A program made the translations under genes and the position numbers. This document shows positions 1-64,000 of a stretch of 64,000 nucleotides of DNA, one piece after another. The DNA is taken from positions 1-64,000 of the forward strand of contig NW_027191473.1 in assembly GCF_011745625.1 (NCBI RefSeq). The letters are read 5' to 3'. This stretch comes from Cladosporium halotolerans. Its lineage: Eukaryota. Numbering within the stretch: the stretch's first letter is position 1; each line of letters begins with the position of its first letter. The notes beneath the pieces were generated by a model, which worked only from the letters and a program-made list of their open reading frames with translations, did not search any database and had not been told where the DNA came from.

Positions 1-96
1 CTGAATCTGATTATTCAGGTCCGAGCTCAATCAGGGACCTGATTGATTGATTACCTGATTGATTATCTGATTGAGAAAATCAAGATTCAAGATCTA
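1..96. mobile_element. Possible terminus of a DNA transposon/MITE (repeated CTGATTGA motifs)
   Basis: Several CTGATTGA(TTA) copies and a 9-bp inverted repeat TCAATCAGG-ga-CCTGATTGA (27-46). The tract ends in ...GATCTA just where the DUF336-like reading starts. The other end is outside the window, so there is no TIR/TSD confirmation. Confidence 0.3.
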
Positions 97-398
97 TGCT
101 TCATTCACATGGACAACTGTACGCGTACTACTGTAGCATCGAGATGTCCCAGGAAAAAGCCAAAACTGTTGACCTGTCCAACGGTCGTTTGCCCTCTCAG
201 GGCTTGTACAACCGCACACAACCTGGTCCTGGCAACGATCTCTGGAGTCTTCCGCTCTCTTAGGATGGGTTGGCCGTTTTCCCTGGGGGTCAGCCAATTT
301 ACGATCACGATGGCTACTTGATTGGTGCTGTGGGTGTCAGTGGTGGTACCGTCGAGCAGGATGTCAACGTGGCTATGTATGCGGCAGAATCGATTTGA
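97..398 (+). pseudogene. Disrupted GlcG/HbpS-family (DUF336) heme-binding protein, 5'-truncated
   Basis: FIHMDN (100-117) is followed by a 5-nt frameshift, then AYYCSIEMSQEKAKTV...LYNRTQPG...LWSLPLS*(TAG 261-263)DGLAVFPGGQPIYDHDGYLIGAVGVSGGTVEQDVNVAMYAAESI*(396-398). GGxPI and IGAVGVSGG..EQD are family hallmarks. Confidence 0.8.
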
Positions 399-603
399 AC
401 AACGCTGTCTCTGGAAATGTGAAAGAGTGATTCGGGAGGGGTCGCCAGGCAACTGCGCCGGCGGGGGTATCGTTGGTATTCATCTTTTAAAAAACTAAGA
501 AAACGCCATCTTGTCGGCGCCACCCTGTCATTCGTTAGCCACGTGGTCATCGTACAAGGTAAACACGTCGAGTTCACTTACGGTCTCTGCCCGCTCGGCG
601 GCG

Positions 604-894
604 CTAAAGCACCCGCCTGGCGTGGCCGCGACGGAAGGCCTCCCCAACCTCCGTCGGCCAGCACGCGCCGCAGTGAGCGGCGTGGAGGATAATCCTCTCC
701 ACGCGCCCACTGCGGCGCGGACACGCCAGGGCCCCACGCCCTGCGTGGATGTCCGAAGACTGCCCGCAGGGCTTGGGGGTGCGGCGCTCGGTATGGCCGC
801 ACCGGGTGTAGTAGACGATAAAAACTCTCTTGCACACTTTTGGAGTGTTAGTTGATGTTAGGTTCTTTGACCAGTTGCTTCCTGTGGACTTACT
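604..894 (-). CDS. Small Cys/His-rich 'MC' protein 1 (77 aa), start codon split by an intron
   Basis: Minus strand A(894)|GTAAGT...CTAAC..AAG(837)|TG TGC gives ATG. Protein MCKRVFIVYYTRCGHTERRTPKPC...ACP...HCGACW. Upstream noncoding exons are predicted at 1001-894 and 1115-1084. Confidence 0.7.
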   Translation of the reverse strand, partial: SKSTGSNWSKNLTSTNTPKVCKRVFIVYYTRCGHTERRTPKPCGQSSDIHAGRGALACPRRSGRVERIILHAAHCGACWPTEVGEAFRRGHARRVL

Positions 895-1871
895 GTCGGC
901 AAGAGAGCGGAGGAGGGGGCCGCGGCGCAGAGACGGCGGAGAGGCGGCGGGGAGGTGGAGGTGGAGGCGGCGGCGGCGGCGGCGATGGTTGTTTTGATGA
1001 TCTATGTCGACGTGTTAGCACTTGTATGATTGCAATGTGAGAGAGTAGCTTCAGCTGAGCCTCCAATGGTGGTGGACACTCACTTGATGTCGCGGTGGAT
1101 GATGTTGTGGTAGCGCTGCAGTCCATGTTAGCATCCATATCGATTGACCTCGCGAGTTTTATGCTGCAAATCATGAAGCAGGCCTGTGTTGGACGTGTAG
1201 ATAAGTCGGTCAGGCAGTATCGAAAGGGGATTGACACCAGGAAAGGGGATATACGCACAATCTTGGTATGTGTTCGCCTGAGGAGAAGAGAGGAGTCTCA
1301 AGCAAACGAGCTGGCCGGCTGAAGGATTAGAGGCTCCCACGCACAGGCCCTCCCAGTGACTCCGTTCACAAGCCTCACTCCTGATCCTCAGGTCTCTTCT
1401 CAACGACTTCGAGCATGTGATTCACTTCACCCCAGCCTTCCACTCTTGCTCGTGATTCATATTTCATGTGACATGTGCAGAATTTGGAGGGGGCTGTACT
1501 GCTATGAGATGTGTTGCGTTCCAATTGATGATAACAAAATCGATTCACATGCCATGCAACTTGAGAAGCTCACTGATGGATACACATCGCTTGACTAGCC
1601 TGTCGGTGACTGGAAGAATAAAAGGTCCCATTGGCATTTAGGTCTGACCGTGAAGGCCATAGGATTAGCTCGCCCATCCTGTCGATTCTACGAATGTGGA
1701 AATTCTGGCTTGATCAACGTCGAAATGCACAACATCGCAGGTTGTCCACTGAGTTTGGTGACGGTGGACGTGAGTCGACCAAATTCTGTTACAAGCAGGA
1801 CTGGCCCTCCAACGTCTCGATTGATTCAGTTGCCTTGATGAAAAATCAAAGTCCAGCCTGATGTCTCACGC

Positions 1872-2612
1872 TTACAGCTCTACCGCGTTTGACCGTATGA
1901 ACTTCACGCCATGCTGTTCCATTTCTCCCTTATTCGCCGCAATAGCCCCCTCGCCCTGATCCACCGCTTTCGATGCGTCCTCAACCAAGAAAGTCTCGTA
2001 CCCAGCGTCGGCAGCATCAATCGCTGTACATTTGACGCAATAATCAAATGCCAGGCCGCAAACAAACACTCGTTTGATCTGCGATGCTTTGAGAAGATTG
2101 GGCAGATCGCTCATGCCAACAGCGGGCTCGCGGAAAGGTGGCCCAAAAGCTGAGTACGCTTCAACTCGACGGTCTCCCCCCTTCTTGATGATGCACTGAA
2201 GACTTGAGGTGTCAAGCTCCGGTATGAGCTCGCAGCCTCTGGTTCCTTGTATGCAATGGTCGGGCCACAGAATTGTAGTCTGCTCTTCTGCCTCGTCCCC
2301 TACTGCCTCTGGGTTGCGGATCGTGTGCGTAGATGTAAATGGTTCTTTCCCGGGATGCTGGCTGGCGAAAGAGCAGTGATCCTTCGGATGGTAGTCTTGG
2401 GTGGCAAACTTGAGCTTGAATGGCAGTGCTAGGAGCTGATTGATAACGGGGGCAATGTCGCGACCTCCAGAGACTGCGAGCGCCCCATCCTGAGATAGAG
2501 TCAGACATCTCCTTCATCAACCAGCGGATTCGCATCACCAGCTTACAGGTGGACAGAAGTCTTCCTGCATATCGATGACAGCCAGCGCAGCATCTTCCGC
2601 GACCGAAGGCAT
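1872..2612 (-). CDS. PNC1: Nicotinamidase/pyrazinamidase (isochorismatase family)
   Basis: Exons 2612-2547 and 2489-1872 (intron GTAAGC...TCAG). Motifs VIDMQEDFCPP-DGALAV, TQDYHP, LWPDHCIQGT, IKKG, YSAF, GLAFDYCVKCTA. Confidence 0.93.
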
Positions 2613-4470
2613 ATTGAAAAGCTTCAGAAGTGTCGATTCCTGAATTTAATCAGGTGAAATATCCCTGTTTGCTATCGTGAGCGTACGGAGATGATCCTCG
2701 GCGCAGAAGTCTAAGGGTTCCGTGTGGAAGAGATGGAAGTGGTGGCGTGTGGAGCACTGCTGCAGTACTGTAGTCCAGCCGCAGAAGAAGCAATCGCGAT
2801 TCAGCTGTCGACGCAAACAATCACCAGAGAATCGATGGCAGTTTCGCCCTCGAATGTCAAGTTCGAGATGCCTGATGTGTGATCTTCTCTTGTTTTGCTG
2901 GTTTTCTCACGAGTGATGAAGTCGACACATCGTTTAGCTCGGCCTAGCGGGAAGCATTTCCGATCGGCTGGGTGAGCTTGTCTGGACTACACTTCCATCA
3001 CTGCAACCATGTATTTTGATGCTAAAACATCAACGAGTGCATCAAACTCTCTGTAACTTGGCTGGTTTGAGTTGGGGCTTCATTCAATTCGGCTTTGCAA
3101 GATACTATTGCTCGCTGTATGGCCCGCGCCCACACACACCTGCCACGGCACGGAGACCCACATTTATGTTTGTTGCAAATGCGAATCATCGGCACGCTGA
3201 GTTATTAATTGCTTCAGCCTAATTTTATTTTATACTACTTGACCACGGGTCGCATGCGTTTGCTCGTCAACATCAGCCTCTATATAGTTGATTCTAGGGA
3301 CGTGGGAGTGGATTAAACCTCAGGGGCGCAGGGGCAATGACTTTGAACTGAAGGCGTGCATATCAGCTCTCTTCAAGAGTAGCATGGGTTTTATATTTCT
3401 CTGCTTCTTGTTGACACTTGCGACATCTGTATTGTAAAAGCGCCATCTACAATCGATTTACGCAAAGCTGTTTCGTTTCCTTTGGCCCCTTGTGAATTGT
3501 CACGTCGCTTGTTTGTGTATAGCCAAGCCATCATAGTTCGATAGTAGACAGCCACATCTGCTGAAAGATCTCTACTCCAATGGCTCACGAAGAGAGAAGC
3601 TTGCCCTTGCCACGGTGTTTGGTTCAGCAACTATCGACTCCTAGTTGATACTACTTCGCGTCGCATCGTACTCTTGTTGAAGACCGTATCAATCGCAAAG
3701 GATAGCCTGACATGCGTTTTTCTGACAATCGATTGATCTGCCTCCAGCCCCCTCATCAGCTAGGGGCATTATACGGTGGAGTTACGGCAGGATCTTAAGG
3801 AATACTCTGTTCATGCACAAGCCGCGAGGTAATCAGATCTTCAAACACTTTCACGTCACTAGGGGCATCGCTATTGATTAGAGACCTAGTGCAAATGTTA
3901 GAATGCAGCATCGCTGGCGACGCTGGACGTTTTGGGTTTCGTAGTTGCCCCCACTCCCGAGCGCACTCTCCAGACCTCTACTTATTGTCGTTGCCTGGCG
4001 CGTGGATGGCACGTGCTCCCGCAAGGCGCTTGGAGCTCACTTAAGCCCACAACTTGCCACGCTGCTTCTCCTTGACATCCGACAAGCACATCGGTGAGTA
4101 TACCCACACCCCCATTCGCATCACGTCAACAATGAACAGGTTATGTCTGTTCCCCACAGACACGACTAGATGCATCAGGAGCTGCTATCAGCATTAGCGG
4201 ACTCATTGTAGCCATTGATAGATTTACTGACCAGATCGCGACAGCAGACCACCATCAACTCCTGCTCCCCTCCACCACCACCACAACGTAAGTACGCTTC
4301 AGTCTTCGGCCCCTGATAGTAGCACCTTCAGCGCCTTTTGGACTTTATCGAGCCAGGTTCAGATAGGCAGTCGTCATGTCGATTACGCTTCCGCTCGCGT
4401 CTCCCTCGACACCTCAGCTACCTATCAAGTCGATGAAGCATTCGCTGACCACACGTCTAAGTAGACCACC

Positions 4471-5028
4471 ATGTGCGTCGATTGCTTCCTCGTGAAGTGG
4501 GAGTGTCGTGCGGGCTGCACGCACGAAGAGGTGAGGACACGCCGTCCTTGCCAGCAATACCTGCCGGCAGGGGAGGCCGCGCGTGGATTTGCGGACGTCG
4601 CCTGCCCGCTCTCCGGGCCGGGCGACTGCACGCAGGTCTGGCGCGGTCCTTGCCCCGTGCATCGTGTCGGTCCGCCGACATTCCCACTTCTGCTGGCCGG
4701 AAATCGCCAGCTTCTTCCGTTGGCGGCGCTCCGCTATCCGGTGGCGTGGGCGCCGTGGAGAACTTGGCCGCCTGAGGGGGCGGCCGATCTCTCGCGCGCG
4801 CCCAGGCCCCGGCCGCCGACGCCGCCGCCTTCGCCTCCCCCTCCTCCCCCTCCTCCTCCTCCGCCGACGCCGCCGCCACCGCCGCAGCAGCAGCAGCAAT
4901 GTACGTATCGTCCCTTTTCCTTTCTCTCCTACAATCTCAGCGCGTCAGCACAGCGAGCAAGTTCCAGCAACTCTGGCTACTGGAATTGCGATTATGCCCA
5001 GGAGAACAAGAGAGACCAAGAAAAATAG
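4471..5028 (+). CDS. Small Cys/His-rich 'MC' protein 2 with Pro-rich tail (185 aa unspliced; 143 aa if intron 4901-5530 is removed)
   Basis: Acceptor (GCTGAC 4444-4449, TAG 4462-4464) then ACCACC-ATG. MCVDC...GCTHEEVRTRRPC...ACPLSG...CPVH aligns with MC1. Upstream donors GTGAGT 4094 and GTAAGT 4288. Confidence 0.65.
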   Translation: MCVDCFLVKWECRAGCTHEEVRTRRPCQQYLPAGEAARGFADVACPLSGPGDCTQVWRGPCPVHRVGPPTFPLLLAGNRQLLPLAALRYPVAWAPWRTWPPEGAADLSRAPRPRPPTPPPSPPPPPPPPPPPTPPPPPQQQQQCTYRPFSFLSYNLSASAQRASSSNSGYWNCDYAQENKRDQEK

Positions 5029-5559
5029 GATACGGAACCTGTTGGATCGATCACGACGTGGGCATTGGAAACATGCCGACGCGTAGAAGCACTATCACTC
5101 TATAAGCCCTACGTGGGCAATACATCTTCTCAGTGGCCATACAAACCCCTGCTGCAGCTGCCGTGTCTGGAAGGGCCGGATCGTCACATATTCTCGGCAA
5201 GGCCCACCACATGCGAGATTCGCAGAGGCTCGCTCTCGGAGCGACGTTGATGTTTGCATCCGCGTGCTGCCGGCACTCTGTCTCAGACGTCGGATCGTCC
5301 TGGCCAAGCCGTGCCGCCCCGCTTTGAGGGGCTCACCAGGATGACGCAGGCCGCCCGCACCCAAGAAAGTTGTGCCTGATCCGCCGGCTGCCCGCCTGGT
5401 CAACGAACGTGCTTGCTGTGCTGCGCCTGACTTCTGACCACCAAACCTTCTGCCTCTGCCTTTCACCCACCCTCACTTCACTCGCTACCCACCTTCCCAC
5501 CCCAACTGACTAACGCTGTCTTCTCTGCAGAGGCTGCGCAGCTCGAACACGACGGCAAG

Positions 5560-7092
5560 ATGGTTCTCGGACACGGACACCGCAAGAGCATGGGCAGCGC
5601 CCGCAGCAGCATGGATGGCACCGAGACCGACGAGGACGAGACCGTGGTGTCCTCCGAGCAGGGAAACGTCCTCACGCACATCATCAGCCAGCTGCGTCCC
5701 GGCGCCGAACTCTCCCGTGTTACGCTGCCGACTTTCATCCTGGAGCCGCGCAGCATGCTTGAAAGAATCACGAACTTCATGGCTCACCCCGACACCCTAC
5801 TTCCCCTGCCCACCATCGACGACCCTGTCCAGCGTTTCGTAGCCGTCACCAAATTCTACCTTTCCGGCTGGCACATCAAGCCAGCAGGCGTCAAGAAACC
5901 GCTCAACCCGATCCTTGGCGAGACATTTACCGGATATTGGGACTACGCAGACGGCACTCGCGGCTACTACATTTCCGAGCAAACATCACACCACCCGCCC
6001 AAGTCATCATACTTTTTCCTCGCGCCAGAGCATCACATCCGGATAGACGGCACTTTGAAGCCACGCAGCAAGTTTCTTGGGAACAGTGTGGGCAGCTTTA
6101 TGGAGGGAATTGCTGTTATGCGTTTTCAGAACAGGAACGAGAGATAGTGAGTTCCGCAATTCCCGCTGATCACGTTTGCTGAGTCACTAACCGTCATTAG
6201 TTTCATTACCCAACCCAACATGTACGCGCGCGGCATTCTCTTCGGCAAGATGAAGTACGAGCTCGGAGATCACGCAGTCGTTCGTTGCCCTGAGACCGGT
6301 CTTGAAGTAGACATTGAATTCAAGGTCAAGGGCTGGGTAGGCGGCTCGTACAACGCAATTGGCGGCTTCATCAAAGAAACCAAGTCTGGAAAGAACCTTT
6401 TCGAGCTTTCCGGGTACTGGAATGGCGAAATGTACGTCAAGGACTTGGCCACAGGCAAGAAAGAGCTGCTGTTTGATGCTACACACGCAAAACCGCACAT
6501 CCCGAAGGCAAGACCTCTTGAAGAGCAGGCTCCACGAGAAAGCCAGAAGCTCTGGGATGCAACCAACCGAGCGATCAAGAAGAGTGACCACAGAGGCGCG
6601 ACCGACGCTAAGACGGCTATTGAAGAAGAGCAGCGAAGAGAGGCTGCTGAGCGAGGAGAGGGACACGTATGGCAGCCAAAGCTTTTCAAGGCGGCTCCAC
6701 CAGGTGACGAAGAGAACCTTGACTGGATCATCGCGGCGCACGTCGACTCACAAGCACCGCCCGAGAAGCAGATCGAGCAAGTCCTCGCTATCGCACCCGT
6801 TCTCCCCGGCCAGCACCACGCCACTTTTGCCGCCGAAAAGGCACTCCCCTCACAGCAAGGCAAAGAACTGCCGCCTCAAGACAGGCCCCAGGCCTCAGGC
6901 GCGAATGACCTTATCGACTTCGGGCAGAACGACGGCACTTCAGCTACCCCTTCACAGCCCACCAAGACCGCACAGCCCTCCGGTGCACCGCCAGGACTAC
7001 AGGCACCTCTTGTCCCTAGCACAAGCAACAAGGTCTACCGATCAGACTCGCTGGACGGCAATGAGGAGGCGTTCGTCGACGCCGAGTCATGA
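5560..7092 (+). CDS. OSH6: Oxysterol-binding protein, Osh6/Osh7 type
   Basis: Exons 5560-6146 and 6201-7092. Motifs LSRVTLPTFILEPRSMLE, KKPLNPILGE, EQTSHHPP, TQPNMYARGILFGKM. Confidence 0.93.
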
Positions 7093-7784
7093 GCGCTCTG
7101 CGCCTTTCCACCAACTTCACCATTTCCTTGCCGCGTTGCTTTTTTGGTTCAACCCTCTTCTGGTCTTGAAAAATAATGAGCGTTGTGTTGCATACGGTTA
7201 CACAGCTACAAAACTTGCTGATGAAATGAGAGCGGCCGCTACTGATGCGAGCCTTGAAATCTTCAAATCGTTCACCTTTCCCAAGTGTTGTGACGTCCAA
7301 ATGTTTCCACGTTTTATTCGAATCCTAAGAGTAAACGTCGCGCAACTGCGGTCACGCGCTCTAATATATAAATACCAGCCGCCGAAGACAACATGTGATG
7401 GCACGCGCGTTCTGCGGCCGACGAATGGCCAAAAAAGTACCGTAGCCTGTTATTCCTCGCTCCATGCGACAAGTGAGGTAGAAGGGTAATCAATCCCGCG
7501 TGACAGAAATATGTCTTCGAGAGATAATTTTCAGCGAAGAGCTATAGCATGATTCCGGCATGAAATGAAGGCCAAAACTCATGCTTGAAAATTCAATACG
7601 TCCTACCGACATCCTATTATGCGGCCAAACATGAGCGGGACCCGGTGGGTTCCCATTCCGTCTCCTCTGCGTCCCATATCCCAGTGCGCCTGACTCCTCG
7701 CTTGAACAAGAAAATGATTTGGTTTTTTGATCGCCAGTGCCATGGCTTGCCCTCGTCGAACTCCGGATGTCATGTCATTTGTGC

Positions 7785-8200
7785 CTATCGGTTGGTCGTC
7801 TTGAGGATCTCACGCTCGGCGGGGTTGTACCTGGTTTTAAATTAGTCTTGCTCGAGTCGTCACATACAAGGCAGGCGACCACGTACCTGAGAAGCTTCTC
7901 AATAAGGTCGACGTGCGTGAGCAGCATGCGGCGGCAGCAGTAGCGGGTCAGGCCCAGATCGTCAAGAGCTTGTCTGTAGGTGCCGGTTAGGCCTCGATCC
8001 AGTGGCTTTATCTATAGCTTTGGAAAGTCGCATACCCTTCAGTCAGGCCCTCACCGCTCTCCGGGTCAATCAGCTTGACGTATTTGGTCCAGAGGTCACC
8101 GACGACCTGTCGCGAAAGTTGTTAGTCTGGCGTGCCACGTGCAAGACGCATCGCGGGCGCTTACCTTGCCGCAGGAGAAGCAGCGAACGGGAATGATCAT
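7785..8200 (-). CDS. RPB10: RNA polymerases I/II/III shared subunit RPABC5
   Basis: Exons 8200-8165, 8106-8036, 7973-7887 and 7830-7785 give [18 protein letters not shown]...[27 protein letters not shown]. Confidence 0.97.
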
Positions 8201-8444
8201 TTTGACGGTCTGCGACGGATTTGCGAAGCTTTCGGGTGCGTATGAGGGCGGCGATGTTGTTGTGGCCTTCTCGGTGGTCTCGGTGCAAGAATGGTGTCTG
8301 CGGCGGCAGAACGCGGGCGGTGAGCGGAGGTTTGCTCCAGAAAAGTTCACGCAAGCGCGGGCTTTCGAGGCGAAATCTACTCCAGCTGCAACCTCGACCT
8401 CGGCCTTTCGCACTTCCTTAGCACTTGCAGGATTGAGGGAGAAT
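8201..8444. promoter_or_regulatory. Compact bidirectional promoter RPB10/NAN1
   Basis: 244 bp between divergent ATGs. Contains an RRPE-like GAAAAGTT element (~8340). Confidence 0.55.
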
Positions 8445-11400
8445 ATGGCTGGTCCAAAAAGCCCTTTGGATGCCACTGGCAAAAAGCGCAAGCAGAGTGC
8501 TGAGGACAGCCCTGCCGCCAACAATCAAAAGAGACTGAAGAAAGATGTCGCGAATGCGAATGCCTCAACTCCGAACAAGTCTGGCAAGGGGTCGGCGAAG
8601 AAAGATGAGGCAAGGCAGTCTGCCAATGGAGAGAGCACACCGAAAGAACAGTCTAGCTTGAGCAAAAAGGAACGGAAGGAATTGAAAAAAGAGGTCGAAC
8701 AAAAGAGCGCATCGGAAACGAACCCTGCAGTCGCCACACCCTCGAAGCATACCAAATCTGTTCCTCTCGCGCCAGCTGACAACACGCCTTTGACCGATGA
8801 GCAGAGGCGCCAGCGTGCCGCCGAGAAGAAGGCAAGGAGGCAGTCTGAGAAACTCGCGAGAGCCGCAGATGTCGCAGCGACGCCCCAGACAATCTCTAAG
8901 ACGAAGTCGGCGAAAAAGCCATCGTCTGGCGTCACGAAGAGCAACACTGGAAAATCCTCTGCCTGGAATATGTCAGCAGCCTCTGCTGGGCGATACATTG
9001 CACGCGATCCCATCTTCGTTACGGACGCGGCTGGAGAAAGATACATTGCGGCGGCGACAGCTCGTGAAATCCAAGTGCTTTCTCTTGAAACATCGCTCTC
9101 GGTCCGAGCCCTTCAGATCAGTGGCACTGTTGTAGGATTTTGCCAGGAGCCTGGTTCATCCGCCATCAGCATTCTGGACAGCACCGGAAACATTACCACC
9201 TGGGAATGGGAACAAAACAAGACAAGGGTTGGCGCTGCGCCGCAGACCCATGCATTGAAGTCATACGTTGCTGCCCACGTCGAGGTAGCTGAGGGAAAGC
9301 ACCGCCCCGTGCGTATTATTCTTTCTGCTACTGACAAGGGAAGCACTGTTTATATCGACCAAAAGAGTGCCTACAAGACGAAAACTGCTCTCACAGATTT
9401 GCGCGTTGTCGGCAACATGGATGTCATCATGGCCACTGGATCCAACGTCGTCATTTTGGGAAGGCGTAAAGCCAGCTCGAGCGACGAATATATCTGGGCT
9501 GAGCTGCCGACCTCTGGTGGACTTACTTGCGCTTCGATTGCTATCAGGCGTGATGGCCAGCCCGGCACACCTCCCGGTCTCCGTCTTGCGATCGGCAACA
9601 AGGACGGTCAAATCCACCTTTACGAAGAGGTGTCTCGTCTATTCAACGGCAAAGACCTCCCGTCACCGAGAGTCTTGCACTGGCATCGCGAGGCTGTCTC
9701 CTCTGTCAAATTCACGCCCGACAACCAGTACTTGATCTCTGGAGGCAAAGAAACGGTCTTGGTTCTCTGGCAACTCGAAACCGGCAAGAAGCAATTCCTG
9801 CCGCATTTAACTTCGGAGGTGGAGCGTCTTGTTATTAGCCCTGAAGGCGACAGGTATGCTGTCCAGATGGGCGACAACTCTATCATGGTTCTTTCCAGTA
9901 GTGAACTCAAACCTGTGGCGAACTTTGCTGGACTCCAAATGCCGGTCTCGCCTCAGAATCTGGGTGCGTCACATGGAGCGGCGCAATTGGCGAGTGTCAC
10001 CGCCATCCTGCACCCCCAGCAAAACGACCAGCTTCTCTTGGCTGTTCCAGCTACTCAGCCGAAGACCAATGACGACGTTGCTGCTCGGCCTTTCCTTCAA
10101 GCTTTCGATATTTACAACTCCCGCCACATTACTCGCCAAGCTCTTACCAGGAACAACGTCACTGATTTCAACCTTGGCCCTGAGCGAACTCCTATCATCC
10201 CGCCTGACGTCGCGTTCTTAGCGATCAGCCATGACGGCGAATGGCTTGCCACAGTAGACGAATGGCTGCCGCCTGCGTCTGATGTGCAGTATCTGGCAGC
10301 CGATGAGGACCAAGTTGAAGAAGAGCAGCTCAAGAGGCGCGAAGTCCACCTGAAGTTCTGGCAGTGGAGTTCAGCGCAAAGTGTATGGACTCTTACAACA
10401 CGAGTCGACGCACCCCACTCCCGAGCTTCAGATGACAGCCGAGGCGCCGGCAGCGTTCTTGGACTCATTGCTAACCCCGTATCGCGTGGTTTCGTAACTG
10501 TCGGCGAGGACGCTGCGGTGAAAACGTGGAGGCCCAAGACGAGACTGAGGCACGGTATGCCTATGAAGGACGAGCAAGGCAATGAAGTGACTGAGTGGAC
10601 GTGCAAGCACAACGTGCAGCTCGAGAAGCAGCTTGCCCGCGTGGATACGCCGATATTCGATGAAGACGATGTCGAGGCGGAGCTTATGGGGCCCACCAGC
10701 GCTCATCTTGCCTTCTCCGAGGATGGGTCCACGATCGCTGCTGCTGTGTGCTACGACTTCATGGCAGAGGCGCCTGTGGCCCACTTGATTGACGCTTACG
10801 CTGGTGAGGTGAGGCACTCAAAAGACAACATCCTCGCCGCCGATCTTTGTGGATTTGGCTTCTTGGACCGCTACCTCATCACACTCTCACGGGAAACCCT
10901 TCGCGTATGGGATCTGGTTCAGGACACACTTCACTATCACGTCACACTGCCGCAAATTGCCGATGAGGCCGACCAGCCGATGCTTGCCATCAACTACCAG
11001 GATTCCACATTCGCTGTCATTGTTCCGCCTACGAAGCGCGGCAGAGGGAGCGTGGAGGTCTTCGAGCCGCAAAACTCTGAGAGCTTACACAGAGAAACGC
11101 TTGCTGCGCCTGTTGCCGCTATTCTAGCAAGCAAAGGTGCCAGAGGCTATGTACTTCTATTTGCTGACGCTACTGTGCGCATGCTGGCCAAGACCGGTAC
11201 TGTCCGCAGGCCTGTGATGCAGTCCAAGCTCGCCAGTGCCGCTGCCAATGCAAAGGCCGAGAAGGCGCTGTCTGCTTCGCAAAAGACCGCTGTCCCTGAT
11301 CTGCTCGCTTCCGCAGCTGGTGGCGCGCAAGAAGGCACAGCTTTGGAGGAGACCGAAGACGACCGCCCTGTTGTTCGTCCTGAACAGCTTGCTAGTATTT

Positions 11401-11516
11401 TTGACGTCGGTCAAGGCGTAGCTCTGCCTTCGGTCAGAGATATGTACCGTGCCGTGGCGGATTTGTACAGTAGGAAGCCGAGAGCGAAAGCGGAGGCGAT
11501 GGAGATCGACGGCTAG
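8445..11516 (+). CDS. NAN1: U3 snoRNP t-UTP subunit Nan1/Utp17 (WDR75), WD40 protein
   Basis: Lys-rich N-terminus from MAGPKSPL. Motifs LHWHREAVSSVKFTPDNQYLISGGKETVLVLWQLETGKKQFLPHL and QALTRNNVT. The ORF-track start at 8139 overlaps RPB10 and is rejected. Confidence 0.9.
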   Translation: MAGPKSPLDATGKKRKQSAEDSPAANNQKRLKKDVANANASTPNKSGKGSAKKDEARQSANGESTPKEQSSLSKKERKELKKEVEQKSASETNPAVATPSKHTKSVPLAPADNTPLTDEQRRQRAAEKKARRQSEKLARAADVAATPQTISKTKSAKKPSSGVTKSNTGKSSAWNMSAASAGRYIARDPIFVTDAAGERYIAAATAREIQVLSLETSLSVRALQISGTVVGFCQEPGSSAISILDSTGNITTWEWEQNKTRVGAAPQTHALKSYVAAHVEVAEGKHRPVRIILSATDKGSTVYIDQKSAYKTKTALTDLRVVGNMDVIMATGSNVVILGRRKASSSDEYIWAELPTSGGLTCASIAIRRDGQPGTPPGLRLAIGNKDGQIHLYEEVSRLFNGKDLPSPRVLHWHREAVSSVKFTPDNQYLISGGKETVLVLWQLETGKKQFLPHLTSEVERLVISPEGDRYAVQMGDNSIMVLSSSELKPVANFAGLQMPVSPQNLGASHGAAQLASVTAILHPQQNDQLLLAVPATQPKTNDDVAARPFLQAFDIYNSRHITRQALTRNNVTDFNLGPERTPIIPPDVAFLAISHDGEWLATVDEWLPPASDVQYLAADEDQVEEEQLKRREVHLKFWQWSSAQSVWTLTTRVDAPHSRASDDSRGAGSVLGLIANPVSRGFVTVGEDAAVKTWRPKTRLRHGMPMKDEQGNEVTEWTCKHNVQLEKQLARVDTPIFDEDDVEAELMGPTSAHLAFSEDGSTIAAAVCYDFMAEAPVAHLIDAYAGEVRHSKDNILAADLCGFGFLDRYLITLSRETLRVWDLVQDTLHYHVTLPQIADEADQPMLAINYQDSTFAVIVPPTKRGRGSVEVFEPQNSESLHRETLAAPVAAILASKGARGYVLLFADATVRMLAKTGTVRRPVMQSKLASAAANAKAEKALSASQKTAVPDLLASAAGGAQEGTALEETEDDRPVVRPEQLASIFDVGQGVALPSVRDMYRAVADLYSRKPRAKAEAMEIDG

Positions 11517-11602
11517 AGTAGCCCAGTGTAGTAGATATTACCACCCAATCATGAATAATCGTTGCTCGCCCATCAAACTTATTTGGCCGTCAATTCCGCA
11601 TT

Positions 11603-12196
11603 CTACCGCTTCTTGCCCACAACCTTGGTGAATCCATCATCGTCCACTTCAGGCTGCGGCCTCTCTCTGGGCTCCCTCGGCGCCTGCTGCACGCCATGCG
11701 GCGCTCTATCCTCGTCCTCGTCCATCTCGTCAATGTCCTCATCATCGCCAACCTCCCCATCTCCGGCATCGACGACCTGCACGTCCGCCTTCATCATCCC
11801 CCGATTCTTCCACCTCCTCTCCAGGTTCTCAAACTCTGCCAAACTTCCCTCCAACAGTCCTTTCCTCAATACCAAGATCGTCCGCGCAACTTCTCCTTCG
11901 GTCTCATCTTCCACGTTGCAGTCAAACTCGTCCTGCATGATTTGCAGCATGAACGCCTCCAGGTCTTCGGCGTCTGTGTCCTGGCGTCCGCCAAACAGGT
12001 CGCTGACTGCTCCCGCAAACCAGTCCCGCTTTTCACTGCTATCGGGACCGCCCCAGCTATTTTGCACGGCGACGTGGAGAGCCGGCCAGAGGGAGAGCGC
12101 GTACCAGATGCCGTTGTCGAAGGCATTTTGCAGCTGCTCTGGGGTAGGTGGGAGGGCGACACCGCCGCCGGGTGCAATTCCTTGTTGAGTGGCCAT
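11603..12196 (-). CDS. TSR2: Pre-rRNA-processing protein Tsr2
   Basis: WPALHVAVQNSWGGPDSSEKRDWFAGAV, MQDEFDCNVED, C-terminal DDDGFTKVVGKKR. Confidence 0.95.
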   Translation of the reverse strand: MATQQGIAPGGGVALPPTPEQLQNAFDNGIWYALSLWPALHVAVQNSWGGPDSSEKRDWFAGAVSDLFGGRQDTDAEDLEAFMLQIMQDEFDCNVEDETEGEVARTILVLRKGLLEGSLAEFENLERRWKNRGMMKADVQVVDAGDGEVGDDEDIDEMDEDEDRAPHGVQQAPREPRERPQPEVDDDGFTKVVGKKR

Positions 12197-12819
12197 GCTC
12201 GTATGATTCGTCTCCTTGTAGATGATCGCAGGTATTTATGGGCGGCTTTTCTCGTTGGTCCTAGATTTGTTGCAACCTGAATGAGCAGCCCAAATATTTG
12301 CCAAAATGACGTACAAAAATTCGAAGACAGAGTTTCCAGTAGGGGTGCTTAATCTGATCAAGGTTCTTCTCTGAAACCCTCTCATTGGCCAGATGGACCC
12401 GTCCGTCACTCCGCACGCACAGGGCGCCTGCGCGTTTCAACTAGAGCGATGCGCGCCAATTGCCCCTGTCCTACTGCATCCTCCCGAACCCTGAAGCCAT
12501 ATTCGTGCGCAGTTGCATCGCGCAGTAATCATTCAGCTGCGACCCTTGTCAGACGCAGCATCTGCGGGCACCCGGTGTGCGAACAGCTTCACTCTTTCCC
12601 CTTGCTCCCGCGCTGCAATATCAACTCGCCAGACCCCCGGGCCGAACTCGACCAAAGGAACCACAACCGACCGGACGGAGACGACAATGACAAGCGGCGC
12701 CGCGATTCGTTGATCCAGCGTCGCGAGCGGGACAGAGCCCTGGATGCCCCAGTTTCCTATCGCTGCAAGATAATATACACTAATAAAATACGACCGCGTG
12801 AGCGGAGCGAAACCGAGCG

Positions 12820-15800
12820 ATGCCGCTCAATACCTTCGGCGTCGTGTCAGCCGTTACACCGTCCGTCATCGAGACCTACTTCTCGCACTTCCTCAATCGC
12901 GCTCCTCTACGCCAGAAGCCCACCGCGCACATTTCCTACCACGAGGGCTTGCGATTGATTCGTCAATTCCTGGATTACTCTGCGAAGCACACCGTCGAGG
13001 ATCTGCAGGCTTTCACGGCGCAATGGGTTCCCGCACCGACGTGGGTACGCATTCAGGATGTCGAGATCAGCGCGCAGTACCTCGAGCGCAGCGCGAGGCT
13101 TCTCCAGGAACAGTTAGGACCGAGAGGAATTGAGCTGGCAGGCGGGAAGACGTGGTGGCAATGGCGGCGGCCGGACGTGCCGCTGAAGGCCGAGTGGGTT
13201 GAAATGAAGAAGGATCACAATGAGCTGAAACGCGCTGGTATCAAGTGGGATAAAGCGATGCTTTACGTACACGGTGGTGCGTACTTCTTTGGTTCGGTGG
13301 ATGAACATCGGTACCAGATCCAGAGGCATGCGCGCAAGTTGAAGGCTAGGGTCTTTGCGCCGAGGTATAGGCTGGCTCCTCAGTTCCCGTTCCCTTGCGG
13401 GCTGCAGGATTGCATTGCTGCGTATCTTCAACTGTTGGAGGAATTTGAGCCCAGCCAAATTCTGTTTGCGGGCGACTCGGCAGGAGGTGGCATGGTCTTG
13501 AGCATGCTCGTGACGCTGAGGGATCAGGGAGTGCCGCTCCCTGCTGGCACCATTCTGCTGTCGCCTTGGGTGGATCTGACACACTCGTTTCCATCCGTTG
13601 CTGGAGACGGTGCCGGCGACTACATCCCTCCGCACGGGTTTCATCACAGGCCTTCCATGGTCTGGCCACCGCCCAACACCGACGAGCTCAGGGATCTCGC
13701 TGCTATTCCGATGAAGAAGAAAAAGTCGAAAGATGACCTTTCGTCCATGAACCACGAGCGCAAGGTGCCGCATGCCGACCGCGATCTATCTCTCTACGTC
13801 AATGGAGAAAGAGTGATCATCAAGGATCAAATTCAGATGTATGCGACGAACCACATGCTGGCGCATCCGTTGGTTTCGCCAGTGCAACAGCCCTCTTTAG
13901 GAGGTCTTCCCCCGATGCTCATTCAAGTCGGTGGCGCTGAGCTTCTTAGAGATGAACAAATCTACCTGGCTCACAAAGCGGCCGATCCCATGGCCTACCC
14001 GCCCAATGAATCGATTATGAAAGAGTACGGTCTTCGACGCGAGGATATCGGTAAATACCCACCGACGGATGTTCAGCTACAGGTGTGGGACGACCTTTGC
14101 CACGTCCCGCACACTCTCTCCTTCACCCGACCAGCCAAGTACATGTATAGAGCTGTCGCTCAGTTCGGCGCATGGGCGCTCGCTCATGCGCAGCACCGAC
14201 CTATCCAGATCATGGATGATGACCAAATTTCAATCATCAGCTCGGGAAACAACACGGAAAACGAAGCCAATGCGTCAACAACAAATCTCTCGAAGACGCG
14301 GTCGAGAGGTGGGGACCAGCCCACCGGCGCGGTTCGGCCATTAGCTCCGAAAGGTCAAAAGCCAAATGGTGAGGTTGGCAAGGCAGGCGCTCCTTTGCCG
14401 CCGTTCAGAGAGCACATGATCCGACAGCGGGTCGATCGTCATGGGGTCATCTATCCTCTTGTGCCGACTTCGGACATTCCTTGCTTGCATCTGGATCCCG
14501 AGAGCGTCGGCGCTATCAAGCCAGGGCCTGCCGGCAAATGGCTCGCGCACAAACGTGCCATGGATTCCAAATTTGCAAGCGAAAAGAAGAAAGTACAGAA
14601 GAAGCGAGTCAAGGAAATGCAGCAGGGCTATGCGTTCGTTGGCGAAGGCGAACACCCACCTCCTACTGCTCTTGCTGGTAGACGAACTGCAGACTTGCCT
14701 CCTGAGAAGCGGCTGAAGAAATCATGGGGCCTCGCCATGTGGTCCGGATGGGGCTCCAGCCACGATGAATCTCAACTTCAACGTGAAGAGACACTGGAGC
14801 GGGAAAGCAGCATTCGCCCGGAAAGCCGTCAACCCAGCGCTGCTGCGAACCCTCCAGCTCATGCCCCGGAGACTGCTGCTTTTAAGCCTTTTGGGTCCAA
14901 TGGCGATGCTATGGCTAGGAGCAGGGGCATGTCTAATTCTTCGCTGGTTTCGGATCTTTCGAAGCAGAATGATAGATCGGTCAGCCCTTTCGTGGCTGGT
15001 GGCGAAGATGGACGCGCGACGCCTAGTGTTCGAGGAGGCAGCAACCTCCGGCCGCCGGAGGACACGATTTCTCGAAGTGTCTCCCATACAAGCAGCAAAA
15101 TCTCAGCTGCCGCACCGCAGCAAGGTCCCGAATCGATCACGAAAACGGTTGCCCCGGCAGAGGTCACGAATGGCCAACACCACATCACCTCGGACCCAAA
15201 CGCGCTCGCTGCCCTGCCGCGCGTTCAATCACCGTCCAGCGACCGTGTGCAATCGCCAACGGAAGTTGGTCCTGTGGGAAGCAGTATTGCCGACGAATCT
15301 CACAAGACATCGTCCGAGGCTCCAGCATCAACCGCCAGTACCACTGATGGACCAGTGTCTTACCCATTCAAGATCCGTAACCCAATCCCAGGATATACGA
15401 GCAGCGTGGCAAGCTCTACAAACGACGATGGAACTGAAGCACAAACGTCAAGCACTTTGTTCCCCGCCGCCGGAGCAAATGGCTCCCGCTCTGCACTCGC
15501 ACGTCCAATTTCCTCCATCAATGCCTTCTCTGATAAAGAAATTGTGATGCCGACGTTCGAGAAGGAGGTCGCATTCGACTCTTCCAACCCATCTACGCCA
15601 ACAGATGGTAAAAACATGCCTTTCCGCATGCGCAATACGCCTGCGGATTCTCGCGCAGGCCCACCACGACTCGACACAAATTCGCTCACTACCATTCCAA
15701 CCAATGTTTCACAGGCGAGCTCCATTCCGGCAAGCCCTTCGGCTTCATACAGGGGTAAGGCGCCCGATGCCCATTACCGCAACCCTGCATTCGACCCGCG

Positions 15801-16569
15801 TGGTGTTGCGGCAAGAGTCTTTGGTGGTAGTCCTCACTCAGAGGCTTCAAACCCTACTGACAATATGTATCCGGCGGGGCCACCTAAGCCCGTAGGATTC
15901 GCATACAACCCTCGCGATCTGCGCAACGCAATGCTCAACCGCGCTGCTGCCGAGAACGCGGCTGCTAGCAATTCTCGCAACAACTCGCCTGCTCCAGCAT
16001 CAGCTGCGACTTATTCTGGCCAGATCTCTCATCCCTTTGGTGGAGCCGTCGAATTGCCTGCGGCGGCAGTCCCACACAAGCCCAGCTACGAGACTCTAAG
16101 TCGCGACTCAACGACGTCCCGCACTTCGGAGGGATCGAAGTCTACCAATGCAACGGGCACCTTCACAGACTTCAAGCTTCCGGATCCCAAACCCGTCGAG
16201 CTCTCCGCAACACCCTCAACCCGCAAACCGCTTTCCCCTTCAACCTCGCAATCACACAAGAGCCCTGAGCTCGCCGTGCGCGAAAACATCACAATGCCTG
16301 TCGTCGAGCCGCCGCGTGCTTCCCGCCCGCCTCCGCCTCCCCCGAAAGATGAGCCCAAATCGCCAGTCCGCTCGCCGCCAGTGCCAGCGAAAGAAATTTT
16401 CGAAAATAACGGCAAACAGCGCAAAGCGAGCCTCGAGCCCGCCTCGCCGTCGAGCGTCCGTGGCAATGCGCCCACGATCGGCGACCTGCCTGGTCTGAGG
16501 GAGGGAAATGGCTCCGGTCTCGACCTAGGCCTTAAGGATGCTGAGAACAAGCCGCCCGCATGGCTTTGA
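12820..16569 (+). CDS. Alpha/beta-hydrolase (HSL-family lipase/esterase) with a long disordered C-terminus
   Basis: LYVHGGAY (HGG oxyanion motif), YRLAPQFPFPCGLQD, AGDSAGG nucleophile elbow, LSPWVDL, GGAELLRDE. Confidence 0.9.
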   Translation: MPLNTFGVVSAVTPSVIETYFSHFLNRAPLRQKPTAHISYHEGLRLIRQFLDYSAKHTVEDLQAFTAQWVPAPTWVRIQDVEISAQYLERSARLLQEQLGPRGIELAGGKTWWQWRRPDVPLKAEWVEMKKDHNELKRAGIKWDKAMLYVHGGAYFFGSVDEHRYQIQRHARKLKARVFAPRYRLAPQFPFPCGLQDCIAAYLQLLEEFEPSQILFAGDSAGGGMVLSMLVTLRDQGVPLPAGTILLSPWVDLTHSFPSVAGDGAGDYIPPHGFHHRPSMVWPPPNTDELRDLAAIPMKKKKSKDDLSSMNHERKVPHADRDLSLYVNGERVIIKDQIQMYATNHMLAHPLVSPVQQPSLGGLPPMLIQVGGAELLRDEQIYLAHKAADPMAYPPNESIMKEYGLRREDIGKYPPTDVQLQVWDDLCHVPHTLSFTRPAKYMYRAVAQFGAWALAHAQHRPIQIMDDDQISIISSGNNTENEANASTTNLSKTRSRGGDQPTGAVRPLAPKGQKPNGEVGKAGAPLPPFREHMIRQRVDRHGVIYPLVPTSDIPCLHLDPESVGAIKPGPAGKWLAHKRAMDSKFASEKKKVQKKRVKEMQQGYAFVGEGEHPPPTALAGRRTADLPPEKRLKKSWGLAMWSGWGSSHDESQLQREETLERESSIRPESRQPSAAANPPAHAPETAAFKPFGSNGDAMARSRGMSNSSLVSDLSKQNDRSVSPFVAGGEDGRATPSVRGGSNLRPPEDTISRSVSHTSSKISAAAPQQGPESITKTVAPAEVTNGQHHITSDPNALAALPRVQSPSSDRVQSPTEVGPVGSSIADESHKTSSEAPASTASTTDGPVSYPFKIRNPIPGYTSSVASSTNDDGTEAQTSSTLFPAAGANGSRSALARPISSINAFSDKEIVMPTFEKEVAFDSSNPSTPTDGKNMPFRMRNTPADSRAGPPRLDTNSLTTIPTNVSQASSIPASPSASYRGKAPDAHYRNPAFDPRGVAARVFGGSPHSEASNPTDNMYPAGPPKPVGFAYNPRDLRNAMLNRAAAENAAASNSRNNSPAPASAATYSGQISHPFGGAVELPAAAVPHKPSYETLSRDSTTSRTSEGSKSTNATGTFTDFKLPDPKPVELSATPSTRKPLSPSTSQSHKSPELAVRENITMPVVEPPRASRPPPPPPKDEPKSPVRSPPVPAKEIFENNGKQRKASLEPASPSSVRGNAPTIGDLPGLREGNGSGLDLGLKDAENKPPAWL

Positions 16570-17227
16570 GGGTATGGCGAGTGCACGCATGGTCTTCACC
16601 GTTTTCTCCTTTTTTTGTAAATACTCTTAGTACATAGTAATACTTGGATACCCAGGCGATGGAGGGCACTTGTCGTTGAATGCCGACCCATTCTGCCAGT
16701 TCTTTTTGTACATACTTAGGCGCCAAGGCGGGGACGGCAATTGTTCTTCTTTTCAAAAGAATTGCCTTACTGTATCTCTTTTGTTCTCACTTCTGAGGCT
16801 GTATAAACTTTGACATTGGCCACCCTAGGTTTTCTCGAAAAGGCTGTGGTAAGATGTACGTGGAAGCTTCAAAAGACCAAATCGCACGCCCATTTCGCAA
16901 AGATGGTGTTGAATGGCGAGAAATACTGTTAACCTTCTACCGCTGTAAAGACGACGGAGTTATAATCTGTATGCGATAAGGCAGCTGCTAGCGGGCACGT
17001 GGCGGGGAGGCCTCGTTGGAGGCAAATTGAGGGACTGCAGGGAATTAGAGGTCCAGCAAATATCATATCTACCTAGCATCCAGGTGCTTTGAAGTGACCA
17101 TTTCGTGCCCATACGCTTCGCTTTCATTGTGATCATCATTCTAGGTTATACCTTACTCAAAAGGAATGTGCTCGTCGCCCTGACTAGTCTCTCTCGTCGT
17201 GTATTCATTCCGGCGTGGAGAGGTCGC

Positions 17228-20200
17228 TTACAGAGGGTTCCGAGGAAATTGTGCAGACCCCCTCGAGGGCGACAAATGACGCTCGGGCATATGCCTCTTT
17301 TCCTCCCGCTCAGGATTGTCCGGACGCCATTCGTAGGGTTCACGAGGCTCTATTCGCGTGTCTGGTGCGCGATCGTCCCGGTCCCCGTACACTCGTGATC
17401 CGCGTGACATCGGCATCTGTCGAGGCGGGTAGCCCCTGTCGTAAGCGTAGCTTCGACCTCCATAAAAATCCGCATATCTTGGGTCTTCTTCCGGGTACGG
17501 ATACCGTTGTCTTGAAGCCGTGGCGTAGTCATCTTCTCGGTCATGGGCGCGACGCGCCCTGTCCGCATCATCACCACCGTGGACTCTTTTGAGGTATCTG
17601 TCAAATTCAGTACTGGCTTTGACCACAGCCTCGAGATGACTGATATGCATGGTTCCCTTCGCGTCTGCTCCAGCCGGCGCTTTCTTGTCTGCTTCAGCCA
17701 GCGCCGCTGCCGTCTGACAGGCGTTGCGGATTTGTCTTCCGTTGCAGATTTGTGTTCCATCATTCAGACATTTCTTGTAGTTGTGCTCGCTCCATCGCAG
17801 TATTGCATCTTTGTCAATTTGAAGCAAAGGGCGAAGCTCCATCTGTCTCAAAATATTGACTTCCCAGATTTTTTGAGTCTGTTTTGCGTCGAGCTTGTCA
17901 TAGTACAGCGTCAGGTGGATGCGAGACTTGAAGGCTTCGTCAAACGCCCCAACCTTGTTCGTAGTGAGGAAGAGTATGCCAGAGTAGTACTCGAGCACAC
18001 GAAGGAAGACTGATACAATCGCATTCCGTTGCAGGTCTCTCTTGTCACCAGCGGCAAGGAACACGTCGGCTTCGTCGAGTAACATCACATAGCCCCAGCG
18101 ATGGGCGAGGTTGAGGATCTGTTCTAAGTTCTCTTGAACCTGTTCTGCAGTTTGCCCGATGTCGCCTTCATGTAATCGTCAGCTCCAGCATAAACGGAAG
18201 AGAATACACTAGATGATGGCACTGACCACAGGTGACTGACAGTAAGGGGCGTCTTGTATACTCAGCAACGCACTCAGCAGTGCTGGATTTTCCAACGCCT
18301 GGAACGCCATGTAAAAGAATTATGACCCCTTTGCCTTTGCCACGAACAAGATCTTCGCGACGATCGTTCTTACCGAGGCCGACCGATTCAGTCGTCGGCT
18401 TCACGCCCGTAGAATGCGTTTCTACGAGACCTTGAACCAATTGCTTATGTTCTTTCTGAAGTATCAAATCTTCAAAAGATTGCTGTCTCTGATCAAGTGG
18501 TCTGATTGAGTTCACCTCTAGCCGGTCTGGGCGATATCAGCCTCGCGAATCGGAAAAACAACATTAATTCCACTTACGCCATTTCCGAGTGCGCAAAACG
18601 TAAGACCAAAGACTTGACGGTAGTAGCAGTTGCCGCTCTGCGGTGAGTTCGGCACCAACACGGCTCTTTTGGAGTAAACCGGAAGTGTGATCGCGCATGA
18701 ATGCCAGCATCCTTTCGTTTTCCAATTCTCGATCGTCGAAGATGGCATTGGATCCTTTACCGATCTCCACAAAATGGATGCTGTCAGTTATTTCACGCTT
18801 TTCTCCAGGTGGTGGACGTCCAAGACCTATGATTGGCGACTCAGCGGGATTCAACTCGTAGTAGTATCCGGCGTCGATGATCACTTCACTGTCAATCTGA
18901 CGGGCGTTAGAAAACTTTCAGCAGCTATCTCATGCTTGGAAACTCACCTGCTCTCGGAATTTACCAATGTCGAACCCACGATATTCACGATGCGCAACTT
19001 GTGAGCTGTTGACCAGCTCGCAAAATTTTGCCCCTCTCAAGCGAAGCGCTGCTTCCTTTGCACTGGGGAAAGGTATTGCCTCAGCTTCGCTTTCATCGCC
19101 CGCCACACGAGCATATTCGATGGGGTACACGAGAAGCGATGTGATGGTCTGGTCGCCCTCCCAAGACTCAATGTTGTACTCGTGTTCCACCGGTCCAAAA
19201 GATTCGCCATTGAAGTCAATGCCGACAGCCAGAATCTGAAAGGGAGAGCTTGAGCCTGCAATTTGGGGGATGATTAGGGCGTTTGCATCAGCGTTGTCGA
19301 TATATGCATCGAGTATTGCACGTCCATTGTGAACACAAAGCACCTGAAGAGCTTGGTCAAGTTTTGGATCGTAAATGATATCGCCAGTGAAGAACAGGTG
19401 CCACAGATCGTCAAAAGCTATCCATGGTTTAGTTCTGTGCCGATACTCGAGGTGAGTCTTAGACTCAGCTCCCAGCTCGTTCTGCATCATCTCCAGTATC
19501 GCCTGTCCGGTAACTTTCTTATTGGCTTCACGGATCTGATCTTTCTTCTCAGCTTGTTCTGGCACTGGAGCGTTCGGCGAATTAGCTTGTTGATCAGGAG
19601 TGCTCTCTGCAATGTTCTCCTTCCCTCCATCTTCGAACTTCTCGCGGTTGTGATCTTGTTCGGGAGGTTTCTCTGACACTGTGACTGATTCATTCAATGG
19701 ATCCGGGGTTGATTTGGTGTTTTCATCTGAACATTGCTCCTTCTCTGGGTCATTGCTAAGGACGTTTTGGTCAGAGGCAAGAATTGGGCCTGGGTTCTCG
19801 TATCTTTTGAGCAGCTCCTTGTAGCAAAGAAACAGTGGTTTGAAAGGCCTCAGGACCGCCTCACCATTCCCCGGCATCGGTGGGCCGACGAGTTCTTCGA
19901 ATATATCCGAAACTCCTGTGTTGAGGAACCGTATGCGCTCAACTCTATGCCCTTCGTTGAGCTTCTCTGCGCTGGTGGTGGTGGCTCCTCTCGCACGTGG
20001 CCAGCGGGTGCTCGCTCGGTTCGCGAGAACGGGTTTCTCGGTAAGAAGAGCGGCGAAGCATGTTGGCTTCGTTTTTGAAATGTCGAGTGTAGTGAATCCG
20101 CCCCAGTCCAACTTAATCGTCGATAAAGTCCCACTTTGCAGGGGTGACATGCGATCTAGCTTGTTCTCGTCATCTTCTTCAACTTCGTCACCTTCTAACC

Positions 20201-20675
20201 ATCCTTTGGCTTGCATGACCTTCTCGATGGCCTTTACTCTGTCTGACATCAACATCTCATAAGCAGCTGTCATCATGAACCATGTCCGCGCCTTCTTACG
20301 CCTCTTCGGTATCGTAAACTCCAGTTTGTCCTCTTCGGAAAAGTAGAGTTGATGATGTTCAGGCCACATCAGTTGTTTTACACTTCTGAAACACTCCTCC
20401 CAGGCTACTTTCATTTGCTTTTCATGGAGTTCTTTCTCTGCGTCACCCAGTTGAGTTGCAGTCTCCGGAATGCTGGCATCTGGATTGGCTTTGCTTGATG
20501 TTCCATGAGCTTCTTCATCGCTATGCACCTCACATCAGGTAGCTTTTCTTTCAGATGACTCTTTGAAGGCTCCGAATGCAGCTGGCGAGATATCCAGAGC
20601 TCTTACAAGCTCAGATGTCCACATGCGATCTGCAGGAAGATCCGAGAAATTGAACTCCGGCGCATCACGAGCCAT
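17228..20675 (-). CDS. DUF7025-type fungal AAA+ ATPase; in-frame TGA at 20537-20535 (alternative start ATG 20414)
   Basis: Exons 20675-18948, 18896-18578, 18526-18227 and 18165-17228. Motifs RPFKPL, IAFDDLWHLF, DLVRGKGKGVIILLHGVPGVGKSSTAECVA (Walker A), LLDEADVFL (Walker B), FLRVLEYYSGILFLTTN, AFKSRIH, NGRQIRNA. Confidence 0.88.
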
Positions 20676-21196
20676 GATAAGGTCTGAAGCTCTGACCTGA
20701 GTTCCAGATGGTAGTGGATTGAGGCTATCCTGTGGCATGTAGCATATAGTAGCGACTCCTGAGCGACTGGAAGGTGAGAAGGCCGGGGCAGTCCAACAGG
20801 CAACCCTTATCGCTCCGACACTGCATTTGGCATGTGAGCAACCGCATCCGCTTGATGTCTGCAAGTGATCGGTCAATGGAGCTTTGGCGAATCAATAACG
20901 TCCATTTATAGTGCCACGTGCTGCCACGTATTCTCGAAATCAGGCTCGCAGGAAGCAGCACTGCTTTTGGGAAACGGTGGCCGCGCCAACGCGCATCAGA
21001 CGCTCGGTAGCTGCAAGTCTGGACCGGCAGCACGAAGTATTGGCGGATTCACGCAGCAAGGCATTCAGCTGGCGCGGGTATCGAATCCATGTCCCTCAGC
21101 CTCGCTTGCGAGCACGATCTTCACTCCACCTCATCGTGAAAGTGTTCTCACGGAAAGGCACTCGCCGATGCAAATCACAGCATCGAGACAACAGAA

Positions 21197-23126
21197 ATGC
21201 TTCCAGTCAATAGGATTCCACGGATTCATCTTGCAGCGCAGCCTGCGAACGACTTTGTCGACAATCGGTTGAGCGCTGTCGACTCTGTTTTTGCTATATG
21301 CGCTGGCAATCCAAGCAGCAAACTGCAGACACAGACGGTCACGGCAGATAATGGCTCAACTGGTGAGCCAAATGAGACGATCCTAGTGTCTGATGTTGCT
21401 CTCAGCGATCAGTCGCAGCAATTCCTCTCAGCTGTCGCAGCATATGAGCAAAGCCGCCACGGCAAGGGTAGCAAAGCCTTGGAGCTTGTTAATTCCAGTT
21501 CCTGGTCTGATGTACTTACTCAGGTTGAGCGTGTGCAGAGACAATACGAGGGCGCTGTCAAGACTGGCTTTCTGGGTAGTTTGCGTGGACGCTTGCGGAG
21601 CTTCGGAGAATGCAAGGCTCCAGTCGAGGCATGGCTCAAGCTTCTACCGTCTCAGTCGTGGCAAGGTTCTTTGGTGTGTGGAGGGGTGATGATTGTGGTC
21701 AACGTAAGCATGAAGTGTTCCATCTTGACGGACGAGGCGCGAAGTGTCCCTGATAAGCAACTGACTGTTTCAGGCTGCTGCCCGCCTTGGCGCCATCAGA
21801 GACGATGTTTGCGACGCGCTAGAGAGCATACCGGAGTCAATCGATAGCGTGCAGAAACTGGGAGACGTATATGCCGGTGCAGGATTCCTTCAGCTGCGTG
21901 CCAGCGCCATGTTTGTTGCAGTGCTTGGACTCTTGGAGCACGTCATCAAATGGTATACGGAAAATCCTGTACGGAAGGCTTTGAAGGCTGTTGCGCTTGG
22001 CGACGCCTATGGCAAGGAGCTCAAAAATCGCATTGATAGGATGTCAAAGTTGAGAGTCGAAGTGGAGCGGCAGGCAAGCGTCGCAGGTCATGTTCAAATG
22101 AATCAAAACATTCGACTAAGCCAGGAAATAAACAAGGGCGTCTTGATCTTACTGGAGGATCACCAGAGGAACTCTGAATACCAGAGGGGTGAGTCCTTCC
22201 ATTGAAAAACTTTACGGCTCATCTTCTCATCTGACCGTAGCTCTGGACGACCTTCGGGCGCGGCTGAGAGAAGCTGAAATTAGAGAGCAAAGGCAGAATG
22301 CCCGGATCTCTTGTAAGTCTTGTCACCAGCTTCCTGTCGATCAAGACTGACTGCTCAGATCTCATGCTACGCCTTCTGAATTACCGTCCATCTGACGCCT
22401 TGCGAGACCTCATGTGTGCGTTTAGCGATAGTTTCTAGTGAAACAGAGTACCAGGAAAGGGCCGCATGGACGTTGCAATCGCCCATTACCGCCGCATGGC
22501 TAGACAGCCCGCGGTCAAAGCTTCTCATCGTAAACAGCGAAGAGGACGATCACGACTCACAATCGGCGGTATCATTCTTCGCGAGCATGCTCGTCCGCGC
22601 GCTTGATGCCGCAAAGCCCGCAATTGTTCTTTACTGGTTTTGCAGCCAGCGCAGGAATGATTCGGTTTATTCGATGTTGAAGAGTCTTCTTTGTCAAATT
22701 CTCGACAATTTCAACGACCTCGAGGCGCCAGGGGATCTCAGCAATGATACGCACATAAGCATCGGACGCATGGCCAGTGTCTTCATCCGTTGCCTTGAGG
22801 TTCAGATGCGGTCGACATCGGTTTTTATACTGATTGACTCGCTCTCATACTATGAGAGCAGCGACAGGGTGCGAGACACTTGCTGGCTCCTCGATCGGAT
22901 TGCAGCTGTTGCCAGCTCTCAGCCACATTCCAGCGGTCACACTTTAAAAGTTTTGGTGACGAGCCCGACCAGGTTCTCAAGGCTGGGCCAAACACTCGAC
23001 CGACGATCCACGATGCTGCTGAGCGTGCCGGATATCATTAGTGGCAACAGTGCGGACCTTGATGACAGGAGGCTTATCCAGGCTGCTAGAATTCGACTCT
23101 TATCTCCACGCGAGGAGTATAGATGA
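21197..23126 (+). CDS. NACHT-like protein with degenerate P-loop and no C-terminal repeats; probable frameshift at ~22415
   Basis: Exons 21197-21703, 21774-22188, 22241-22312 and 22359(or 22426)-23126. N-terminal helical region (SWSDVL, WLKLLPS, LVCGG), then AWLDSPRSKLLIVN (no GKS/T), LYWFC, MLKSLLCQIL, VFILIDSLSYYE (Walker-B-like), LKVLVTSP. Confidence 0.72.
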
Positions 23127-24496
23127 GGCGGCGTTTTAGTGAATGTATTCGCCATGTGGACGCATTTGGCCAAGGTTCCTCAGATTGGGTCCTTTGAAGC
23201 ATTATGAATGCCGAAACGCCATTACAAACAGATTTCCCATTCGGGTGGCGTCATCGTCTGTGCTGTTGGCCGCATCTGCTTGCTCTGTGCACTCGTTTGC
23301 AGCTCCCAGATGATGCACTCCATGTGTTGAGTTGAAGAGTATTGAACCGGAATGGCGGACCTCGTGTCCGGGTGGTGGAATCTTCGCGCAGTTCCGGCGA
23401 CATCCCGCGTGGGGCTGTTCCCGTCCACACCGTAACAATATCTTTGGCCAGCCAGCGATGATGCCGACCTCATGAAGCACACCAGCAATCTAGATTGCTT
23501 CCACGGGAGACAACCACATTCACAGCGTCGCGGGATATATCGAGAACTGGTCTCGCTGGAGCCATCACGTGGATCGGATCTTGGCGGTCGTTTAGCGTCC
23601 ACTGGCGTTTCAGCTAGAGCATGGCTTGACGACGCTGCAGGGGGCGACTGGGGGGCGACTGGGGGTCTAGTGCACATGTAAAACGCCAGTGGCCATTTCG
23701 AGAGATTGCAACTAATCAGCTGCCGCGCTCTTGCTCTTCGCATCTCCACAGCAGAAGGCTGCCGGGTTGCTTGATTGTCTGCAGGGCTTTTCAGCGGCGA
23801 CCCCAGCAATATTAATCTCGCGCAGCGCCGAAATGATGCAAAGCCGCGCTGCATGCCGGGTACGGGCCTGTCGATGAATATTACGTGAGAGCGTGTGAAT
23901 GGTCGGCGCTTGCAGCGCGAATTGCATGGTTTCATTCGAAGCAACCGAGTTGGCCATCTGGGTCCCGGCCGTGTCCGCTCATGCCGGTGTGTTCCCTGTT
24001 CCCTGGGCCCTCGCGTATCGATGACCCTGCTCATATTTGGTAGTCAGCCGGGCAAGGGCATGCGCTGGCGGAGTTGTGGAGGTTTGAAGACAACGGCCGC
24101 CGCTCGTGCGTTCTCTCTTCACGTTTCACGCTTGCTGTAACGCAGTGTGGCAGTCTGCGACTCTGACTTTGGACGGCAATTGCTTTACTGGAGAGAGAGC
24201 GTGTCACCTGTGTTTCGTATGTCTCTTGTCGCTCCTTTGATAGTACTGTCGACTCTTCCTCTTGATCAGACGTCTCTGGCCTTATGGATTCCGGTTCCAA
24301 TATAGCCGTATTGTACAACGCCGCAACAGGACTCACGACCCGACGCCACATCTTTCCTTGAAACGAGATCGCGGGACAGATCAACCATATATCCATCTGC
24401 CAGGATAGGAGACGCCCGGAGCGTATAACACACTGCCTGGTGCATCTCGTACGACCCAGCTCGTCGTCGCATACATCACAAGCGCCCCAGGTTACG

Positions 24497-26245
24497 ATGG
24501 GTTTTCTTGAGCGCGCTAGATCGCAACGCGGCAGACATCAACGGGCACGGAGCAGCAGAATAGAAGATCACAGTCTTCAAGGCCAGCCCACACAATTGAA
24601 GCGCTCTGCTACGAGAGTGAAGCGCAAGTCAATCTTCCCTGGCCTCTCGTCCAACAGCACCGTTTCCACCACTTGTGAAGCATCTCAGCCCAAGTCCAAA
24701 AGTGCTCGCGCCAGCATAAACCACACGAACCCCGAAGAGAAGGCCGTTCCTAAGGAGCAGCAGGTAGTCGAAACTTCTAGAATGCATTTCCAAGCTGGAA
24801 ACGAGAGCTTTAGGTTCCCGTCTCCCGCTCTAGTCAACGACAACCCAAAAGGAACGCCATTGTCCTCAATCACGCCATTACCACCGATACGCAACAACAG
24901 CTCGAATTGCCTGTCAGCCTTACCCCAGGCTCCCTCCAAGACATTGCCACCGGCTTGGGGTCGCTCGGTCACTGATCCGGTTCTGAGCACAAAACCGCAA
25001 CCGGTCTTGACTGCACAAGCGCAGACTTGGGAGCCTCAACAGGATGAGAAGCCAGCGCCACAAATCCGGAAGCAAAGGTCCGCTTGGAAAAGCCTTGGGG
25101 GTCTGTTCAAAGGCAAGCAATCCAGGCCACCTATTCCGGAACCATTCTACCAAGTCCAGCCGTCGTCGAATGATAGTTCAGCAACTTCTTCACGGAAGGT
25201 CGGCGTACTAGATTCACCGCTACCCTCGCCAGCACGCATCGAAAATAGGCCTACGCGTGTCGACTCTGGTCACTCCTCGCCTGGAGGTTCTGACGGAAAG
25301 CGAGTGAAGAGTCAATCCAGGCCACCGCGTGTGGATTCGCTGCCAGGGGCTAGTCGGAGGCCATCCGAGAAATCTCTCAGTCTTGCACATCAGAATGAAG
25401 GTACTGAGGTCGAGGATCCTCAAAAGACGCCCAAGCTAGATATCGACATTCCGGGCGGAGCGTTCGACCGCTACAGCGTTATGTTCGAGAAGCTGCTGGA
25501 GCCAAGAGTATCCCTTCTTGAGCGGAGACAAAGCAAGCGCATGCAATTGAATCCTGGGAAAGTTGACGACAAGAGTCGCGACCTGGCGGACGTTCCAGCG
25601 CAATCATCCATCGGTCTTCAACGCAGCTTGACCTCGCCCAGCTTGAATAGGATGCCTTCACTTACGATCCGTGTTCACAACAGCAACCGCGCCGACCACC
25701 CAAAGGATCAGTACAATGGGCCCATAGCGCATCGTCCTCGCCCACCGAAGCGAGCAATGACCACACCGAGAGCCGCGCAGTCGCCTTTGTCAGCACTGGC
25801 AAAAGGCGTCACACCCGTCACAGCAAGACCGATCACCATCATCAAACCCGCGGCAGTGACGACTAATTCCTCGCCTGCGTCTCCTTCATCGTTCGTGAGC
25901 GAAAACTCACTCCCACCAACGCCGACCACTGCGACCTCTCTCGCCTCTTCCGTCGGAACCACAGTCTTCGGTCCTTCACCGCCTAAGGCAAAGACCGTCT
26001 CGCCTCCGCCTCCTATTCCCACCCGCTCTAGCGACCGACCTCCTATGCCTCGCAACCCGCCGGCCGGCACGGAATCATTCAACCGCCAAATAGTGCAAGT
26101 CAGCGTCGCCCGGCAGGTCAGCGTTTCCAGAGCTCGGAGACGGGTAGCCGACGCAGTCGAAGTGAAGCAACCTTTGCGCCCCCGAGTGGTCGACCTCACC
26201 AAGAACAGGAAAAGCACGCTTGTAATGATTGAAGGCGGTGACTGA
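24497..26245 (+). CDS. Fungal hypothetical Ser/Pro-rich protein
   Basis: Long uninterrupted ORF from MGFLERARS with conserved-looking islands WKSLGGLFK, LDIDIPGGAFDRYSVMFEKLL, QVSVARQVSVSR, RKSTLVMIE. Confidence 0.75.
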   Translation: MGFLERARSQRGRHQRARSSRIEDHSLQGQPTQLKRSATRVKRKSIFPGLSSNSTVSTTCEASQPKSKSARASINHTNPEEKAVPKEQQVVETSRMHFQAGNESFRFPSPALVNDNPKGTPLSSITPLPPIRNNSSNCLSALPQAPSKTLPPAWGRSVTDPVLSTKPQPVLTAQAQTWEPQQDEKPAPQIRKQRSAWKSLGGLFKGKQSRPPIPEPFYQVQPSSNDSSATSSRKVGVLDSPLPSPARIENRPTRVDSGHSSPGGSDGKRVKSQSRPPRVDSLPGASRRPSEKSLSLAHQNEGTEVEDPQKTPKLDIDIPGGAFDRYSVMFEKLLEPRVSLLERRQSKRMQLNPGKVDDKSRDLADVPAQSSIGLQRSLTSPSLNRMPSLTIRVHNSNRADHPKDQYNGPIAHRPRPPKRAMTTPRAAQSPLSALAKGVTPVTARPITIIKPAAVTTNSSPASPSSFVSENSLPPTPTTATSLASSVGTTVFGPSPPKAKTVSPPPPIPTRSSDRPPMPRNPPAGTESFNRQIVQVSVARQVSVSRARRRVADAVEVKQPLRPRVVDLTKNRKSTLVMIEGGD

Positions 26246-26896
26246 AGCTCCACCCGCCATTTGCGAAAGCTGCTAGATCGAGCCCCTAGAGGGCCACCCG
26301 ACAGCATTTTCAACACCCGAGCACGCCCATATTTGAGGTGACAGGATACACCATAAAGCAAGCGCCTCCGCTCCTCATTTTCTTCTTTGTCACAAGACTT
26401 TTAGTGCAGGATATCCACTTTCTCTTTTTTTCATTGGCGCCTCGACGGCTAGGGCGGGCTCCAGACTTCTTTCGCATCTCGTTTTGTCTTGGTTTTTACT
26501 ATGTCAACTTTCGATCATGAGCATTTTTTTCCACATCTAGGCATTCGCGATCATAGCTTCTCACGTCAATTAGCAGCGGCCGGCGGGTGACGAGATTGAT
26601 ATCAGGCTAGAGCACTCCTTTCTTTACATTTGGCCAAGCATTTTCAAGGCCATCATAGTTTAGAGTATTTCAGATCTCTATTCCTCGAAAAAAAGAAACT
26701 TTGACGTACTACCTTCTTTCTAGACTACTAGTCACCCGGAAAGCCTAACATTTTGACTATTCTTGAGTACCTCGTAGTCTTTCAGGTTCCCAAGCCTTCG
26801 AACTTTCGGATGATTTGAGCAATTTTCGGAAGAGTCGCTGGCAGGTTGCCGCTAAAGATACAAAAACCGAAGATAAGCTAGTTTTCATACCGTTGC

Positions 26897-29161
26897 CTAA
26901 GAATAAACGTTCCCCAAATTATGCTCTTTGATGTAATCGCCTCCCTTCTCCGCCCACTCCGCCTTAGTGACAAACGCGCTGCGGCTCTGTTTCGTGGTCG
27001 CCCACTTGGCCGCTCCCTTCCAAGCATCCAGCACCGGGTTCTTCGCCTTCCGCACGCCCAGCTGCATTTCCGCTGGCAAGACAGCGCGCAGCTCGGCCTG
27101 CAGGCGCTCCTCGAAGCCCTGAAACATGCTGTAGCCGCCCGTGATGAAGACGTCTTTCAGGATGTCGTCACGCGCGCTCGTACCGGACAGCCGCTGCATG
27201 AAGATGTCCTCGGCGATCTCGACTAGGCCCGCCTGGTCGACGCCAGCGATGGAGGGCTGGAAGACGACTTCCGGTACGCGGATGCGCTCGACATTCAGGT
27301 GGAATTGGTTCGATTCCTTTGCACTCTCCGGATCAAAAGGCCAGGGCCCGCGGGTGAAGGCGTGCACGAGGGATTTGGTCCAGTCGCGCTGGGCTTCTTG
27401 TGTGCTCTGCTCGGTGAAGTTGGGATCGTGGGCGAGGAGCTGGGCTTCGATGGCTTTGAGCTCTTTGCCCAGGTCCTCTTCTTCCTCATCTTCCTCGTCG
27501 TAGCCTTCCTTACCGACGGTGATTTCGCGGTAGACGTTCCACGCGTCTGCATCATCGCCGAAGTCTTCGTCGTCGTCCTTACCGCGACGGCGCTTGCGGC
27601 CGGGCTTCTCGTCGGCGGCGAGGGTTGTGAGGGTCTTCATGCGCTGTTGGGCAGCGTGCGATTTGCGGTTACCGAGGTCGACCTTCAGGCGTTCGCGGTC
27701 TTTGATCTTCTGGATAGTAGCATAGCGAGCTGCGCGTCGTTCAGCAATCCAACTCTCGGGGTCTTTCTCGCGCTTCTCATCATCAAGGCGTTGCAGCTCC
27801 GCTTGTCGAGCCTTCTCTGCTTCTTTCTCTGCTTTGGCACGGGCGCGAGCTTCGTGGTTTGCTTTGAGTAACTTTTGTTGGCGCTTGGCCTTGATGCCGT
27901 CCTCGTCGAGCTCTTCGTCTGGAATTTCGAGGAGAGGGTATGTGGGCGCCTCAGCCTGCTCCTCCTCCAAGTCACCGACGTCCTTGTTTCTTTGCTTGCG
28001 AATGGACTTCTCCATCTCCTTGATCTTGCGGTCAAGCGCCGCCTCGTCTTTGAAGTCGTCGTCTTCGTCCAGAATCGCACGGGCTTCCTTTTTTGTGGGC
28101 GCCTCGCTGATGCGCATCTGGAAATCCTTCAAGTACTCGAGCTCCTCTTCTTTCTTGATGAGCTTGTCGAGACGCATCTTTGCTGCCTGTTCTTGCAGTC
28201 TGCGGCCGCCCTCCCTTCGCTTCTCTTCCGCCCGTTTGATTTCTTCCTCAGTCTTCTGCACGACCTCTTTCTCCTGAAATGGCAGCTGCACGATGTGATC
28301 CCGGTCCTCCAAACCACTCCAATCCAGCATTTGCACCATCTCGCGGTCGTAGTCGCTCGATATATGGCAGTGTTGTTGTAGGAGATCCTCCAGCTGTGTG
28401 TCCGTGACCTTTCCAGTAGTGAGTAGCCCAGGATATTTTGCTTTCAGAAGCGACTTCATGTACTCCACACAGTGGCTCCGTCCCCAGTCCAGTCTCGTCG
28501 CATGTGAGATGAGAGGTTGCTGGTTGACCACCGGAATCAGATGCGTGCTCATATATGCACTCGACACCACAAGGCCGGTCGAGCCTTTATTGTAGTTGTA
28601 GCTGAACAGGGAGTCCACTCCATACGCCGCGCTCGGCACACCGTACAGTTCGAACAGGATCTCGTTCATCACTCTTCGCGAATAGCCCAGGTTCGCAAGC
28701 GGCTCGGTCATCACGACCGGCCTGTCCACATTGCCGTTGCGACCATCGATCCCAAGCTTGCAGAAGACGTAGTCCAGTACACCCTCTTGCGCATCCCAGT
28801 TGTTCACGATGTTGCTTCCAGGCTCGTATATGTTCTTCGACTGCCCGCGCGCTGTCCCGTCAAAGTAGATCTCGGATCCGATGAACATGAGCTTGCGATT
28901 TAGCTTGCGATCCGTGTATCGCGCCATGAGCGGCGGCATCTGCAGCCGCGGAGTGGCATCGTGTTGCCAGCCTGCGCGGACGGCGGAGCTGCCATTGTCG
29001 ATTACGATGGCAGTGTCGGAGGAGCTTTGCTTGTATTCGGTGGTGTCTGTGGGCAATTGGCCGCGATAGGGCGGATCGCTGAGGCCTGTGATATTGGTGG
29101 GCGGTGGTTTTGGCGTGTTGCGGCCGGACGGCGTCGTGATGGGCACGGTATAGTGAGGCAT
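26897..29161 (-). CDS. ARP5: INO80 complex actin-related protein 5
   Basis: AIVIDNGSSAVRAGW, RLQEQAAKMRLDKL, DLGNRKSHAAQQRMK, HLNVERIRVPEVVFQP, YIKEHNLGN. Confidence 0.95.
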   Translation of the reverse strand: MPHYTVPITTPSGRNTPKPPPTNITGLSDPPYRGQLPTDTTEYKQSSSDTAIVIDNGSSAVRAGWQHDATPRLQMPPLMARYTDRKLNRKLMFIGSEIYFDGTARGQSKNIYEPGSNIVNNWDAQEGVLDYVFCKLGIDGRNGNVDRPVVMTEPLANLGYSRRVMNEILFELYGVPSAAYGVDSLFSYNYNKGSTGLVVSSAYMSTHLIPVVNQQPLISHATRLDWGRSHCVEYMKSLLKAKYPGLLTTGKVTDTQLEDLLQQHCHISSDYDREMVQMLDWSGLEDRDHIVQLPFQEKEVVQKTEEEIKRAEEKRREGGRRLQEQAAKMRLDKLIKKEEELEYLKDFQMRISEAPTKKEARAILDEDDDFKDEAALDRKIKEMEKSIRKQRNKDVGDLEEEQAEAPTYPLLEIPDEELDEDGIKAKRQQKLLKANHEARARAKAEKEAEKARQAELQRLDDEKREKDPESWIAERRAARYATIQKIKDRERLKVDLGNRKSHAAQQRMKTLTTLAADEKPGRKRRRGKDDDEDFGDDADAWNVYREITVGKEGYDEEDEEEEDLGKELKAIEAQLLAHDPNFTEQSTQEAQRDWTKSLVHAFTRGPWPFDPESAKESNQFHLNVERIRVPEVVFQPSIAGVDQAGLVEIAEDIFMQRLSGTSARDDILKDVFITGGYSMFQGFEERLQAELRAVLPAEMQLGVRKAKNPVLDAWKGAAKWATTKQSRSAFVTKAEWAEKGGDYIKEHNLGNVYS

Positions 29162-29534
29162 GGTGGTCGTATTGTTGACAGTCTTATATCATGGTGGTTT
29201 TGGAAGGGTACATGAGTAGTTACACGATGTTGGCAGTTGTGATGGCGGTCAAGATTCGGCGTGCGGGATGCTGCGTCGCATCGGCGGCGCAATCTTGCTC
29301 GTGAGCGCGGTCGCGAAGGTCCGTCACCTGCTGGCGCCGATCTGCCACCATCCATCGCCGAAAGCCAAACTGGGGTATAGGTGCACGGACCACTATCACG
29401 AACAATCCGAGCAAAACAAAACAGGAAATGCCCTTCACTGAACCCTCGATCAGAAGCCCAAATCCATGCAGACCGCTGCAGAGGTTCCCCAATATGTAAT
29501 CAAATGCGCATAGAGCCTTGTCCTCACAGCTTTT

Positions 29535-29983
29535 TCAGGCAGGCTCCTGAAGGCTGTCGGTAGCTGTCAAGATGTTAGAGGTATGACTCGGGCGGGATGA
29601 TTTCAGGGTAACTACTCGCCTTCGAGATGGAACAACACATTCGACTGGTAGTTCTTGAACATTTGCGCCACCAGCTCGACGTTCATATTTTGCACATTGA
29701 TCTCCTGCCATGATCGGTAAGCCTGGAATTCGAAGCCAATGCTGGCAAGAATAATACGTACCTGGAGGCTTTTGTTTAAGACCATCACAGCTTCATTCAG
29801 CTTTTCCTGTGAGAGCATAGATCAACACTTGAAGAGACATAGTTGGTGAAGGAACATCATGCATACAACATTTGTGATAATTCGCGACAGCAGCTGGCTT
29901 TGCTGATGCTCGTGAGGGCTCTCCTGTGGCCGAGGATTAGCAGTGTGACCTTCTTCAAAGATTGTTGAAATGATCCATACCAT
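29535..29983 (-). CDS. DAD4: DASH/Dam1 kinetochore complex subunit Dad4 (72 aa, 5 exons)
   Basis: Exons 29983-29981, 29923-29867, 29806-29762, 29704-29620 and 29563-29535 give [72 protein letters not shown]. The last intron is GC-AG. Confidence 0.93.
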
Positions 29984-30259
29984 TTTCCCTTGCGGCGCTT
30001 TGCGATGATTGAAACAATAATACTGCGAAAGACTCGACAGTCACACACAGCCGTCCGTTGTCGCGTCGGCTTTCGAGGTTGAACGCGATTCCCCCGCGCT
30101 ATTGTAATCAATCAGATAAGATAAGCCTGCCGAAAGTCAGCTCGTCATTCGCATCGCCCTAGTGCCTGAAGTGGAGTGCGGTGTCTCCAACATTTATTTG
30201 ATTCAAGAGGCGCTCCTCGTCGCTTCCAGTTGGACAATCTGCACCATATTTGCCACAGG

Positions 30260-33200
30260 ATGTCGCCTTCAGCAGATACGGCGGCCTCACAGTGGCTCGA
30301 GCAGCTCGCTGCCATGCGAGCTGCTATCGCTGAGCTGAAACTACCACAAACGAACGGCGATGCGAAAGATGTCCCTGGCGAACAAGATTACGGCTTGGAC
30401 GATGAAGACCTTTCGCCGGCTAGTGGGAGCGACGATATCTGGGACCTTATCAGCGACGAGGACGACTACGACTTCAGCGACGATAGTCTGGAGCCACCGC
30501 CAACATTCCAACAGGAAGATTTTGGGGAACCTACAGCCGCGATCGGCACAAAGGGTTGGCTAAGAGATTGCTGTGTGGATGTCTCGAGCAGAGGAAGTGG
30601 TTTGGACGCGGACACTTTGGAGCAACAAATCACGGCCGTGCTCGCGTCCGACAGCAGCGACGAGGAGCTACAGATGACGCTGGCGGACATTCTTGGCTTC
30701 GACGAGCTTGACCTGGTCTCGAATGTGATTCAACACCGGAAGAAGATTCTTTCCGACAGCAGCAAGCCTTCATCGGGCCTACTGTCCAAGGCGGAGCGAG
30801 ATGAGCGGCTGCGGCAGCAAGACCTCGAGCACAAGAGCGCGCCACTTGCCGCTACTCAGATTCGATCAGGGTCTGAGTATCCACACGTCTACAAGGCGCA
30901 CGACGCTGGAAACACATTGTCCTCTCATGGGAGGAAATATGCTCTACCAGTGGGCAGCGAGCGCATAGAAAGGGAGAAGTATGAAGAGTATTCCATCCCT
31001 GCCGCAAAGGTAGGCACACTGGGACGCCACCAAAAGCTGGTGGAGATCAAAGACCTAGATGGCCTCTGCAGGGGTACTTTCAAAGGCTACAAGACTCTCA
31101 ACCGCATGCAAAGTCTCGTGCATCAAGTGGCGTACCACACCAGCGAAAACATGCTTATCTGTGCCCCAACTGGTGCAGGTAAGACGGATGCCGCTATGCT
31201 TACGATCTTGAACACCGTTGCAAAGAACATCCACCCGAACCCACTTGAGGAACCTGAAGCTACGGATTTTGCTGTTCACACGGAAGATTTCAAGATTGTG
31301 TATGTTGCACCGATGAAGGCACTGGCTGCCGAAGTGACGGAGAAGCTAGGCAAGAGGCTTGCGTGGTTGGGCATCCAAGTTCGAGAGTTGACTGGTGATA
31401 TGCACCTCACAAAGGCGGAGGTCATGGCTACTCAAATAATTGTCACTACACCTGAGAAGTGGGATGTGGTGACTCGCAAATCGACCGGAGACACAGAGCT
31501 CGTGCAGAAGGTCCGCTTGTTGATCATTGACGAGGTTCACATGCTGCACGACGGCCGTGGTGCCGTCCTCGAGTCCCTTGTCGCCCGTACTGAAAGACAG
31601 GTCGAAAGCACACAGTCGCTGATCCGCATTGTCGGACTTAGCGCCACTTTGCCAAACTATGTCGACGTTGCAGACTTTCTCAAGGTGAACCGCATGGCCG
31701 GCTTGTTCTACTTTGATCAGAGCTTCAGACCCGTGCCTCTTGAGCAGCATTTCGTCGGCGTCAAGGGCAAGGCCGGGTCGAAGACAAGCAGGGACAATCT
31801 CGACAAGGTTTGCTTTGAGAAAGTCAAGGACATGCTCGAGCAGGGCCACCAGATCATGGTGTTCGTCCATTCCCGCAAAGACACCGTCAAGACAGCACGT
31901 ACACTCTGGGAGATGGCGGCGGATGAGGGCTTGACTGACCTTTTCGACCCGTCTGGGCATGAGGAGTACACCAATGCGCTGCGTGACGTCAAGCAGTCCA
32001 AAGGCAAAGAGCTCAGAGAACTCATCCAGAAGGGCATGGGTACCCACCATGCTGGCATGCCGCGTTCCGATCGCAACATGGTCGAGAGAATGTTCGGTGA
32101 CGGTGTCCTCAAAGTACTGTGCTGTACAGCGACCCTAGCTTGGGGTGTCAACTTGCCTGCTGCAGCCGTCATTATCAAAGGCACGCAGCTGTACAGCTCC
32201 GAAGCTGGTAAATTCGTCGATGTCGGCATTCTTGATGTCCTGCAGATCTTCGGCCGTGCTGGTCGTCCTCAGTTTCAGGATACTGGTATCGGCATGATTT
32301 TGACAAGCCAGGACAAGCTGCAGCACTATTTGACCACCGTAACGCAACAGCAACCGATCGAGAGTCAGTTCAGTAAGAAGATGGTCGACAATCTGAACGC
32401 TGAGATCTCACTCGGCACCGTTACCAGCGTGCCCGAAGCCATTGCCTGGCTGGGTTACTCTTACCTCATTGTCCGCATGCGCAGGAACCCGATCGCTTAT
32501 GGCATCGACTGGGCCGAGATCAGAGACGATCCCATGTTGGTGCAGCGCCGACGTGAACTCATCATCAACGCTGCTCGTGTCTTGCAGAAGAGTCAAATGA
32601 TCATCTTCAATGAGACCACTGAGGAGCTCCGCGCAAAGGACGTTGGTAGAATCGCCAGTCAGTACTATATCCTCCAAACCAGTGTTGAGATCTTCAACAC
32701 TATGATGCGCCCTCGTGCTACTGAAGCAGACGTCCTGAAGATGATCTCCATGTCGGGTGAATTCGACAACATCACCTCACGAGAGACTGAAGAGAAGGAG
32801 CTCATGAACCTTAAGGAGGGATATGCTCCTTGCGACATTGACGGAGGTATCGGCACCCAGCAAGGCAAGACCAATGTGTTGCTGCAATCTTATATTAGCA
32901 AAGCGAGGCCCGAAGACTTCACATTGGTTTCGGATACGGCATACGTTGCTCAGAATGCTGCCAGAATCTGCCGTGCACTGTTCATGATCGCGCTTAATAG
33001 GCGCTGGGGATATCAGTGCCTGGTGCTTCTCAGCTTGTGCAAGAGTATTGAAAAGCGCGTATGGCCGTATGAGCATCCTTTCAACCAGTTCGACCTGCCG
33101 CAGGCTGTTCTTCGCAATCTGGACGAGAAAGCCTCCACGACAACCGTCGAGAGCATGCGCGACATGGAAGCAGCTGAGATTGGCGCCCTTGTGCACAATC

Positions 33201-36200
33201 AAAAGATGGGCCATACCATCGGCAAGTTGCTGGACAACTTCCCTACATTGAGCGTTGAGGCGGAGATCGCGCCTCTAAACAGAGATGTCCTGCGCGTCAA
33301 ACTCTTCATCACGCCTGACTTCCGCTGGAATGACCGTCACCACGGCAAGAGTGAAAGCTACTGGATCTGGGTGGAGAACTCTGAGACGAGCGAGATTTAC
33401 CACCATGAATACTTCATTCTCGGTCGCAAGAAGCTTTACGACGACCACGAACTAAACTTCACTATCCCGCTCTCTGATCCCCTTCCCAGCCAGATCTACG
33501 TTCGTGCTGTCAGCGATCGCTGGCTAGGAGCAGAGACTGTTACGCCTGTCAGCTTCCAGCACCTGATTCGTCCCGACACGGAGAGTGTATACACTGATCT
33601 CCTTAACCTGCAGCCTTTGCCCATCAAGGCACTCAAGAACCCGCTTCTCGAGGAAATCTACGGATCAAGGTTCCAATTCTTCAACCCCATGCAAACCCAG
33701 CTTTTTCATTGCATGTACCACACGCCTGCAAACGTCTTGCTCGGCTCGCCAACTGGTTCGGGTAAGACTATCGCTGCAGAGCTTGCCATGTGGTGGGCTT
33801 TCCGCGAGAGGCCGGGTAGCAAGGTCGTCTACATCGCGCCCATGAAGGCGCTTGTCCGCGAGCGTGTGCAAGACTGGAGCCGTCGATTGACCCGGCAAAT
33901 GGGCTTGAAGCTCGTCGAGTTGACCGGTGACAATACTCCTGACACCCGCACTATACGCAGCGCCGATATTATTGTCACGACGCCTGAGAAGTGGGACGGT
34001 ATCAGTCGTAGCTGGCAGACGCGAAGCTACGTCCAGCAAGTCAGCTTGGTCATCATTGACGAAATTCACTTGCTTGGTGGCGAGCGTGGTCCTATCTTGG
34101 AGATCATTGTCAGTCGTATGAACTACATCGCCTCGCAAAAGAAGGGCGACGTGCGTATCGTGGGTATGTCGACGGCCTGTGCTAACGCTATGGACCTTGC
34201 CAACTGGCTAGGCGTGAAAGAGGGTTTGTTCAACTTCAGGCATTCTGTCCGTCCTGTGCCGCTCGAGATTTTCATCGACGGTTTCCCCGAGCAGCGTGGC
34301 TTCTGTCCGCTCATGCAGAGCATGAACCGCCCGACTTTCCTGGCTATCAAATCGCACTCTCCTGACAAGCCTGTCATTGTCTTCGTCGCCTCGCGCAGAC
34401 AGACGAGACTCACGGCGAGGGACCTCATCAACTTCTGCGGTATGGAAGAGAATCCGCGAAGATTCGTACGAATGTCCGAGGATGACCTGGCACTCAACTT
34501 GGCTCGTGTCAAGGACGAAGCGTTGAAGGAAGCTCTGAGCTTTGGCATTGGACTGCACCATGCTGGTCTCGTCGAGTCCGACAGGCAGCTCGCTGAGGAG
34601 TTGTTTGCCAACAACAAGATCCAGATCCTGGTTGCTACCAGTACGCTTGCCTGGGGTGTCAACTTGCCCGCTCATCTGGTTGTCGTCAAGGGAACTCAGT
34701 TCTTCGATGCTAAGATTGAAGGTTACAAGGACATGGATCTTACAGACGTTCTGCAGATGCTCGGGCGAGCTGGTAGACCCCAGTTCGACACATCCGGTAT
34801 CGCTCGTATCTTCACACAAGATTCGAAGAAAGCGTTCTACAAACATTTCCTGCACACTGGTTTCCCCGTCGAATCTTCCTTGCACAATGTGCTGGATAAC
34901 CACTTGGGCGCTGAAGTCTCTGCTGAGACTGTCTCGACAAAACAAGATGCTCTGGACTATCTGACATGGACGTTCTTCTTCCGCCGTCTTCACAAGAATC
35001 CTTCATACTACGGTTTGGAGATTCCAGCGGAGGAGAACAATAGCATTGCAGCCCAGCAGGCCGCGAATGATTACATGATCGAAATGGTCGACCACTCAAT
35101 GTCCGAGCTGGCCGACTCTGGCTGTCTGACGCTCTATCCCAACGGCGACGTCGACCCGACGCCACTCGGCAAGATCATGAGTTACTACTACCTGTCGCAC
35201 AAGACCATTCGTACTCTCACCAAATACGCTACACCGACAGCCTCGTTCGAAGATGTTCTCAGCTGGATGTCCAGGGCCACAGAATACGACGAGCTGCCCG
35301 TCCGCCACAACGAAGACCTCATCAACGTCGAGCTCTCCGCCGCTCTTCCGCTCAAAGCTGACAATTTCGGTCTTCCCATGTGGGACCCTCACGTCAAGGC
35401 GTTCTTGCTGCTCCAGGCGCACTTTTCTCGCATCGACCTTCCAATATCTGACTACGTTGGTGACCAGAACTCAGTCTTGGACCAAGCAATTCGTATTGTC
35501 CAAGCTTCGATCGACGTGCTCACCGAACTTGGCCACCTGCAGAGCTGTCGCATGATGATGACTCTCCTTCAAGCCATCAAGAGCGCCCGCTGGCCAGATG
35601 ATGGCCCACTGTCGATTCTTCCCGGCGTCGAACCTGATGCCGAGAAGAAGCGCATGGCTAAGGAGTCGGCGAGGCCCAGGTCTCTCATTACGGCCACGAC
35701 CGCTCCCCGCGGCGAGCTCGAATCAGCGATGAAGCAGCTTAACCTCCCCGCACCTTCCCATGGCAAGGCTCTCAAGGCGCTCGCACAGCTGCCACAGATG
35801 CGTGTCCATGTCGCCGACACTTCTGCCCACAGCCTTGCCGTCTCCCTCGCTCGTCTCAACCCTGCGCAGAACAAAGACTATCACATCTACGCGCCGAGGT
35901 ACCCCAAGCCTCAGACCGAAGGATACTTCGTCCTCGTCTCTGATGGTGCTACGGGCGATATTCTGGGACTAAAGAGGGTCAGCTGGCCGTCGCCCGACAA
36001 GGTCAAGAACCCGAATGCCAATGCTAGCAAGCCGAGCACTAGGGCTATGGTCAAATTGCCGCCGAGTGACAAAGAGCGGAAGGTTAGAGTGCAAGTCGTG
36101 AGCGACAGTTACATTGACATGGAATGGGCGATCGAGGAAGTTGCAATTCCCGCGCCAGAGGTCGAGAGCATTACCGTAGAGGCTCCGGCTGGGAAGCCGG

Positions 36201-36220
36201 AGAAGCCGAAGCCGACATAG
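30260..36220 (+). CDS. SLH1: Ski2-like double-cassette helicase Slh1/Rqt2 (ASCC3 orthologue)
   Basis: Two helicase cassettes (APTGAGKT..DEVH and SPTGSGKT..DEIH) with Sec63 domains; GRAGRPQF twice; GFCPLMQSMNRP typical of ASCC3/Slh1 rather than Brr2. Confidence 0.93.
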   Translation: MSPSADTAASQWLEQLAAMRAAIAELKLPQTNGDAKDVPGEQDYGLDDEDLSPASGSDDIWDLISDEDDYDFSDDSLEPPPTFQQEDFGEPTAAIGTKGWLRDCCVDVSSRGSGLDADTLEQQITAVLASDSSDEELQMTLADILGFDELDLVSNVIQHRKKILSDSSKPSSGLLSKAERDERLRQQDLEHKSAPLAATQIRSGSEYPHVYKAHDAGNTLSSHGRKYALPVGSERIEREKYEEYSIPAAKVGTLGRHQKLVEIKDLDGLCRGTFKGYKTLNRMQSLVHQVAYHTSENMLICAPTGAGKTDAAMLTILNTVAKNIHPNPLEEPEATDFAVHTEDFKIVYVAPMKALAAEVTEKLGKRLAWLGIQVRELTGDMHLTKAEVMATQIIVTTPEKWDVVTRKSTGDTELVQKVRLLIIDEVHMLHDGRGAVLESLVARTERQVESTQSLIRIVGLSATLPNYVDVADFLKVNRMAGLFYFDQSFRPVPLEQHFVGVKGKAGSKTSRDNLDKVCFEKVKDMLEQGHQIMVFVHSRKDTVKTARTLWEMAADEGLTDLFDPSGHEEYTNALRDVKQSKGKELRELIQKGMGTHHAGMPRSDRNMVERMFGDGVLKVLCCTATLAWGVNLPAAAVIIKGTQLYSSEAGKFVDVGILDVLQIFGRAGRPQFQDTGIGMILTSQDKLQHYLTTVTQQQPIESQFSKKMVDNLNAEISLGTVTSVPEAIAWLGYSYLIVRMRRNPIAYGIDWAEIRDDPMLVQRRRELIINAARVLQKSQMIIFNETTEELRAKDVGRIASQYYILQTSVEIFNTMMRPRATEADVLKMISMSGEFDNITSRETEEKELMNLKEGYAPCDIDGGIGTQQGKTNVLLQSYISKARPEDFTLVSDTAYVAQNAARICRALFMIALNRRWGYQCLVLLSLCKSIEKRVWPYEHPFNQFDLPQAVLRNLDEKASTTTVESMRDMEAAEIGALVHNQKMGHTIGKLLDNFPTLSVEAEIAPLNRDVLRVKLFITPDFRWNDRHHGKSESYWIWVENSETSEIYHHEYFILGRKKLYDDHELNFTIPLSDPLPSQIYVRAVSDRWLGAETVTPVSFQHLIRPDTESVYTDLLNLQPLPIKALKNPLLEEIYGSRFQFFNPMQTQLFHCMYHTPANVLLGSPTGSGKTIAAELAMWWAFRERPGSKVVYIAPMKALVRERVQDWSRRLTRQMGLKLVELTGDNTPDTRTIRSADIIVTTPEKWDGISRSWQTRSYVQQVSLVIIDEIHLLGGERGPILEIIVSRMNYIASQKKGDVRIVGMSTACANAMDLANWLGVKEGLFNFRHSVRPVPLEIFIDGFPEQRGFCPLMQSMNRPTFLAIKSHSPDKPVIVFVASRRQTRLTARDLINFCGMEENPRRFVRMSEDDLALNLARVKDEALKEALSFGIGLHHAGLVESDRQLAEELFANNKIQILVATSTLAWGVNLPAHLVVVKGTQFFDAKIEGYKDMDLTDVLQMLGRAGRPQFDTSGIARIFTQDSKKAFYKHFLHTGFPVESSLHNVLDNHLGAEVSAETVSTKQDALDYLTWTFFFRRLHKNPSYYGLEIPAEENNSIAAQQAANDYMIEMVDHSMSELADSGCLTLYPNGDVDPTPLGKIMSYYYLSHKTIRTLTKYATPTASFEDVLSWMSRATEYDELPVRHNEDLINVELSAALPLKADNFGLPMWDPHVKAFLLLQAHFSRIDLPISDYVGDQNSVLDQAIRIVQASIDVLTELGHLQSCRMMMTLLQAIKSARWPDDGPLSILPGVEPDAEKKRMAKESARPRSLITATTAPRGELESAMKQLNLPAPSHGKALKALAQLPQMRVHVADTSAHSLAVSLARLNPAQNKDYHIYAPRYPKPQTEGYFVLVSDGATGDILGLKRVSWPSPDKVKNPNANASKPSTRAMVKLPPSDKERKVRVQVVSDSYIDMEWAIEEVAIPAPEVESITVEAPAGKPEKPKPT

Positions 36221-36331
36221 ACAAGTAGTCAAGTACACAAGATTAAAGTGTCATAGATCAAAGCAATCCAACAGGAGAGTACACACAAGTTATCGTCGTT
36301 TGCACAAAGATTCATCTATCACTATGCTCAC

Positions 36332-37845
36332 TTAAGCCGCAGTAGAGTTGCTCGCAACGCAAGGAACGCCAACACCGTCCGCAATGCCATCGCACAGCAC
36401 CACGCCCTGCTGATCCGGGTTCGTCGGGCTCTTCAGGTCGATGTCTTCAAGCCTGATGTTTTCGCACACAGCTGACGGACTGCAGACCAGGCTCGCCACA
36501 TCTTTGCCTTCTTTGCCGCTGCTCATGCCGTGGATGTTCTTGAACAGGATGTTGGTGATGTTCACCCGCGACGGGTCAGCGGCGCAGACCGCAGGGTCGA
36601 TGTTGAAGTAGCAGGCGTCGAGCACGATCGGCCAGTCGGTGTTCTCGACGTACATGCCTTGGGGGTTCTATCAGTATCTGTTCGCTGCTGGTATTAACGG
36701 GCAAATTGTTGCTTACCGTCGTAGGTGATGTTGTTGATGTATCCGTAGCCGACATTGGGGCCGGCCCAGGATTTCAGACGGGCGCCGTTCTACAGAAAGG
36801 TCAGTGGTTGCTTCTTTGAATGCATCGAAGCTGACTTACCTCAGCGTTGAGCATGGTAACATTCTCAATCCATGCATTCTCAATGTAGTCCAGAACACCA
36901 GGATACTGGCCGATGGAGCCCATGCTCACACCGTGGGTACCGTTGCACCAGAGGTCCTTAACGTAGATGTCGCTAGTGTTGGGCTTAGGCGAGAAGCAGT
37001 CGTCACCGATGTTCACGTTGCTGTTCGTGACGCTGATGCCCTTGACGTTCAGAGTGTCCCAGCCATCAGTGTTCTTCGGGAGGGCGCTGATGTTGTTAGA
37101 GGTTGCTTCGATGTTAATGTTATCGAACGAGATGTCGTTGGTGCGGATGAGGAAATTGGTCCAACAGGGTGAGTTGAGCATAGTGATTCCACTGACATCG
37201 ACCTGGGTCGCATTGTCGGTCAAGAAAAGGATAGGTCTGTAGTAAGTGTTGTCGGAGTCCAGAATCTCGCGGCCGGCAAAGCCGTTGTACCTACCATACG
37301 GTCAGTCGTTATAGTCACTTTGCGTGAAGGTTTAGTTTGACCTACCATGCCTGCCCATTACCGTTTAGGACACCAGAGCCGGTCTCAGAGTAGATCTTGA
37401 TCTTCTCGCCACCCCAAACCCAGAAGGTGATGCTCTTTTGGAAGTCATAGTAGAAGTGGTTCGCTTGCCAGTACTCAATGTCGTCTGTGAACTTAATCTC
37501 ACCGTCAAGCTGGAGGTGCACATCGTTCAGGAAGCTCAGGTCGAGCTTCTTGCCGATTACGTACGTCGATCCCTCTTCGAGATAGACTGTGCCGCCGTGG
37601 TTGGCTTTCTTGAAGGCCCACAGGAAATCAGACGAGACATCATCTGTGTCGTTCGCGGAAGCTCTAATGGTGACTTTGTGGCGGTATTCGGGCTTGTTAC
37701 AGCCCCATTTGTCCTTATGGTGGTGGTTTGGCTTTCCACGAGGCTCTATACCAGGTGTGATAGCAGCGCCGACGGGCAGTGCCTCGCGTGCTATGCTGGC
37801 AGCCGAGGCCAAGGTGGCGGACAGGGCAAGCAAAAGGCCTCGCAT
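36332..37845 (-). CDS. pgxB: Secreted GH28 exopolygalacturonase B-like
   Basis: Signal peptide MRGLLLALSATLASAA. GH28 motifs NTDG, GDDC, THGVSMGS, ARLK. Introns ~37345-37291, 36839-36790 and 36716-36658. Confidence 0.88.
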
Positions 37846-38530
37846 CTTGGCCGCTAGAGCTTGGTATGCTTGACTTCTGGGCAATATGATATAGAAGGAG
37901 AGAGACCAGTATTCTTAATGAAGATGTTCTGGAGGCGAGAGCAAGAAAGCTTGTCCCAGAAGCGATTGCTTACCTTCATGGCGGACCACCACCTACATAT
38001 ATACCAAGCCCATCCATGGCCATCACAATATAGTTGCCGAGCTGTGGATGGTTTTGATGATGAGACGGAAGAATTATACAGGATGGACTATAGGTACTGC
38101 AAAGAGGAGGCTACAGTTTCCCCGTCTTGGCTGATGTGGGGACCTGGTGCGGAGCCCCGGGTTCTGGGGGAATGCAGATCCTCCAGAACACTATGGTACG
38201 AGAAAGACTTGTTCTGGCTAAGGCTTCGGTGTCAGTTGACCGCAGTCGGGGTGGTGTACAGACTACGCGGCGCTCAGTGCTCTCAACGAACCGCTGGCAA
38301 GTTTCGGCGCAAGACGAGCTCGATCAACATCTCGCAATCAAGACAGATTGTCACAGACAAGGACCATACAGAACGAGGGCCCTCCGAGCGGGGTCGTTAT
38401 TATCTTCAAGCCAACAAGCCGTGCTAGGGCGGTGGAACGCCCTTTCATTGGTGCATATACAACCCTACAAGCAAACGCCTCTCAATAAGAAATCGGTTAG
38501 CCGGCTGTGGCATGTCTTAACCTCAATCCG

Positions 38531-40688
38531 TCAGAACAGGTACACTCTCGCTTCCCAAGCCTGGAGCGCTTTCTCCTCCCGCATGTGCTTGGAATAGTTG
38601 CCGATGAGCAAGTGCGGTGGCCTTTGCAAAACAACTTTGCCATCCACATTCGTCATCCATCTGTGCAACTTCCTTGGAATGGTGAACGGAATCCTCTCGG
38701 TGGAGAAGTTGAGCATGACCAGAGCCTTGAAGCCATTCCATGTTTCTTTCGAATACATAAACATCTTCTCGTTGTCCCGGTCAAAGACTTCGTATTTTCC
38801 GTGAACGAAAAGCTCATTGTGCCGCTTGCGATACTTGATCATTGTCTTCCAGAAGCTGAGCGGGCTGTTATTATCATTCATCTGTTTGGCAACATTGATC
38901 TGAACATAATCGTCATTGCACGGAATCCACGGGCCCTGCTTGTTGCTTGTGAAGCCGGCATTGAGAGTGTTGTCCCACTGCATGGGTAGACGAGTGTTGT
39001 CACGACCAACGTTGAGGACACCGTCAATAGCCTTCTGCAAAGCGTACGGATCATTGGGGTCGTCCTCGGTTTTCCTGTCGACCCAGAGTCCAGCATCGAT
39101 ATCGCGAAATTGCTCAGGGCCGAAATGCTCGGGCATGTTGTGCGTGCCAATCTCCTAGTACGAATGTCAGCTACGTGACAATGTAGCGCCATTGGCGAGA
39201 TGGATCAACATACTTGACCTTGAAACACGAACAGTGTCCCTGATAGGGTAGTAAGCATGATGCAGATGAGCTTACAGGCTCGGTTCCAGTATGGTGGGTT
39301 ATCAGTGACCCATCGCCGGATGCTGCGAAGCTGATCATGGTTCTGCAGTCAGCATTAGCTTGTATCCACTCAACGCAAGCCGAAGACCATGCTTGTCCTT
39401 CTCACCTCAGCGAAAGCTGTAGCCCAAGCTTCGCCCTTTGTCTCCGTTACAAGTGCCTGGACTTTTGAAATTGTGTCTTTCATGTCTGGGAGCAAATGCC
39501 CCTCACCCACGTTCTTGACCTGGTGCTTGTCAACCTCGTCAGGATGGTCGTTACCGCCAAGCTCCTGTCATCCTTGTTAGCCATGCCAGAACGTGCTGGT
39601 GGAGAGGGAAGTTTGCGTACCATCATGTCAAAATCGAAAGTCATACTCAGCTCCCGCCGGGAACTCAAGACATACTTCTTCAGCTCCTCCGGCTTCGTAC
39701 CCGGCAGCTCACCTACGAGTATCGCATCGCGATCATATTTATCCATTGCTGTCCGCCTCATCTCCTGCAGATACTCATGCATACGCTCTCCGTTCAGACA
39801 ATGCTCGCTCATATCCTGGTACGGTAAATCCGTCTTCGTCACCCTAGCATCTTTAAACGTCATGTCCTTGGACATACGGTTAGCAGTGTCGACTCTGAAG
39901 CCAGAGACGCCCTTCTTCATCCAAAATTCAATCGCGGACTCATATATAGCTTGCCGGCAGTCTGGATTCTCCCAATTGAGATCTGGCTGGCATTCGAGGA
40001 AACAGTGCAAGAAGAACTGCTTGCGTTCTTCACACCATGTCCAAGCACTGCTGTGGATAAGGCATGCCCGCCAATTTGTCGGCTCCTGAGGCATACCGTT
40101 GTGATGATAAAGAGTGTTGCCCTTAGAATCTTTCTTCGGGTCCTGCCAGATATACCAGTCCGCTTTGGGATTGTCGCGGCTCTGCCTGCTCTCGAGGAAC
40201 CACTTGTGCTCGTCGGAAGTGTGATTAATGACTAGATCTAGGACGATTCGCATGCCGCGTTTGTTGACCTGATCAATAAGCTCGTCCATATCCTCCATAG
40301 TCCCAAAGTCAGGATCGATCGACTCGTAATCCGAGATATCGTAGCCATAGTCCTTCTGAGGGCTCTTGTAAGTGGGACACAACCAGACGACGTCGACACC
40401 GAGGCTTTGGATATAGCCTAGCTTGTCAATCACGCCTCTGATGTCGCCGTGACCTTTGTTGTTTGTCGTGCCGGAGTCTTTGAACGAGCGCGGCCAGACC
40501 TGGTAGCAAACCATGTCTTTCCACCAAGGTCTTTCTTCAGGCGGCGTTGGCTTCCAGGCCTCCGGGGAGCAGCTTCTCGTAGTTGGCGGCGATAGTTTCT
40601 CCGGCGACAGACCGTGGAGTCTCGTCGGTACAGGCAAAGGTACATCAGTATCGGCGTGGTGTTGGAAAGTTCCAGGATAGGACGCCAT
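38531..40688 (-). CDS. GH13 alpha-glucosidase/maltase (oligo-1,6-glucosidase-like)
   Basis: YQVWPRSFKD, DYGYDISDY, DLVINHTSDEH, QPDLNWEN, catalytic GFRVD, VGEL and ENHD. Introns 39620-39565, 39405-39343 and 39213-39155. Confidence 0.92.
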
Positions 40689-41329
40689 GCTGCAAACTGA
40701 TTCGGGAAAGGTGATTCACACGTGATATCGACTTCTCTTCGAAATTATTGGATGTTATGGCTTCGAGCTGGATTGTGATGATGCGTTCGACCACTGGTAA
40801 GAGTGATCCCTGGCGGCGAAGCCTGCCTTTTAACCCTCTATCGATGCTCATAGTGCTCAGAGTGAATGAAGTCTTTGCTTGCGTTTATACCGAAGAGACA
40901 TACAAGTGCTGAAGGTAATACGGAATGATCAGCATTGTACGAAGACTGATATCCGTGGGCAACAAGGTGGACGTTTGTCTCCTTGCAGAGTATAGGTAGC
41001 GTCAAACGAGCCGTATGCCACGAGAGCTGCTCCTTGAAGACGGTAGTACTCCAGTATTGACAAGCGCTTTCGCTCATGAATGAGAATCTGGCGATAGGAC
41101 ACATTGACTATAAATGCTGATATCGAGCGTAACGACTGACAGAGTGACTGTCGTCCCGGTGACTGAGTTGAGGCAAACGAAGGCTCAACTTGAGGACCGT
41201 TGCGTGGAAGGCAAATACAACATCACGAACGGTGTTGATCTGTTGCATGCACAAAGCTCCATGAGAAAGCTTCTGTGAAAGGACAAAAAGAACAGCAAAA
41301 GGTAAACCTCACACATCAAGGTGTGATCA

Positions 41330-41430
41330 TGGAGAAACCCGGAGTCGAACCGGGAACCTTCTCCACTTAACAGATACAAGGGGCACTTGTATGGTGCTAA
41401 GAAGATGTCATACCGCTAGACCATATCCCC
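41330..41430 (-). tRNA. tRNA-Ala(AGC) with 29-nt intron (41394-41366)
   Basis: GGGGATA/TTTCTCC-A acceptor stem with G3:U70, anticodon stem TCTTC/GGAGA, loop TT-AGC-A, T-loop GGTTCGACTCC, downstream T-runs. Confidence 0.93.
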
Positions 41431-42020
41431 GAGGTTGAAACATACAGATTCGCGCAATATATATTCCTTTGTTTTTGGCAGAAGAACTCGCGCGGCCCTA
41501 ACCGCGTCGCAGCAGAACGCTTCGAGCAAAACGCCGCGTCCGAGAAACGGTATCATCATATTGCCTGATTAGCGATTCAGACCAGGACTGATGCTGTTGT
41601 CGGCTTTGTTACTTCATGGCTCTTCCGCACGTCAGTAATCCATCAGGCCCAGGTCTAGAGATACAGCAGACAAGTCTGAATGGGGCAGCGAGGGTTAGGG
41701 TTGGGGTTGCGCGACCCTGGACCTGACGCGATGGAACACGCATATTAACCCCAAGTCGGCATACATATAGCCGAACGTAAACAAGGCCAATCAAGAGGAA
41801 GCAACGGCATTCTTTTGCGGAGTCGGACGCGCCCTATGCTTACACGGATGGGAGTTGCTGTGACTAATGGATACCGATAGTCACCTTGATATGCACGCCG
41901 CTCGATCCGGCAGGTCGATCAGCTTGCGGAGACAGAGACGTCGTTGCACAACCACATCCGGCCGAGCAATAACCTCGTACTTCCTCCTACAGAGGCAGAA
42001 GCTTAAAGCCATTTGCCGAG

Positions 42021-43665
42021 ATGAATGCGTCGAAACTCTACAGGACTGCTCTGCGGTTCGCACCAGCACAATGTAGCGTCAAACGATGGGCGCCTCGCTG
42101 TGGTCAAACGAGCCGCTTGTTCTCGACCTCGGCTTACAGATCGATTGCGGTTGCTGAGATGTCGGAACGTGATATGAAGAGCCTCAAAGTGAAAAAGGAC
42201 AGATTGATGGCTGACATTCATCATTCGTGCCAATGGGGCGAGGGCGAGCGATGGGGCGAGTAAGTTGACCACCTGCGTGAGCTCTCAATGAGCTCACATT
42301 GCACGGATAGAATGCCAAACGACGCCATTGATCGTTCGAATCACGCTTTGATCAGTAACAATGCACGATTTCCATGCTAACAATGACACTTCTAGTCACC
42401 CAACAGAAACAGGCATGTCCCGCCTCTCCCTCTCCGACACAGACAAGCAAGCCCGCGACTGGTTCGCCGCGACCACCGAATCTCTCGGTTGCAAAGTAAC
42501 AACGGATGAAATGGGCAACCAATTCGCCGTGCGCCCCGGCCTTAGCGACGGCCCACCAACCTGCGCCGGCAGCCATCTCGACACTCAGCCCAGCGGCGGC
42601 CGCTACGACGGCATCCTGGGCGTCACGGCCGGCATCGAAATGCTGCGCGCCCTCAACGACGCCTGGGTCGAAACCACCTACCCCGTCGGCGTCATCAACT
42701 GGACCAACGAAGAAGGCGCCCGCTTCCCCAAGTCCATGGTCTCCTCCGGCGTCTGGGCCGGCGCCATCCCCCTGCAAACCGCCCACGACACCAAGTCCGT
42801 CATCCCCTCCTCCGACACCGCCACCATGCGCTCCGAACTCGAGCGCATCGGCTACCTAGGCCCCACCCCCTGCTCCTGGCAGTCCAACCCCATCGCCGCG
42901 CACTTCGAGCTGCACATCGAGCAGGGCCCGATCCTCGAAGCCGAGCGCCGCCGCGTCGGCGTCGTCGCCGGCGTCCAGGCCTACAAGTGGTTCACGCTGA
43001 CGGTTGCCGGCCGCGACGCGCACACGGGCGCGACGTCCTTCGCGCACCGCGCCGACGCCCTCCTGACCGCGAGCAAACTGATCCTCGCCAGCCACCGCAT
43101 CGCCGCGCGCCACAGCGCTCTCGCCTCGACCGGCATCCTGAACCTGAAGCCCGGCTCGACGAACACCGTCCCCGGCTGGGTGCAGTTCAGCCTCGACGTG
43201 CGCGCGCCGCGCGACGAGACCGTCTCCGCCGTCGAGGAAGAGTGCAAAGCGGCCTTCGCCGCCATCGCCGCGGGCTCAGACGTCGAAGGCGTCAACGCAG
43301 GCTGCGCGCCGTCCGAGCGGCAGTGCAGCGTCGAGTGGCGGACGGACTTCGTGTCGCCGGCGACGCACTTCCACGAAGACTGCGTTTCGTGCGTGTCTGA
43401 GACTGGGAAGGACTTGTTTGGGGACGCGGACGTCGTGGAGGGGAATCTTGAGAGCTGGGGCAAGATGATGACGAGCGGGGCGGGGCACGATTCGGTCTAT
43501 GCGAATATGCGCGTGCCGGCGAGCATGATTTTCGTGCCGTGTAGGGAGGGCGTGAGCCACAATCCGAGGGAGTTTTCGACGCCGGAGGCGTGTGAGGATG
43601 GCGCGCAGATGTTGTTGGGGTCTGTGCTGAGATTTGATCGGTTGAGGGCGCAGAGGGGTTACTGA
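42021..43665 (+). CDS. M20-family N-carbamoyl-L-amino-acid hydrolase / beta-ureidopropionase-like
   Basis: Exons 42021-42259 and 42396-43665. Motifs GSHLDTQPSGGRYDG, NWTNEEGARF, HFELHIEQGP, SGAGHDS, GVSHNPRE. The N-terminus is Arg/Ser-rich and presequence-like. Confidence 0.92.
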
Positions 43666-44205
43666 GGGGGTTAGGGGGTTGAAGAGTGAAGTGGTGGAGT
43701 ATGCCAGCTGATGATTATGCGAGCGCTTCGTTGTCCAAAATTGAGAGCAGAGTACATACCTAGCTGGGAAGTTATGTTTGATCAAGCGTCAGCATCGTCC
43801 TGGAATGGTCCTCAGAAACAAGGAAGCATACCATGTACTGTGTTGGCATCTTAAAAATCACAAGTGAAACGACGCCAAACCACCTTTGTACTGCTCGACA
43901 ATAAATTTCACCAGGAGAGCACATTACATGTTCAGATAAGTCGTGGCATAACTCACGCAACACAACACATGACAAAAAGGAAAGCGGCACATGGCTCGCA
44001 AGTGAGGCCGACTGGGATTATCTCGCTTATTCAGAGCCTGAAGCCCGTCTGTTCCTCTCGAACTATCTCCGATCTTCGACTCTTTTTTGTTTGGTTCGTG
44101 CCGAAAGAAAGGCCGTCGTTGCTGAAATCATTCCCGGAAAGAACCCATTCCTGACAAACACCAAGCCGTGACCTTCATGCGACACTACCAACCACCGTCA
44201 TCATC

Positions 44206-44814
44206 CTAAGAAGACGGGGCGGCACCGCGGCCACGGCCGAAGCCACCACGGAACTCAGGGGCGAAGCCACCGGGGGCGCCCTCCTTCTTCTCGCCGTCGT
44301 CGCGGCGGCGGTAGCCACCCTCACGGTCGCCACGGGGGCCGCCACGGCCACCACCACGGCGCTCGCCGTCACCGCCGAGCATGCCGCGGGGCGGGGCGTG
44401 AGAGCGCTGCTGCTTGACGTGGGTCTGGGGCACGATCTCGGCGGGGAGGTGCAGCCACTCGCGGAGGTAGTCGAGACCCTCGGGGGTGAGGGTGTAGTAG
44501 TACCACTGCCAGGAGAACTGGGTCTTGAGGTAGCCGCGGGAGGTCAGGGACTGGCAAGCCTTGATGACCTGTGGGGTGATTGTCAGTCTCGCGGGTCGGG
44601 CTTCCAGGCTATGAGAGAGCGGCGGAACATACGTAGAGGTTCTTGGTGTCAATCTCGCCGTGCTTGGGCAGGTTGAAGTCCTTCTTGGCGACGAGCACAC
44701 CCTCGCGGAAGAGGTACTCGTGGATCGCCTTGCGGTCGGCCTTGGGGATCAGCCTGGCGGAATGTCAGTGTCTGCTGTGTGCGCGTCGCATGCAATTGCG
44801 CTGGCAACTCACAT
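44206..44814 (-). CDS. RPS10: 40S ribosomal protein S10 (eS10)
   Basis: Exons 44814-44813 (AT|G), 44753-44633 and 44568-44206 give [32 protein letters not shown]...[25 protein letters not shown]. Confidence 0.97.
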
Positions 44815-45151
44815 TTTGGCAGCGGTGACTGTTGGTTAGTTGTCTGGTGGGAGGCTGACGACGGTGGTGATGTTTCGATCAATCCCAGAATCCCGAAGTA
44901 TAACTTTCAAGCGGGCTGAAATCCGTGTGTGTGCGCCGAACAGTCGCACGGGCCGCATTGGACGCGGGCAACGCCGCTACCCGCTCTCTCCGCAATCTTG
45001 AAGTCGCGACTGCGCTCACCTTGTAGATCGCAGCCGCTGTTCGATTACATAGGTGGTATCTCGACTAATAATAACACTCTGGCCACCACTCTTTCACCCT
45101 TGTTCTACGCAAACAGACGTATAATCACCCTAAAAAGACATACATCAAACC

Positions 45152-46078
45152 ATGGCCGCTGTATCAACTCTCTCAAGCACGCCGATCGCCCCGGCGCATC
45201 CAGCCTCCGAAGGCGACACGCACAACGTCAACCTGCTCATCACATCCTTCCCGGGCCTGGGTCTCCCGCGAACCCTCAACCTCCCGGTACCATCCAGCAC
45301 ACGGGTCTGCGACGTCCTTCGCTCCATCTACGCACGACTCCCCGCGAACGTCGACCGCGGCCTGATCGTCTCCACAACCTCAGGCAAGCAGCTGCGCTCG
45401 TCCGACGAAGCGCCTATCGCCACCCTCTCCTCGGATGCCAACACCGCCTTCCTGCCGCTCCGCATCAGCGCAAAGCTATGCGGTGGCAAGGGTGGCTTTG
45501 GCTCCCAGCTGCGCGCTGCCGGAGGCCGCATGAGCAGCAAGAAGAACCGCGACAGGCAGGACCAGAACGGCAGCAACCGCAACCTGGACGGGCGACGGCT
45601 GCGGACTGTGGATGAAGCGAAGCGGCTGGCGGAGTACCTTGCCACGAAGCCGGAGATGGAGAGGAAGGAGAAGGAGGAGCGCAGGAAGCGATGGGAGGCT
45701 GTGATTGATGCTGCCGAAGCGACCGAGGCTAAGATCAAGGCTGGCAAGATGGGCAGTAACCAAGGGAGGTTGGATGCGGAGTATGTTGAGGGCAAGGAGG
45801 CGGCTGAGGAGAAGGTGCGCGAGGCTGTTGCGAAGGCTATGCGGGAACAGATGGTTCAGGATGGTCCGACGGGGAGTGAGAGTTCTGCGGAGGATGAAGA
45901 CGAAGGAAGTGAGAGTGCTGAAGATGACGACGCAGGGCCAAGCAAAGATGCTGGCAGGTCGTTCTTTGGATGGGACGAGGACGATGATATGTCGGATGAC
46001 GACGAGGCTGATGATGATGAGCCGGCGGAGGAAGAAAGCCAACCGGTTCACGGGAAAGGCAAACAGAAAGCCACTTGA
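45152..46078 (+). CDS. SDE2: Sde2 (ubiquitin-like N-terminus; splicing/telomere-silencing factor)
   Basis: LCGGKGGFGSQLRAAGGRMSS cleavage motif and RNLDGRRLRTV. Confidence 0.93.
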   Translation: MAAVSTLSSTPIAPAHPASEGDTHNVNLLITSFPGLGLPRTLNLPVPSSTRVCDVLRSIYARLPANVDRGLIVSTTSGKQLRSSDEAPIATLSSDANTAFLPLRISAKLCGGKGGFGSQLRAAGGRMSSKKNRDRQDQNGSNRNLDGRRLRTVDEAKRLAEYLATKPEMERKEKEERRKRWEAVIDAAEATEAKIKAGKMGSNQGRLDAEYVEGKEAAEEKVREAVAKAMREQMVQDGPTGSESSAEDEDEGSESAEDDDAGPSKDAGRSFFGWDEDDDMSDDDEADDDEPAEEESQPVHGKGKQKAT

Positions 46079-46144
46079 AATAGATAGAAATCTCTGGTAG
46101 TCTTTCACTACGAGAGCTGGACCCATAGTCAAACGAATACACAG

Positions 46145-46432
46145 ATGAGCAGATCAATTGCCCCCGAAAAAGAAGGCCGCTTCCTTGTTTCCAAATTGCC
46201 GGCCGAGATTTCAGAGCTAGCCGTCAAAGACGAACCAGTCGGCTGCCCTCGACAGCGACAAGGGCTTGAAGTGATACATGCGTTCTCGCACACTAGTTTC
46301 CATGTCCTGTGGCTCACACTGGGGACAACGGTATCCCAGAACTGCATTGATGGACGTAATGACGCACTTCATCATGCGACAGGCATTGCATTCCGAATGC
46401 GAAACACATTCTCACTCGCTGTTTGCATCTAG
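46145..46432 (+). pseudogene. Possible decayed fragment of an F-box-like 'LPAEIR' family gene
   Basis: FLVSKLPAEI-SELAVKDEPV...RQRQGLEVIHAFSHTSFHV resembles the LLxLPAEIRNxIYExAL...RQIRxEALxIFYxxNxF pattern with internal deletions. The ORF is short and has no intact downstream domain. Confidence 0.3.
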
Positions 46433-48943
46433 CATTGCTCGTCACAATGCATACTCCCCATGGACGTTCGAGTCTCAAGCTTATCGTCGGCTCCATCCAT
46501 CCGATCATAATCCGAACGAAAAGAAAGGGAATTCAGGTTCCGAGTTTTGAGTTATTGGGCTGTTACCGAGTCAAGTACAGAGCAATGATAGCTCCGTGAA
46601 TGGTTAATCTGGTCTACCGAACAGGTACAAAGTGTAAACACCAATTTCATTCGAACAAACTCGACTCCGATTTACCAACTCCGGAGTATTATGTGATCTG
46701 GAATTGCAGGGACATTAAGAAGCGGACAGCGCAAATGAGAGCAGAAAACGTATCACGAATGGAAATCACTGGCATCAATCATGCAGCTGCATTGTCGCGT
46801 CTGCGACCAGACTTGGAACACTTATTATGTGGTTCTTCGATTCAATCTGCGGGCAAGACCGTTTCCTCTCGCGCCTTGCCCACCAACCGCAGAATTCAAT
46901 GTCAAAGGCTTGACAGTTGGTTGAGATGTGATTGATGATGAAGTGATAATTAGGCAACTCCTGTAGTGGCGTCTGGGGGCGAGTCTGGGTCACCGCGATG
47001 CGAGAGCCTTGCGGGAGACCGCTGGCGCTTACTGTACGCTCGGGGACACATCAGACGCGGCGCCGGGTGTTTTCGAACCACCAAGGCCGACAACAATAAT
47101 TTCGCGCCTGGCTTGACCTGTCGTGCCAATCAGAACGACTACCGCCTATTGGATGCCGCAGTGCTTTGCAGACGTTTAATATTGCCCCGCCGTTGAGCGG
47201 TATCGTTCTCGATGAGATTGACGGTGTACCTTCTACAGCCGGCCACGTGTGGTGTGAGACACGGAGTGAGACAAGGCGGAATGGCGGCGCTTCTGTCGAT
47301 CGGCTCCTTCCTGATCGTATGGGGACGGTGTGTGAATACATGCAAAGTGATATAATTCATCCCGATCGAGAAAATCAACGACTACGTAGGTTAGATCAGT
47401 GGTGAAGTTCTGTCATCCCTCGGATAGGGATCTTGCATGTGTATATGAGCGTGCGTGCCAATCTGGAGTATGTAGTCCCAGACACCTCTCTTCACTACTA
47501 GGTAGCCGGCACAACTTCCCGACTGATGAGACCCGGCGCACCGTTTCCCATCCCACGGTCCACGCCGTTCGCAAGGGAAAACGAGGCGCTTGCCGACTGC
47601 AATATCAGCCTGTGTTATTTCCACGGCAGTTGGGAAGACGCAACTCTCGCAATCGCAGATCTACGGTCCGTAACGTACGGCCCCTACCTCCATCCCATCA
47701 CGCACCGTCGCCTCGCTTGCGCCGGCCTTGCGACATCGCGACGGACGACGCCTACATAGGTAGCACGAAACCAACCACAATCACGCCACACAGCCAATCA
47801 AAGCCGCAAAAGGCAGGTCCGCTCGAGCACGCTTTAACCCAAAAAGAAAAACCAACCTCAAAGCAAGCGAGCCGCCCTGCGCAGCGCAACACCCGCGGGA
47901 TCCCAAAAAAACATGCCGCACGCCCGGGCCGCGCGATGGAAATAGCAGGGGCGTAACCGTCAGTGGTGGACGCGGCGGCGGCGGCGGTGGACGGACATCC
48001 CACGCAACGCCAGCCCATGTGTCGTGGCTTGGAAAGCTTGATGGCACCAGAGCCGGAAGCGCGAAAGGCTAAAAAGCCAGGATCGGAGCGGAGCGTGCAC
48101 TAGGAGTTTCTCCTCGGCCGGCGGCTGTTGAGGATGTGAGGGGATGGCACGGGGGTCAAGGCGTCTCGTTTCGCAGCGCGGCAACGGCCGCTTGGACGGA
48201 CGGACCCACGAAAGGGAGATGCGGGGCACGTGCGCGCGACGAAGCGTGCCGAGTCAGGGCGAGTTGGGGCGTGATGAATCTGGCAGCATCTGGCGGATCT
48301 GGGTGGTGGTGAAGATCGGGGAAGGCGTGGGATTGTGCCGAGGGTAGGTGTGTACTGTAGGGCTCTGGCTGGGAGCGCTGCAGCGGTTGTTGCGGTTACG
48401 GTACAGGCTGGGTGGTCGGGCAGCAGCGCTGGAGCCGTACAGGACAGATGTCGGCTGAACGGCGTGCGGGCGGAGTCGTCACGAGCGAGGCGGACGGCGC
48501 CAAGGAGTGGGAGTGGTCGGCGTGGTCGGTCGCGGGCGGGCGTTTGTCCAGAATGGCTGCTGGTCCTGCTGGTCAGGAGGAGGCTGCCGTCATACCGGAC
48601 CGGGGGTGGGTACGCTGGGCGGGTGGGGCGCGCGAGGGAGATGGGCCAGAAAAGCTTGACAGGCGCAGCGGCGCCGTCGCCGTCTCCATCTCCAGCCCCC
48701 GAAATGATGCGTGGGCGGGCGAGGAGGGTGGAGGGCTGCGCGGGCTGCGCGTGCGGTGCTGCTAGCGCCCGCGCTGCCGTCGTTGCAGGTGCAGGACGCT
48801 GGAGTGGAGTGGAGCGCCTACCAATGGTCCACTGCGCGCCGCGCCGCGTCGGCCGAGGGTGCAGGGTGCAGGGCGTGTGGCGGCGGTGGACGATGGCGCA
48901 TCGAATCTGCCCGATGACAAGCGTGACAACGCCGGGCGACGCC

Positions 48944-48988
48944 ATGGCTGATGGCTGATGGCTGATGGCTGATGGCTGATGGCTGATG
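48944..48988. repeat. (ATGGCTG)x6.4 tandem repeat
   Basis: Six perfect 7-mer copies plus ATG, read directly. Confidence 0.95.
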
Positions 48989-50298
48989 CGCAGGCAGATG
49001 GGCGCATCGGCCGGTACGTACCTCCTGCACGCCTCCTGCACGCCTCCTGCGCGCGGGCTGGATGGGCTGCTGCAGGCCGTCGCCGCAGTTTGCTGCCCGT
49101 TCACTCCTCTGCCCTGTCCTGAGCGCCCGGCCTGCGCGCCCGGCCTGCGCGCCCGGCCTGCGCGCTTGCTGTCGTGTTACAACCGCGAGCGGGTCTCATC
49201 TCAGCCAGCTCCTGCTGCTGCGTCCGCTGCGCGTCTGGCTCCGGGCAGCCCTGTGGCACCACCAGCTGGCTCATGCACGCCATCCACATACACACCTACC
49301 TAACGCGCCCAAGACCTACAGTAGTCAGGCAAGCCCGGCCGCGACGCTGCCCTGCCCCGTGCCAGAGCCCGCGAGCGCAACGCGAGCCAGACCTCCGTCC
49401 GCGTCCGTCCTACATACAAGAGGACAGGGCAAACGCCCACACACCTACCCACCCACCCTCCCTCCCTCCCAATGCACCACACCCTCCCGCGCGTGCCCGC
49501 GGATTAAGGTGCTGACTCCCGGTGACAAGGCTGTCTCACGCCTCGGCCGCCCGCCGCAACCTCGACCTTGCGCCGCGCTACCGTGCCTGCGGACTCTGGA
49601 TGCCTGTCACCAACCCTGGCACCTGCGGCCGCCGTGCGACAAGCAAGAAGCCGTGGGCGCGCGACACTTTGGCGGGAGGGGGCATGCGAGCGGCCGGCCG
49701 AAGGTGGCACAGCACTACTGTATGTGTAGGTGATGGTGAAGGCTGCACGCTGCACGCTGCATGCGGGCTGCGGGCGGGCTGGCTGCGGTCGCCCCCAGGA
49801 CCACCACCGCAGCATCTCGCATCCTCATGTACGCGCATGTGCGCCCGAGCCAGGAACGGCCGGCAGAGGTGACGCGCCGGGTGGAGGTGCGCTTTGTACG
49901 GGGAATCGCACGTGAAAGAGGGCGAGGCGCGAGGCTGCGGTGGCTGTCTGGCGGGCTGCTGCGGTGAGAGGCGACGAGGCGACGGGGCGTGTGGCTTCGC
50001 GGCGACGCATGGCTGTGCCTGATCAGGACGGCAGCTTATGAAGATTGTTGCTTGCTTGCGGCCCACTCCTGCTCTCCAGGCGGGCGGTAACGGATGGCTG
50101 GCGCCGGGCGGCGGCAGGGCGCGTCTGAGCGGCGGCGTGTCTCGGCTGGCGGGAGGCGCGACAGGCGACTGGCCCGCGCTCCAACGCCCGCGCGGCTTGG
50201 CAGATGTGGAGAGACGCAGCGACGCCAGCGGCAGCCGACGATGATCCCGGCTCAGCCCAGGGTGCGCCGCAGGCTGCAGCCCGCACACGCTTTGGCGC

Positions 50299-50336
50299 GC
50301 AGCCCATGCAGCCCATGCAGCCCATGCAGCCCATGC
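50299..50336. repeat. (GCAGCCCAT)x4 tandem repeat
   Basis: Four perfect 9-mer copies, read directly. Confidence 0.95.
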
Positions 50337-50789
50337 GTCGCCTACCCACTCTACCCACTCTCTCTGATCGCGTCCAACCCTTACCCACGCCCTCAAGGCC
50401 AGCCGCGACCGAGCGCATGCCCGCCCGCACCCACTCCGTTTCCTCTCGCTCTTCCCTCCACCCTCGCACGCCGCTCTCTCCTCCGCCCTCCCATCCATCG
50501 CCCTCGCGCGCCCCCATCGCACCCAGCACCCAGCGCCCACTCTCCCTCGACTGTTGCTCCCCTGCTGCACCGCAGCACCTGCCCCTCCGCCTGCCCTGCT
50601 TCGGCCTTCCCTTTCCGGAGCCGCTGCCGCACACGCCTGTCGCGAGCGCGTACAGGTAAGTCGCGAAGCTCGTGCGATCAACCGATCCACCGCGATCGAT
50701 GGACGAATCGCCCAACGCTTGACCTCCGCACCTCACTGACCCTCTCCTCCAGCACCTCGACCCTTCGCCTCTGACCTGCGTCCTCCACC

Positions 50790-53474
50790 ATGGCGACTCA
50801 GCAGTCGCCGTCTGGGCCTCTCGCCCACCAGCAGCACTACCCGCCGCGTCCACAGCCCAACGGCGGCATGCCCATGCCGCCGCAACAGGCGCCTCCGCAG
50901 CCCAAGACCACCGCGCAGATCCTCGCCGCCGCCAACGAAGGCATCTGGATCCAGCTGGGTACCCTCTCCGAGATGATGGGCGAACTCGACGGCGCGACCC
51001 AATCGTATGAGCGCGCGTTGACCTTCAACCCGCGCTCCGTCCCGGCCATGCTCGCCATCTCCTGCCTGCTTCGCGCGAAAGACCAGTTCACCGCCGCCGT
51101 CGAATACCTCAGAAACATCCTCATGGTGGAACCCTCGAACGGCGAGGTCTGGAGCAGCCTTGGCCACTGCTACCTCATGATGGACGACCTGCAGCAGGCC
51201 TACTCCGCCTACCAACAGGCCCTGTACCACCTGCCCGATCCCAAGGAGCCCAAGCTGTGGTACGGCATAGGCATCTTGTACGACCGCTACGGCTCGCTGG
51301 AGCACGCCGAAGAAGCCTTCTCCCAAGTCATGCGCATGGAGCCGAACTTTGAGAAGGCCAACGAGATCTACTTCAGACTTGGTATAATATACAAGCAGCA
51401 GCAAAAGTTCCAGCAGAGTCTCGAGGTGAGTCAAATTCGAATGGAGGTACTGTCGTGCGACATCGCTAACAACGCCACAGTGCTTCCGTTACATTGTCAC
51501 CGACCCTCCCAAGCCTCTCAGCGAGGAAGACATTTGGTTTCAGATCGGTCACGTGCACGAGCAGCAAAAGGACGTAAGTTCATGGATACCTGCTCTTGCC
51601 TGAGGTGGCACCGCTGACGCGATTACAGTATGACTCTGCCAAGTCAGCCTACACGCGTGTCCTTGAGCGCGATCCCAACCACGCCAAGGTTCTTCAGCAA
51701 CTCGGCTGGCTTCACCACCAGCAAAGCACAAGCTTTAGCAGCCAAGAGCAGGCTATCGAATATCTCGAGAAGTCTGTTGCTTCCGGTAGGTCACCTTGCA
51801 TTGCTACGACCACCTGATCACGTCTAACAACCTCCAGACCAAAACGATGCTCAAAGCTGGTACCTACTCGGCAGATGCTACATGTCTCAGCAGAAGTATC
51901 CCAAGGCCTACGAAGCCTACCAGCAAGCCGTGTACCGCGATGGTCGTAACCCGACTTTCTGGTGTTCGATTGGTGTGCTCTACTACCAGATCAACCAGTA
52001 CCGCGATGCGCTCGACGCGTACTCCCGCGCCATCCGCCTCAACCCTAACATTTCTGAGGTCTGGTATGACCTTGGTACGCTTTACGAGTCCTGCAACAAC
52101 CAGACAAGTGACGCGCTTGACGCCTACACCCGCGCTGCCGACCTCGACCCGACAAATGTACACATCAAGGCTCGTCTGGCTTTGCTCAAGGGCCAACCTA
52201 CCAACGGTCTTCCCAACCAGGCTGGCGCGCCTTTGCCTCAGGACGTGCATCCTCAGGCTTACCAGCCAGGCGCTCTCGGTGGCCCACCAGGCCCTCAATG
52301 GGGCGCTCATGCGCAGAGCGGCCCGCCTGCTGGTCCCGCTCCGCCACCTCTTGCCACTGGCAACAACTGGGGAGGCAACCGCATCGCCGACATTCAGAAC
52401 CCGCCTCCACCTCCCCCGGTCAACCCGTATGATTCTCGGGATCGCGCACCTCCTCAGCCGCAACCTCCCATGGCTTCTCGTGGACCCAGCCCACCTCGCC
52501 AGGAGACTCTCCGTCCGTACCAAGAGCCCCAGCGTCCTCTGCCCCCGGCTCACCGCGGTCTGTCCCCCTCTCCTAAGAACCAGCAGTCAACTCCGCATCA
52601 ATCCGCTGCAGCCACTATGCCGCCGCACCCGGGCTTCGGAACCCCCGGCCACCCCCAACAGCAGGCTCCGGCCCCAGGCCAGCCCCTGTTCGGCCAAAGT
52701 GGTGGTCCTCCCCCGAACGGTGTACCTCCGCCCACGAGCCACACTCCTGTGCCACCTTTCAACCGCCAGCAGAGCCCTCGTCCCGAGATCAGGCCTATCG
52801 TCAACAACCCAGCTCCATCTCCCGGTGGCGGATTCCCCAGGACACCATATGAGCACCACGCGAGCTCGGGCATGCCACAGATTGCGAGCGGCGCCCCGCC
52901 GCCCTCCAACGCCCAATTCGCCGCTGATGCCGCGGCTCGCGAACGCGAAGAGAGGCCCAGCAGCACAGCCCCGCCAAAGCGCATTCGCGAGTGGGAAGAC
53001 GACCAGAGCGTCAAGCGTCCCGCGACCGATGAGTCCCGCTCGCGCCTCGACGAGATCAAACTCCAGCGCCAGTCCCCGCAGCCCCTCAAGGTCTCCACGC
53101 CGCCCAACCGCAGCCCCTCGGAACTGCGCCGCCTCGACGAGCAGCGCCCCTCCTCCACCTACCACCCTTCTGAGGCCGCGCACCACCCGCCCGCCCCGCC
53201 CTCGCTCCCTTCCATGCAGACCATCGCTCAGCCCTCGCCTTCGCGCGCCTCCGCCCCGCCCCAGGAAGACCAGCGTCCCGCCCCGCCGCCTCCCGCCGCG
53301 CCGGTCTACGAACCCGCGGCGAGGAAGATGGAGGTCGACGAGAACTACGACGACAGCGGCGACGACGACAAGCGCTCCGCCAAGCACGAGAGCCGCCGCA
53401 GCAGCCCAAAGCCCGTCAACGGCTCCTCGGGTGCTCCGACTTCCGGCGCCAGCGCTGTCGAGCAGCAGGCTTAG
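50790..53474 (+). CDS. CYC8: General transcriptional corepressor Cyc8/Ssn6 (TPR protein)
   Basis: Exons 50790-51425, 51481-51573, 51629-51785 and 51838-53474. TPRs GEVWSSLGHCYLMMDDLQQAYSAYQQAL, LWYGIGILYDRYGS, NPTFWCSIGVLYYQINQYRDALDAYSRAIRLNP. A 5'UTR intron lies at ~50655-50752. Confidence 0.96.
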
Positions 53475-54523
53475 AGAGTTCGTTGCTGGCAGCGGGGGTG
53501 GTGTTGACAGCGCGCGCACGCGTGTGAAGAGGTTCACTCCTTTCTCTCGAAGAACTATCTTTTTCCTTTGTATGTTCACGACACCACGATGGTTGCATGT
53601 CTGCATTTGGAGCGGCGTTGGTGGCGTTGTGGTGTCCGGAGGGTCGGTCTGCAAGTCGTCGGAGGGAGACGAAAGGGGGTAAAAAAGGAAAGGAAGCGAT
53701 TTTGCTGGTTTGCGACTTTCGCTGGCGGAGAGAGGCGAGCACGGATGGGCACGAAGCTTCATTCTTATCGAGGTGCTTGCTTTATTTTGTGTACTTAATG
53801 TAAACAATCAATTCTGCTCTGATCATCGATCGACTCGGCCAACCTTGTCTTTCGCGTTCAAATTCGCGGGACGGAACCTAGCTTGCTACCCTCTGGCGTC
53901 TCGCGCGCGCGTTCTCAAGTCGCAACCGAACAACTGGACAAACCTCTCAGATATCAACGAGATTTTTCTTTTCTCAAATCGCCCTCGGTGTCCATGACGC
54001 TCACGGCGGCTACAGTAGGAGACCGGACGAGCTGTGCTCGAACGTCCGCCCACAATAATAAGGTACGGCGACGTCGGTTGCCGCGCATTTAGAGTTTGAG
54101 CATACTGTACGTTAAGGTTGTTCCGACGCCCCACTCCTAAGGCCTCAGCTCATCCCTCTCAGTATTCGCTCCACCTCGTGGAGTTGGAAATGTTGTTGTA
54201 TGTACTTTGAGCGTGCTCTTCAGACGCTAGGCGTGCGGTCTGCGATCAGCTACGCGATTTCGGCTGCTCCATTGACGCAATCAGGCCAGACAGAGTGAGG
54301 GGGATCGACGGGTCGATCGATGTCATGGGCTTCGGAGAAAGCGGCTGCAGATGTTGCGAGGGAGGGGTGTAGGTACTGTATGTATTTTATTTGTAAACAC
54401 GCCATCACGGTCTCCGTTCGTTCGTCGATGGAATAGACAAGTAGCTGCCGATTCCACATTCCACTATCACAATCAATCAGTTTTCCTCTCCCAACACCCC
54501 CCGCCCATCCCAAACAAAACCCC

Positions 54524-55492
54524 ATGGCCCCCTCCGGCCTCGCCATCCTCCTCGGCGCCGGTCCCGCAACCGTACGTCCCCACCACTACACTCCCCCTTC
54601 CAACACACCCAGCTCACATTGACATTAACACTAACGCCCACCCCCTCCCCCCAGGGCGCCGGCATAGCCCGCACCCTCGCCCACCCCAGCCACGGCAACC
54701 TCGCCGTCGCGCTCCTCGCCCGGCGCCCGGAGCCCCTCCACGAGCTGGCCGCGAGACTGCGCGCCGAAGCCCCGGGCAGCGTCATCGAGGCGTTCCCCTC
54801 CGACACCTCGCCGGAGCAGCTGGCGAAGGCGTTCGAAGATATCAAAGCGCATGAGAGTTTCGCGGGGCTGAAATTGGACGTCGTACGCCTAAGTCGATCT
54901 CTGCGAGGAATCTACCTAGGTGCCTAAGCTAACGAGTGAAACAGGCGATCTACAGCGTCAAGCACTCCGCCAAGAAACCCTTCCTGGCCGAGACGTACGG
55001 GGTTTTCACGCGGAGTCTGGAGGGCTACGTCGGCGGGGCGTTCGAGTTCGCGCAGCTGGCTGTGAGGCGGTTTTTCGCGGACCACGGGGAGGTGCCGCTC
55101 GCGGAGGGAGGGGGGAAGAAGGGCACGCTGATTTTCACCGGCACGCTGGGCGCGCTGAGGTGCAGTGCTGAGTTCGCGGCGTACGGGGCTGGTATGTGTT
55201 CTTGCCTTTTCTCGCTTTGAGAGCTGGGCCTGACGCTTATGGTGTTATTGCAGGGCGTTCAAGCGTGCGCCAGCTCGCGCAGTCGCTCGCGCGCGAGATG
55301 AGCGCCAAGGGCGTGCAGGTCGTGCACGCGATTGCCAATGGGCGGATCGCGGACGAGGATTCGGAGGAGACGCGCAGGGGCGAGAGGATCGCGGCGGAGG
55401 CCGTGGGGAAGACGTACTTGTGGCTCGCGGGCCAGGAGCCGACGCTGTGGACACATGAGTTGGATTTGAGGCCGGCGTGCGAGAAGTTTTAG
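54524..55492 (+). CDS. Short-chain dehydrogenase/reductase
   Basis: MAPSGLAILLGAGPAT|GAGIAR (Rossmann), GTLIFTGTLGALR, AAYGA|GR, LAQSLARE, WTHELDLRP. Introns ~54572-54654, 54883-54944 and 55192-55253. Confidence 0.88.
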
Positions 55493-55542
55493 AGAGGCTG
55501 GGTAGGTGAATAGATGAGGCGATCTTCTTATTCTTTATGCTT

Positions 55543-57037
55543 TTAGTTGGGCTCCCGGCTCTTCCCCATCAAGCGGTCTTCGTACTTCCCGCACACGTCT
55601 TCCCAGTCGATCCAGCCGGGGCCTTGCTGGTTGAGTGTGTGTGCGCCTTCGATTGCGCGACGCTGGCCGGCAATGGTGCTGCTTCCCATGTTGCCGTTGG
55701 ATTTGAGGTGCGTCCAGATCTGCTCGAGGAAGGGGTAGAACCACATGCGTGGCCACCACAGGATCCTGTACCCTTTCTTGCCGTTGATGTGCATGACAGC
55801 CGGCACGTTGCGAGAGACGGTGTTTGTCGCCAGAGGTAGTGTCTCCCATCGTCCGAGCGCGGATTCGGGCACGCCGACAATCTGCCCGGGCCCACGGCCT
55901 TTGAGGTCGTCCTGCAGGGCGAAGTGGTGGTGGTAGTTGCCTTTCCGCGCAGCGTCCCTTACGTAGTCCGAGGACGCGTTGTTGCGGACCCAGGAGATGT
56001 AATCTGCATAGAAGCCGGTGGTCTGGAAGATGGCGGAGTTCGTGTCGAGGCCGATAGAGTAGTCGCTTTGACGGTTAGCGATGTTTGGGAAATGTTTATC
56101 GGATGGACTGCTCGGCCGCGAGGCGTCGAGGAAGGCGGAGTCGCCGACGGTGTCGATGCCGAGGGATTGGTCACGATGGAGTCTGAGGAGGCGACGGGCG
56201 TATGACTGCATGCCGTACAGGACGCCGAAGTAATACTGGCTTTTGAGGAGTTAGTGACATGGTTTTGATCGATTGGGGTTCGAGGGAAAGGAAATCTAAC
56301 TCTGAATCTGTTACGTGCGCAACTCTGCGCTCTTCGGCGGCGGCGATGAGGATATCACGGATCTGATGCGCAGGACCTATGATGGTGCCTGAATTGAGCC
56401 AGCGGGGGCGGCTTTGCGTGCTCTTCGTGTGGTCTGTCTCAGGGCCGAAAGCGAGCGGGTGCATCAACGACTCCGGCACCGCCCAGCAACCAGGTGCGTC
56501 CATGCCACCGGGAGCGCATTCTTTGTCAGGGCCGAAGATCACAGTAGTTTTGATGTTGTGTTCCGCGACAAGAGCTTGCCCGTACTCGTCAATGTGGCGT
56601 TGGTGGGCTTCCGCCACGAGCTCGTGGTAACGCTTGAGGATGTATTCGTGCGGTAGCTGGAACCACATGTCGTAACCGTCGACCAGAAAAACGAGTTCGT
56701 CCTGCTGCTCTGCCGGAATTGAATCGATGTATTTAATGGCTCCCTCGATTTTGGCGGCATGCTGCTTCATCGCATCCTTGTCCTCGGGATCTTGCCAATT
56801 GACCAGGGTGAAGGCTGGGTAGCCCATAAGGGCGGCCGAAATATGGAGCTGACATAAATGGTAGTTGCCGCTTGTCGCGAATACTCCTATGTGTAGCTTT
56901 CCAGCAGCGGTAGGGACGCCTCGGAGTGGGAGCGAACTGAAGTAAAAGCGCTGTGAAAGGAAGGCTAACAGAATGAAAAGCAAAACAGGAGCACCGATTC
57001 GGGTGAAACGAGTGAAGCAGGCCGTGTTCAACAGCAT
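55543..57037 (-). CDS. Putative type II membrane glycosyltransferase-like protein A
   Basis: N-terminal TM (GAPVLLFILLAFL), LVDGYDMWFQLP, IFGPDKEC, RWLNSGTIIG, SDQ (intron 56300-56240), VPAVMHING. Confidence 0.8.
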
Positions 57038-57985
57038 GTTTGTAAAGAGGACCAGTATGCCAGATACAAGTTGTTTGGTGGTGGTCACATTCTCCGTGGT
57101 GCGGTCAGAAGACAGATATCACGGCGGGACACATTGATACAAACGCATTGTGCGTGTGCTTGTGACAGGCGGAAGCGCGCAACAAACCCAAGTCGTCACA
57201 CATACCTTGGAAGTGACCAGGGTTTGGCGCCAACATCTCTGCGGCGTCGCGGCGCCGCGGTCTAATGCAGGTGGTCGCGCCGCCAAGGCGCAGGCACGTC
57301 TTTCAAGGCTGGTTCGCGAGGACCATTGCCGATAGCCGTTGGCGTCCAGGCGCGACGAGAGCACGAGCCTCTTCCTTCGACCACCGAAGCCAGACGATGA
57401 AGGTGATGTGTGATGTGTGTCGCCTCATGCCCCAGTGTGGCTTGCAAACGCAGTGCGCTGTTGACAGGATCTTGGCCCTAGCCAGCCCACAGACTTCACT
57501 CCTTCCAGAAGAACGCGCTCTGCGCAGCCACGTCAGCCCTACAACCGACAAACACCTCTAATAACGCGCCGAGCCAAGACGCGACGATGCCGGTCGCAGG
57601 ATTCGGGGGCCTCGCATCGCCTTAGTCTCAAACACCGGGGCATTCCCCAGCAAGCGAACCGCGTCACGCTCATCTTCCCAAAGGCGCGACGTGCTGGCTG
57701 CGCTTGCGGGGCCACTAAAGATGCTGATATCGGGCCATGCGCGGTTAGAAGCGTGGTGCCGACAGTGCCGCAATATGCATTAACGCGTGAGGTAGGACAT
57801 TCGCCCCACTTGGCATGGAGTAAGCGGTTTCCACTCTTGCTACTATGGCCAAGCTAAGGAGTCGGCAATGTGTGTGGGATTCCTATGAATAGACCCACAA
57901 ATGTAGCGCCATGTGTCGGCGAAAGTGAAGTGTGCCTATTCCACCTGAACTAGATTTCACTTCGACCTAGTGCACGAACGTACGC

Positions 57986-59626
57986 ATGTTCACCAACGAT
58001 GTGATGCTTGCCTCTTGGACGGAAAAAATGCGAACAGGTTTAGGCCTCGACCCAGGCGAGTCTGGATACAGCCTGCTGAATCACGAGAGCCCATCCATTG
58101 GACAACCGCGAGCTGGCCCCTCTCGCCGGCGATGGCTGGCCAAATATGCCTCTCCAATCCTCTTCGTATGGCTGTTTGTGTTTATGATCTATCGCTCAAC
58201 AAGATCACCCGACGGGCAGTCAGCCTCGATCACTGGGAAACCAAACGAATCTCACTTCTTCCATCTTGTGATCCCGGCGTCGTCACTCGGTTTTTGCAGG
58301 ACATTGTTCTCTGCCGGCGTCCTCAACTACCCGAGTCCTAGAATCGTCAACTGGGATAAGAAATTCGAAGACCCCAACAAGCTGGATGGCGGGTTTCATC
58401 TTGCCAAAGTCGAGGCCATTACAGACTTTCTGCAAAAGCTCGACGGTAATCACGACCGTGAGCTAGTCTACATTCCGGATGGCTTCGACACGTGGTTCCA
58501 GTTGCGCCCCGAAGTATTGATCCAACGCTACAATGCAATCAAGAAGCGCCTGGAGCGGCGGACTCAGCACCGTTATGGTGTCAAATATGACCAAAGCATC
58601 ATCTTCTCAGCGCAGAAGCGATGTGAAGCTGGCGAGGATACCTTTTCATGCTCTATGGTACCATCTTCCGATTTGCCTGAGATAGCCGACAGCGAGAAGG
58701 CGAAATACCTCAACGCTGGATCGATCATGGGCACCGTTGGCGCCCTCAGAAAACTGTTCGAGCACGCCAAATGGAAGACAGAACAACGTGGCTATTACAG
58801 TGATCAGGAAGTCTTCGCAGAAATATTCGGCGACCAAGAATACCATCGTGAGATGCTGCTCTCAACAAACCCACCAAAAACCAGCTCCCCTGACCCTGAG
58901 GACACTCGCAATGGCAAGACCTTCGACCCAATCATCACCCTCCCCTGCGACACCTGCCAGTTTGGCATTTCCCTCGACTACCGCGGCGAAATTTCAATGC
59001 CAGCCTCCGACTATGAAGACGACCTCGCGCCTCTGGACCCTACTTCCATCCCCTGGTACCGCCGCCCCAGCCTCCCCGACGACATAACGCACTCAACCCC
59101 ACCCTTCTGGACACCAGACTACACCGGTAGCACCGCACTGGCCCAGAAACCCTGGTCCCAACTCCCCCTCATCACCCACCGCCTCACTAACATCCGCCCC
59201 GTCACAACCCACCACGGCTCCTTTTCCTACTCCTCCAACGTCACCACAACCACCGCCGCCTGGCACCAACTCTGGCACACCCCCAACCTCCGCACCCTCG
59301 CGACCGCCTACGCCAAATCGCCCCGCATGCCGTTCGCCGTCCTCCGCGACGAAGCGATCGTGCGCGAGTACTGGGGCGCGAGCGAGGGCGTCGGCGGCGG
59401 CCGCGTGCACGATCCCGAAAGCATGCCCGGGGCGTGGAAGCGGTGGGACGAGCTTTGTGGGAATGAGCAGGATGCGGAGGGGGTGTTTGGCGATGGGCTC
59501 GGGGCGTACAGGGACCCGGAATATTATTTGTTTTGGGACGGGAGGAGGCAGGGGGAGCAGATTCGGGTTTGGGAGGAGAGGATGGATGCTGAGAAAGCGG
59601 CGAGCGAGGAGGGCAAGGCGAGCTGA
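57986..59626 (+). CDS. Putative type II membrane glycosyltransferase-like protein B (paralogue of A)
   Basis: TM (PILFVWLFVFMIY), IPDGFDTWFQLRPEVLIQRY, IIFSAQKRC, KYLNAGSIMG, SDQEVFAEIFG, FGISLDY, WDELCG. Confidence 0.82.
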   Translation: MFTNDVMLASWTEKMRTGLGLDPGESGYSLLNHESPSIGQPRAGPSRRRWLAKYASPILFVWLFVFMIYRSTRSPDGQSASITGKPNESHFFHLVIPASSLGFCRTLFSAGVLNYPSPRIVNWDKKFEDPNKLDGGFHLAKVEAITDFLQKLDGNHDRELVYIPDGFDTWFQLRPEVLIQRYNAIKKRLERRTQHRYGVKYDQSIIFSAQKRCEAGEDTFSCSMVPSSDLPEIADSEKAKYLNAGSIMGTVGALRKLFEHAKWKTEQRGYYSDQEVFAEIFGDQEYHREMLLSTNPPKTSSPDPEDTRNGKTFDPIITLPCDTCQFGISLDYRGEISMPASDYEDDLAPLDPTSIPWYRRPSLPDDITHSTPPFWTPDYTGSTALAQKPWSQLPLITHRLTNIRPVTTHHGSFSYSSNVTTTTAAWHQLWHTPNLRTLATAYAKSPRMPFAVLRDEAIVREYWGASEGVGGGRVHDPESMPGAWKRWDELCGNEQDAEGVFGDGLGAYRDPEYYLFWDGRRQGEQIRVWEERMDAEKAASEEGKAS

Positions 59627-59757
59627 GTCGAGCCGAGCTGGTCTCGAAACGATTTGTCCGCTCGTAAATGCACACCATGAAAATCGTATCCGTTCAGATC
59701 ATCCGCCTTCCTCTCCCTCAGGAATCCCAATTCCACACTTCGAGCAATCAAGCAAGA

Positions 59758-59988
59758 TCACCTCCTCACCAACACTTTCGTCCCTCGCCCGCCCCTCCTC
59801 CCACCCTTCCCTCCCTTCTTAGCTTTCTCACAAACCCGACAAACCCCCATTCCCACAACCTCCTTCCCGGCCTCTTTCTCCTCGCAGACTTCGCCTAGCC
59901 TCGTGGCCCGCACGCACAAGTGGAGCGTGCCTGTGGTGGGGCGGGCGCAGGTGCAGGAGGGCGCGCGGCAGGGGGTGAAGGTGCACAT
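59758..59988 (-). CDS. Small Cys-rich 'MC' protein 3 (76 aa) with basic Gly-rich tail
   Basis: CCAAAC-ATG context. MCTFTPCRAPSCTCARPTTGTLHLCVRATRLGEVC...GVCRVCEKAKKGGKGGRRGGRG has the same Cys spacing class as MC1/MC2. Confidence 0.6.
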   Translation of the reverse strand: MCTFTPCRAPSCTCARPTTGTLHLCVRATRLGEVCEEKEAGKEVVGMGVCRVCEKAKKGGKGGRRGGRGTKVLVRR

Positions 59989-60617
59989 GTTTGGTGGAGC
60001 TGGGAATCGCCGTCGAGGGTGGTAAGGGGTTGGTCCTTGGCTTGTTTGCTCTGTTGTGTTTGTCGTTCCTGTGAGCTGGCTTGCTGCAGGCGCCGATGGT
60101 TGTTTGGTTTGAGGATTGTGGTTATGAGCAGGATCGGGACCGAGGGTGTCTGGTCTTGACACTCGTGGCTGTGGGAGGACAGAGATGGGTCGTTTTGTGC
60201 TGTTGCAGTTTCCGATCGGGATCGTAATTGTGGTGTTTTTTGATTTGTAGACCTTGTGAGCAACAGAGGCGGTCCGGTGAAGTGGGGAGGATGGTGTTCC
60301 GCGTGGAAAGGGGATGTCACGAGGCGAATGCGTAAGGCCATTGGTAAGCCTCACTTGGGGCGGCGAAGTGAGGCGAACGAAAGTGTGAAAGACGAAGATC
60401 AAGTTACTAAACAGATAAAATGAAGGGTGAACGAGAAACTGAGAGACCAGATCGCTCAGGGATATTCGACCTTCCCAGGTCGTTTCACTTGAATCTATTC
60501 CACAGGTGATGATGTCTCCGTCTGGAGAATGAATTCTATCTACACATCTCACGGGTTGTCTGATATGAATAATGAATGAGCAACTCGCGCACATCCCGTG
60601 CAACAAGATCACACGGC

Positions 60618-63212
60618 TCACTGCGTCGCCTCATACCCCATCCTCCCATCGAGAACGTTCACGCCGACGGCATTCTTACTCTCGACGTCGGGGACGACTC
60701 TCGCAGTCGGCGGCGCGGGCTGGATCTCGTCCTCGTCGTACACGGGCGGCGGCTGTCTAGGCGCAGCACTACCGCTGCTCTCGCCGCTGTTGTTGCGCAA
60801 GCGAGTGGCCTGCTGTTGCTGCCCTTCCGGTGCAGCCGCGGGAACAGGAGCGTGCTCGATGTGCTGGTCGGACTCCTTGGCGGCTGCGTTCTTCTCGTCT
60901 TCCTCGCCGATCATGGCGGCGAGGGAGCGGAAGTTGAGGAGGGGCTCGTTGGACGTGGATTGCGGGGTGTCGGTGCCTGGGTTCGGGGTGGAGACGTCGA
61001 GGTCGCTGCCGCCGGCGGACGGGAGGTTGGAGGTCGGCGGGGCGGAGTCGTTGAGGGAGGAGGCCATGGAGGATGTGTTGGAGGGTTCGCGCTGGGGGAG
61101 GAGGGGGCTGGGCATGGGGATGGAGGAGGCAGTTGCGGGTTGGAGGTTGGCGCGAGATTCTTCGAGGTGGCGGGCGGCGGATGAAGGGGCTGTGGTCTGG
61201 GTGTTGAGTTCGGAGTCGCGGACTTCCGTGTTGAGGGTTGAGGTTGGGTCGCTTAGCGGTTTGAATCCGGCGAAGTCTTGCGCGGGTGCCTTTCCTTTGC
61301 CCTGCACATCCTCTTCCGGTATGGGTGGCTGCTGTCCGAGATTGCTTGTCGAGCGGGCCATGCTGGATGTAGCCCAGGTGGTCGAGCTGTCATTGGATCC
61401 CACGGGATAGAGCGACTGGGCGCCACCGCTGTTCTTCCTAGCAGCCTTTTCTGCCTTCTCGGCAATCTTTGCTTCTTTCTTTGCTTCTTTGGCGCGTTTC
61501 TTGCCTTCTTTTCTAGCGCCCTTCTCCTCTTTCCGTTGCCGCTCGTCCTCGGCGGCGAGTGAGAGTCGGATCGCTTCCATCATCATAAGATCTTCGAGAT
61601 CCTGGGCTCTATGCCGGCGCGAGCTCGTTCGATCAGCGTAGAGATCAGTACTGCCATCTGCGGGAAGTCAGCAAACAATCACGTTGTTCCAAGCACCCAT
61701 TCTGACTTACCTCCTTCACGGGGGGTCCCATTACCACTAGCACCGGGACTCTCGCCAAACAACGTCCTACGTCGCCTGCCGAACGCAGTGCGGGATGAAG
61801 CCTCCCCTTGGTTGTTGCCGAGCATATAAGCCGCATTGTGAAGTGCTGTCGCCGCCGCGGATCTGCGCAAAGCATGGGCACGAGCGTCGGAAAGCTTCTT
61901 TGCCCAATCAGGCCGCACGCGATCCGTCGTGATGACTTGAGGCGCTGAGGCTGATATCGAAGTGGTTCGTCGTCTGCCTGTGGGTGATAATGAGGTCTGC
62001 GACGAGGTTGCCGAGGTCATGTTTGCGATAGGGTTGGGCGATGTCTGCTTGGCATAGGCCAACCCTCGCCGGAAAGGTGGCGGCTCGTATGTGATACCGA
62101 ACTCAGGTGTGACACAGAAAGGGCATGCCGCGACTTCCGAGACCAGCATCTCCGCTTCCTCCTCGGGCGGTCGTTCTTCGCCCGGCTGTTCGTGCTCAGG
62201 CGGATGGGGGTCCGGTCGCTTGATCTGAACGAAACACTCCGAGCAGATGGGCTGGTCGCAGCATCTTGTCTTGTTTAGATATGGCGGATAGTACAGAAAA
62301 CAAATAGGGCATTCAGCGGGCTCCCGGTAGAGATATGCTTCGATAGGAAGACCGCTGACATAAGGATCCTGCGGCAGCCGGATCTCCTGAGGGCCTAAAT
62401 CAGGAGATTGGCTTTTAGATCCAGTGGCGAGAGACGCGAGTGTCTTCGCACGCCCACGGAACAGTTGGCCAGCTCCAGCTGATGGCGTTCCACTACCAGA
62501 GCCAGGAACCTCCAGATGACCGCCAACAGACCTGTCGGACTGGTAGGATTGTGATCGTGAGTCTATGGGAACCGTTAAGTTATTAATATTGACCTCGGAG
62601 CCGCGCGGATTGTTGGATGATGATCGCGCCATCTCTGGAGGGACTTCATCTGCCGCTGGGATGGGCAGGCCACGTGCTGCAGCGACTAACTGGTGTTCGG
62701 TCCATGAGCTAGAGTGAGTGTCAAGTCCCTTCCAGAACGGGGCCAGCCTTCGTTCAATCTGCACACGATCAGTATCCAGTTGGAAGCCCGAGCTGGGATG
62801 TCCAACCTACCTGTAATTGCCTCACTACCGGCTTGCTGTAGTCCTCAGGTCCAATATACGTGCCTAGCGTGACCAGATACCCTCCATCAACGTGCTCTTC
62901 CCGCATACTCCTCTCGCGCTCCTTCAACCTGGCCTGCCGCTCGCGCTCAGTGCGCCTGGCTTCCTTCTCCTGTCGTGTCTCACGCACTCGCTCCTGCTGT
63001 GGCTGCTCCTCGCCTCGACTTCGACCCAGATGCAGGAAAGACAGGTCATGTCTGCTGCTGCGCCGGCTTCCGTTGCCGTTGGCTCGAGGGCCATAGATCT
63101 GGGATACTAGTCGATCATGGCCGGCTTGCTGGTTGGAAGGAAGGCTCGGAGAGGCGGGCTCGCTCATTCGGCGGCCCTGGTTGTGCGAGTCCTTGGACGA
63201 GCTGTTGCCCAT
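60618..63212 (-). CDS. SIP5: Snf1-interacting protein Sip5 (RING-like zinc finger)
   Basis: Exons 63212-62811, 62758-61711 and 61657-60618. MGNSSSK (myristoylation-type), [65 protein letters not shown]. Confidence 0.93.
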
Positions 63213-64000
63213 GTTGGACAGATGCCGTCACGCGAGGACGCAAAAGACGGCGGTGTTTGACTCGAGATCCCCAGAGAGTCCAGAGTGGGGCCAAGGACGG
63301 GGAGGATGGTGCGGCGAAGTTAGGGCATCTAGGGGCGGTATCGATGACAGCCGTGGGAGTAAAAGCGTTTGCGCACGCTCGCGTGCGTGCTGTTTGCTGG
63401 GCGGATGAGGTGTGTTTTGGGCTGGGTGAGGGCGCTGATCGCAGCGTGAGGGCGAGGCGCGGGAAGACAATCCTCGGTAGCGGGTATCGGCGGGTGGTGG
63501 AGATGGGCACGGGTGAAGTCGCGGGGCAATGATGCTAAGATCTGGATGCGCAGTACAGAGCTGTGTGGTGAGGTGAAGTGCAGAAGCACAGCAGCGCAGA
63601 AGCAGAAGCAGTCAAGAGGCACAACAGCACGCGGCACGGTAAGGTCGGCGAGCAAGGCCTGAGGTGCGGCAAACAAGGCGGGCGAGCTTACCTCACCTTG
63701 CCTGTAGTGCCTACCGCGCCCGCGCCCGCGCAGCCTCGACGTCTCTGCGCTGCAACCCACAAGCTCTGGGGATCCTGGCCGACGTGTGACGTGCGCTGGG
63801 GCCTGCATACATGTACGCAACGACTGCACCACCGCCGCCTCCACCATCACCGCCGTCGACGCTGCAAATGCTCACGAGGACCGCAGTGCATATGCCGTAC
63901 TCGTCAGGATGTACATACACACACACCTCTCCGCCCTCCCGACATCCTGCGACCTCCCTGGGCACGCTGACCGTCCCGTCCACCCTCCGCGAGCATCCCA

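Follow-up and report, generated by a model that had tools for sequence, protein, structure and literature searches.

An OSH6-like gene in the window (the whole stretch of 64,000 nucleotides that was analysed) has a strong splice acceptor in its leader, and the nearest canonical donor lies inside another reading frame on the same strand, MC2, listed as an ORF of 185 aa at 4471-5028. The question raised by this locus is whether the two share a transcript, and what ribosomes would make of it. The donor, GTACGT, is found on the plus strand at 4901-4906, position 4900 being the first base of codon 144 of the MC2 ORF (phase 1), and by sequence arithmetic the junction 4900^5531 gives T|AG, nine sense codons and then ATG 5560 in the same frame. 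A preliminary description had built on this junction a shared splice path, with a bicistronic mRNA or a fusion protein as its product. Its coordinates and junction arithmetic are all correct, GTAAGT at 4288 is also present, the strong acceptor is there and is conserved among relatives, and 4901 was rightly named as the nearest canonical donor, a scan between 4907 and 5507 giving no other. The features are collected in Table 1.

Table 1. Positions of MC1, MC2, OSH6 and the signals around them, with remarks on their basis
Feature	Positions	Strand	Remarks
MC1, paralogue of MC2	607..836	-	Split start codon, TG at 836-835; 76 codons at 834-607; stop at 606-604
Putative distal leader exon 1	4009..4093	+	No ATG; ends at donor GTGAGT 4094; X3 contig starts at 4009
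Putative leader intron 1	4094..4244	+	GTGAGT; branch TACTGAC 4225-4231; acceptor CAG 4242-4244 or 4245-4247; alignment with relatives
Skipped stretch of 50 nt	4182..4231	-	One X3 contig, 26 letters on the shorter side
Putative leader exon 2	4245..4287	+	Low-complexity CCA/CAA tract; no ATG
Putative leader intron 2	4288..4464	+	GTAAGT; branch GCTGAC 4444; acceptor TAG 4462-4464
MC2 ORF up to the donor	4471..4900	+	143 codons and 1 base; Cys-rich N-terminal domain of ~65 aa, then Pro/Gln-rich tract
CCG/CAG low-complexity tract	4789..4903	+	Encodes the poly-Pro/Gln tail; masked in RNA mapping
Putative intron of distal isoform	4901..5530	+	630 nt; suggested by conserved donor and acceptor; would hold the OSH6 proximal promoter
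Upstream block	5365..5433	+	The one block upstream that resembles relatives at the nucleotide level; just 5' of the mRNA 5' ends
5' ends of main OSH6 mRNA	5451..5475	+	RNA contigs from two studies (X2, X3)
3' splice site in OSH6 leader	5507..5530	+	Branch-like TGACTAAC 5507-5514, pyrimidine tract, CAG 5528-5530
OSH6-like coding exon 1	5560..6146	+	PF01237 match, E 1.2e-40; conserved start MVLG
OSH6 coding intron	6147..6200	+	GT..AG, 54 nt; joint 6146^6201 in X2, X3 and X5 RNA contigs
OSH6-like coding exon 2 and stop	6201..7092	+	

The OSH6-like gene and its main mRNA

Compared with short oxysterol-binding-protein homologues of the Osh6/Osh7 type, the OSH6 protein itself is ordinary. It is an ORD-only protein like them; orthology to yeast Osh6 and a common lipid specificity are candidate assignments. 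Pfam family PF01237 (Oxysterol_BP) spans both exons, with 140 bits for exon 1 and 80.1 bits for exon 2 against a gathering score of 28.9, and the homologues carry source names such as 'Oxysterol-binding protein 6' and 'related to ... (Osh7)'. An EQVSHHPP-like motif is the signature of the lipid-binding domain of oxysterol-binding proteins, and the exon-1 translation holds a one-residue variant of it. The best protein matches are from Dothideomycetes, a taxonomic placement made from protein matches alone, and all of the best 40 homologues (40/40) begin at the position that matches ATG 5560, with no additional N-terminal residues.

The main OSH6 mRNA is independent of the upstream unit and has its own proximal promoter. 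An X2 contig of 1740 nt, which opens with template-switch-oligo letters, runs 5475-6146^6201-7247, and the OSH6 match of an X3 contig begins at 5451, preceded by Illumina adapter letters; 3' ends lie near 7232-7247. Both contigs are contiguous across 5507-5530, which means that the acceptor is unspliced in the main mRNA, and the sole intron of this mRNA is the coding one. A sequence scan found no ATG in the proximal leader. The conserved block at 5365-5433 is probably a proximal-promoter element.

The RNA evidence consists of assembled contigs from four runs, and contigs drop rare forms. No contig of the four runs links the upstream unit with OSH6, and the joint 4287^5531 is not reported in the RNA contigs. 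The joint 4900^5531 is likewise missing from the X2, X3 and X5 contigs, in a mapping where 4789-4903 was masked and where one joint and one loose end in that tract were dropped in X5. Since the tract was masked, this absence is weak counter-evidence, and a minor isoform is conceivable. The shared splice path of the preliminary description does not hold as the main form, with OSH6 5' ends (5451/5475) downstream of 5030, 5530 unspliced and no joint. The contigs cover 4418-4733, and X2, X3 and X5 have none on 4910-5433, a gap that proves nothing; coverage with a gap there would match splicing at 4901.

The upstream unit and the MC family

The modelled leader of MC2 consists of two short exons, and the MC2 ATG is the first ATG in it. 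The end of leader exon 1 and its donor have conserved counterparts in the alignment with L001, L010, L037 and L008; the contig data over this exon do not give the strand of the RNA. An X3 contig runs unspliced through the 4094 donor, the 4288 donor is unspliced in the contigs over the upstream unit, and X2, X3 and X5 contigs are unspliced across 4464/4465. What the preliminary description took for a second phase-1 donor at 4288, able to skip MC2, stands as a GTAAGT, but its phase is arithmetic only, with no ATG upstream in the modelled leader. The only joint over the upstream unit is 4181^4232, and the skipped letters have the plus-strand ends CT..AC, which are GT..AG on the minus strand, with GTCAGT and a CTAAT branch; either an antisense intron or a deletion in the strain accounts for the skip. 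Because the only joint there has minus-strand GT..AG ends, the RNA of the upstream unit may, in part or as a whole, be antisense.

The G+C content of the MC2 tract is 70-76%, and over 4471-4900 three of the six frames are without a stop, with open frames on both strands. Given such a tract, the 185-aa ORF by itself means little. The overall pattern of donor, acceptor and ORF nevertheless exceeds chance, for a reason other than that given in the preliminary description, because all three recur at equivalent positions in relatives. Openness of the frame past the donor was tried as evidence of coding and rejected: the MC frame is open for 42-132 codons in 4 of 5 group-A sequences, and other frames are also open for 61-88 codons, which makes it uninformative.

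By its alignments MC2 is a member of a small, conserved and Cys-rich family, unnamed and with no Pfam entry. The features of the family are a Met-Cys start and invariant C16, T23, P26-C27, C45 and C61 in MC2 numbering, which together with C2 make up the invariant MC2 columns of alignments A2 and A5, and the Cys columns are invariant in five orthologues as well as in the paralogue MC1. When the A2 profile was run against the ORFs of the window it matched MC1 (E 3.5e-6), which shares the invariant Cys pattern of MC2 in alignment A5. The start codon of MC1 is split by a 57-nt intron and another intron of 56 nt lies in its 3' part, both read from the sequence only; MC1, which ends at a stop of its own, has the look of a stand-alone gene. 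In ESM Atlas it scores 0.90-0.91 against clusters of fungal 'hypothetical proteins' of 73-84 aa, which is a lead only. When the A5 profile was run over 4578 ORFs from the loci, group B and more distant ones included, no MC domain turned up beyond group A.

Database searches gave little for MC2. The word-indexed protein search with the 185-aa ORF returned none, poly-Pro words having probably crowded the 8000 candidates; phmmer against 1.84 billion representatives gave 6 matches, all to the Pro-rich part (residues 69-152); none of the 231 candidates of a protein search with the A2 profile reached E<=0.01; the protein collection has no exact match to any of 6 ORFs looked up; and Pfam has no family for MC2, MC1 or three orthologues. 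An AlphaFold model of the MC2 domain (6 sequences, pLDDT 69.6) has three strands, and Foldseek found nothing in the PDB for it at E<=0.001. The idea that the upstream unit is a snoRNA host gene is unsupported, as Rfam gave nothing but ceN40 at E 0.78 over 3600-5700 of the window and no match in 7 relative loci.

Conservation among relatives

The comparison set consisted of 49 related metagenome loci. The OSH6-leader acceptor has the form CTRAY, pyrimidine tract and YAG in 9 of 10 A1 sequences, with variable flanks (L010 has AAG), and the motif is also found in L011, L014, L016 and L018. A GTAAGT or GTACGT lies 630-860 nt before the acceptor in the window and in L001, L002, L003, L004, L006, L010, L011 and L037; at the aligned equivalent of 4901 such a donor is found in L001, L002, L010 and L037 (GTTAGT in L008), and L003, L006, L004 and L011 have one at a distance similar to that of 4901 in the window. 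In the 13 loci with the acceptor, matched by scan or, for L010, visible in the alignment, strong donors upstream of OSH6 number 41 on the plus strand and 9 on the minus strand; nine more distant loci without the acceptor have 0 on the plus strand. Four shorter loci without the coding intron (L012, L013, L015 and L019) are from more distant species, for which the leader check is uninformative; the leader of L013 keeps an unspliced TACTAAT..CAG. L009 has kept the acceptor, with no MC unit or strong donor in the 1297 nt upstream and a GTGTGT in the conserved block, 104 nt before the acceptor, and a repeat insertion may have pushed its MC unit off the contig.

The upstream ORF, from an ATG 4-10 nt past the acceptor ahead of it to the donor, is open in 7/7 loci; of the six frames, only frame 0 lacks stops in every one of them. 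L006, L016 and L018 have the ORF open too, as does L008 once an internal intron is removed. The ATG follows its acceptor at this distance, with a purine at -3, in 8/8 loci. Each such ORF is open by chance in 7-34% of shuffles. Conservation of the MC2 peptide is weak: dN/dS amounts to 0.33-0.72 among group-A sequences and to 0.18-0.49 when the window is compared with them, dS being saturated in the latter case, and the differences are spread nearly evenly over the codon positions. What is conserved is the donor, the acceptor, the position of the ORF and the MC domain, in a plus-strand multi-intron unit upstream of OSH6. As to synteny, an ORF-bearing multi-intron unit upstream of OSH6 recurs in related loci of the 49-locus comparison.

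The junction itself varies. Among 8 modelled loci the junction stop (TAG) is found in one, and the in-frame relation to the OSH6 ATG in three, which is about what chance would give, two of the three (L003 and L006) being close kin; the modelled upstream ORF reaches the OSH6 AUG in all 8, either stopping there or running across it.

Readings of the locus

We consider it plausible, and would give it about an even chance, that OSH6 has a distal-promoter isoform in which MC2 is a large uORF. The conserved acceptor and donor and the strand bias of the donors favour such a 5'-extended transcript. The upstream same-strand unit would have several introns, and its third exon would open with the first AUG and encode MC2, with a Cys-rich domain and a Pro-rich tail. 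The donor of this exon at 4901 would pair with the conserved acceptor at 5530 in a minor or conditional isoform, and the proximal promoter of OSH6 would lie inside the intron thus removed. Ribosomes on the distal isoform would read through MC2 and end translation at the junction TAG, and in relatives they would run past the OSH6 AUG or stop just before it. OSH6 would be poorly translated from this isoform, as with a LUTI or a large uORF, and no fusion would be made. The splice, the translation of MC2 and the repression of OSH6 are what we infer from the sequences. Of the single shared unit proposed in the preliminary description, with MC2 as a large uORF, the conserved signals have held up, but the main mRNA is independent and no contig links the two parts.

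An MC2-linker-Osh6 fusion, made by UAG readthrough or by A-to-I editing of UAG to UGG, was also part of that description. The junction TAG of the window does share the frame of the OSH6 ATG, from which nine sense codons separate it, and the A has a U at -1, as in the stop-codon editing of Fusarium PUK1 and DBF2 (PMC4817773, PMC11156358, PMC13123824), where a longer frame likewise results if the UAG is edited. Unlike those stops, the one at MC2/OSH6 is not conserved, the in-frame relation stays at the level of chance, and none of the best 40 OSH6 homologues has the N-terminal extension. The best matches also place the organism in Dothideomycetes, outside the described editing lineages; fungal mRNA editing by Tad2-Tad3-Ame1 is traced to Sordariomycetes and, as an independent gain, to Pezizomycetes (PMC11087585). 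The A>G change predicted at 5531 is not among the RNA differences listed, which come from contigs of unspliced mRNA and show no other letter there. The fusion protein is unsupported and, in our view, extremely improbable.

Two other readings do without a joint transcript. MC2 could be a stand-alone small-protein gene like MC1, with an mRNA ending before the OSH6 promoter, which we find somewhat unlikely. The donor at 4901 would then be unused, or would pair with a local CAG at 4938-4940 (a 40-nt intron), and the OSH6-leader acceptor would be a leftover or regulatory site, or would pair with a weak donor in the conserved block near 5409. MC1 gives this some weight, as it has its own stop followed by the short intron of 56 nt, and so do the independent main OSH6 mRNA, L009 with its acceptor and GTGTGT and no visible MC unit, and the CAG found 33-47 nt past the donor in the window, L001, L002, L008, L010 and L037. 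An intron of 33-40 nt would, however, be below the sizes seen here (50-57 nt), the candidate in the window lacks a CTRAY branch, and the window, with 40 nt, and L001, with 36 nt, do not share the frame that follows it, in a tract so poor in stops in all frames that openness there proves nothing. The donor near 5409 is a non-canonical GTGCTT with both mRNA 5' ends downstream of it, and the conserved acceptor is left without a partner. It could also be that the upstream unit gives a spliced non-coding RNA in sense or antisense orientation, the transcription of which tunes the OSH6 promoter, and that the MC2 ORF is an accident of G+C-rich sequence. The several open frames, the outcome of the shuffles, the dN/dS within group A, the observed minus-strand GT..AG joint and three large protein searches without a homologue, save for Pro-rich low-complexity matches, all fit such an RNA. 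It would have to account for an identical frame open in every relative examined, for an ATG with a purine at -3 that lies 4-10 nt after the acceptor in 8/8 loci, and for Cys columns that are invariant down to the paralogue MC1, and we hold it to be quite unlikely.

The distal isoform with MC2 as a uORF resembles the LUTIs of budding yeast, defined as extended mRNAs from a distal promoter in which uORFs block the main ORF (PMC8829799, PMC8153250). A distal promoter, a 5'-extended mRNA and an upstream ORF that diverts ribosomes would be common to both, with the proximal promoter giving the well-translated mRNA. In contrast to LUTIs, the putative extension at MC2/OSH6 is spliced, with three leader introns, the last of which would remove the whole proximal promoter, and its upstream ORF, of 63-143 codons, is long and falls in a family of small proteins that includes a paralogue. 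Alternative use of transcription start sites with uORFs is described in fungi (PMC9604717), and we found no specific paper on an OSH gene with a uORF or an alternative promoter there. Bicistronic and polycistronic mRNAs, with two ORFs on one capped and polyadenylated transcript, are described in fungi and green algae (PMC4503453, PMC7896298); at MC2/OSH6, by comparison, a joint transcript is unseen in the RNA contigs, and in most relatives the upstream ORF either extends across the OSH6 AUG or terminates beside it, which favours repression over co-expression.

One could go further and see in MC2/OSH6 a conserved, dual-promoter and spliced 'gene-in-leader' unit. From its distal isoform a new microprotein would be translated that has 5 Cys, begins with Met-Cys and carries a poly-proline tail, and a stop at the OSH6 AUG or an overlap with it, possibly with proline-dependent ribosome stalling, would gate the synthesis of the lipid-transfer protein, and a distal isoform spliced past the MC exon (4287^5531) would be translatable. 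As a whole this is speculative, and we regard it as improbable. If the distal isoform exists, it would be a conserved and spliced counterpart of LUTI or uORF control in filamentous ascomycetes, acting on a lipid-transfer protein of the phosphatidylserine/sterol type through an upstream ORF that itself comes from an undescribed family of small Cys-rich proteins. For annotators it would be a warning that a minor isoform of the neighbouring unit may account for a strong acceptor in the leader of a gene. If there is no such isoform, the locus would hold two ordinary neighbour genes, and what is left is a new family of small proteins, present twice in the window.

The main OSH6 mRNA

Part of the stretch is present in 20 of the 23 listed sequencing runs, and the contigs of four of them (X1, X2, X3 and X5) were compared with the window. 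X2 is recorded as an RNA library and contains one contig of 1740 nt, 5475-6146 joined to 6201-7247, with loose letters at its 5' end that we take to be the template-switch oligo of a SMART-type cDNA. X3 is also RNA, since the coding intron is spliced in it; the match of one of its contigs begins at 5451, right after Illumina adapter letters, and another stops at 7232, again with adapter letters. X1 covers all bins, the coding intron included, and behaves like DNA from another strain. The OSH6 contigs of X2 and X3 are both unspliced at 5507-5530, in the bin 5434-5564 these single contigs account for the whole depth, and neither run has a second, spliced contig over 5531-5564. The four runs together show only two joints, 6146^6201 (GT..AG, in X2, X3 and X5) and 4181^4232. 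The main OSH6 mRNA is thus an independent transcript with its own proximal promoter. It starts 85-109 nt before the ATG, and its leader is free of upstream ATGs.

The oxysterol-binding domain PF01237 is matched by the ORFs 5560-6147 (E 1.2e-40) and 6220-7092 (E 1.9e-22). Exon 1 has its best matches in Dothideomycetes (Peltaster, Elsinoe, Zasmidium, Cercospora and others) at no more than 88% identity. The protein starts with MVLG in 35 of the best 40 homologues, MTLG in 4 and otherwise in 1, and none of these 40 closest carries an N-terminal extension.

According to the preliminary description, the MC2 ORF and OSH6 share a splice path. Its coordinates for the splice signals all agree with the sequence: in the window, 4900 joined to 5531 gives a TAG split after its T, nine sense codons and then the ATG at 5560 in frame. 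Of the shared path itself the conserved donor and acceptor stand, but the joint 4900^5531 is absent from the contigs of the four runs, in a comparison that masked 4789-4903, including the donor side of this joint (in X5 "one joint and one loose end" were dropped there), and contigs also lose rare transcript forms. Upstream contigs cover 4009-4181, 4282-4432 and 4418-4733 at low depth (13, 9.4 and 34.1 in X3 against 95-203 on OSH6, 3.4 against 25.4 in X2, and 4.45 against 97-265 in X5), without splicing at the 4094 donor, the 4288 donor or the 4464 acceptor. The joint 4181^4232 is a canonical intron when read on the minus strand (GTCAGT, CTAAT branch, CAG), and some upstream RNA may therefore be antisense, or the strain of X3 may have a 50-nt deletion. 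Read on the plus strand, the minus-strand donor becomes the branch site ACTGAC.

Features of the MC2-OSH6 locus and its surroundings
Feature	Position	Strand	Basis or remark
ORF starting at 144, interrupted after 39 codons; presumably GlcG/DUF336-type with intron	about 144-400	+	window
MC1, second MC copy	834-607	-	A2 profile; start codon split by 57-nt intron; own stop, then 56-nt intron, from sequence alone
ORF, presumably isochorismatase/nicotinamidase-like	1872-2513	-	window
Putative leader exon ending at donor	4094	+	MAFFT, conserved unit
Putative intron with GCTGAC-type branch, after the 4094-donor exon		+	MAFFT, conserved unit
Skipped stretch, joint 4181^4232 (CT..AC)	4182-4231	-	one X3 contig, 26 letters on shorter side
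Putative short CAA/CCA-rich exon ending CGTAAGT	4288	+	MAFFT, conserved unit
Extra mini-exon of upstream unit	in L001, L008, L010, L037		MAFFT
Branch AGCTGACC and CAG, then ATGTGC 4-10 nt on		+	MAFFT, conserved unit
MC2 ORF, 185 aa	4471-5028	+	ORF list; 4900 is first base of codon 144
Donor GTACGT	4901-4906	+	sequence
Acceptor signal in OSH6 leader: TGACTAAC, then CAG	5507-5514, 5528-5530	+	sequence
Long ORF just downstream of OSH6, 1107 aa	8193-11516	+	ORF list

The upstream unit and the MC peptide in relatives

Scanning metagenome contigs yielded 49 related loci; in several of them (L001-L010) the exon-1 protein is 93-96% identical and the coding DNA about 80-86%. BLAST of the upstream regions found similarity only at 5365-5433, tblastx matched only the CCG-rich tract, and tblastn of MC2 against the related loci gave no match. 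Alignment with MAFFT of the window and five group-A relatives (L001, L010, L037, L008 and L002) shows a conserved unit of leader exons, branch and acceptor, followed by ATGTGC. The leader signal, CTRAY, a pyrimidine tract and YAG, stands 30-145 nt before the ATG in 9 of 10 aligned sequences (L010 has AAG) and is also found in L011, L014, L016 and L018. As a scan for GTRNGT showed, strong plus-strand donors follow one another upstream in a regular series, and the one nearest the acceptor is 630-860 nt away from it. The neighbourhood is syntenic: upstream of OSH6, L001, L011, L018 and L044 carry a homologue of the ORF at 1872-2513 in the opposite orientation, and L031 carries one in the same orientation. 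In group A, leader intron 1 forms a long hairpin (L001 2450-2545, L010 695-790, L037 1115-1212, L008 450-545), for which 32 pairs are predicted and compensatory changes are seen in 8; it has no match in Rfam, and most pairs are broken in the window sequence.

A Met-Cys ORF is found at the place of MC2 in the window, L001, L002, L008, L010, L037, L003 and L011, and an ORF with another start in L006, L016 and L018. From ATG to donor, frame 0 is stop-free in all 7 loci tested and is the only one of six frames to be so; singly, the ORFs are open in 7-34% of shuffles. The 185-aa MC2 ORF has no match in a Pfam scan. Within group A (peptide alignment A2) M1, C2, C16, T23, P26, C27, R38, C45, P60 and C61 are kept; the A2 profile finds MC1 (E 3.5e-6), and with MC1 added (A5) C2, C16, T23, P26, C27, C45 and C61 are still invariant. 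The profile finds this second copy, and the same cysteine columns are invariant, so MC2 probably does belong to a small and so far undescribed Cys-rich family. With the A5 profile, no member was found in group B or more distant loci. The peptide evolves fast (dN/dS 0.33-0.72 within group A, differences nearly even across codon positions). The distance of 3.6 kb between the two copies points to a local duplication. The MC1 feature spans 607-836, with leader exons to about 1100 and a CCG-rich one upstream, and converges on a plus-strand gene. The very small MC ORF of L008 has gained a canonical 57-nt intron at 989-1045 (GTACGT, GCTGAC, CAG) and is still open to the donor once this is removed.

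Does the MC2-exon donor feed the OSH6 acceptor?

That it does is favoured by the conservation of both sites, by the lack of any other canonical donor between 4901 and the acceptor in the window, by the MC2 ATG being the first of the modelled distal leader, and by co-occurrence: in the 13 acceptor-bearing loci, 41 GTAAGT/GTACGT donors are on the plus strand and 9 on the minus strand, and nine distant loci that lack it have 0 on the plus strand, a pattern confounded by shared descent. Against it count the unseen joint, the stand-alone look of MC1, a CAG that follows the donor by 33-47 nt in both the window and group A and makes a local mini-intron possible, and L009, which keeps the acceptor although tandem repeats replace the MC unit in its 1297 nt upstream. 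These repeats (280-870) are of about 162 nt; a GTGTGT donor stands in L009, 104 nt upstream of the acceptor.

When the joining is modelled, the window ORF stops at the junction after 143 aa; those of L001, L002, L010 and L011 (128-138 aa) continue beyond the OSH6 ATG in a different frame, reading Pro-rich after the junction in the first three; the stop of L037 overlaps the first base of that ATG, and those of L003 and L006 lie at most 12 nt before it. What the modelled loci would have in common is an upstream ORF that either terminates at the OSH6 start or overlaps it. Neither the TAG at the junction nor the in-frame relation is a conserved feature: the first is found in 1 of 8 loci and the second in 3 of 8, namely the window and the close kin L003 and L006.

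We give about an even chance to a proximal-promoter OSH6 mRNA accompanied by a distal isoform, either minor or conditional, that would carry MC2 as a long upstream ORF. The proximal mRNA is observed directly, and conservation makes the distal isoform plausible. Such an arrangement would resemble LUTI or alternative-TSS control and would differ in being spliced. We hold it to be rather unlikely that MC2 is instead a stand-alone gene, as MC1 seems to be. It is more doubtful still that the upstream unit is non-coding. Past the donor, stops are scarce in all frames, and the open MC frame there is thus no evidence of coding. The fusion of MC2 and OSH6 by readthrough or editing, also put forward in the preliminary description, is not supported: a fusion protein is very unlikely, because the host is a Dothideomycete and neither the stop nor the frame is conserved. 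According to PMC11087585, it was in Sordariomycetes that the Ame1-Tad3 interaction required for mRNA editing arose.

The putative long intron holds conserved short blocks at 5240-5345 and 4935-5030 of the window: GCTGACGTC, GGGCCAAGCCG, ATGACGCAG and, right past the donor, a CGCGTCAGCA block. Compared in the window, L001, L002, L008, L010 and L037, they look like candidate transcription-factor sites of the OSH6 promoter.

What the first reader, a model, noticed from the sequence alone, without database searches (positions are those of the whole stretch)
17228..23126. Head-to-head AAA+ ATPase / P-loop-less NACHT-like gene pair: candidate two-component non-self-recognition or defence module
Seen in sequence: two accessory-type genes diverge from a 521-bp spacer (20675/21197), in a block that by eye is less GC-rich and less codon-biased than the housekeeping genes. 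One is a DUF7025-type AAA+ ATPase with intact Walker A/B. The other resembles the N-terminal helical plus NACHT region of fungal NLRs, but the Walker A is replaced (SKLLIVNSEEDDHDSQSAVS) while a Walker-B-like IDSLSYYE is kept, and there are no sensor repeats. Established knowledge: NACHT NLRs drive fungal allorecognition (HET-E/D/R), and divergently paired sensor/helper genes are typical of immune loci. Inference: a pseudo-NTPase adaptor/inhibitor plus an active AAA+ remodeller acting as a unit. I know of no characterised system with this architecture.
Basis: partly seen in the sequence, partly recalled or inferred. Interest (0 to 1): 0.75.

Follow-up and report, generated by a model that had tools for sequence, protein, structure and literature searches.

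The report
Conserved fungal pseudo-NLR/AAA ATPase gene pair
Two back-to-back fungal genes, an ATP-driven motor protein and an immune-receptor-like protein that has lost its own ATP-binding loop, turn out to be neighbours in fungi from four classes, so they probably work together, although this strain's copy of the receptor-like gene is broken by a 2-base deletion.

Summary
On the minus strand lies an intact 5-exon, 1068-aa DUF7025/AAA/AAA_lid_13 ATPase gene (17228-20675). Three of its four introns are confirmed by spliced contigs. It diverges across a 521-bp spacer from a 4-exon gene (21197-23126) that encodes DUF7708 (Goodbye-like), a coiled coil and a NACHT-type fold without a Walker A motif.

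Three points are new.
1. The missing P-loop and the short form are family traits. None of the 150 best relatives has G-x4-GK[ST], and full-length members are about 510-700 aa.
2. The pairing is conserved. In 8 of 21 named family clusters (9 species, four Pezizomycotina classes) the gene next door, by consecutive locus tags or accessions, is a DUF7025 AAA ATPase. The other 13 clusters could not be judged.
3. In this strain the receptor-like gene carries a 2-bp deletion after 22429 that shifts the frame. Two relatives and a 96%-identical ORF are intact.

Best reading: an old two-gene module in which an NLR remnant depends on a dedicated AAA+ partner. An immune or cell-death role and direct binding are inferred, not shown. 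I found no description of it in print. Interest is fairly high.

The parts
17228..20675 (-). AAA gene A: 5 exons (20675-20607, 20528-18948, 18896-18578, 18526-18227, 18165-17228 including the stop), 1068 aa. Introns are 78, 51, 51 and 61 nt, all GT..AG.
   Evidence: Model built. Introns 2-4 are confirmed by contig joints that skip 18897-18947, 18527-18577 and 18165-18225 in run X3; the first of these is also seen in X16. Intron 1 is not covered.
19110..19442 (-). DUF7025 domain of A, predicted to contain a small SH3/KOW/Tudor-like beta-barrel.
   Evidence: Pfam PF22942, E 5.1e-19. AF2 model of exon 2, pLDDT 70. VIA best match is a NusG KOW domain, Z 6.0, 54 residues, 1.7 A, which is weak. Foldseek gave nothing below E 0.28.
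18285..18308 (-). Walker A of A (GVPGVGKS).
   Evidence: These positions are nearly invariant in the 39-sequence alignment A4.
18065..18088 (-). Walker B of A (VMLLDEAD).
   Evidence: D540, E541, A542 and D543 are invariant in A4.
17573..17893 (-). AAA_lid_13 (fungal AAA+ lid) of A, followed by a low-complexity Arg/Asp-rich tail that runs to 17231.
   Evidence: Pfam PF23232, E 4.6e-16.
20676..21196 (.). 521-bp spacer between the two divergent start codons; presumed shared promoter region.
   Evidence: One contig of a relative about 96% identical (run X16, 19834-23400) bridges the 5' part of A, the spacer and all of N. Promoter function was not tested.
21197..23126 (+). NLR-like gene N: exons 21197-21703, 21774-22188, 22241-22312 and 22359-23126. 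Exon 4 is frameshifted in this genome.
   Evidence: The splice model reproduces the homologues' protein (P0004). Contigs of X3 over introns 2 and 3 are unspliced, and no spliced joint was seen.
21584..22097 (+). DUF7708 (Goodbye-like) helical domain of N, interrupted by intron 1 (21704-21773).
   Evidence: Pfam PF24809, 25.5 bits on exon 2 and 13 of 16 full-length relatives. The Atlas cluster names call it 'Fungal STAND N-terminal Goodbye domain'.
22429..22438 (+). Frameshift site. Relatives carry GG after 22429. In the window the incoming frame ends at TAG 22436-22438.
   Evidence: table 4: GG is present in X5 (a contig about 99% identical) and X16 (about 96%), and absent in X1 and X3. P0001 (96% identical ORF) reads through in frame.
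22380..23126 (+). Pseudo-NTPase (NACHT-derived nucleotide-binding fold) reading frame of N, 248 codons, out of frame with exons 1-3 in this strain.
   Evidence: Pfam NPHP3_N, E 4.3e-9. 389 representative clusters match it at E<=1e-3. In the model of orthologue P0004 the NBD region has block-mean pLDDT mostly about 90 or above. VIA gives Z 13.9 to Cdc6/Orc1 and to Avs3.
22515..22574 (+). Former Walker A site (SKLLIVNSEEDDHDSQSAVS).
   Evidence: None of the 150 relatives has G-x4-GK[ST], and 2 of the 141 aligned rows keep a bare GKT.
22833..22856 (+). Walker-B-like IDSLSYYE.
   Evidence: The Asp is present in 147 of 151 aligned rows, window row included. It is invariant in A1, and the Glu six residues downstream is nearly invariant.
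22944..22973 (+). LKVLVTSPTR, the most conserved family motif. It lies where NACHT has its strand-4/sensor-1 motif; that placement is recalled, not tested.
   Evidence: Column counts: T 134, S 110, P 119 and R 77 of 151 rows.

Best explanation
This is an ancient, conserved two-gene module of Pezizomycotina.

Gene A encodes a single-module classical-type AAA+ ATPase. It has intact ATP-binding and hydrolysis motifs, a small beta-barrel N-domain (DUF7025), and a pore-loop-1 region that lacks the usual aromatic residue.

Gene N encodes the front half of a fungal NLR. It has a Goodbye-like (DUF7708) helical domain of the HeLo/MLKL-related class, a helix of about 60 residues, and a NACHT-derived nucleotide-binding fold. 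That fold has lost its P-loop, its winged-helix part and its sensor repeats.

Most likely mechanism (inferred): N can no longer switch itself with nucleotide, so its assembly state is controlled in trans by the dedicated ATPase A. A would either take N oligomers apart and keep them silent, as a TRIP13-on-HORMA-type or guard-type regulator does, or serve as the platform that clusters N's helical heads. The output is probably regulated cell death or a stress/non-self response, as for canonical Goodbye-NACHT NLRs.

In the sequenced strain, A is intact, transcribed and spliced. N carries a 2-bp deletion that truncates it after the coiled coil (about 357 aa), so the module is probably disabled or altered here.

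Shown: gene structures, domains, family-wide P-loop loss, conserved adjacency, the frameshift, and A's transcription.
Inferred: physical interaction, the direction of control, and the immune or cell-death role.
For: Adjacency. 29 N-family proteins were examined for names (28, plus P0004). 21 clusters had an organism and locus tag or accession. In 8 of those 21, the next gene is a DUF7025-AAA-AAA_lid_13 protein from the top-120 list of A's relatives:
- Acrodontium: R9X50_00419400/300
- Neophaeotheca: MBLNU230_g6166/g6167
- Dothideomycetes sp. NU459: g0171/g0172
- Lasiodiplodia: KAF4545366/65
- Circinaria: Q9187_004777/78
- Polycauliona: Q9169_006596/95
- Glutinoglossum: FGG08_005635/36
- Tuber indicum: KAG0124129/30
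The T. indicum cluster also holds a T. melanosporum member with CAZ83069/68.
These species fall in four classes. The best full-length relative of N and the second-best relative of A are neighbours in the same genome.

Family traits of N.
- None of the 150 best relatives has a Walker A motif, and 147 of 151 aligned rows (window row included) keep the Walker-B Asp.
- Of 16 full-length members, 15 match NPHP3_N, 13 match DUF7708 and 12 match both.
- The fold is a STAND/ORC-type NBD: Z 13.9 to Cdc6/Orc1 and to Avs3, 12.0 to NRC2, 11.4 to Apaf-1.

Gene A.
- Walker A, Walker B and the conserved Arg-bearing region are invariant in 39 sequences.
- Spliced joints are seen at 3 of its 4 introns.
- In the alignment to p97, the family has 'GDIGet.ake' opposite 'MWFGE' of D2.

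Loss of N. N is lost while A is kept in this strain. This fits N being the potentially costly partner.

Goodbye-like domains share a four-helix core with HeLo/MLKL (PMC9815663; I read the passages found by term search).
Against: - No evidence of binding, of co-expression or of any phenotype.
- Orientation is known only for the window and for close relatives.
- 13 of the 21 named N clusters could not be scored, because only the best 120 of at least 3652 relatives of A were visible. The true pairing rate is therefore unknown and could be well under 100%.
- The distance correlation between the partners is modest once the Tuber triplicate is removed (r 0.45, Mantel p 0.027, 8 taxa), and it is confounded by the species tree.
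- PMC9815663 itself says that cell-death activity of Goodbye-like domains is not established.
- Pfam's own Goodbye model did not match at E<=0.01. The Goodbye label comes from automatic cluster names.
- Contigs of X3 over N retain introns 2 and 3, so normal expression of N in this strain is not shown.
- A's nearest solved relatives are only generic AAA proteins: Msp1 at E 3.9e-6 and p97 at 2.4e-4.
Confidence: 0.5

Rival explanations
1. The pair is a real functional unit, but it has nothing to do with immunity or cell death. It is a conserved housekeeping or stress module, for example protein or membrane-protein quality control, in which N is a substrate adaptor for the AAA motor.
For: - The pair sits among housekeeping genes (OSBP, WD40, TSR2, Arp, Brr2).
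- It is old and vertically kept across four classes.
- A's best solved relative by sequence is the membrane-protein extractase Msp1.
- Named genomes mostly show one or two N copies, not large NLR-like expansions.
Against: - N is built from NLR parts (DUF7708/Goodbye-like plus a NACHT-type fold).
- N evolves fast: 21-33% identity between classes, against 32-43% for A.
- N is inactivated in this strain and intact in relatives. Such behaviour is more typical of conflict genes than of core machinery.
- The Msp1 match is weak, and the pore loop lacks the aromatic residue expected of a threading extractase.
Confidence: 0.25
2. In this genome there is no working pair. N is a recent pseudogene and the AAA ATPase acts alone or with other partners.
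For: - The 2-bp deletion after 22429 puts a stop at 22436-22438. It is absent from two related runs and from the 96%-identical ORF P0001.
- Contigs of X3 over N are unspliced, while A's introns are removed.
Against: - An in-frame alternative 3' splice site at 22425 could rescue a 564-aa product that lacks 22 residues, and this is not excluded.
- The truncated product of about 357 aa still holds the whole DUF7708 domain and the coiled coil, and could be active.
- The downstream frame is still open for 248 codons, so the lesion is young.
- Support for the deletion comes from X1, which is probably the source of the window, and from X3 of the same study. It is not fully independent.
- This reading concerns one strain only and does not contradict the module reading for the family.
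Confidence: 0.55
3. The adjacency is inherited synteny without a functional link. Two unrelated accessory genes merely stayed side by side.
For: Only gene order was tested, not function. The orientation outside close relatives is unknown. The partner distance correlation is modest.
Against: The neighbours persist in genomes from four classes, whereas gene order in these fungi is generally poorly kept at such distances (recalled, not tested here). In the window the two genes are transcribed divergently from a 521-bp spacer. The chance that a given gene lies next to a member of one family is of the order of 1% or less per genome (my estimate, not measured).
Confidence: 0.07

Closest known systems
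Canonical fungal Goodbye/DUF7708-NACHT-repeat NLRs (Dyrka et al. 2014, PMC4986451, seen in a search listing only; Wojciechowski et al. 2022, PMC9815663, passages read)
   Same: Same N-terminal helical domain class (DUF7708, Goodbye-like) and the same NACHT-type nucleotide-binding fold (Pfam NPHP3_N above its cut-off). The Atlas neighbours include DUF7708+NACHT clusters.
   Different: There is no Walker A motif and no winged-helix part, and there are no ankyrin, WD40 or TPR repeats. Total length is about 510-700 aa. The gene is tied to a neighbouring AAA ATPase gene. In the passages that my term searches returned from these papers I saw no such partner.
Two-gene NLR modules: HET-S/NWD2-type NLR plus adjacent effector in fungi (PMC3321046, listing and abstract; PMC9815663, passages), and plant head-to-head sensor/helper NLR pairs (as summarised in PMC12258605, passages)
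   Same: Functions of one immune-type machine are divided over two adjacent genes, here arranged head to head as in plant pairs.
   Different: The partner here is not an NLR and not a HeLo-type effector carrying an amyloid motif. It is an AAA+ ATPase. The NLR-like half lacks both the sensor and the switch. PMC12258605 reports that head-to-head NLR pairs are rare in Sordariales: 13 among 225 clusters of two NLRs.
Pseudo-ATPases derived from ORC/STAND-type AAA+ folds, such as Sir3 and Rif2
   Same: These have the same kind of fold, with nucleotide binding lost, and serve as protein-interaction scaffolds. Sir3's AAA+ domain scores Z 12.2. Rif2 appears in the Foldseek list.
   Different: There is no sequence relationship beyond the fold. 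Those proteins act on chromatin and are not paired with a dedicated ATPase gene (recalled).
AAA+ remodeller plus signalling-adaptor pairs in bacterial defence (TRIP13/Pch2 with HORMA in CBASS; IetA of the IetAS system)
   Same: Among PADLOC and NCBIfam models, the best matches of A's relatives are IetA/IteA (E about 1e-11) and TRIP13 (1.4e-9). The concept is the same: a dedicated AAA+ controls the assembly state of a non-enzymatic signalling protein.
   Different: The scores are far below family cut-offs (44.6 bits against 510 for IteA), so only generic AAA similarity is shown. The partner is not a HORMA protein or a protease. This is an analogy of mechanism, not membership.
Classical-clade AAA ATPases Msp1/ATAD1 and p97/Cdc48
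   Same: Walker A, Walker B and the second region of homology are present. Pfam PF00004 is matched. Msp1 matches at E 3.9e-6 and p97 D1 at E 2.4e-4.
   Different: A has the family-specific DUF7025 barrel, a middle region and the AAA_lid_13 lid. Pore loop 1 has no aromatic residue and is one residue shorter than in p97.

Membership tests
NACHT / STAND NTPase (as a working NTPase) | Walker A P-loop G-x4-GK[ST] | tested here: not met
   The window reads NSEEDDHDSQS at the site. None of the 150 best relatives has the motif, and 2 of the 141 aligned rows keep a bare GKT.
NACHT / STAND NTPase (as a working NTPase) | Walker B acidic residue on strand 3 | tested here: met
   Asp in 147 of 151 aligned rows, window row included. 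It is invariant in A1, and a nearly invariant Glu lies six residues downstream.
NACHT / STAND NTPase (as a working NTPase) | STAND-type alpha/beta nucleotide-binding fold | tested here: met
   Model of P0004, where the NBD region has block-mean pLDDT mostly about 90 or above. VIA: Cdc6/Orc1 Z 13.9 (174 residues, 3.7 A), Avs3 Z 13.9, NRC2 12.0, MalT 11.9, Apaf-1 11.4, CED-4 11.0. Pfam NPHP3_N at 37.2 bits against a cut-off of 24.8.
NACHT / STAND NTPase (as a working NTPase) | Helical and winged-helix domains after the NBD | tested here: not met
   The window ORF stops at 23126, about 50 residues after the last strand. In the P0004 model only one helix (586-611) follows the NBD.
Fungal NLR (tripartite architecture) | C-terminal ANK, WD40 or TPR sensor repeats | tested here: not met
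   No repeat family was found in the window ORFs or in 16 full-length relatives. The longest of the 150 relatives is 701 aa.
Fungal NLR (tripartite architecture) | N-terminal effector-type domain | tested here: met
   DUF7708 on the window's exon 2 (25.5 bits against 25) and in 13 of 16 relatives. The Goodbye label comes from automatic cluster names only. Pfam's Goodbye model was not matched at E<=0.01.
Classical AAA ATPase (Pfam PF00004) | Walker A and Walker B | tested here: met
   GVPGVGKS and LLDEAD. PF00004 scores 26.8 bits on the window's exon 4 (cut-off 21.2) and 37.6-73.2 bits on 9 relatives.
Classical AAA ATPase (Pfam PF00004) | Second region of homology with conserved arginine(s) | tested here: met
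   The FDEAFKSRIH block is invariant at D585, A587, F588, S590, R591 and H593 in 39 sequences, and the window has the same block. That this Arg is the arginine finger is recalled, not tested.
Classical AAA ATPase (Pfam PF00004) | Aromatic-hydrophobic-Gly pore loop 1 of threading unfoldases | tested here: not met
   In the profile alignment, the family's 'GDIGet.ake' lies opposite p97 D1 'IMSKLAGE' and D2 'LLTMWFGE'. There is no aromatic residue, and the family has a one-residue gap.
DUF7025 / AAA_lid_13 fungal AAA+ family | DUF7025 + AAA + AAA_lid_13 in this order | tested here: met
   Window: E 5.1e-19, 8e-6 and 4.6e-16. All 9 relatives scanned show the same order.
Plant-type sensor/helper NLR pair | Both partners are NLRs | tested here: not met
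   Partner A is an AAA ATPase with no NACHT or NB-ARC match.
TRIP13-HORMA or IetAS defence systems | Score above the family cut-off and the cognate partner (HORMA or protease) present | tested here: not met
   IteA scores 44.6 bits against a cut-off of 510. TRIP13 reaches E 1.4e-9 only over the generic AAA core. N has no PADLOC or NCBIfam match.

The most novel reading that the evidence does not exclude
A 'split NLR'. In the common ancestor of Pezizomycotina, a Goodbye-NACHT receptor lost its own ATPase switch and sensor, and handed ATP-dependent control to a dedicated neighbouring AAA+ ATPase. Together the two proteins would form a two-gene, resistosome-like death or immune switch. The AAA ring would either guard the MLKL-like heads of the pseudo-NLR or cluster them. 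That would be a new class of eukaryotic innate-immune module, found across filamentous ascomycetes.
Probability: 0.2. Interest if true: 0.85.

Novelty: new variant of a known kind. Interest (0 to 1): 0.7.

Why it matters
Fungal NLR-like genes are numerous, yet almost none has a known partner or mechanism. This finding supplies a sharply defined family of short NLR remnants without a P-loop: 389 representative clusters at 50% identity. Where gene order could be read, these genes sit next to one particular kind of AAA+ ATPase, in fungi ranging from truffles to lichens to black yeasts.

That gives fungal immunity research a testable two-protein system. Either gene can be deleted or over-expressed, and a Walker-B trap mutant can be made. 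It also gives functional context to three Pfam families that have none (DUF7025, DUF7708, AAA_lid_13). It is one more case of a pseudo-ATPase that depends on a real one.

The strain-level loss of the NLR-like half, with the ATPase kept, hints at which partner is the costly one.

Tried and rejected
- **No whole genome.** None is held for this window, so paralogue counts in this organism could not be made.
- All later queries used single-exon references or stored proteins.
- **The search for homologous proteins.** With exon 4 and lengths 'longer' it found nothing among 2959 candidates. With the 27-sequence profile A3 it found only 2 proteins, though that gave P0004's name.
- **Metagenome scans for DNA context.** A1 was too diverse to search with. 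A2 gave 86 pattern matches, none confirmed. P0003 gave 85 matches, none confirmed. Orientation and spacers in distant genomes therefore remain unseen.
- **Complex prediction.** Lasiodiplodia pair, A residues 1-712 with N residues 280-563: score 0.00, 'no answer'. This is not evidence either way. The N-terminal half of N was not included.
- **The look-up of sequencing runs.** No RNA holder is listed.
- **Read laying.** Intron 1 of A and parts of the stretch have no or little cover in X3. No spliced joint was seen for N, and contigs cannot show absence.
- **Foldseek.** For both models the best E-values were 3.4e-3 and 0.28, below its confidence bar. The N-terminal helical domain of N and residues 30-257 of A's exon 2 were barely tested by the fold searches, because one domain filled the lists.
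- **Profile of N's domain against PDB sequences.** Only a marginal hit to a SIR2-STAND protein, E 0.41.
- **The search of earlier findings.** Nothing on this genome, on look-alikes or on the families.
- **Gene model B.** The alternative acceptor at 22425 gives an in-frame 564 aa. I considered it and set it aside as the main form. Homologues contain the 22 residues it would skip, and the X3 contig 22333-22757 is colinear through them.
- **Private decay of a full NLR.** I considered this and rejected it, because the short P-loop-less form is shared by all 150 relatives.
- **Mantel test.** On 10 pairs r is 0.98, but this is driven by three near-identical Tuber species. I give weight only to the 8-taxon value.

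Full report
**What is in the window.** The region is fungal and intron-bearing.

On the minus strand I assembled a five-exon gene, A (20675-20607, 20528-18948, 18896-18578, 18526-18227, 18165-17228). It gives an uninterrupted 1068-aa protein, and its introns of 78, 51, 51 and 61 nt all have GT..AG ends. Pfam on the exon ORFs finds DUF7025 (E 5.1e-19), AAA (26.8 bits, cut-off 21.2) and AAA_lid_13 (E 4.6e-16). Walker A (GVPGVGKS) and Walker B (LLDEAD) are intact.

On the plus strand, 521 bp from A's start codon, gene N begins at 21197. Its exons are 21197-21703, 21774-22188, 22241-22312 and 22359-23126. Exon 2 matches DUF7708 (25.5 bits against 25). The last exon matches NPHP3_N, the N-terminal half of NACHT-type NTPases (37.2 bits against 24.8, E 4.3e-9).

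The lower GC is real but small. The flanking genes are ordinary housekeeping genes: OSBP, a WD40 protein, TSR2, an alpha/beta hydrolase, an actin-related protein and Brr2.

**Transcript evidence and a frameshift.** I laid four public runs on 17000-23400.
- X1 holds the whole stretch without a difference and is probably the source of the window.
- X3 comes from the same study but another sample, and all of its 14 pieces are at least 99% identical. Its contigs skip exactly 18165-18225, 18527-18577 and 18897-18947, with CT..AC ends. These are three of A's four predicted introns, so A is transcribed and spliced as modelled.
- X16 shows the third joint too.
- Over N, the X3 contigs (22014-22343 and 22333-22757) are colinear with the genome across predicted introns 2 and 3. 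No spliced form of N was seen, but contigs cannot show that none exists.
- Two relatives carry 'GG' after 22429 that X1 and X3 lack: X5, with a contig about 99% identical, and X16, about 96% identical.
- The 96%-identical ORF P0001 from the protein library reads straight through this point.

In the window the frame that enters exon 4 therefore hits TAG at 22436-22438, and the NACHT-like part (22380-23126) is out of frame. The predicted product is about 357 aa: DUF7708 plus the coiled coil.

An alternative acceptor at 22425 would restore the frame (564 aa). It would skip 22 residues that homologues keep, and the X3 contig runs through them.

The two single-base deletions seen only in X3 (18103, 19265) lie in G runs and look like read errors. 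The GG site is not such a run.

**N belongs to a large family that has no P-loop.** I searched the 248-codon frame against 1.84 billion representative proteins. This gave 389 proteins at E<=1e-3, 70 at E<=1e-10 and 6 at E<=1e-30.

Among the best 150, 27 are 500 aa or longer (the longest is 701). In the 15 whose sequences I read, the match lies at the C-terminal end. The 82 shorter than 300 aa are mostly ORF-level fragments.

None of the 150 has G-x4-GK[ST] anywhere. Of the 141 rows that cover the site, 2 keep a bare GKT. The Walker-B Asp is present in 147 of 151 aligned rows, which include the window's own. The family consensus at the former P-loop is L-[LIV]-[IV]-N-G-N-x3-H-x3-S-x2-S. The motifs W-F-C-G, D-x2-S-x-Y-E and L-K-x-L-x-T-S-P-x-R are the most conserved.

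Of 16 full-length members, 15 match NPHP3_N, 13 match DUF7708 and 12 match both at E<=0.01. None has repeats.

I made an AlphaFold model of the closest full-length relative, P0004 (38% identity; mean pLDDT 78, with NBD blocks mostly about 90 or above). It shows a helical N-domain, a helix of about 60 residues (295-355), a five-stranded alpha/beta domain (about 359-575) and one final helix.

By VIA-align the alpha/beta domain matches STAND and ORC-type AAA+ folds: Cdc6/Orc1 Z 13.9, Avs3 13.9, Sir3 12.2, NRC2 12.0, MalT 11.9, Apaf-1 11.4, CED-4 11.0. Foldseek's list is similar but below its confidence bar.

The ESM Atlas places P0004 with three Ascomycota clusters of 103, 322 and 101 members. 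Two are automatically named 'Fungal STAND N-terminal Goodbye domain-containing protein' and one 'Nephrocystin 3-like N-terminal domain-containing protein'. Canonical DUF7708+NACHT clusters lie further off.

The missing Walker A and the missing sensor are therefore ancestral to a family. They are not decay of this one gene.

**The two families are neighbours in distant fungi.** A's last exon finds 3652 proteins at E<=1e-20 among the 8000 candidates scored. The best 120 are listed with names. I looked up names for 28 N-family representatives and had one more. Eight of the 29 had no organism, which leaves 21 named clusters.

In 8 of these 21 the N gene's locus tag or accession is consecutive with that of a listed DUF7025-AAA protein on a contig of the same length:
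- Acrodontium crateriforme
- Neophaeotheca triangularis
- Dothideomycetes sp. NU459
- Lasiodiplodia theobromae
- Circinaria calcarea
- Polycauliona sp.
- Glutinoglossum americanum
- Tuber indicum

A cluster member adds Tuber melanosporum (GSTUM_00006633001/6632001). For Tuber brumale only the contig length agrees.

The taxonomy look-ups place six of these species in Dothideomycetes (Mycosphaerellales, Neophaeothecales, Botryosphaeriales), Lecanoromycetes, Geoglossomycetes and Pezizomycetes.

For the other 13 clusters, no A-type protein of that genome was among the 120 visible, so nothing can be said about them. They include Aspergillus, Rasamsonia, Xylariales, Orbiliomycetes, Lepraria and a second copy each in Glutinoglossum and Sphaerosporella.

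The best full-length relative of N (P0004) and the second-best relative of A (P0153) are neighbours in one genome. This is the sharpest single test.

All 9 paired and other A relatives that I scanned have DUF7025, AAA and AAA_lid_13 in the same order.

Pairwise distances of the partners correlate with r 0.45 (Mantel p 0.027) on 8 independent taxa. This is weak support and is confounded by the species tree. N is the faster-evolving partner: 21-33% identity against 32-43% for A.

Orientation could be checked only in the window and in a relative about 96% identical, where one contig bridges both genes.

**What kind of ATPase A is.** In 39 aligned relatives the Walker A, the Walker B, the FLTTN strand, the FDEAFKSRIH block and a GRQIRN motif are invariant or nearly so, and the window has all of them.

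The nearest solved sequences are only Msp1 (E 3.9e-6) and p97 (E 2.4e-4 with the family profile). In that alignment, the place of p97's pore loop 1 (D2 'MWFGE') is taken by 'GDIGet.ake', which has no aromatic residue and a one-residue gap. A may therefore not thread substrates in the usual way. That inference rests on what is known of AAA unfoldases, which I recall rather than tested here.

The AlphaFold model of exon 2 (pLDDT 70) shows helices, a small alpha/beta unit and, for DUF7025, a small beta-barrel. The barrel resembles KOW, Tudor and SH3-like domains only weakly (Z<=6.0; Foldseek E>=0.28).

Among defence-system models the best matches are IetA/IteA and TRIP13, far below the family cut-offs. 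This is a mechanistic analogy, not membership.

**How it most likely works.**

Shown:
- A conserved neighbour pair.
- An active-looking AAA+ partner.
- A partner built from the effector-type head and the nucleotide-binding fold of a fungal NLR, without any means of binding nucleotide in the usual way or of sensing through repeats.

Inferred:
- Canonical NLRs use nucleotide-driven oligomerisation of the NBD to bring their N-terminal domains together. N has kept the head, a long helix and a strongly conserved but P-loop-less NBD surface. The simplest reading is that its assembly state is set by the partner ATPase.
- I favour negative control: A keeps N disassembled, and N fires if A is blocked or overwhelmed. 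I favour this slightly over a platform role. The reasons are that dedicated AAA+ partners of signalling adaptors such as TRIP13 work this way (recalled), and that the strain here has lost N but kept and expresses A. That is the order of loss expected if N is the dangerous half. This is weak evidence.
- The output would be that of Goodbye-like domains. These share a four-helix core with HeLo/MLKL, but PMC9815663 (passages read) stresses that their death-inducing activity is not yet shown.

The single complex prediction gave no answer and counts neither way.

**Comparison with what is known, and novelty.** The closest known things are:
- canonical Goodbye/DUF7708-NACHT NLRs, which share the parts but lack the loss of switch and sensor and have no reported ATPase partner;
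- two-gene NLR modules such as NWD2/HET-S and plant sensor/helper pairs, which share the logic but have a different partner type;
- pseudo-ATPases such as Sir3 and Rif2, which share the kind of degeneration;
- AAA+/adaptor pairs such as TRIP13-HORMA, which have an analogous mechanism.

Full-text searches for DUF7025, DUF7708, PF22942, PF23232, PF24809 and AAA_lid_13 returned no paper. Three broader searches on NLRs, AAA and neighbouring genes returned no paper whose title or abstract describes this pair. Term searches within three fungal-NLR papers (PMC9815663, PMC12258605 and bioRxiv 10.1101/2024.11.26.625400) returned no passage describing it either. I did not open their supplementary tables, which might list such neighbours.

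I rate it a new variant of a known kind (NLR-associated two-gene modules), with fairly high interest.

**Limits.**
- The pairing rate is a lower bound from a small, name-dependent sample.
- Orientation, co-expression, binding and phenotype are untested.
- The frameshift rests on runs from one study, set against two relatives.
- The organism is not identified beyond its closest named homologues, which are in Dothideomycetes.

Noticed in passing
window 22014-22757: In run X3, whose contigs splice out three introns of the AAA gene, the contigs over the NLR-like gene keep predicted introns 2 and 3. This could be intron retention, antisense transcription or DNA carry-over. The strand is unknown.
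   Followed up: partly
window 18103 and 19265: Single-base deletions seen only in X3 contigs. Both lie in G runs (GGG, GGGGG), so they look like homopolymer read errors, not RNA or strain differences.
   Followed up: yes
window 18227-18260 (pore-loop-1 region of the AAA gene): The whole DUF7025-AAA family has a conserved C-G-D-I-G motif where threading AAA proteins have an aromatic pore loop, so it may not be a conventional unfoldase.
   Followed up: partly
window 19758-20441 (exon 2 of the AAA gene, residues about 30-257): The AlphaFold model predicts folded helices and a small alpha/beta unit upstream of DUF7025. They carry a conserved L-R-P-F-K motif and no Pfam family. The fold searches barely tested this part.
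   Followed up: no
window 48000-51000: A block of very high GC (0.68-0.70) with long overlapping ORFs on both strands (for example 48103-49176, 49581-50732, 50026-51024) and no Pfam match.
   Followed up: no
window 12820-16569: A 1249-aa single-ORF protein. Only the first 270 residues or so match alpha/beta hydrolase (Abhydrolase_3, E 1.2e-40). The remaining residues, more than 900, are Ser/Pro-rich and look disordered.
   Followed up: no
window 23222-24043 (minus strand): A 273-codon ORF just downstream of the NLR-like gene, with no family match and Arg/Pro-rich composition. It is probably not a gene, but X3 contigs reach 23254.
   Followed up: no
runs X4-X24: About a quarter to a half of the stretch's 31-mers occur in runs labelled as air, dust, soil and surface metagenomes and as several other organisms. 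Close relatives of this fungus therefore seem widespread. Only X5 and X16 were laid.
   Followed up: partly
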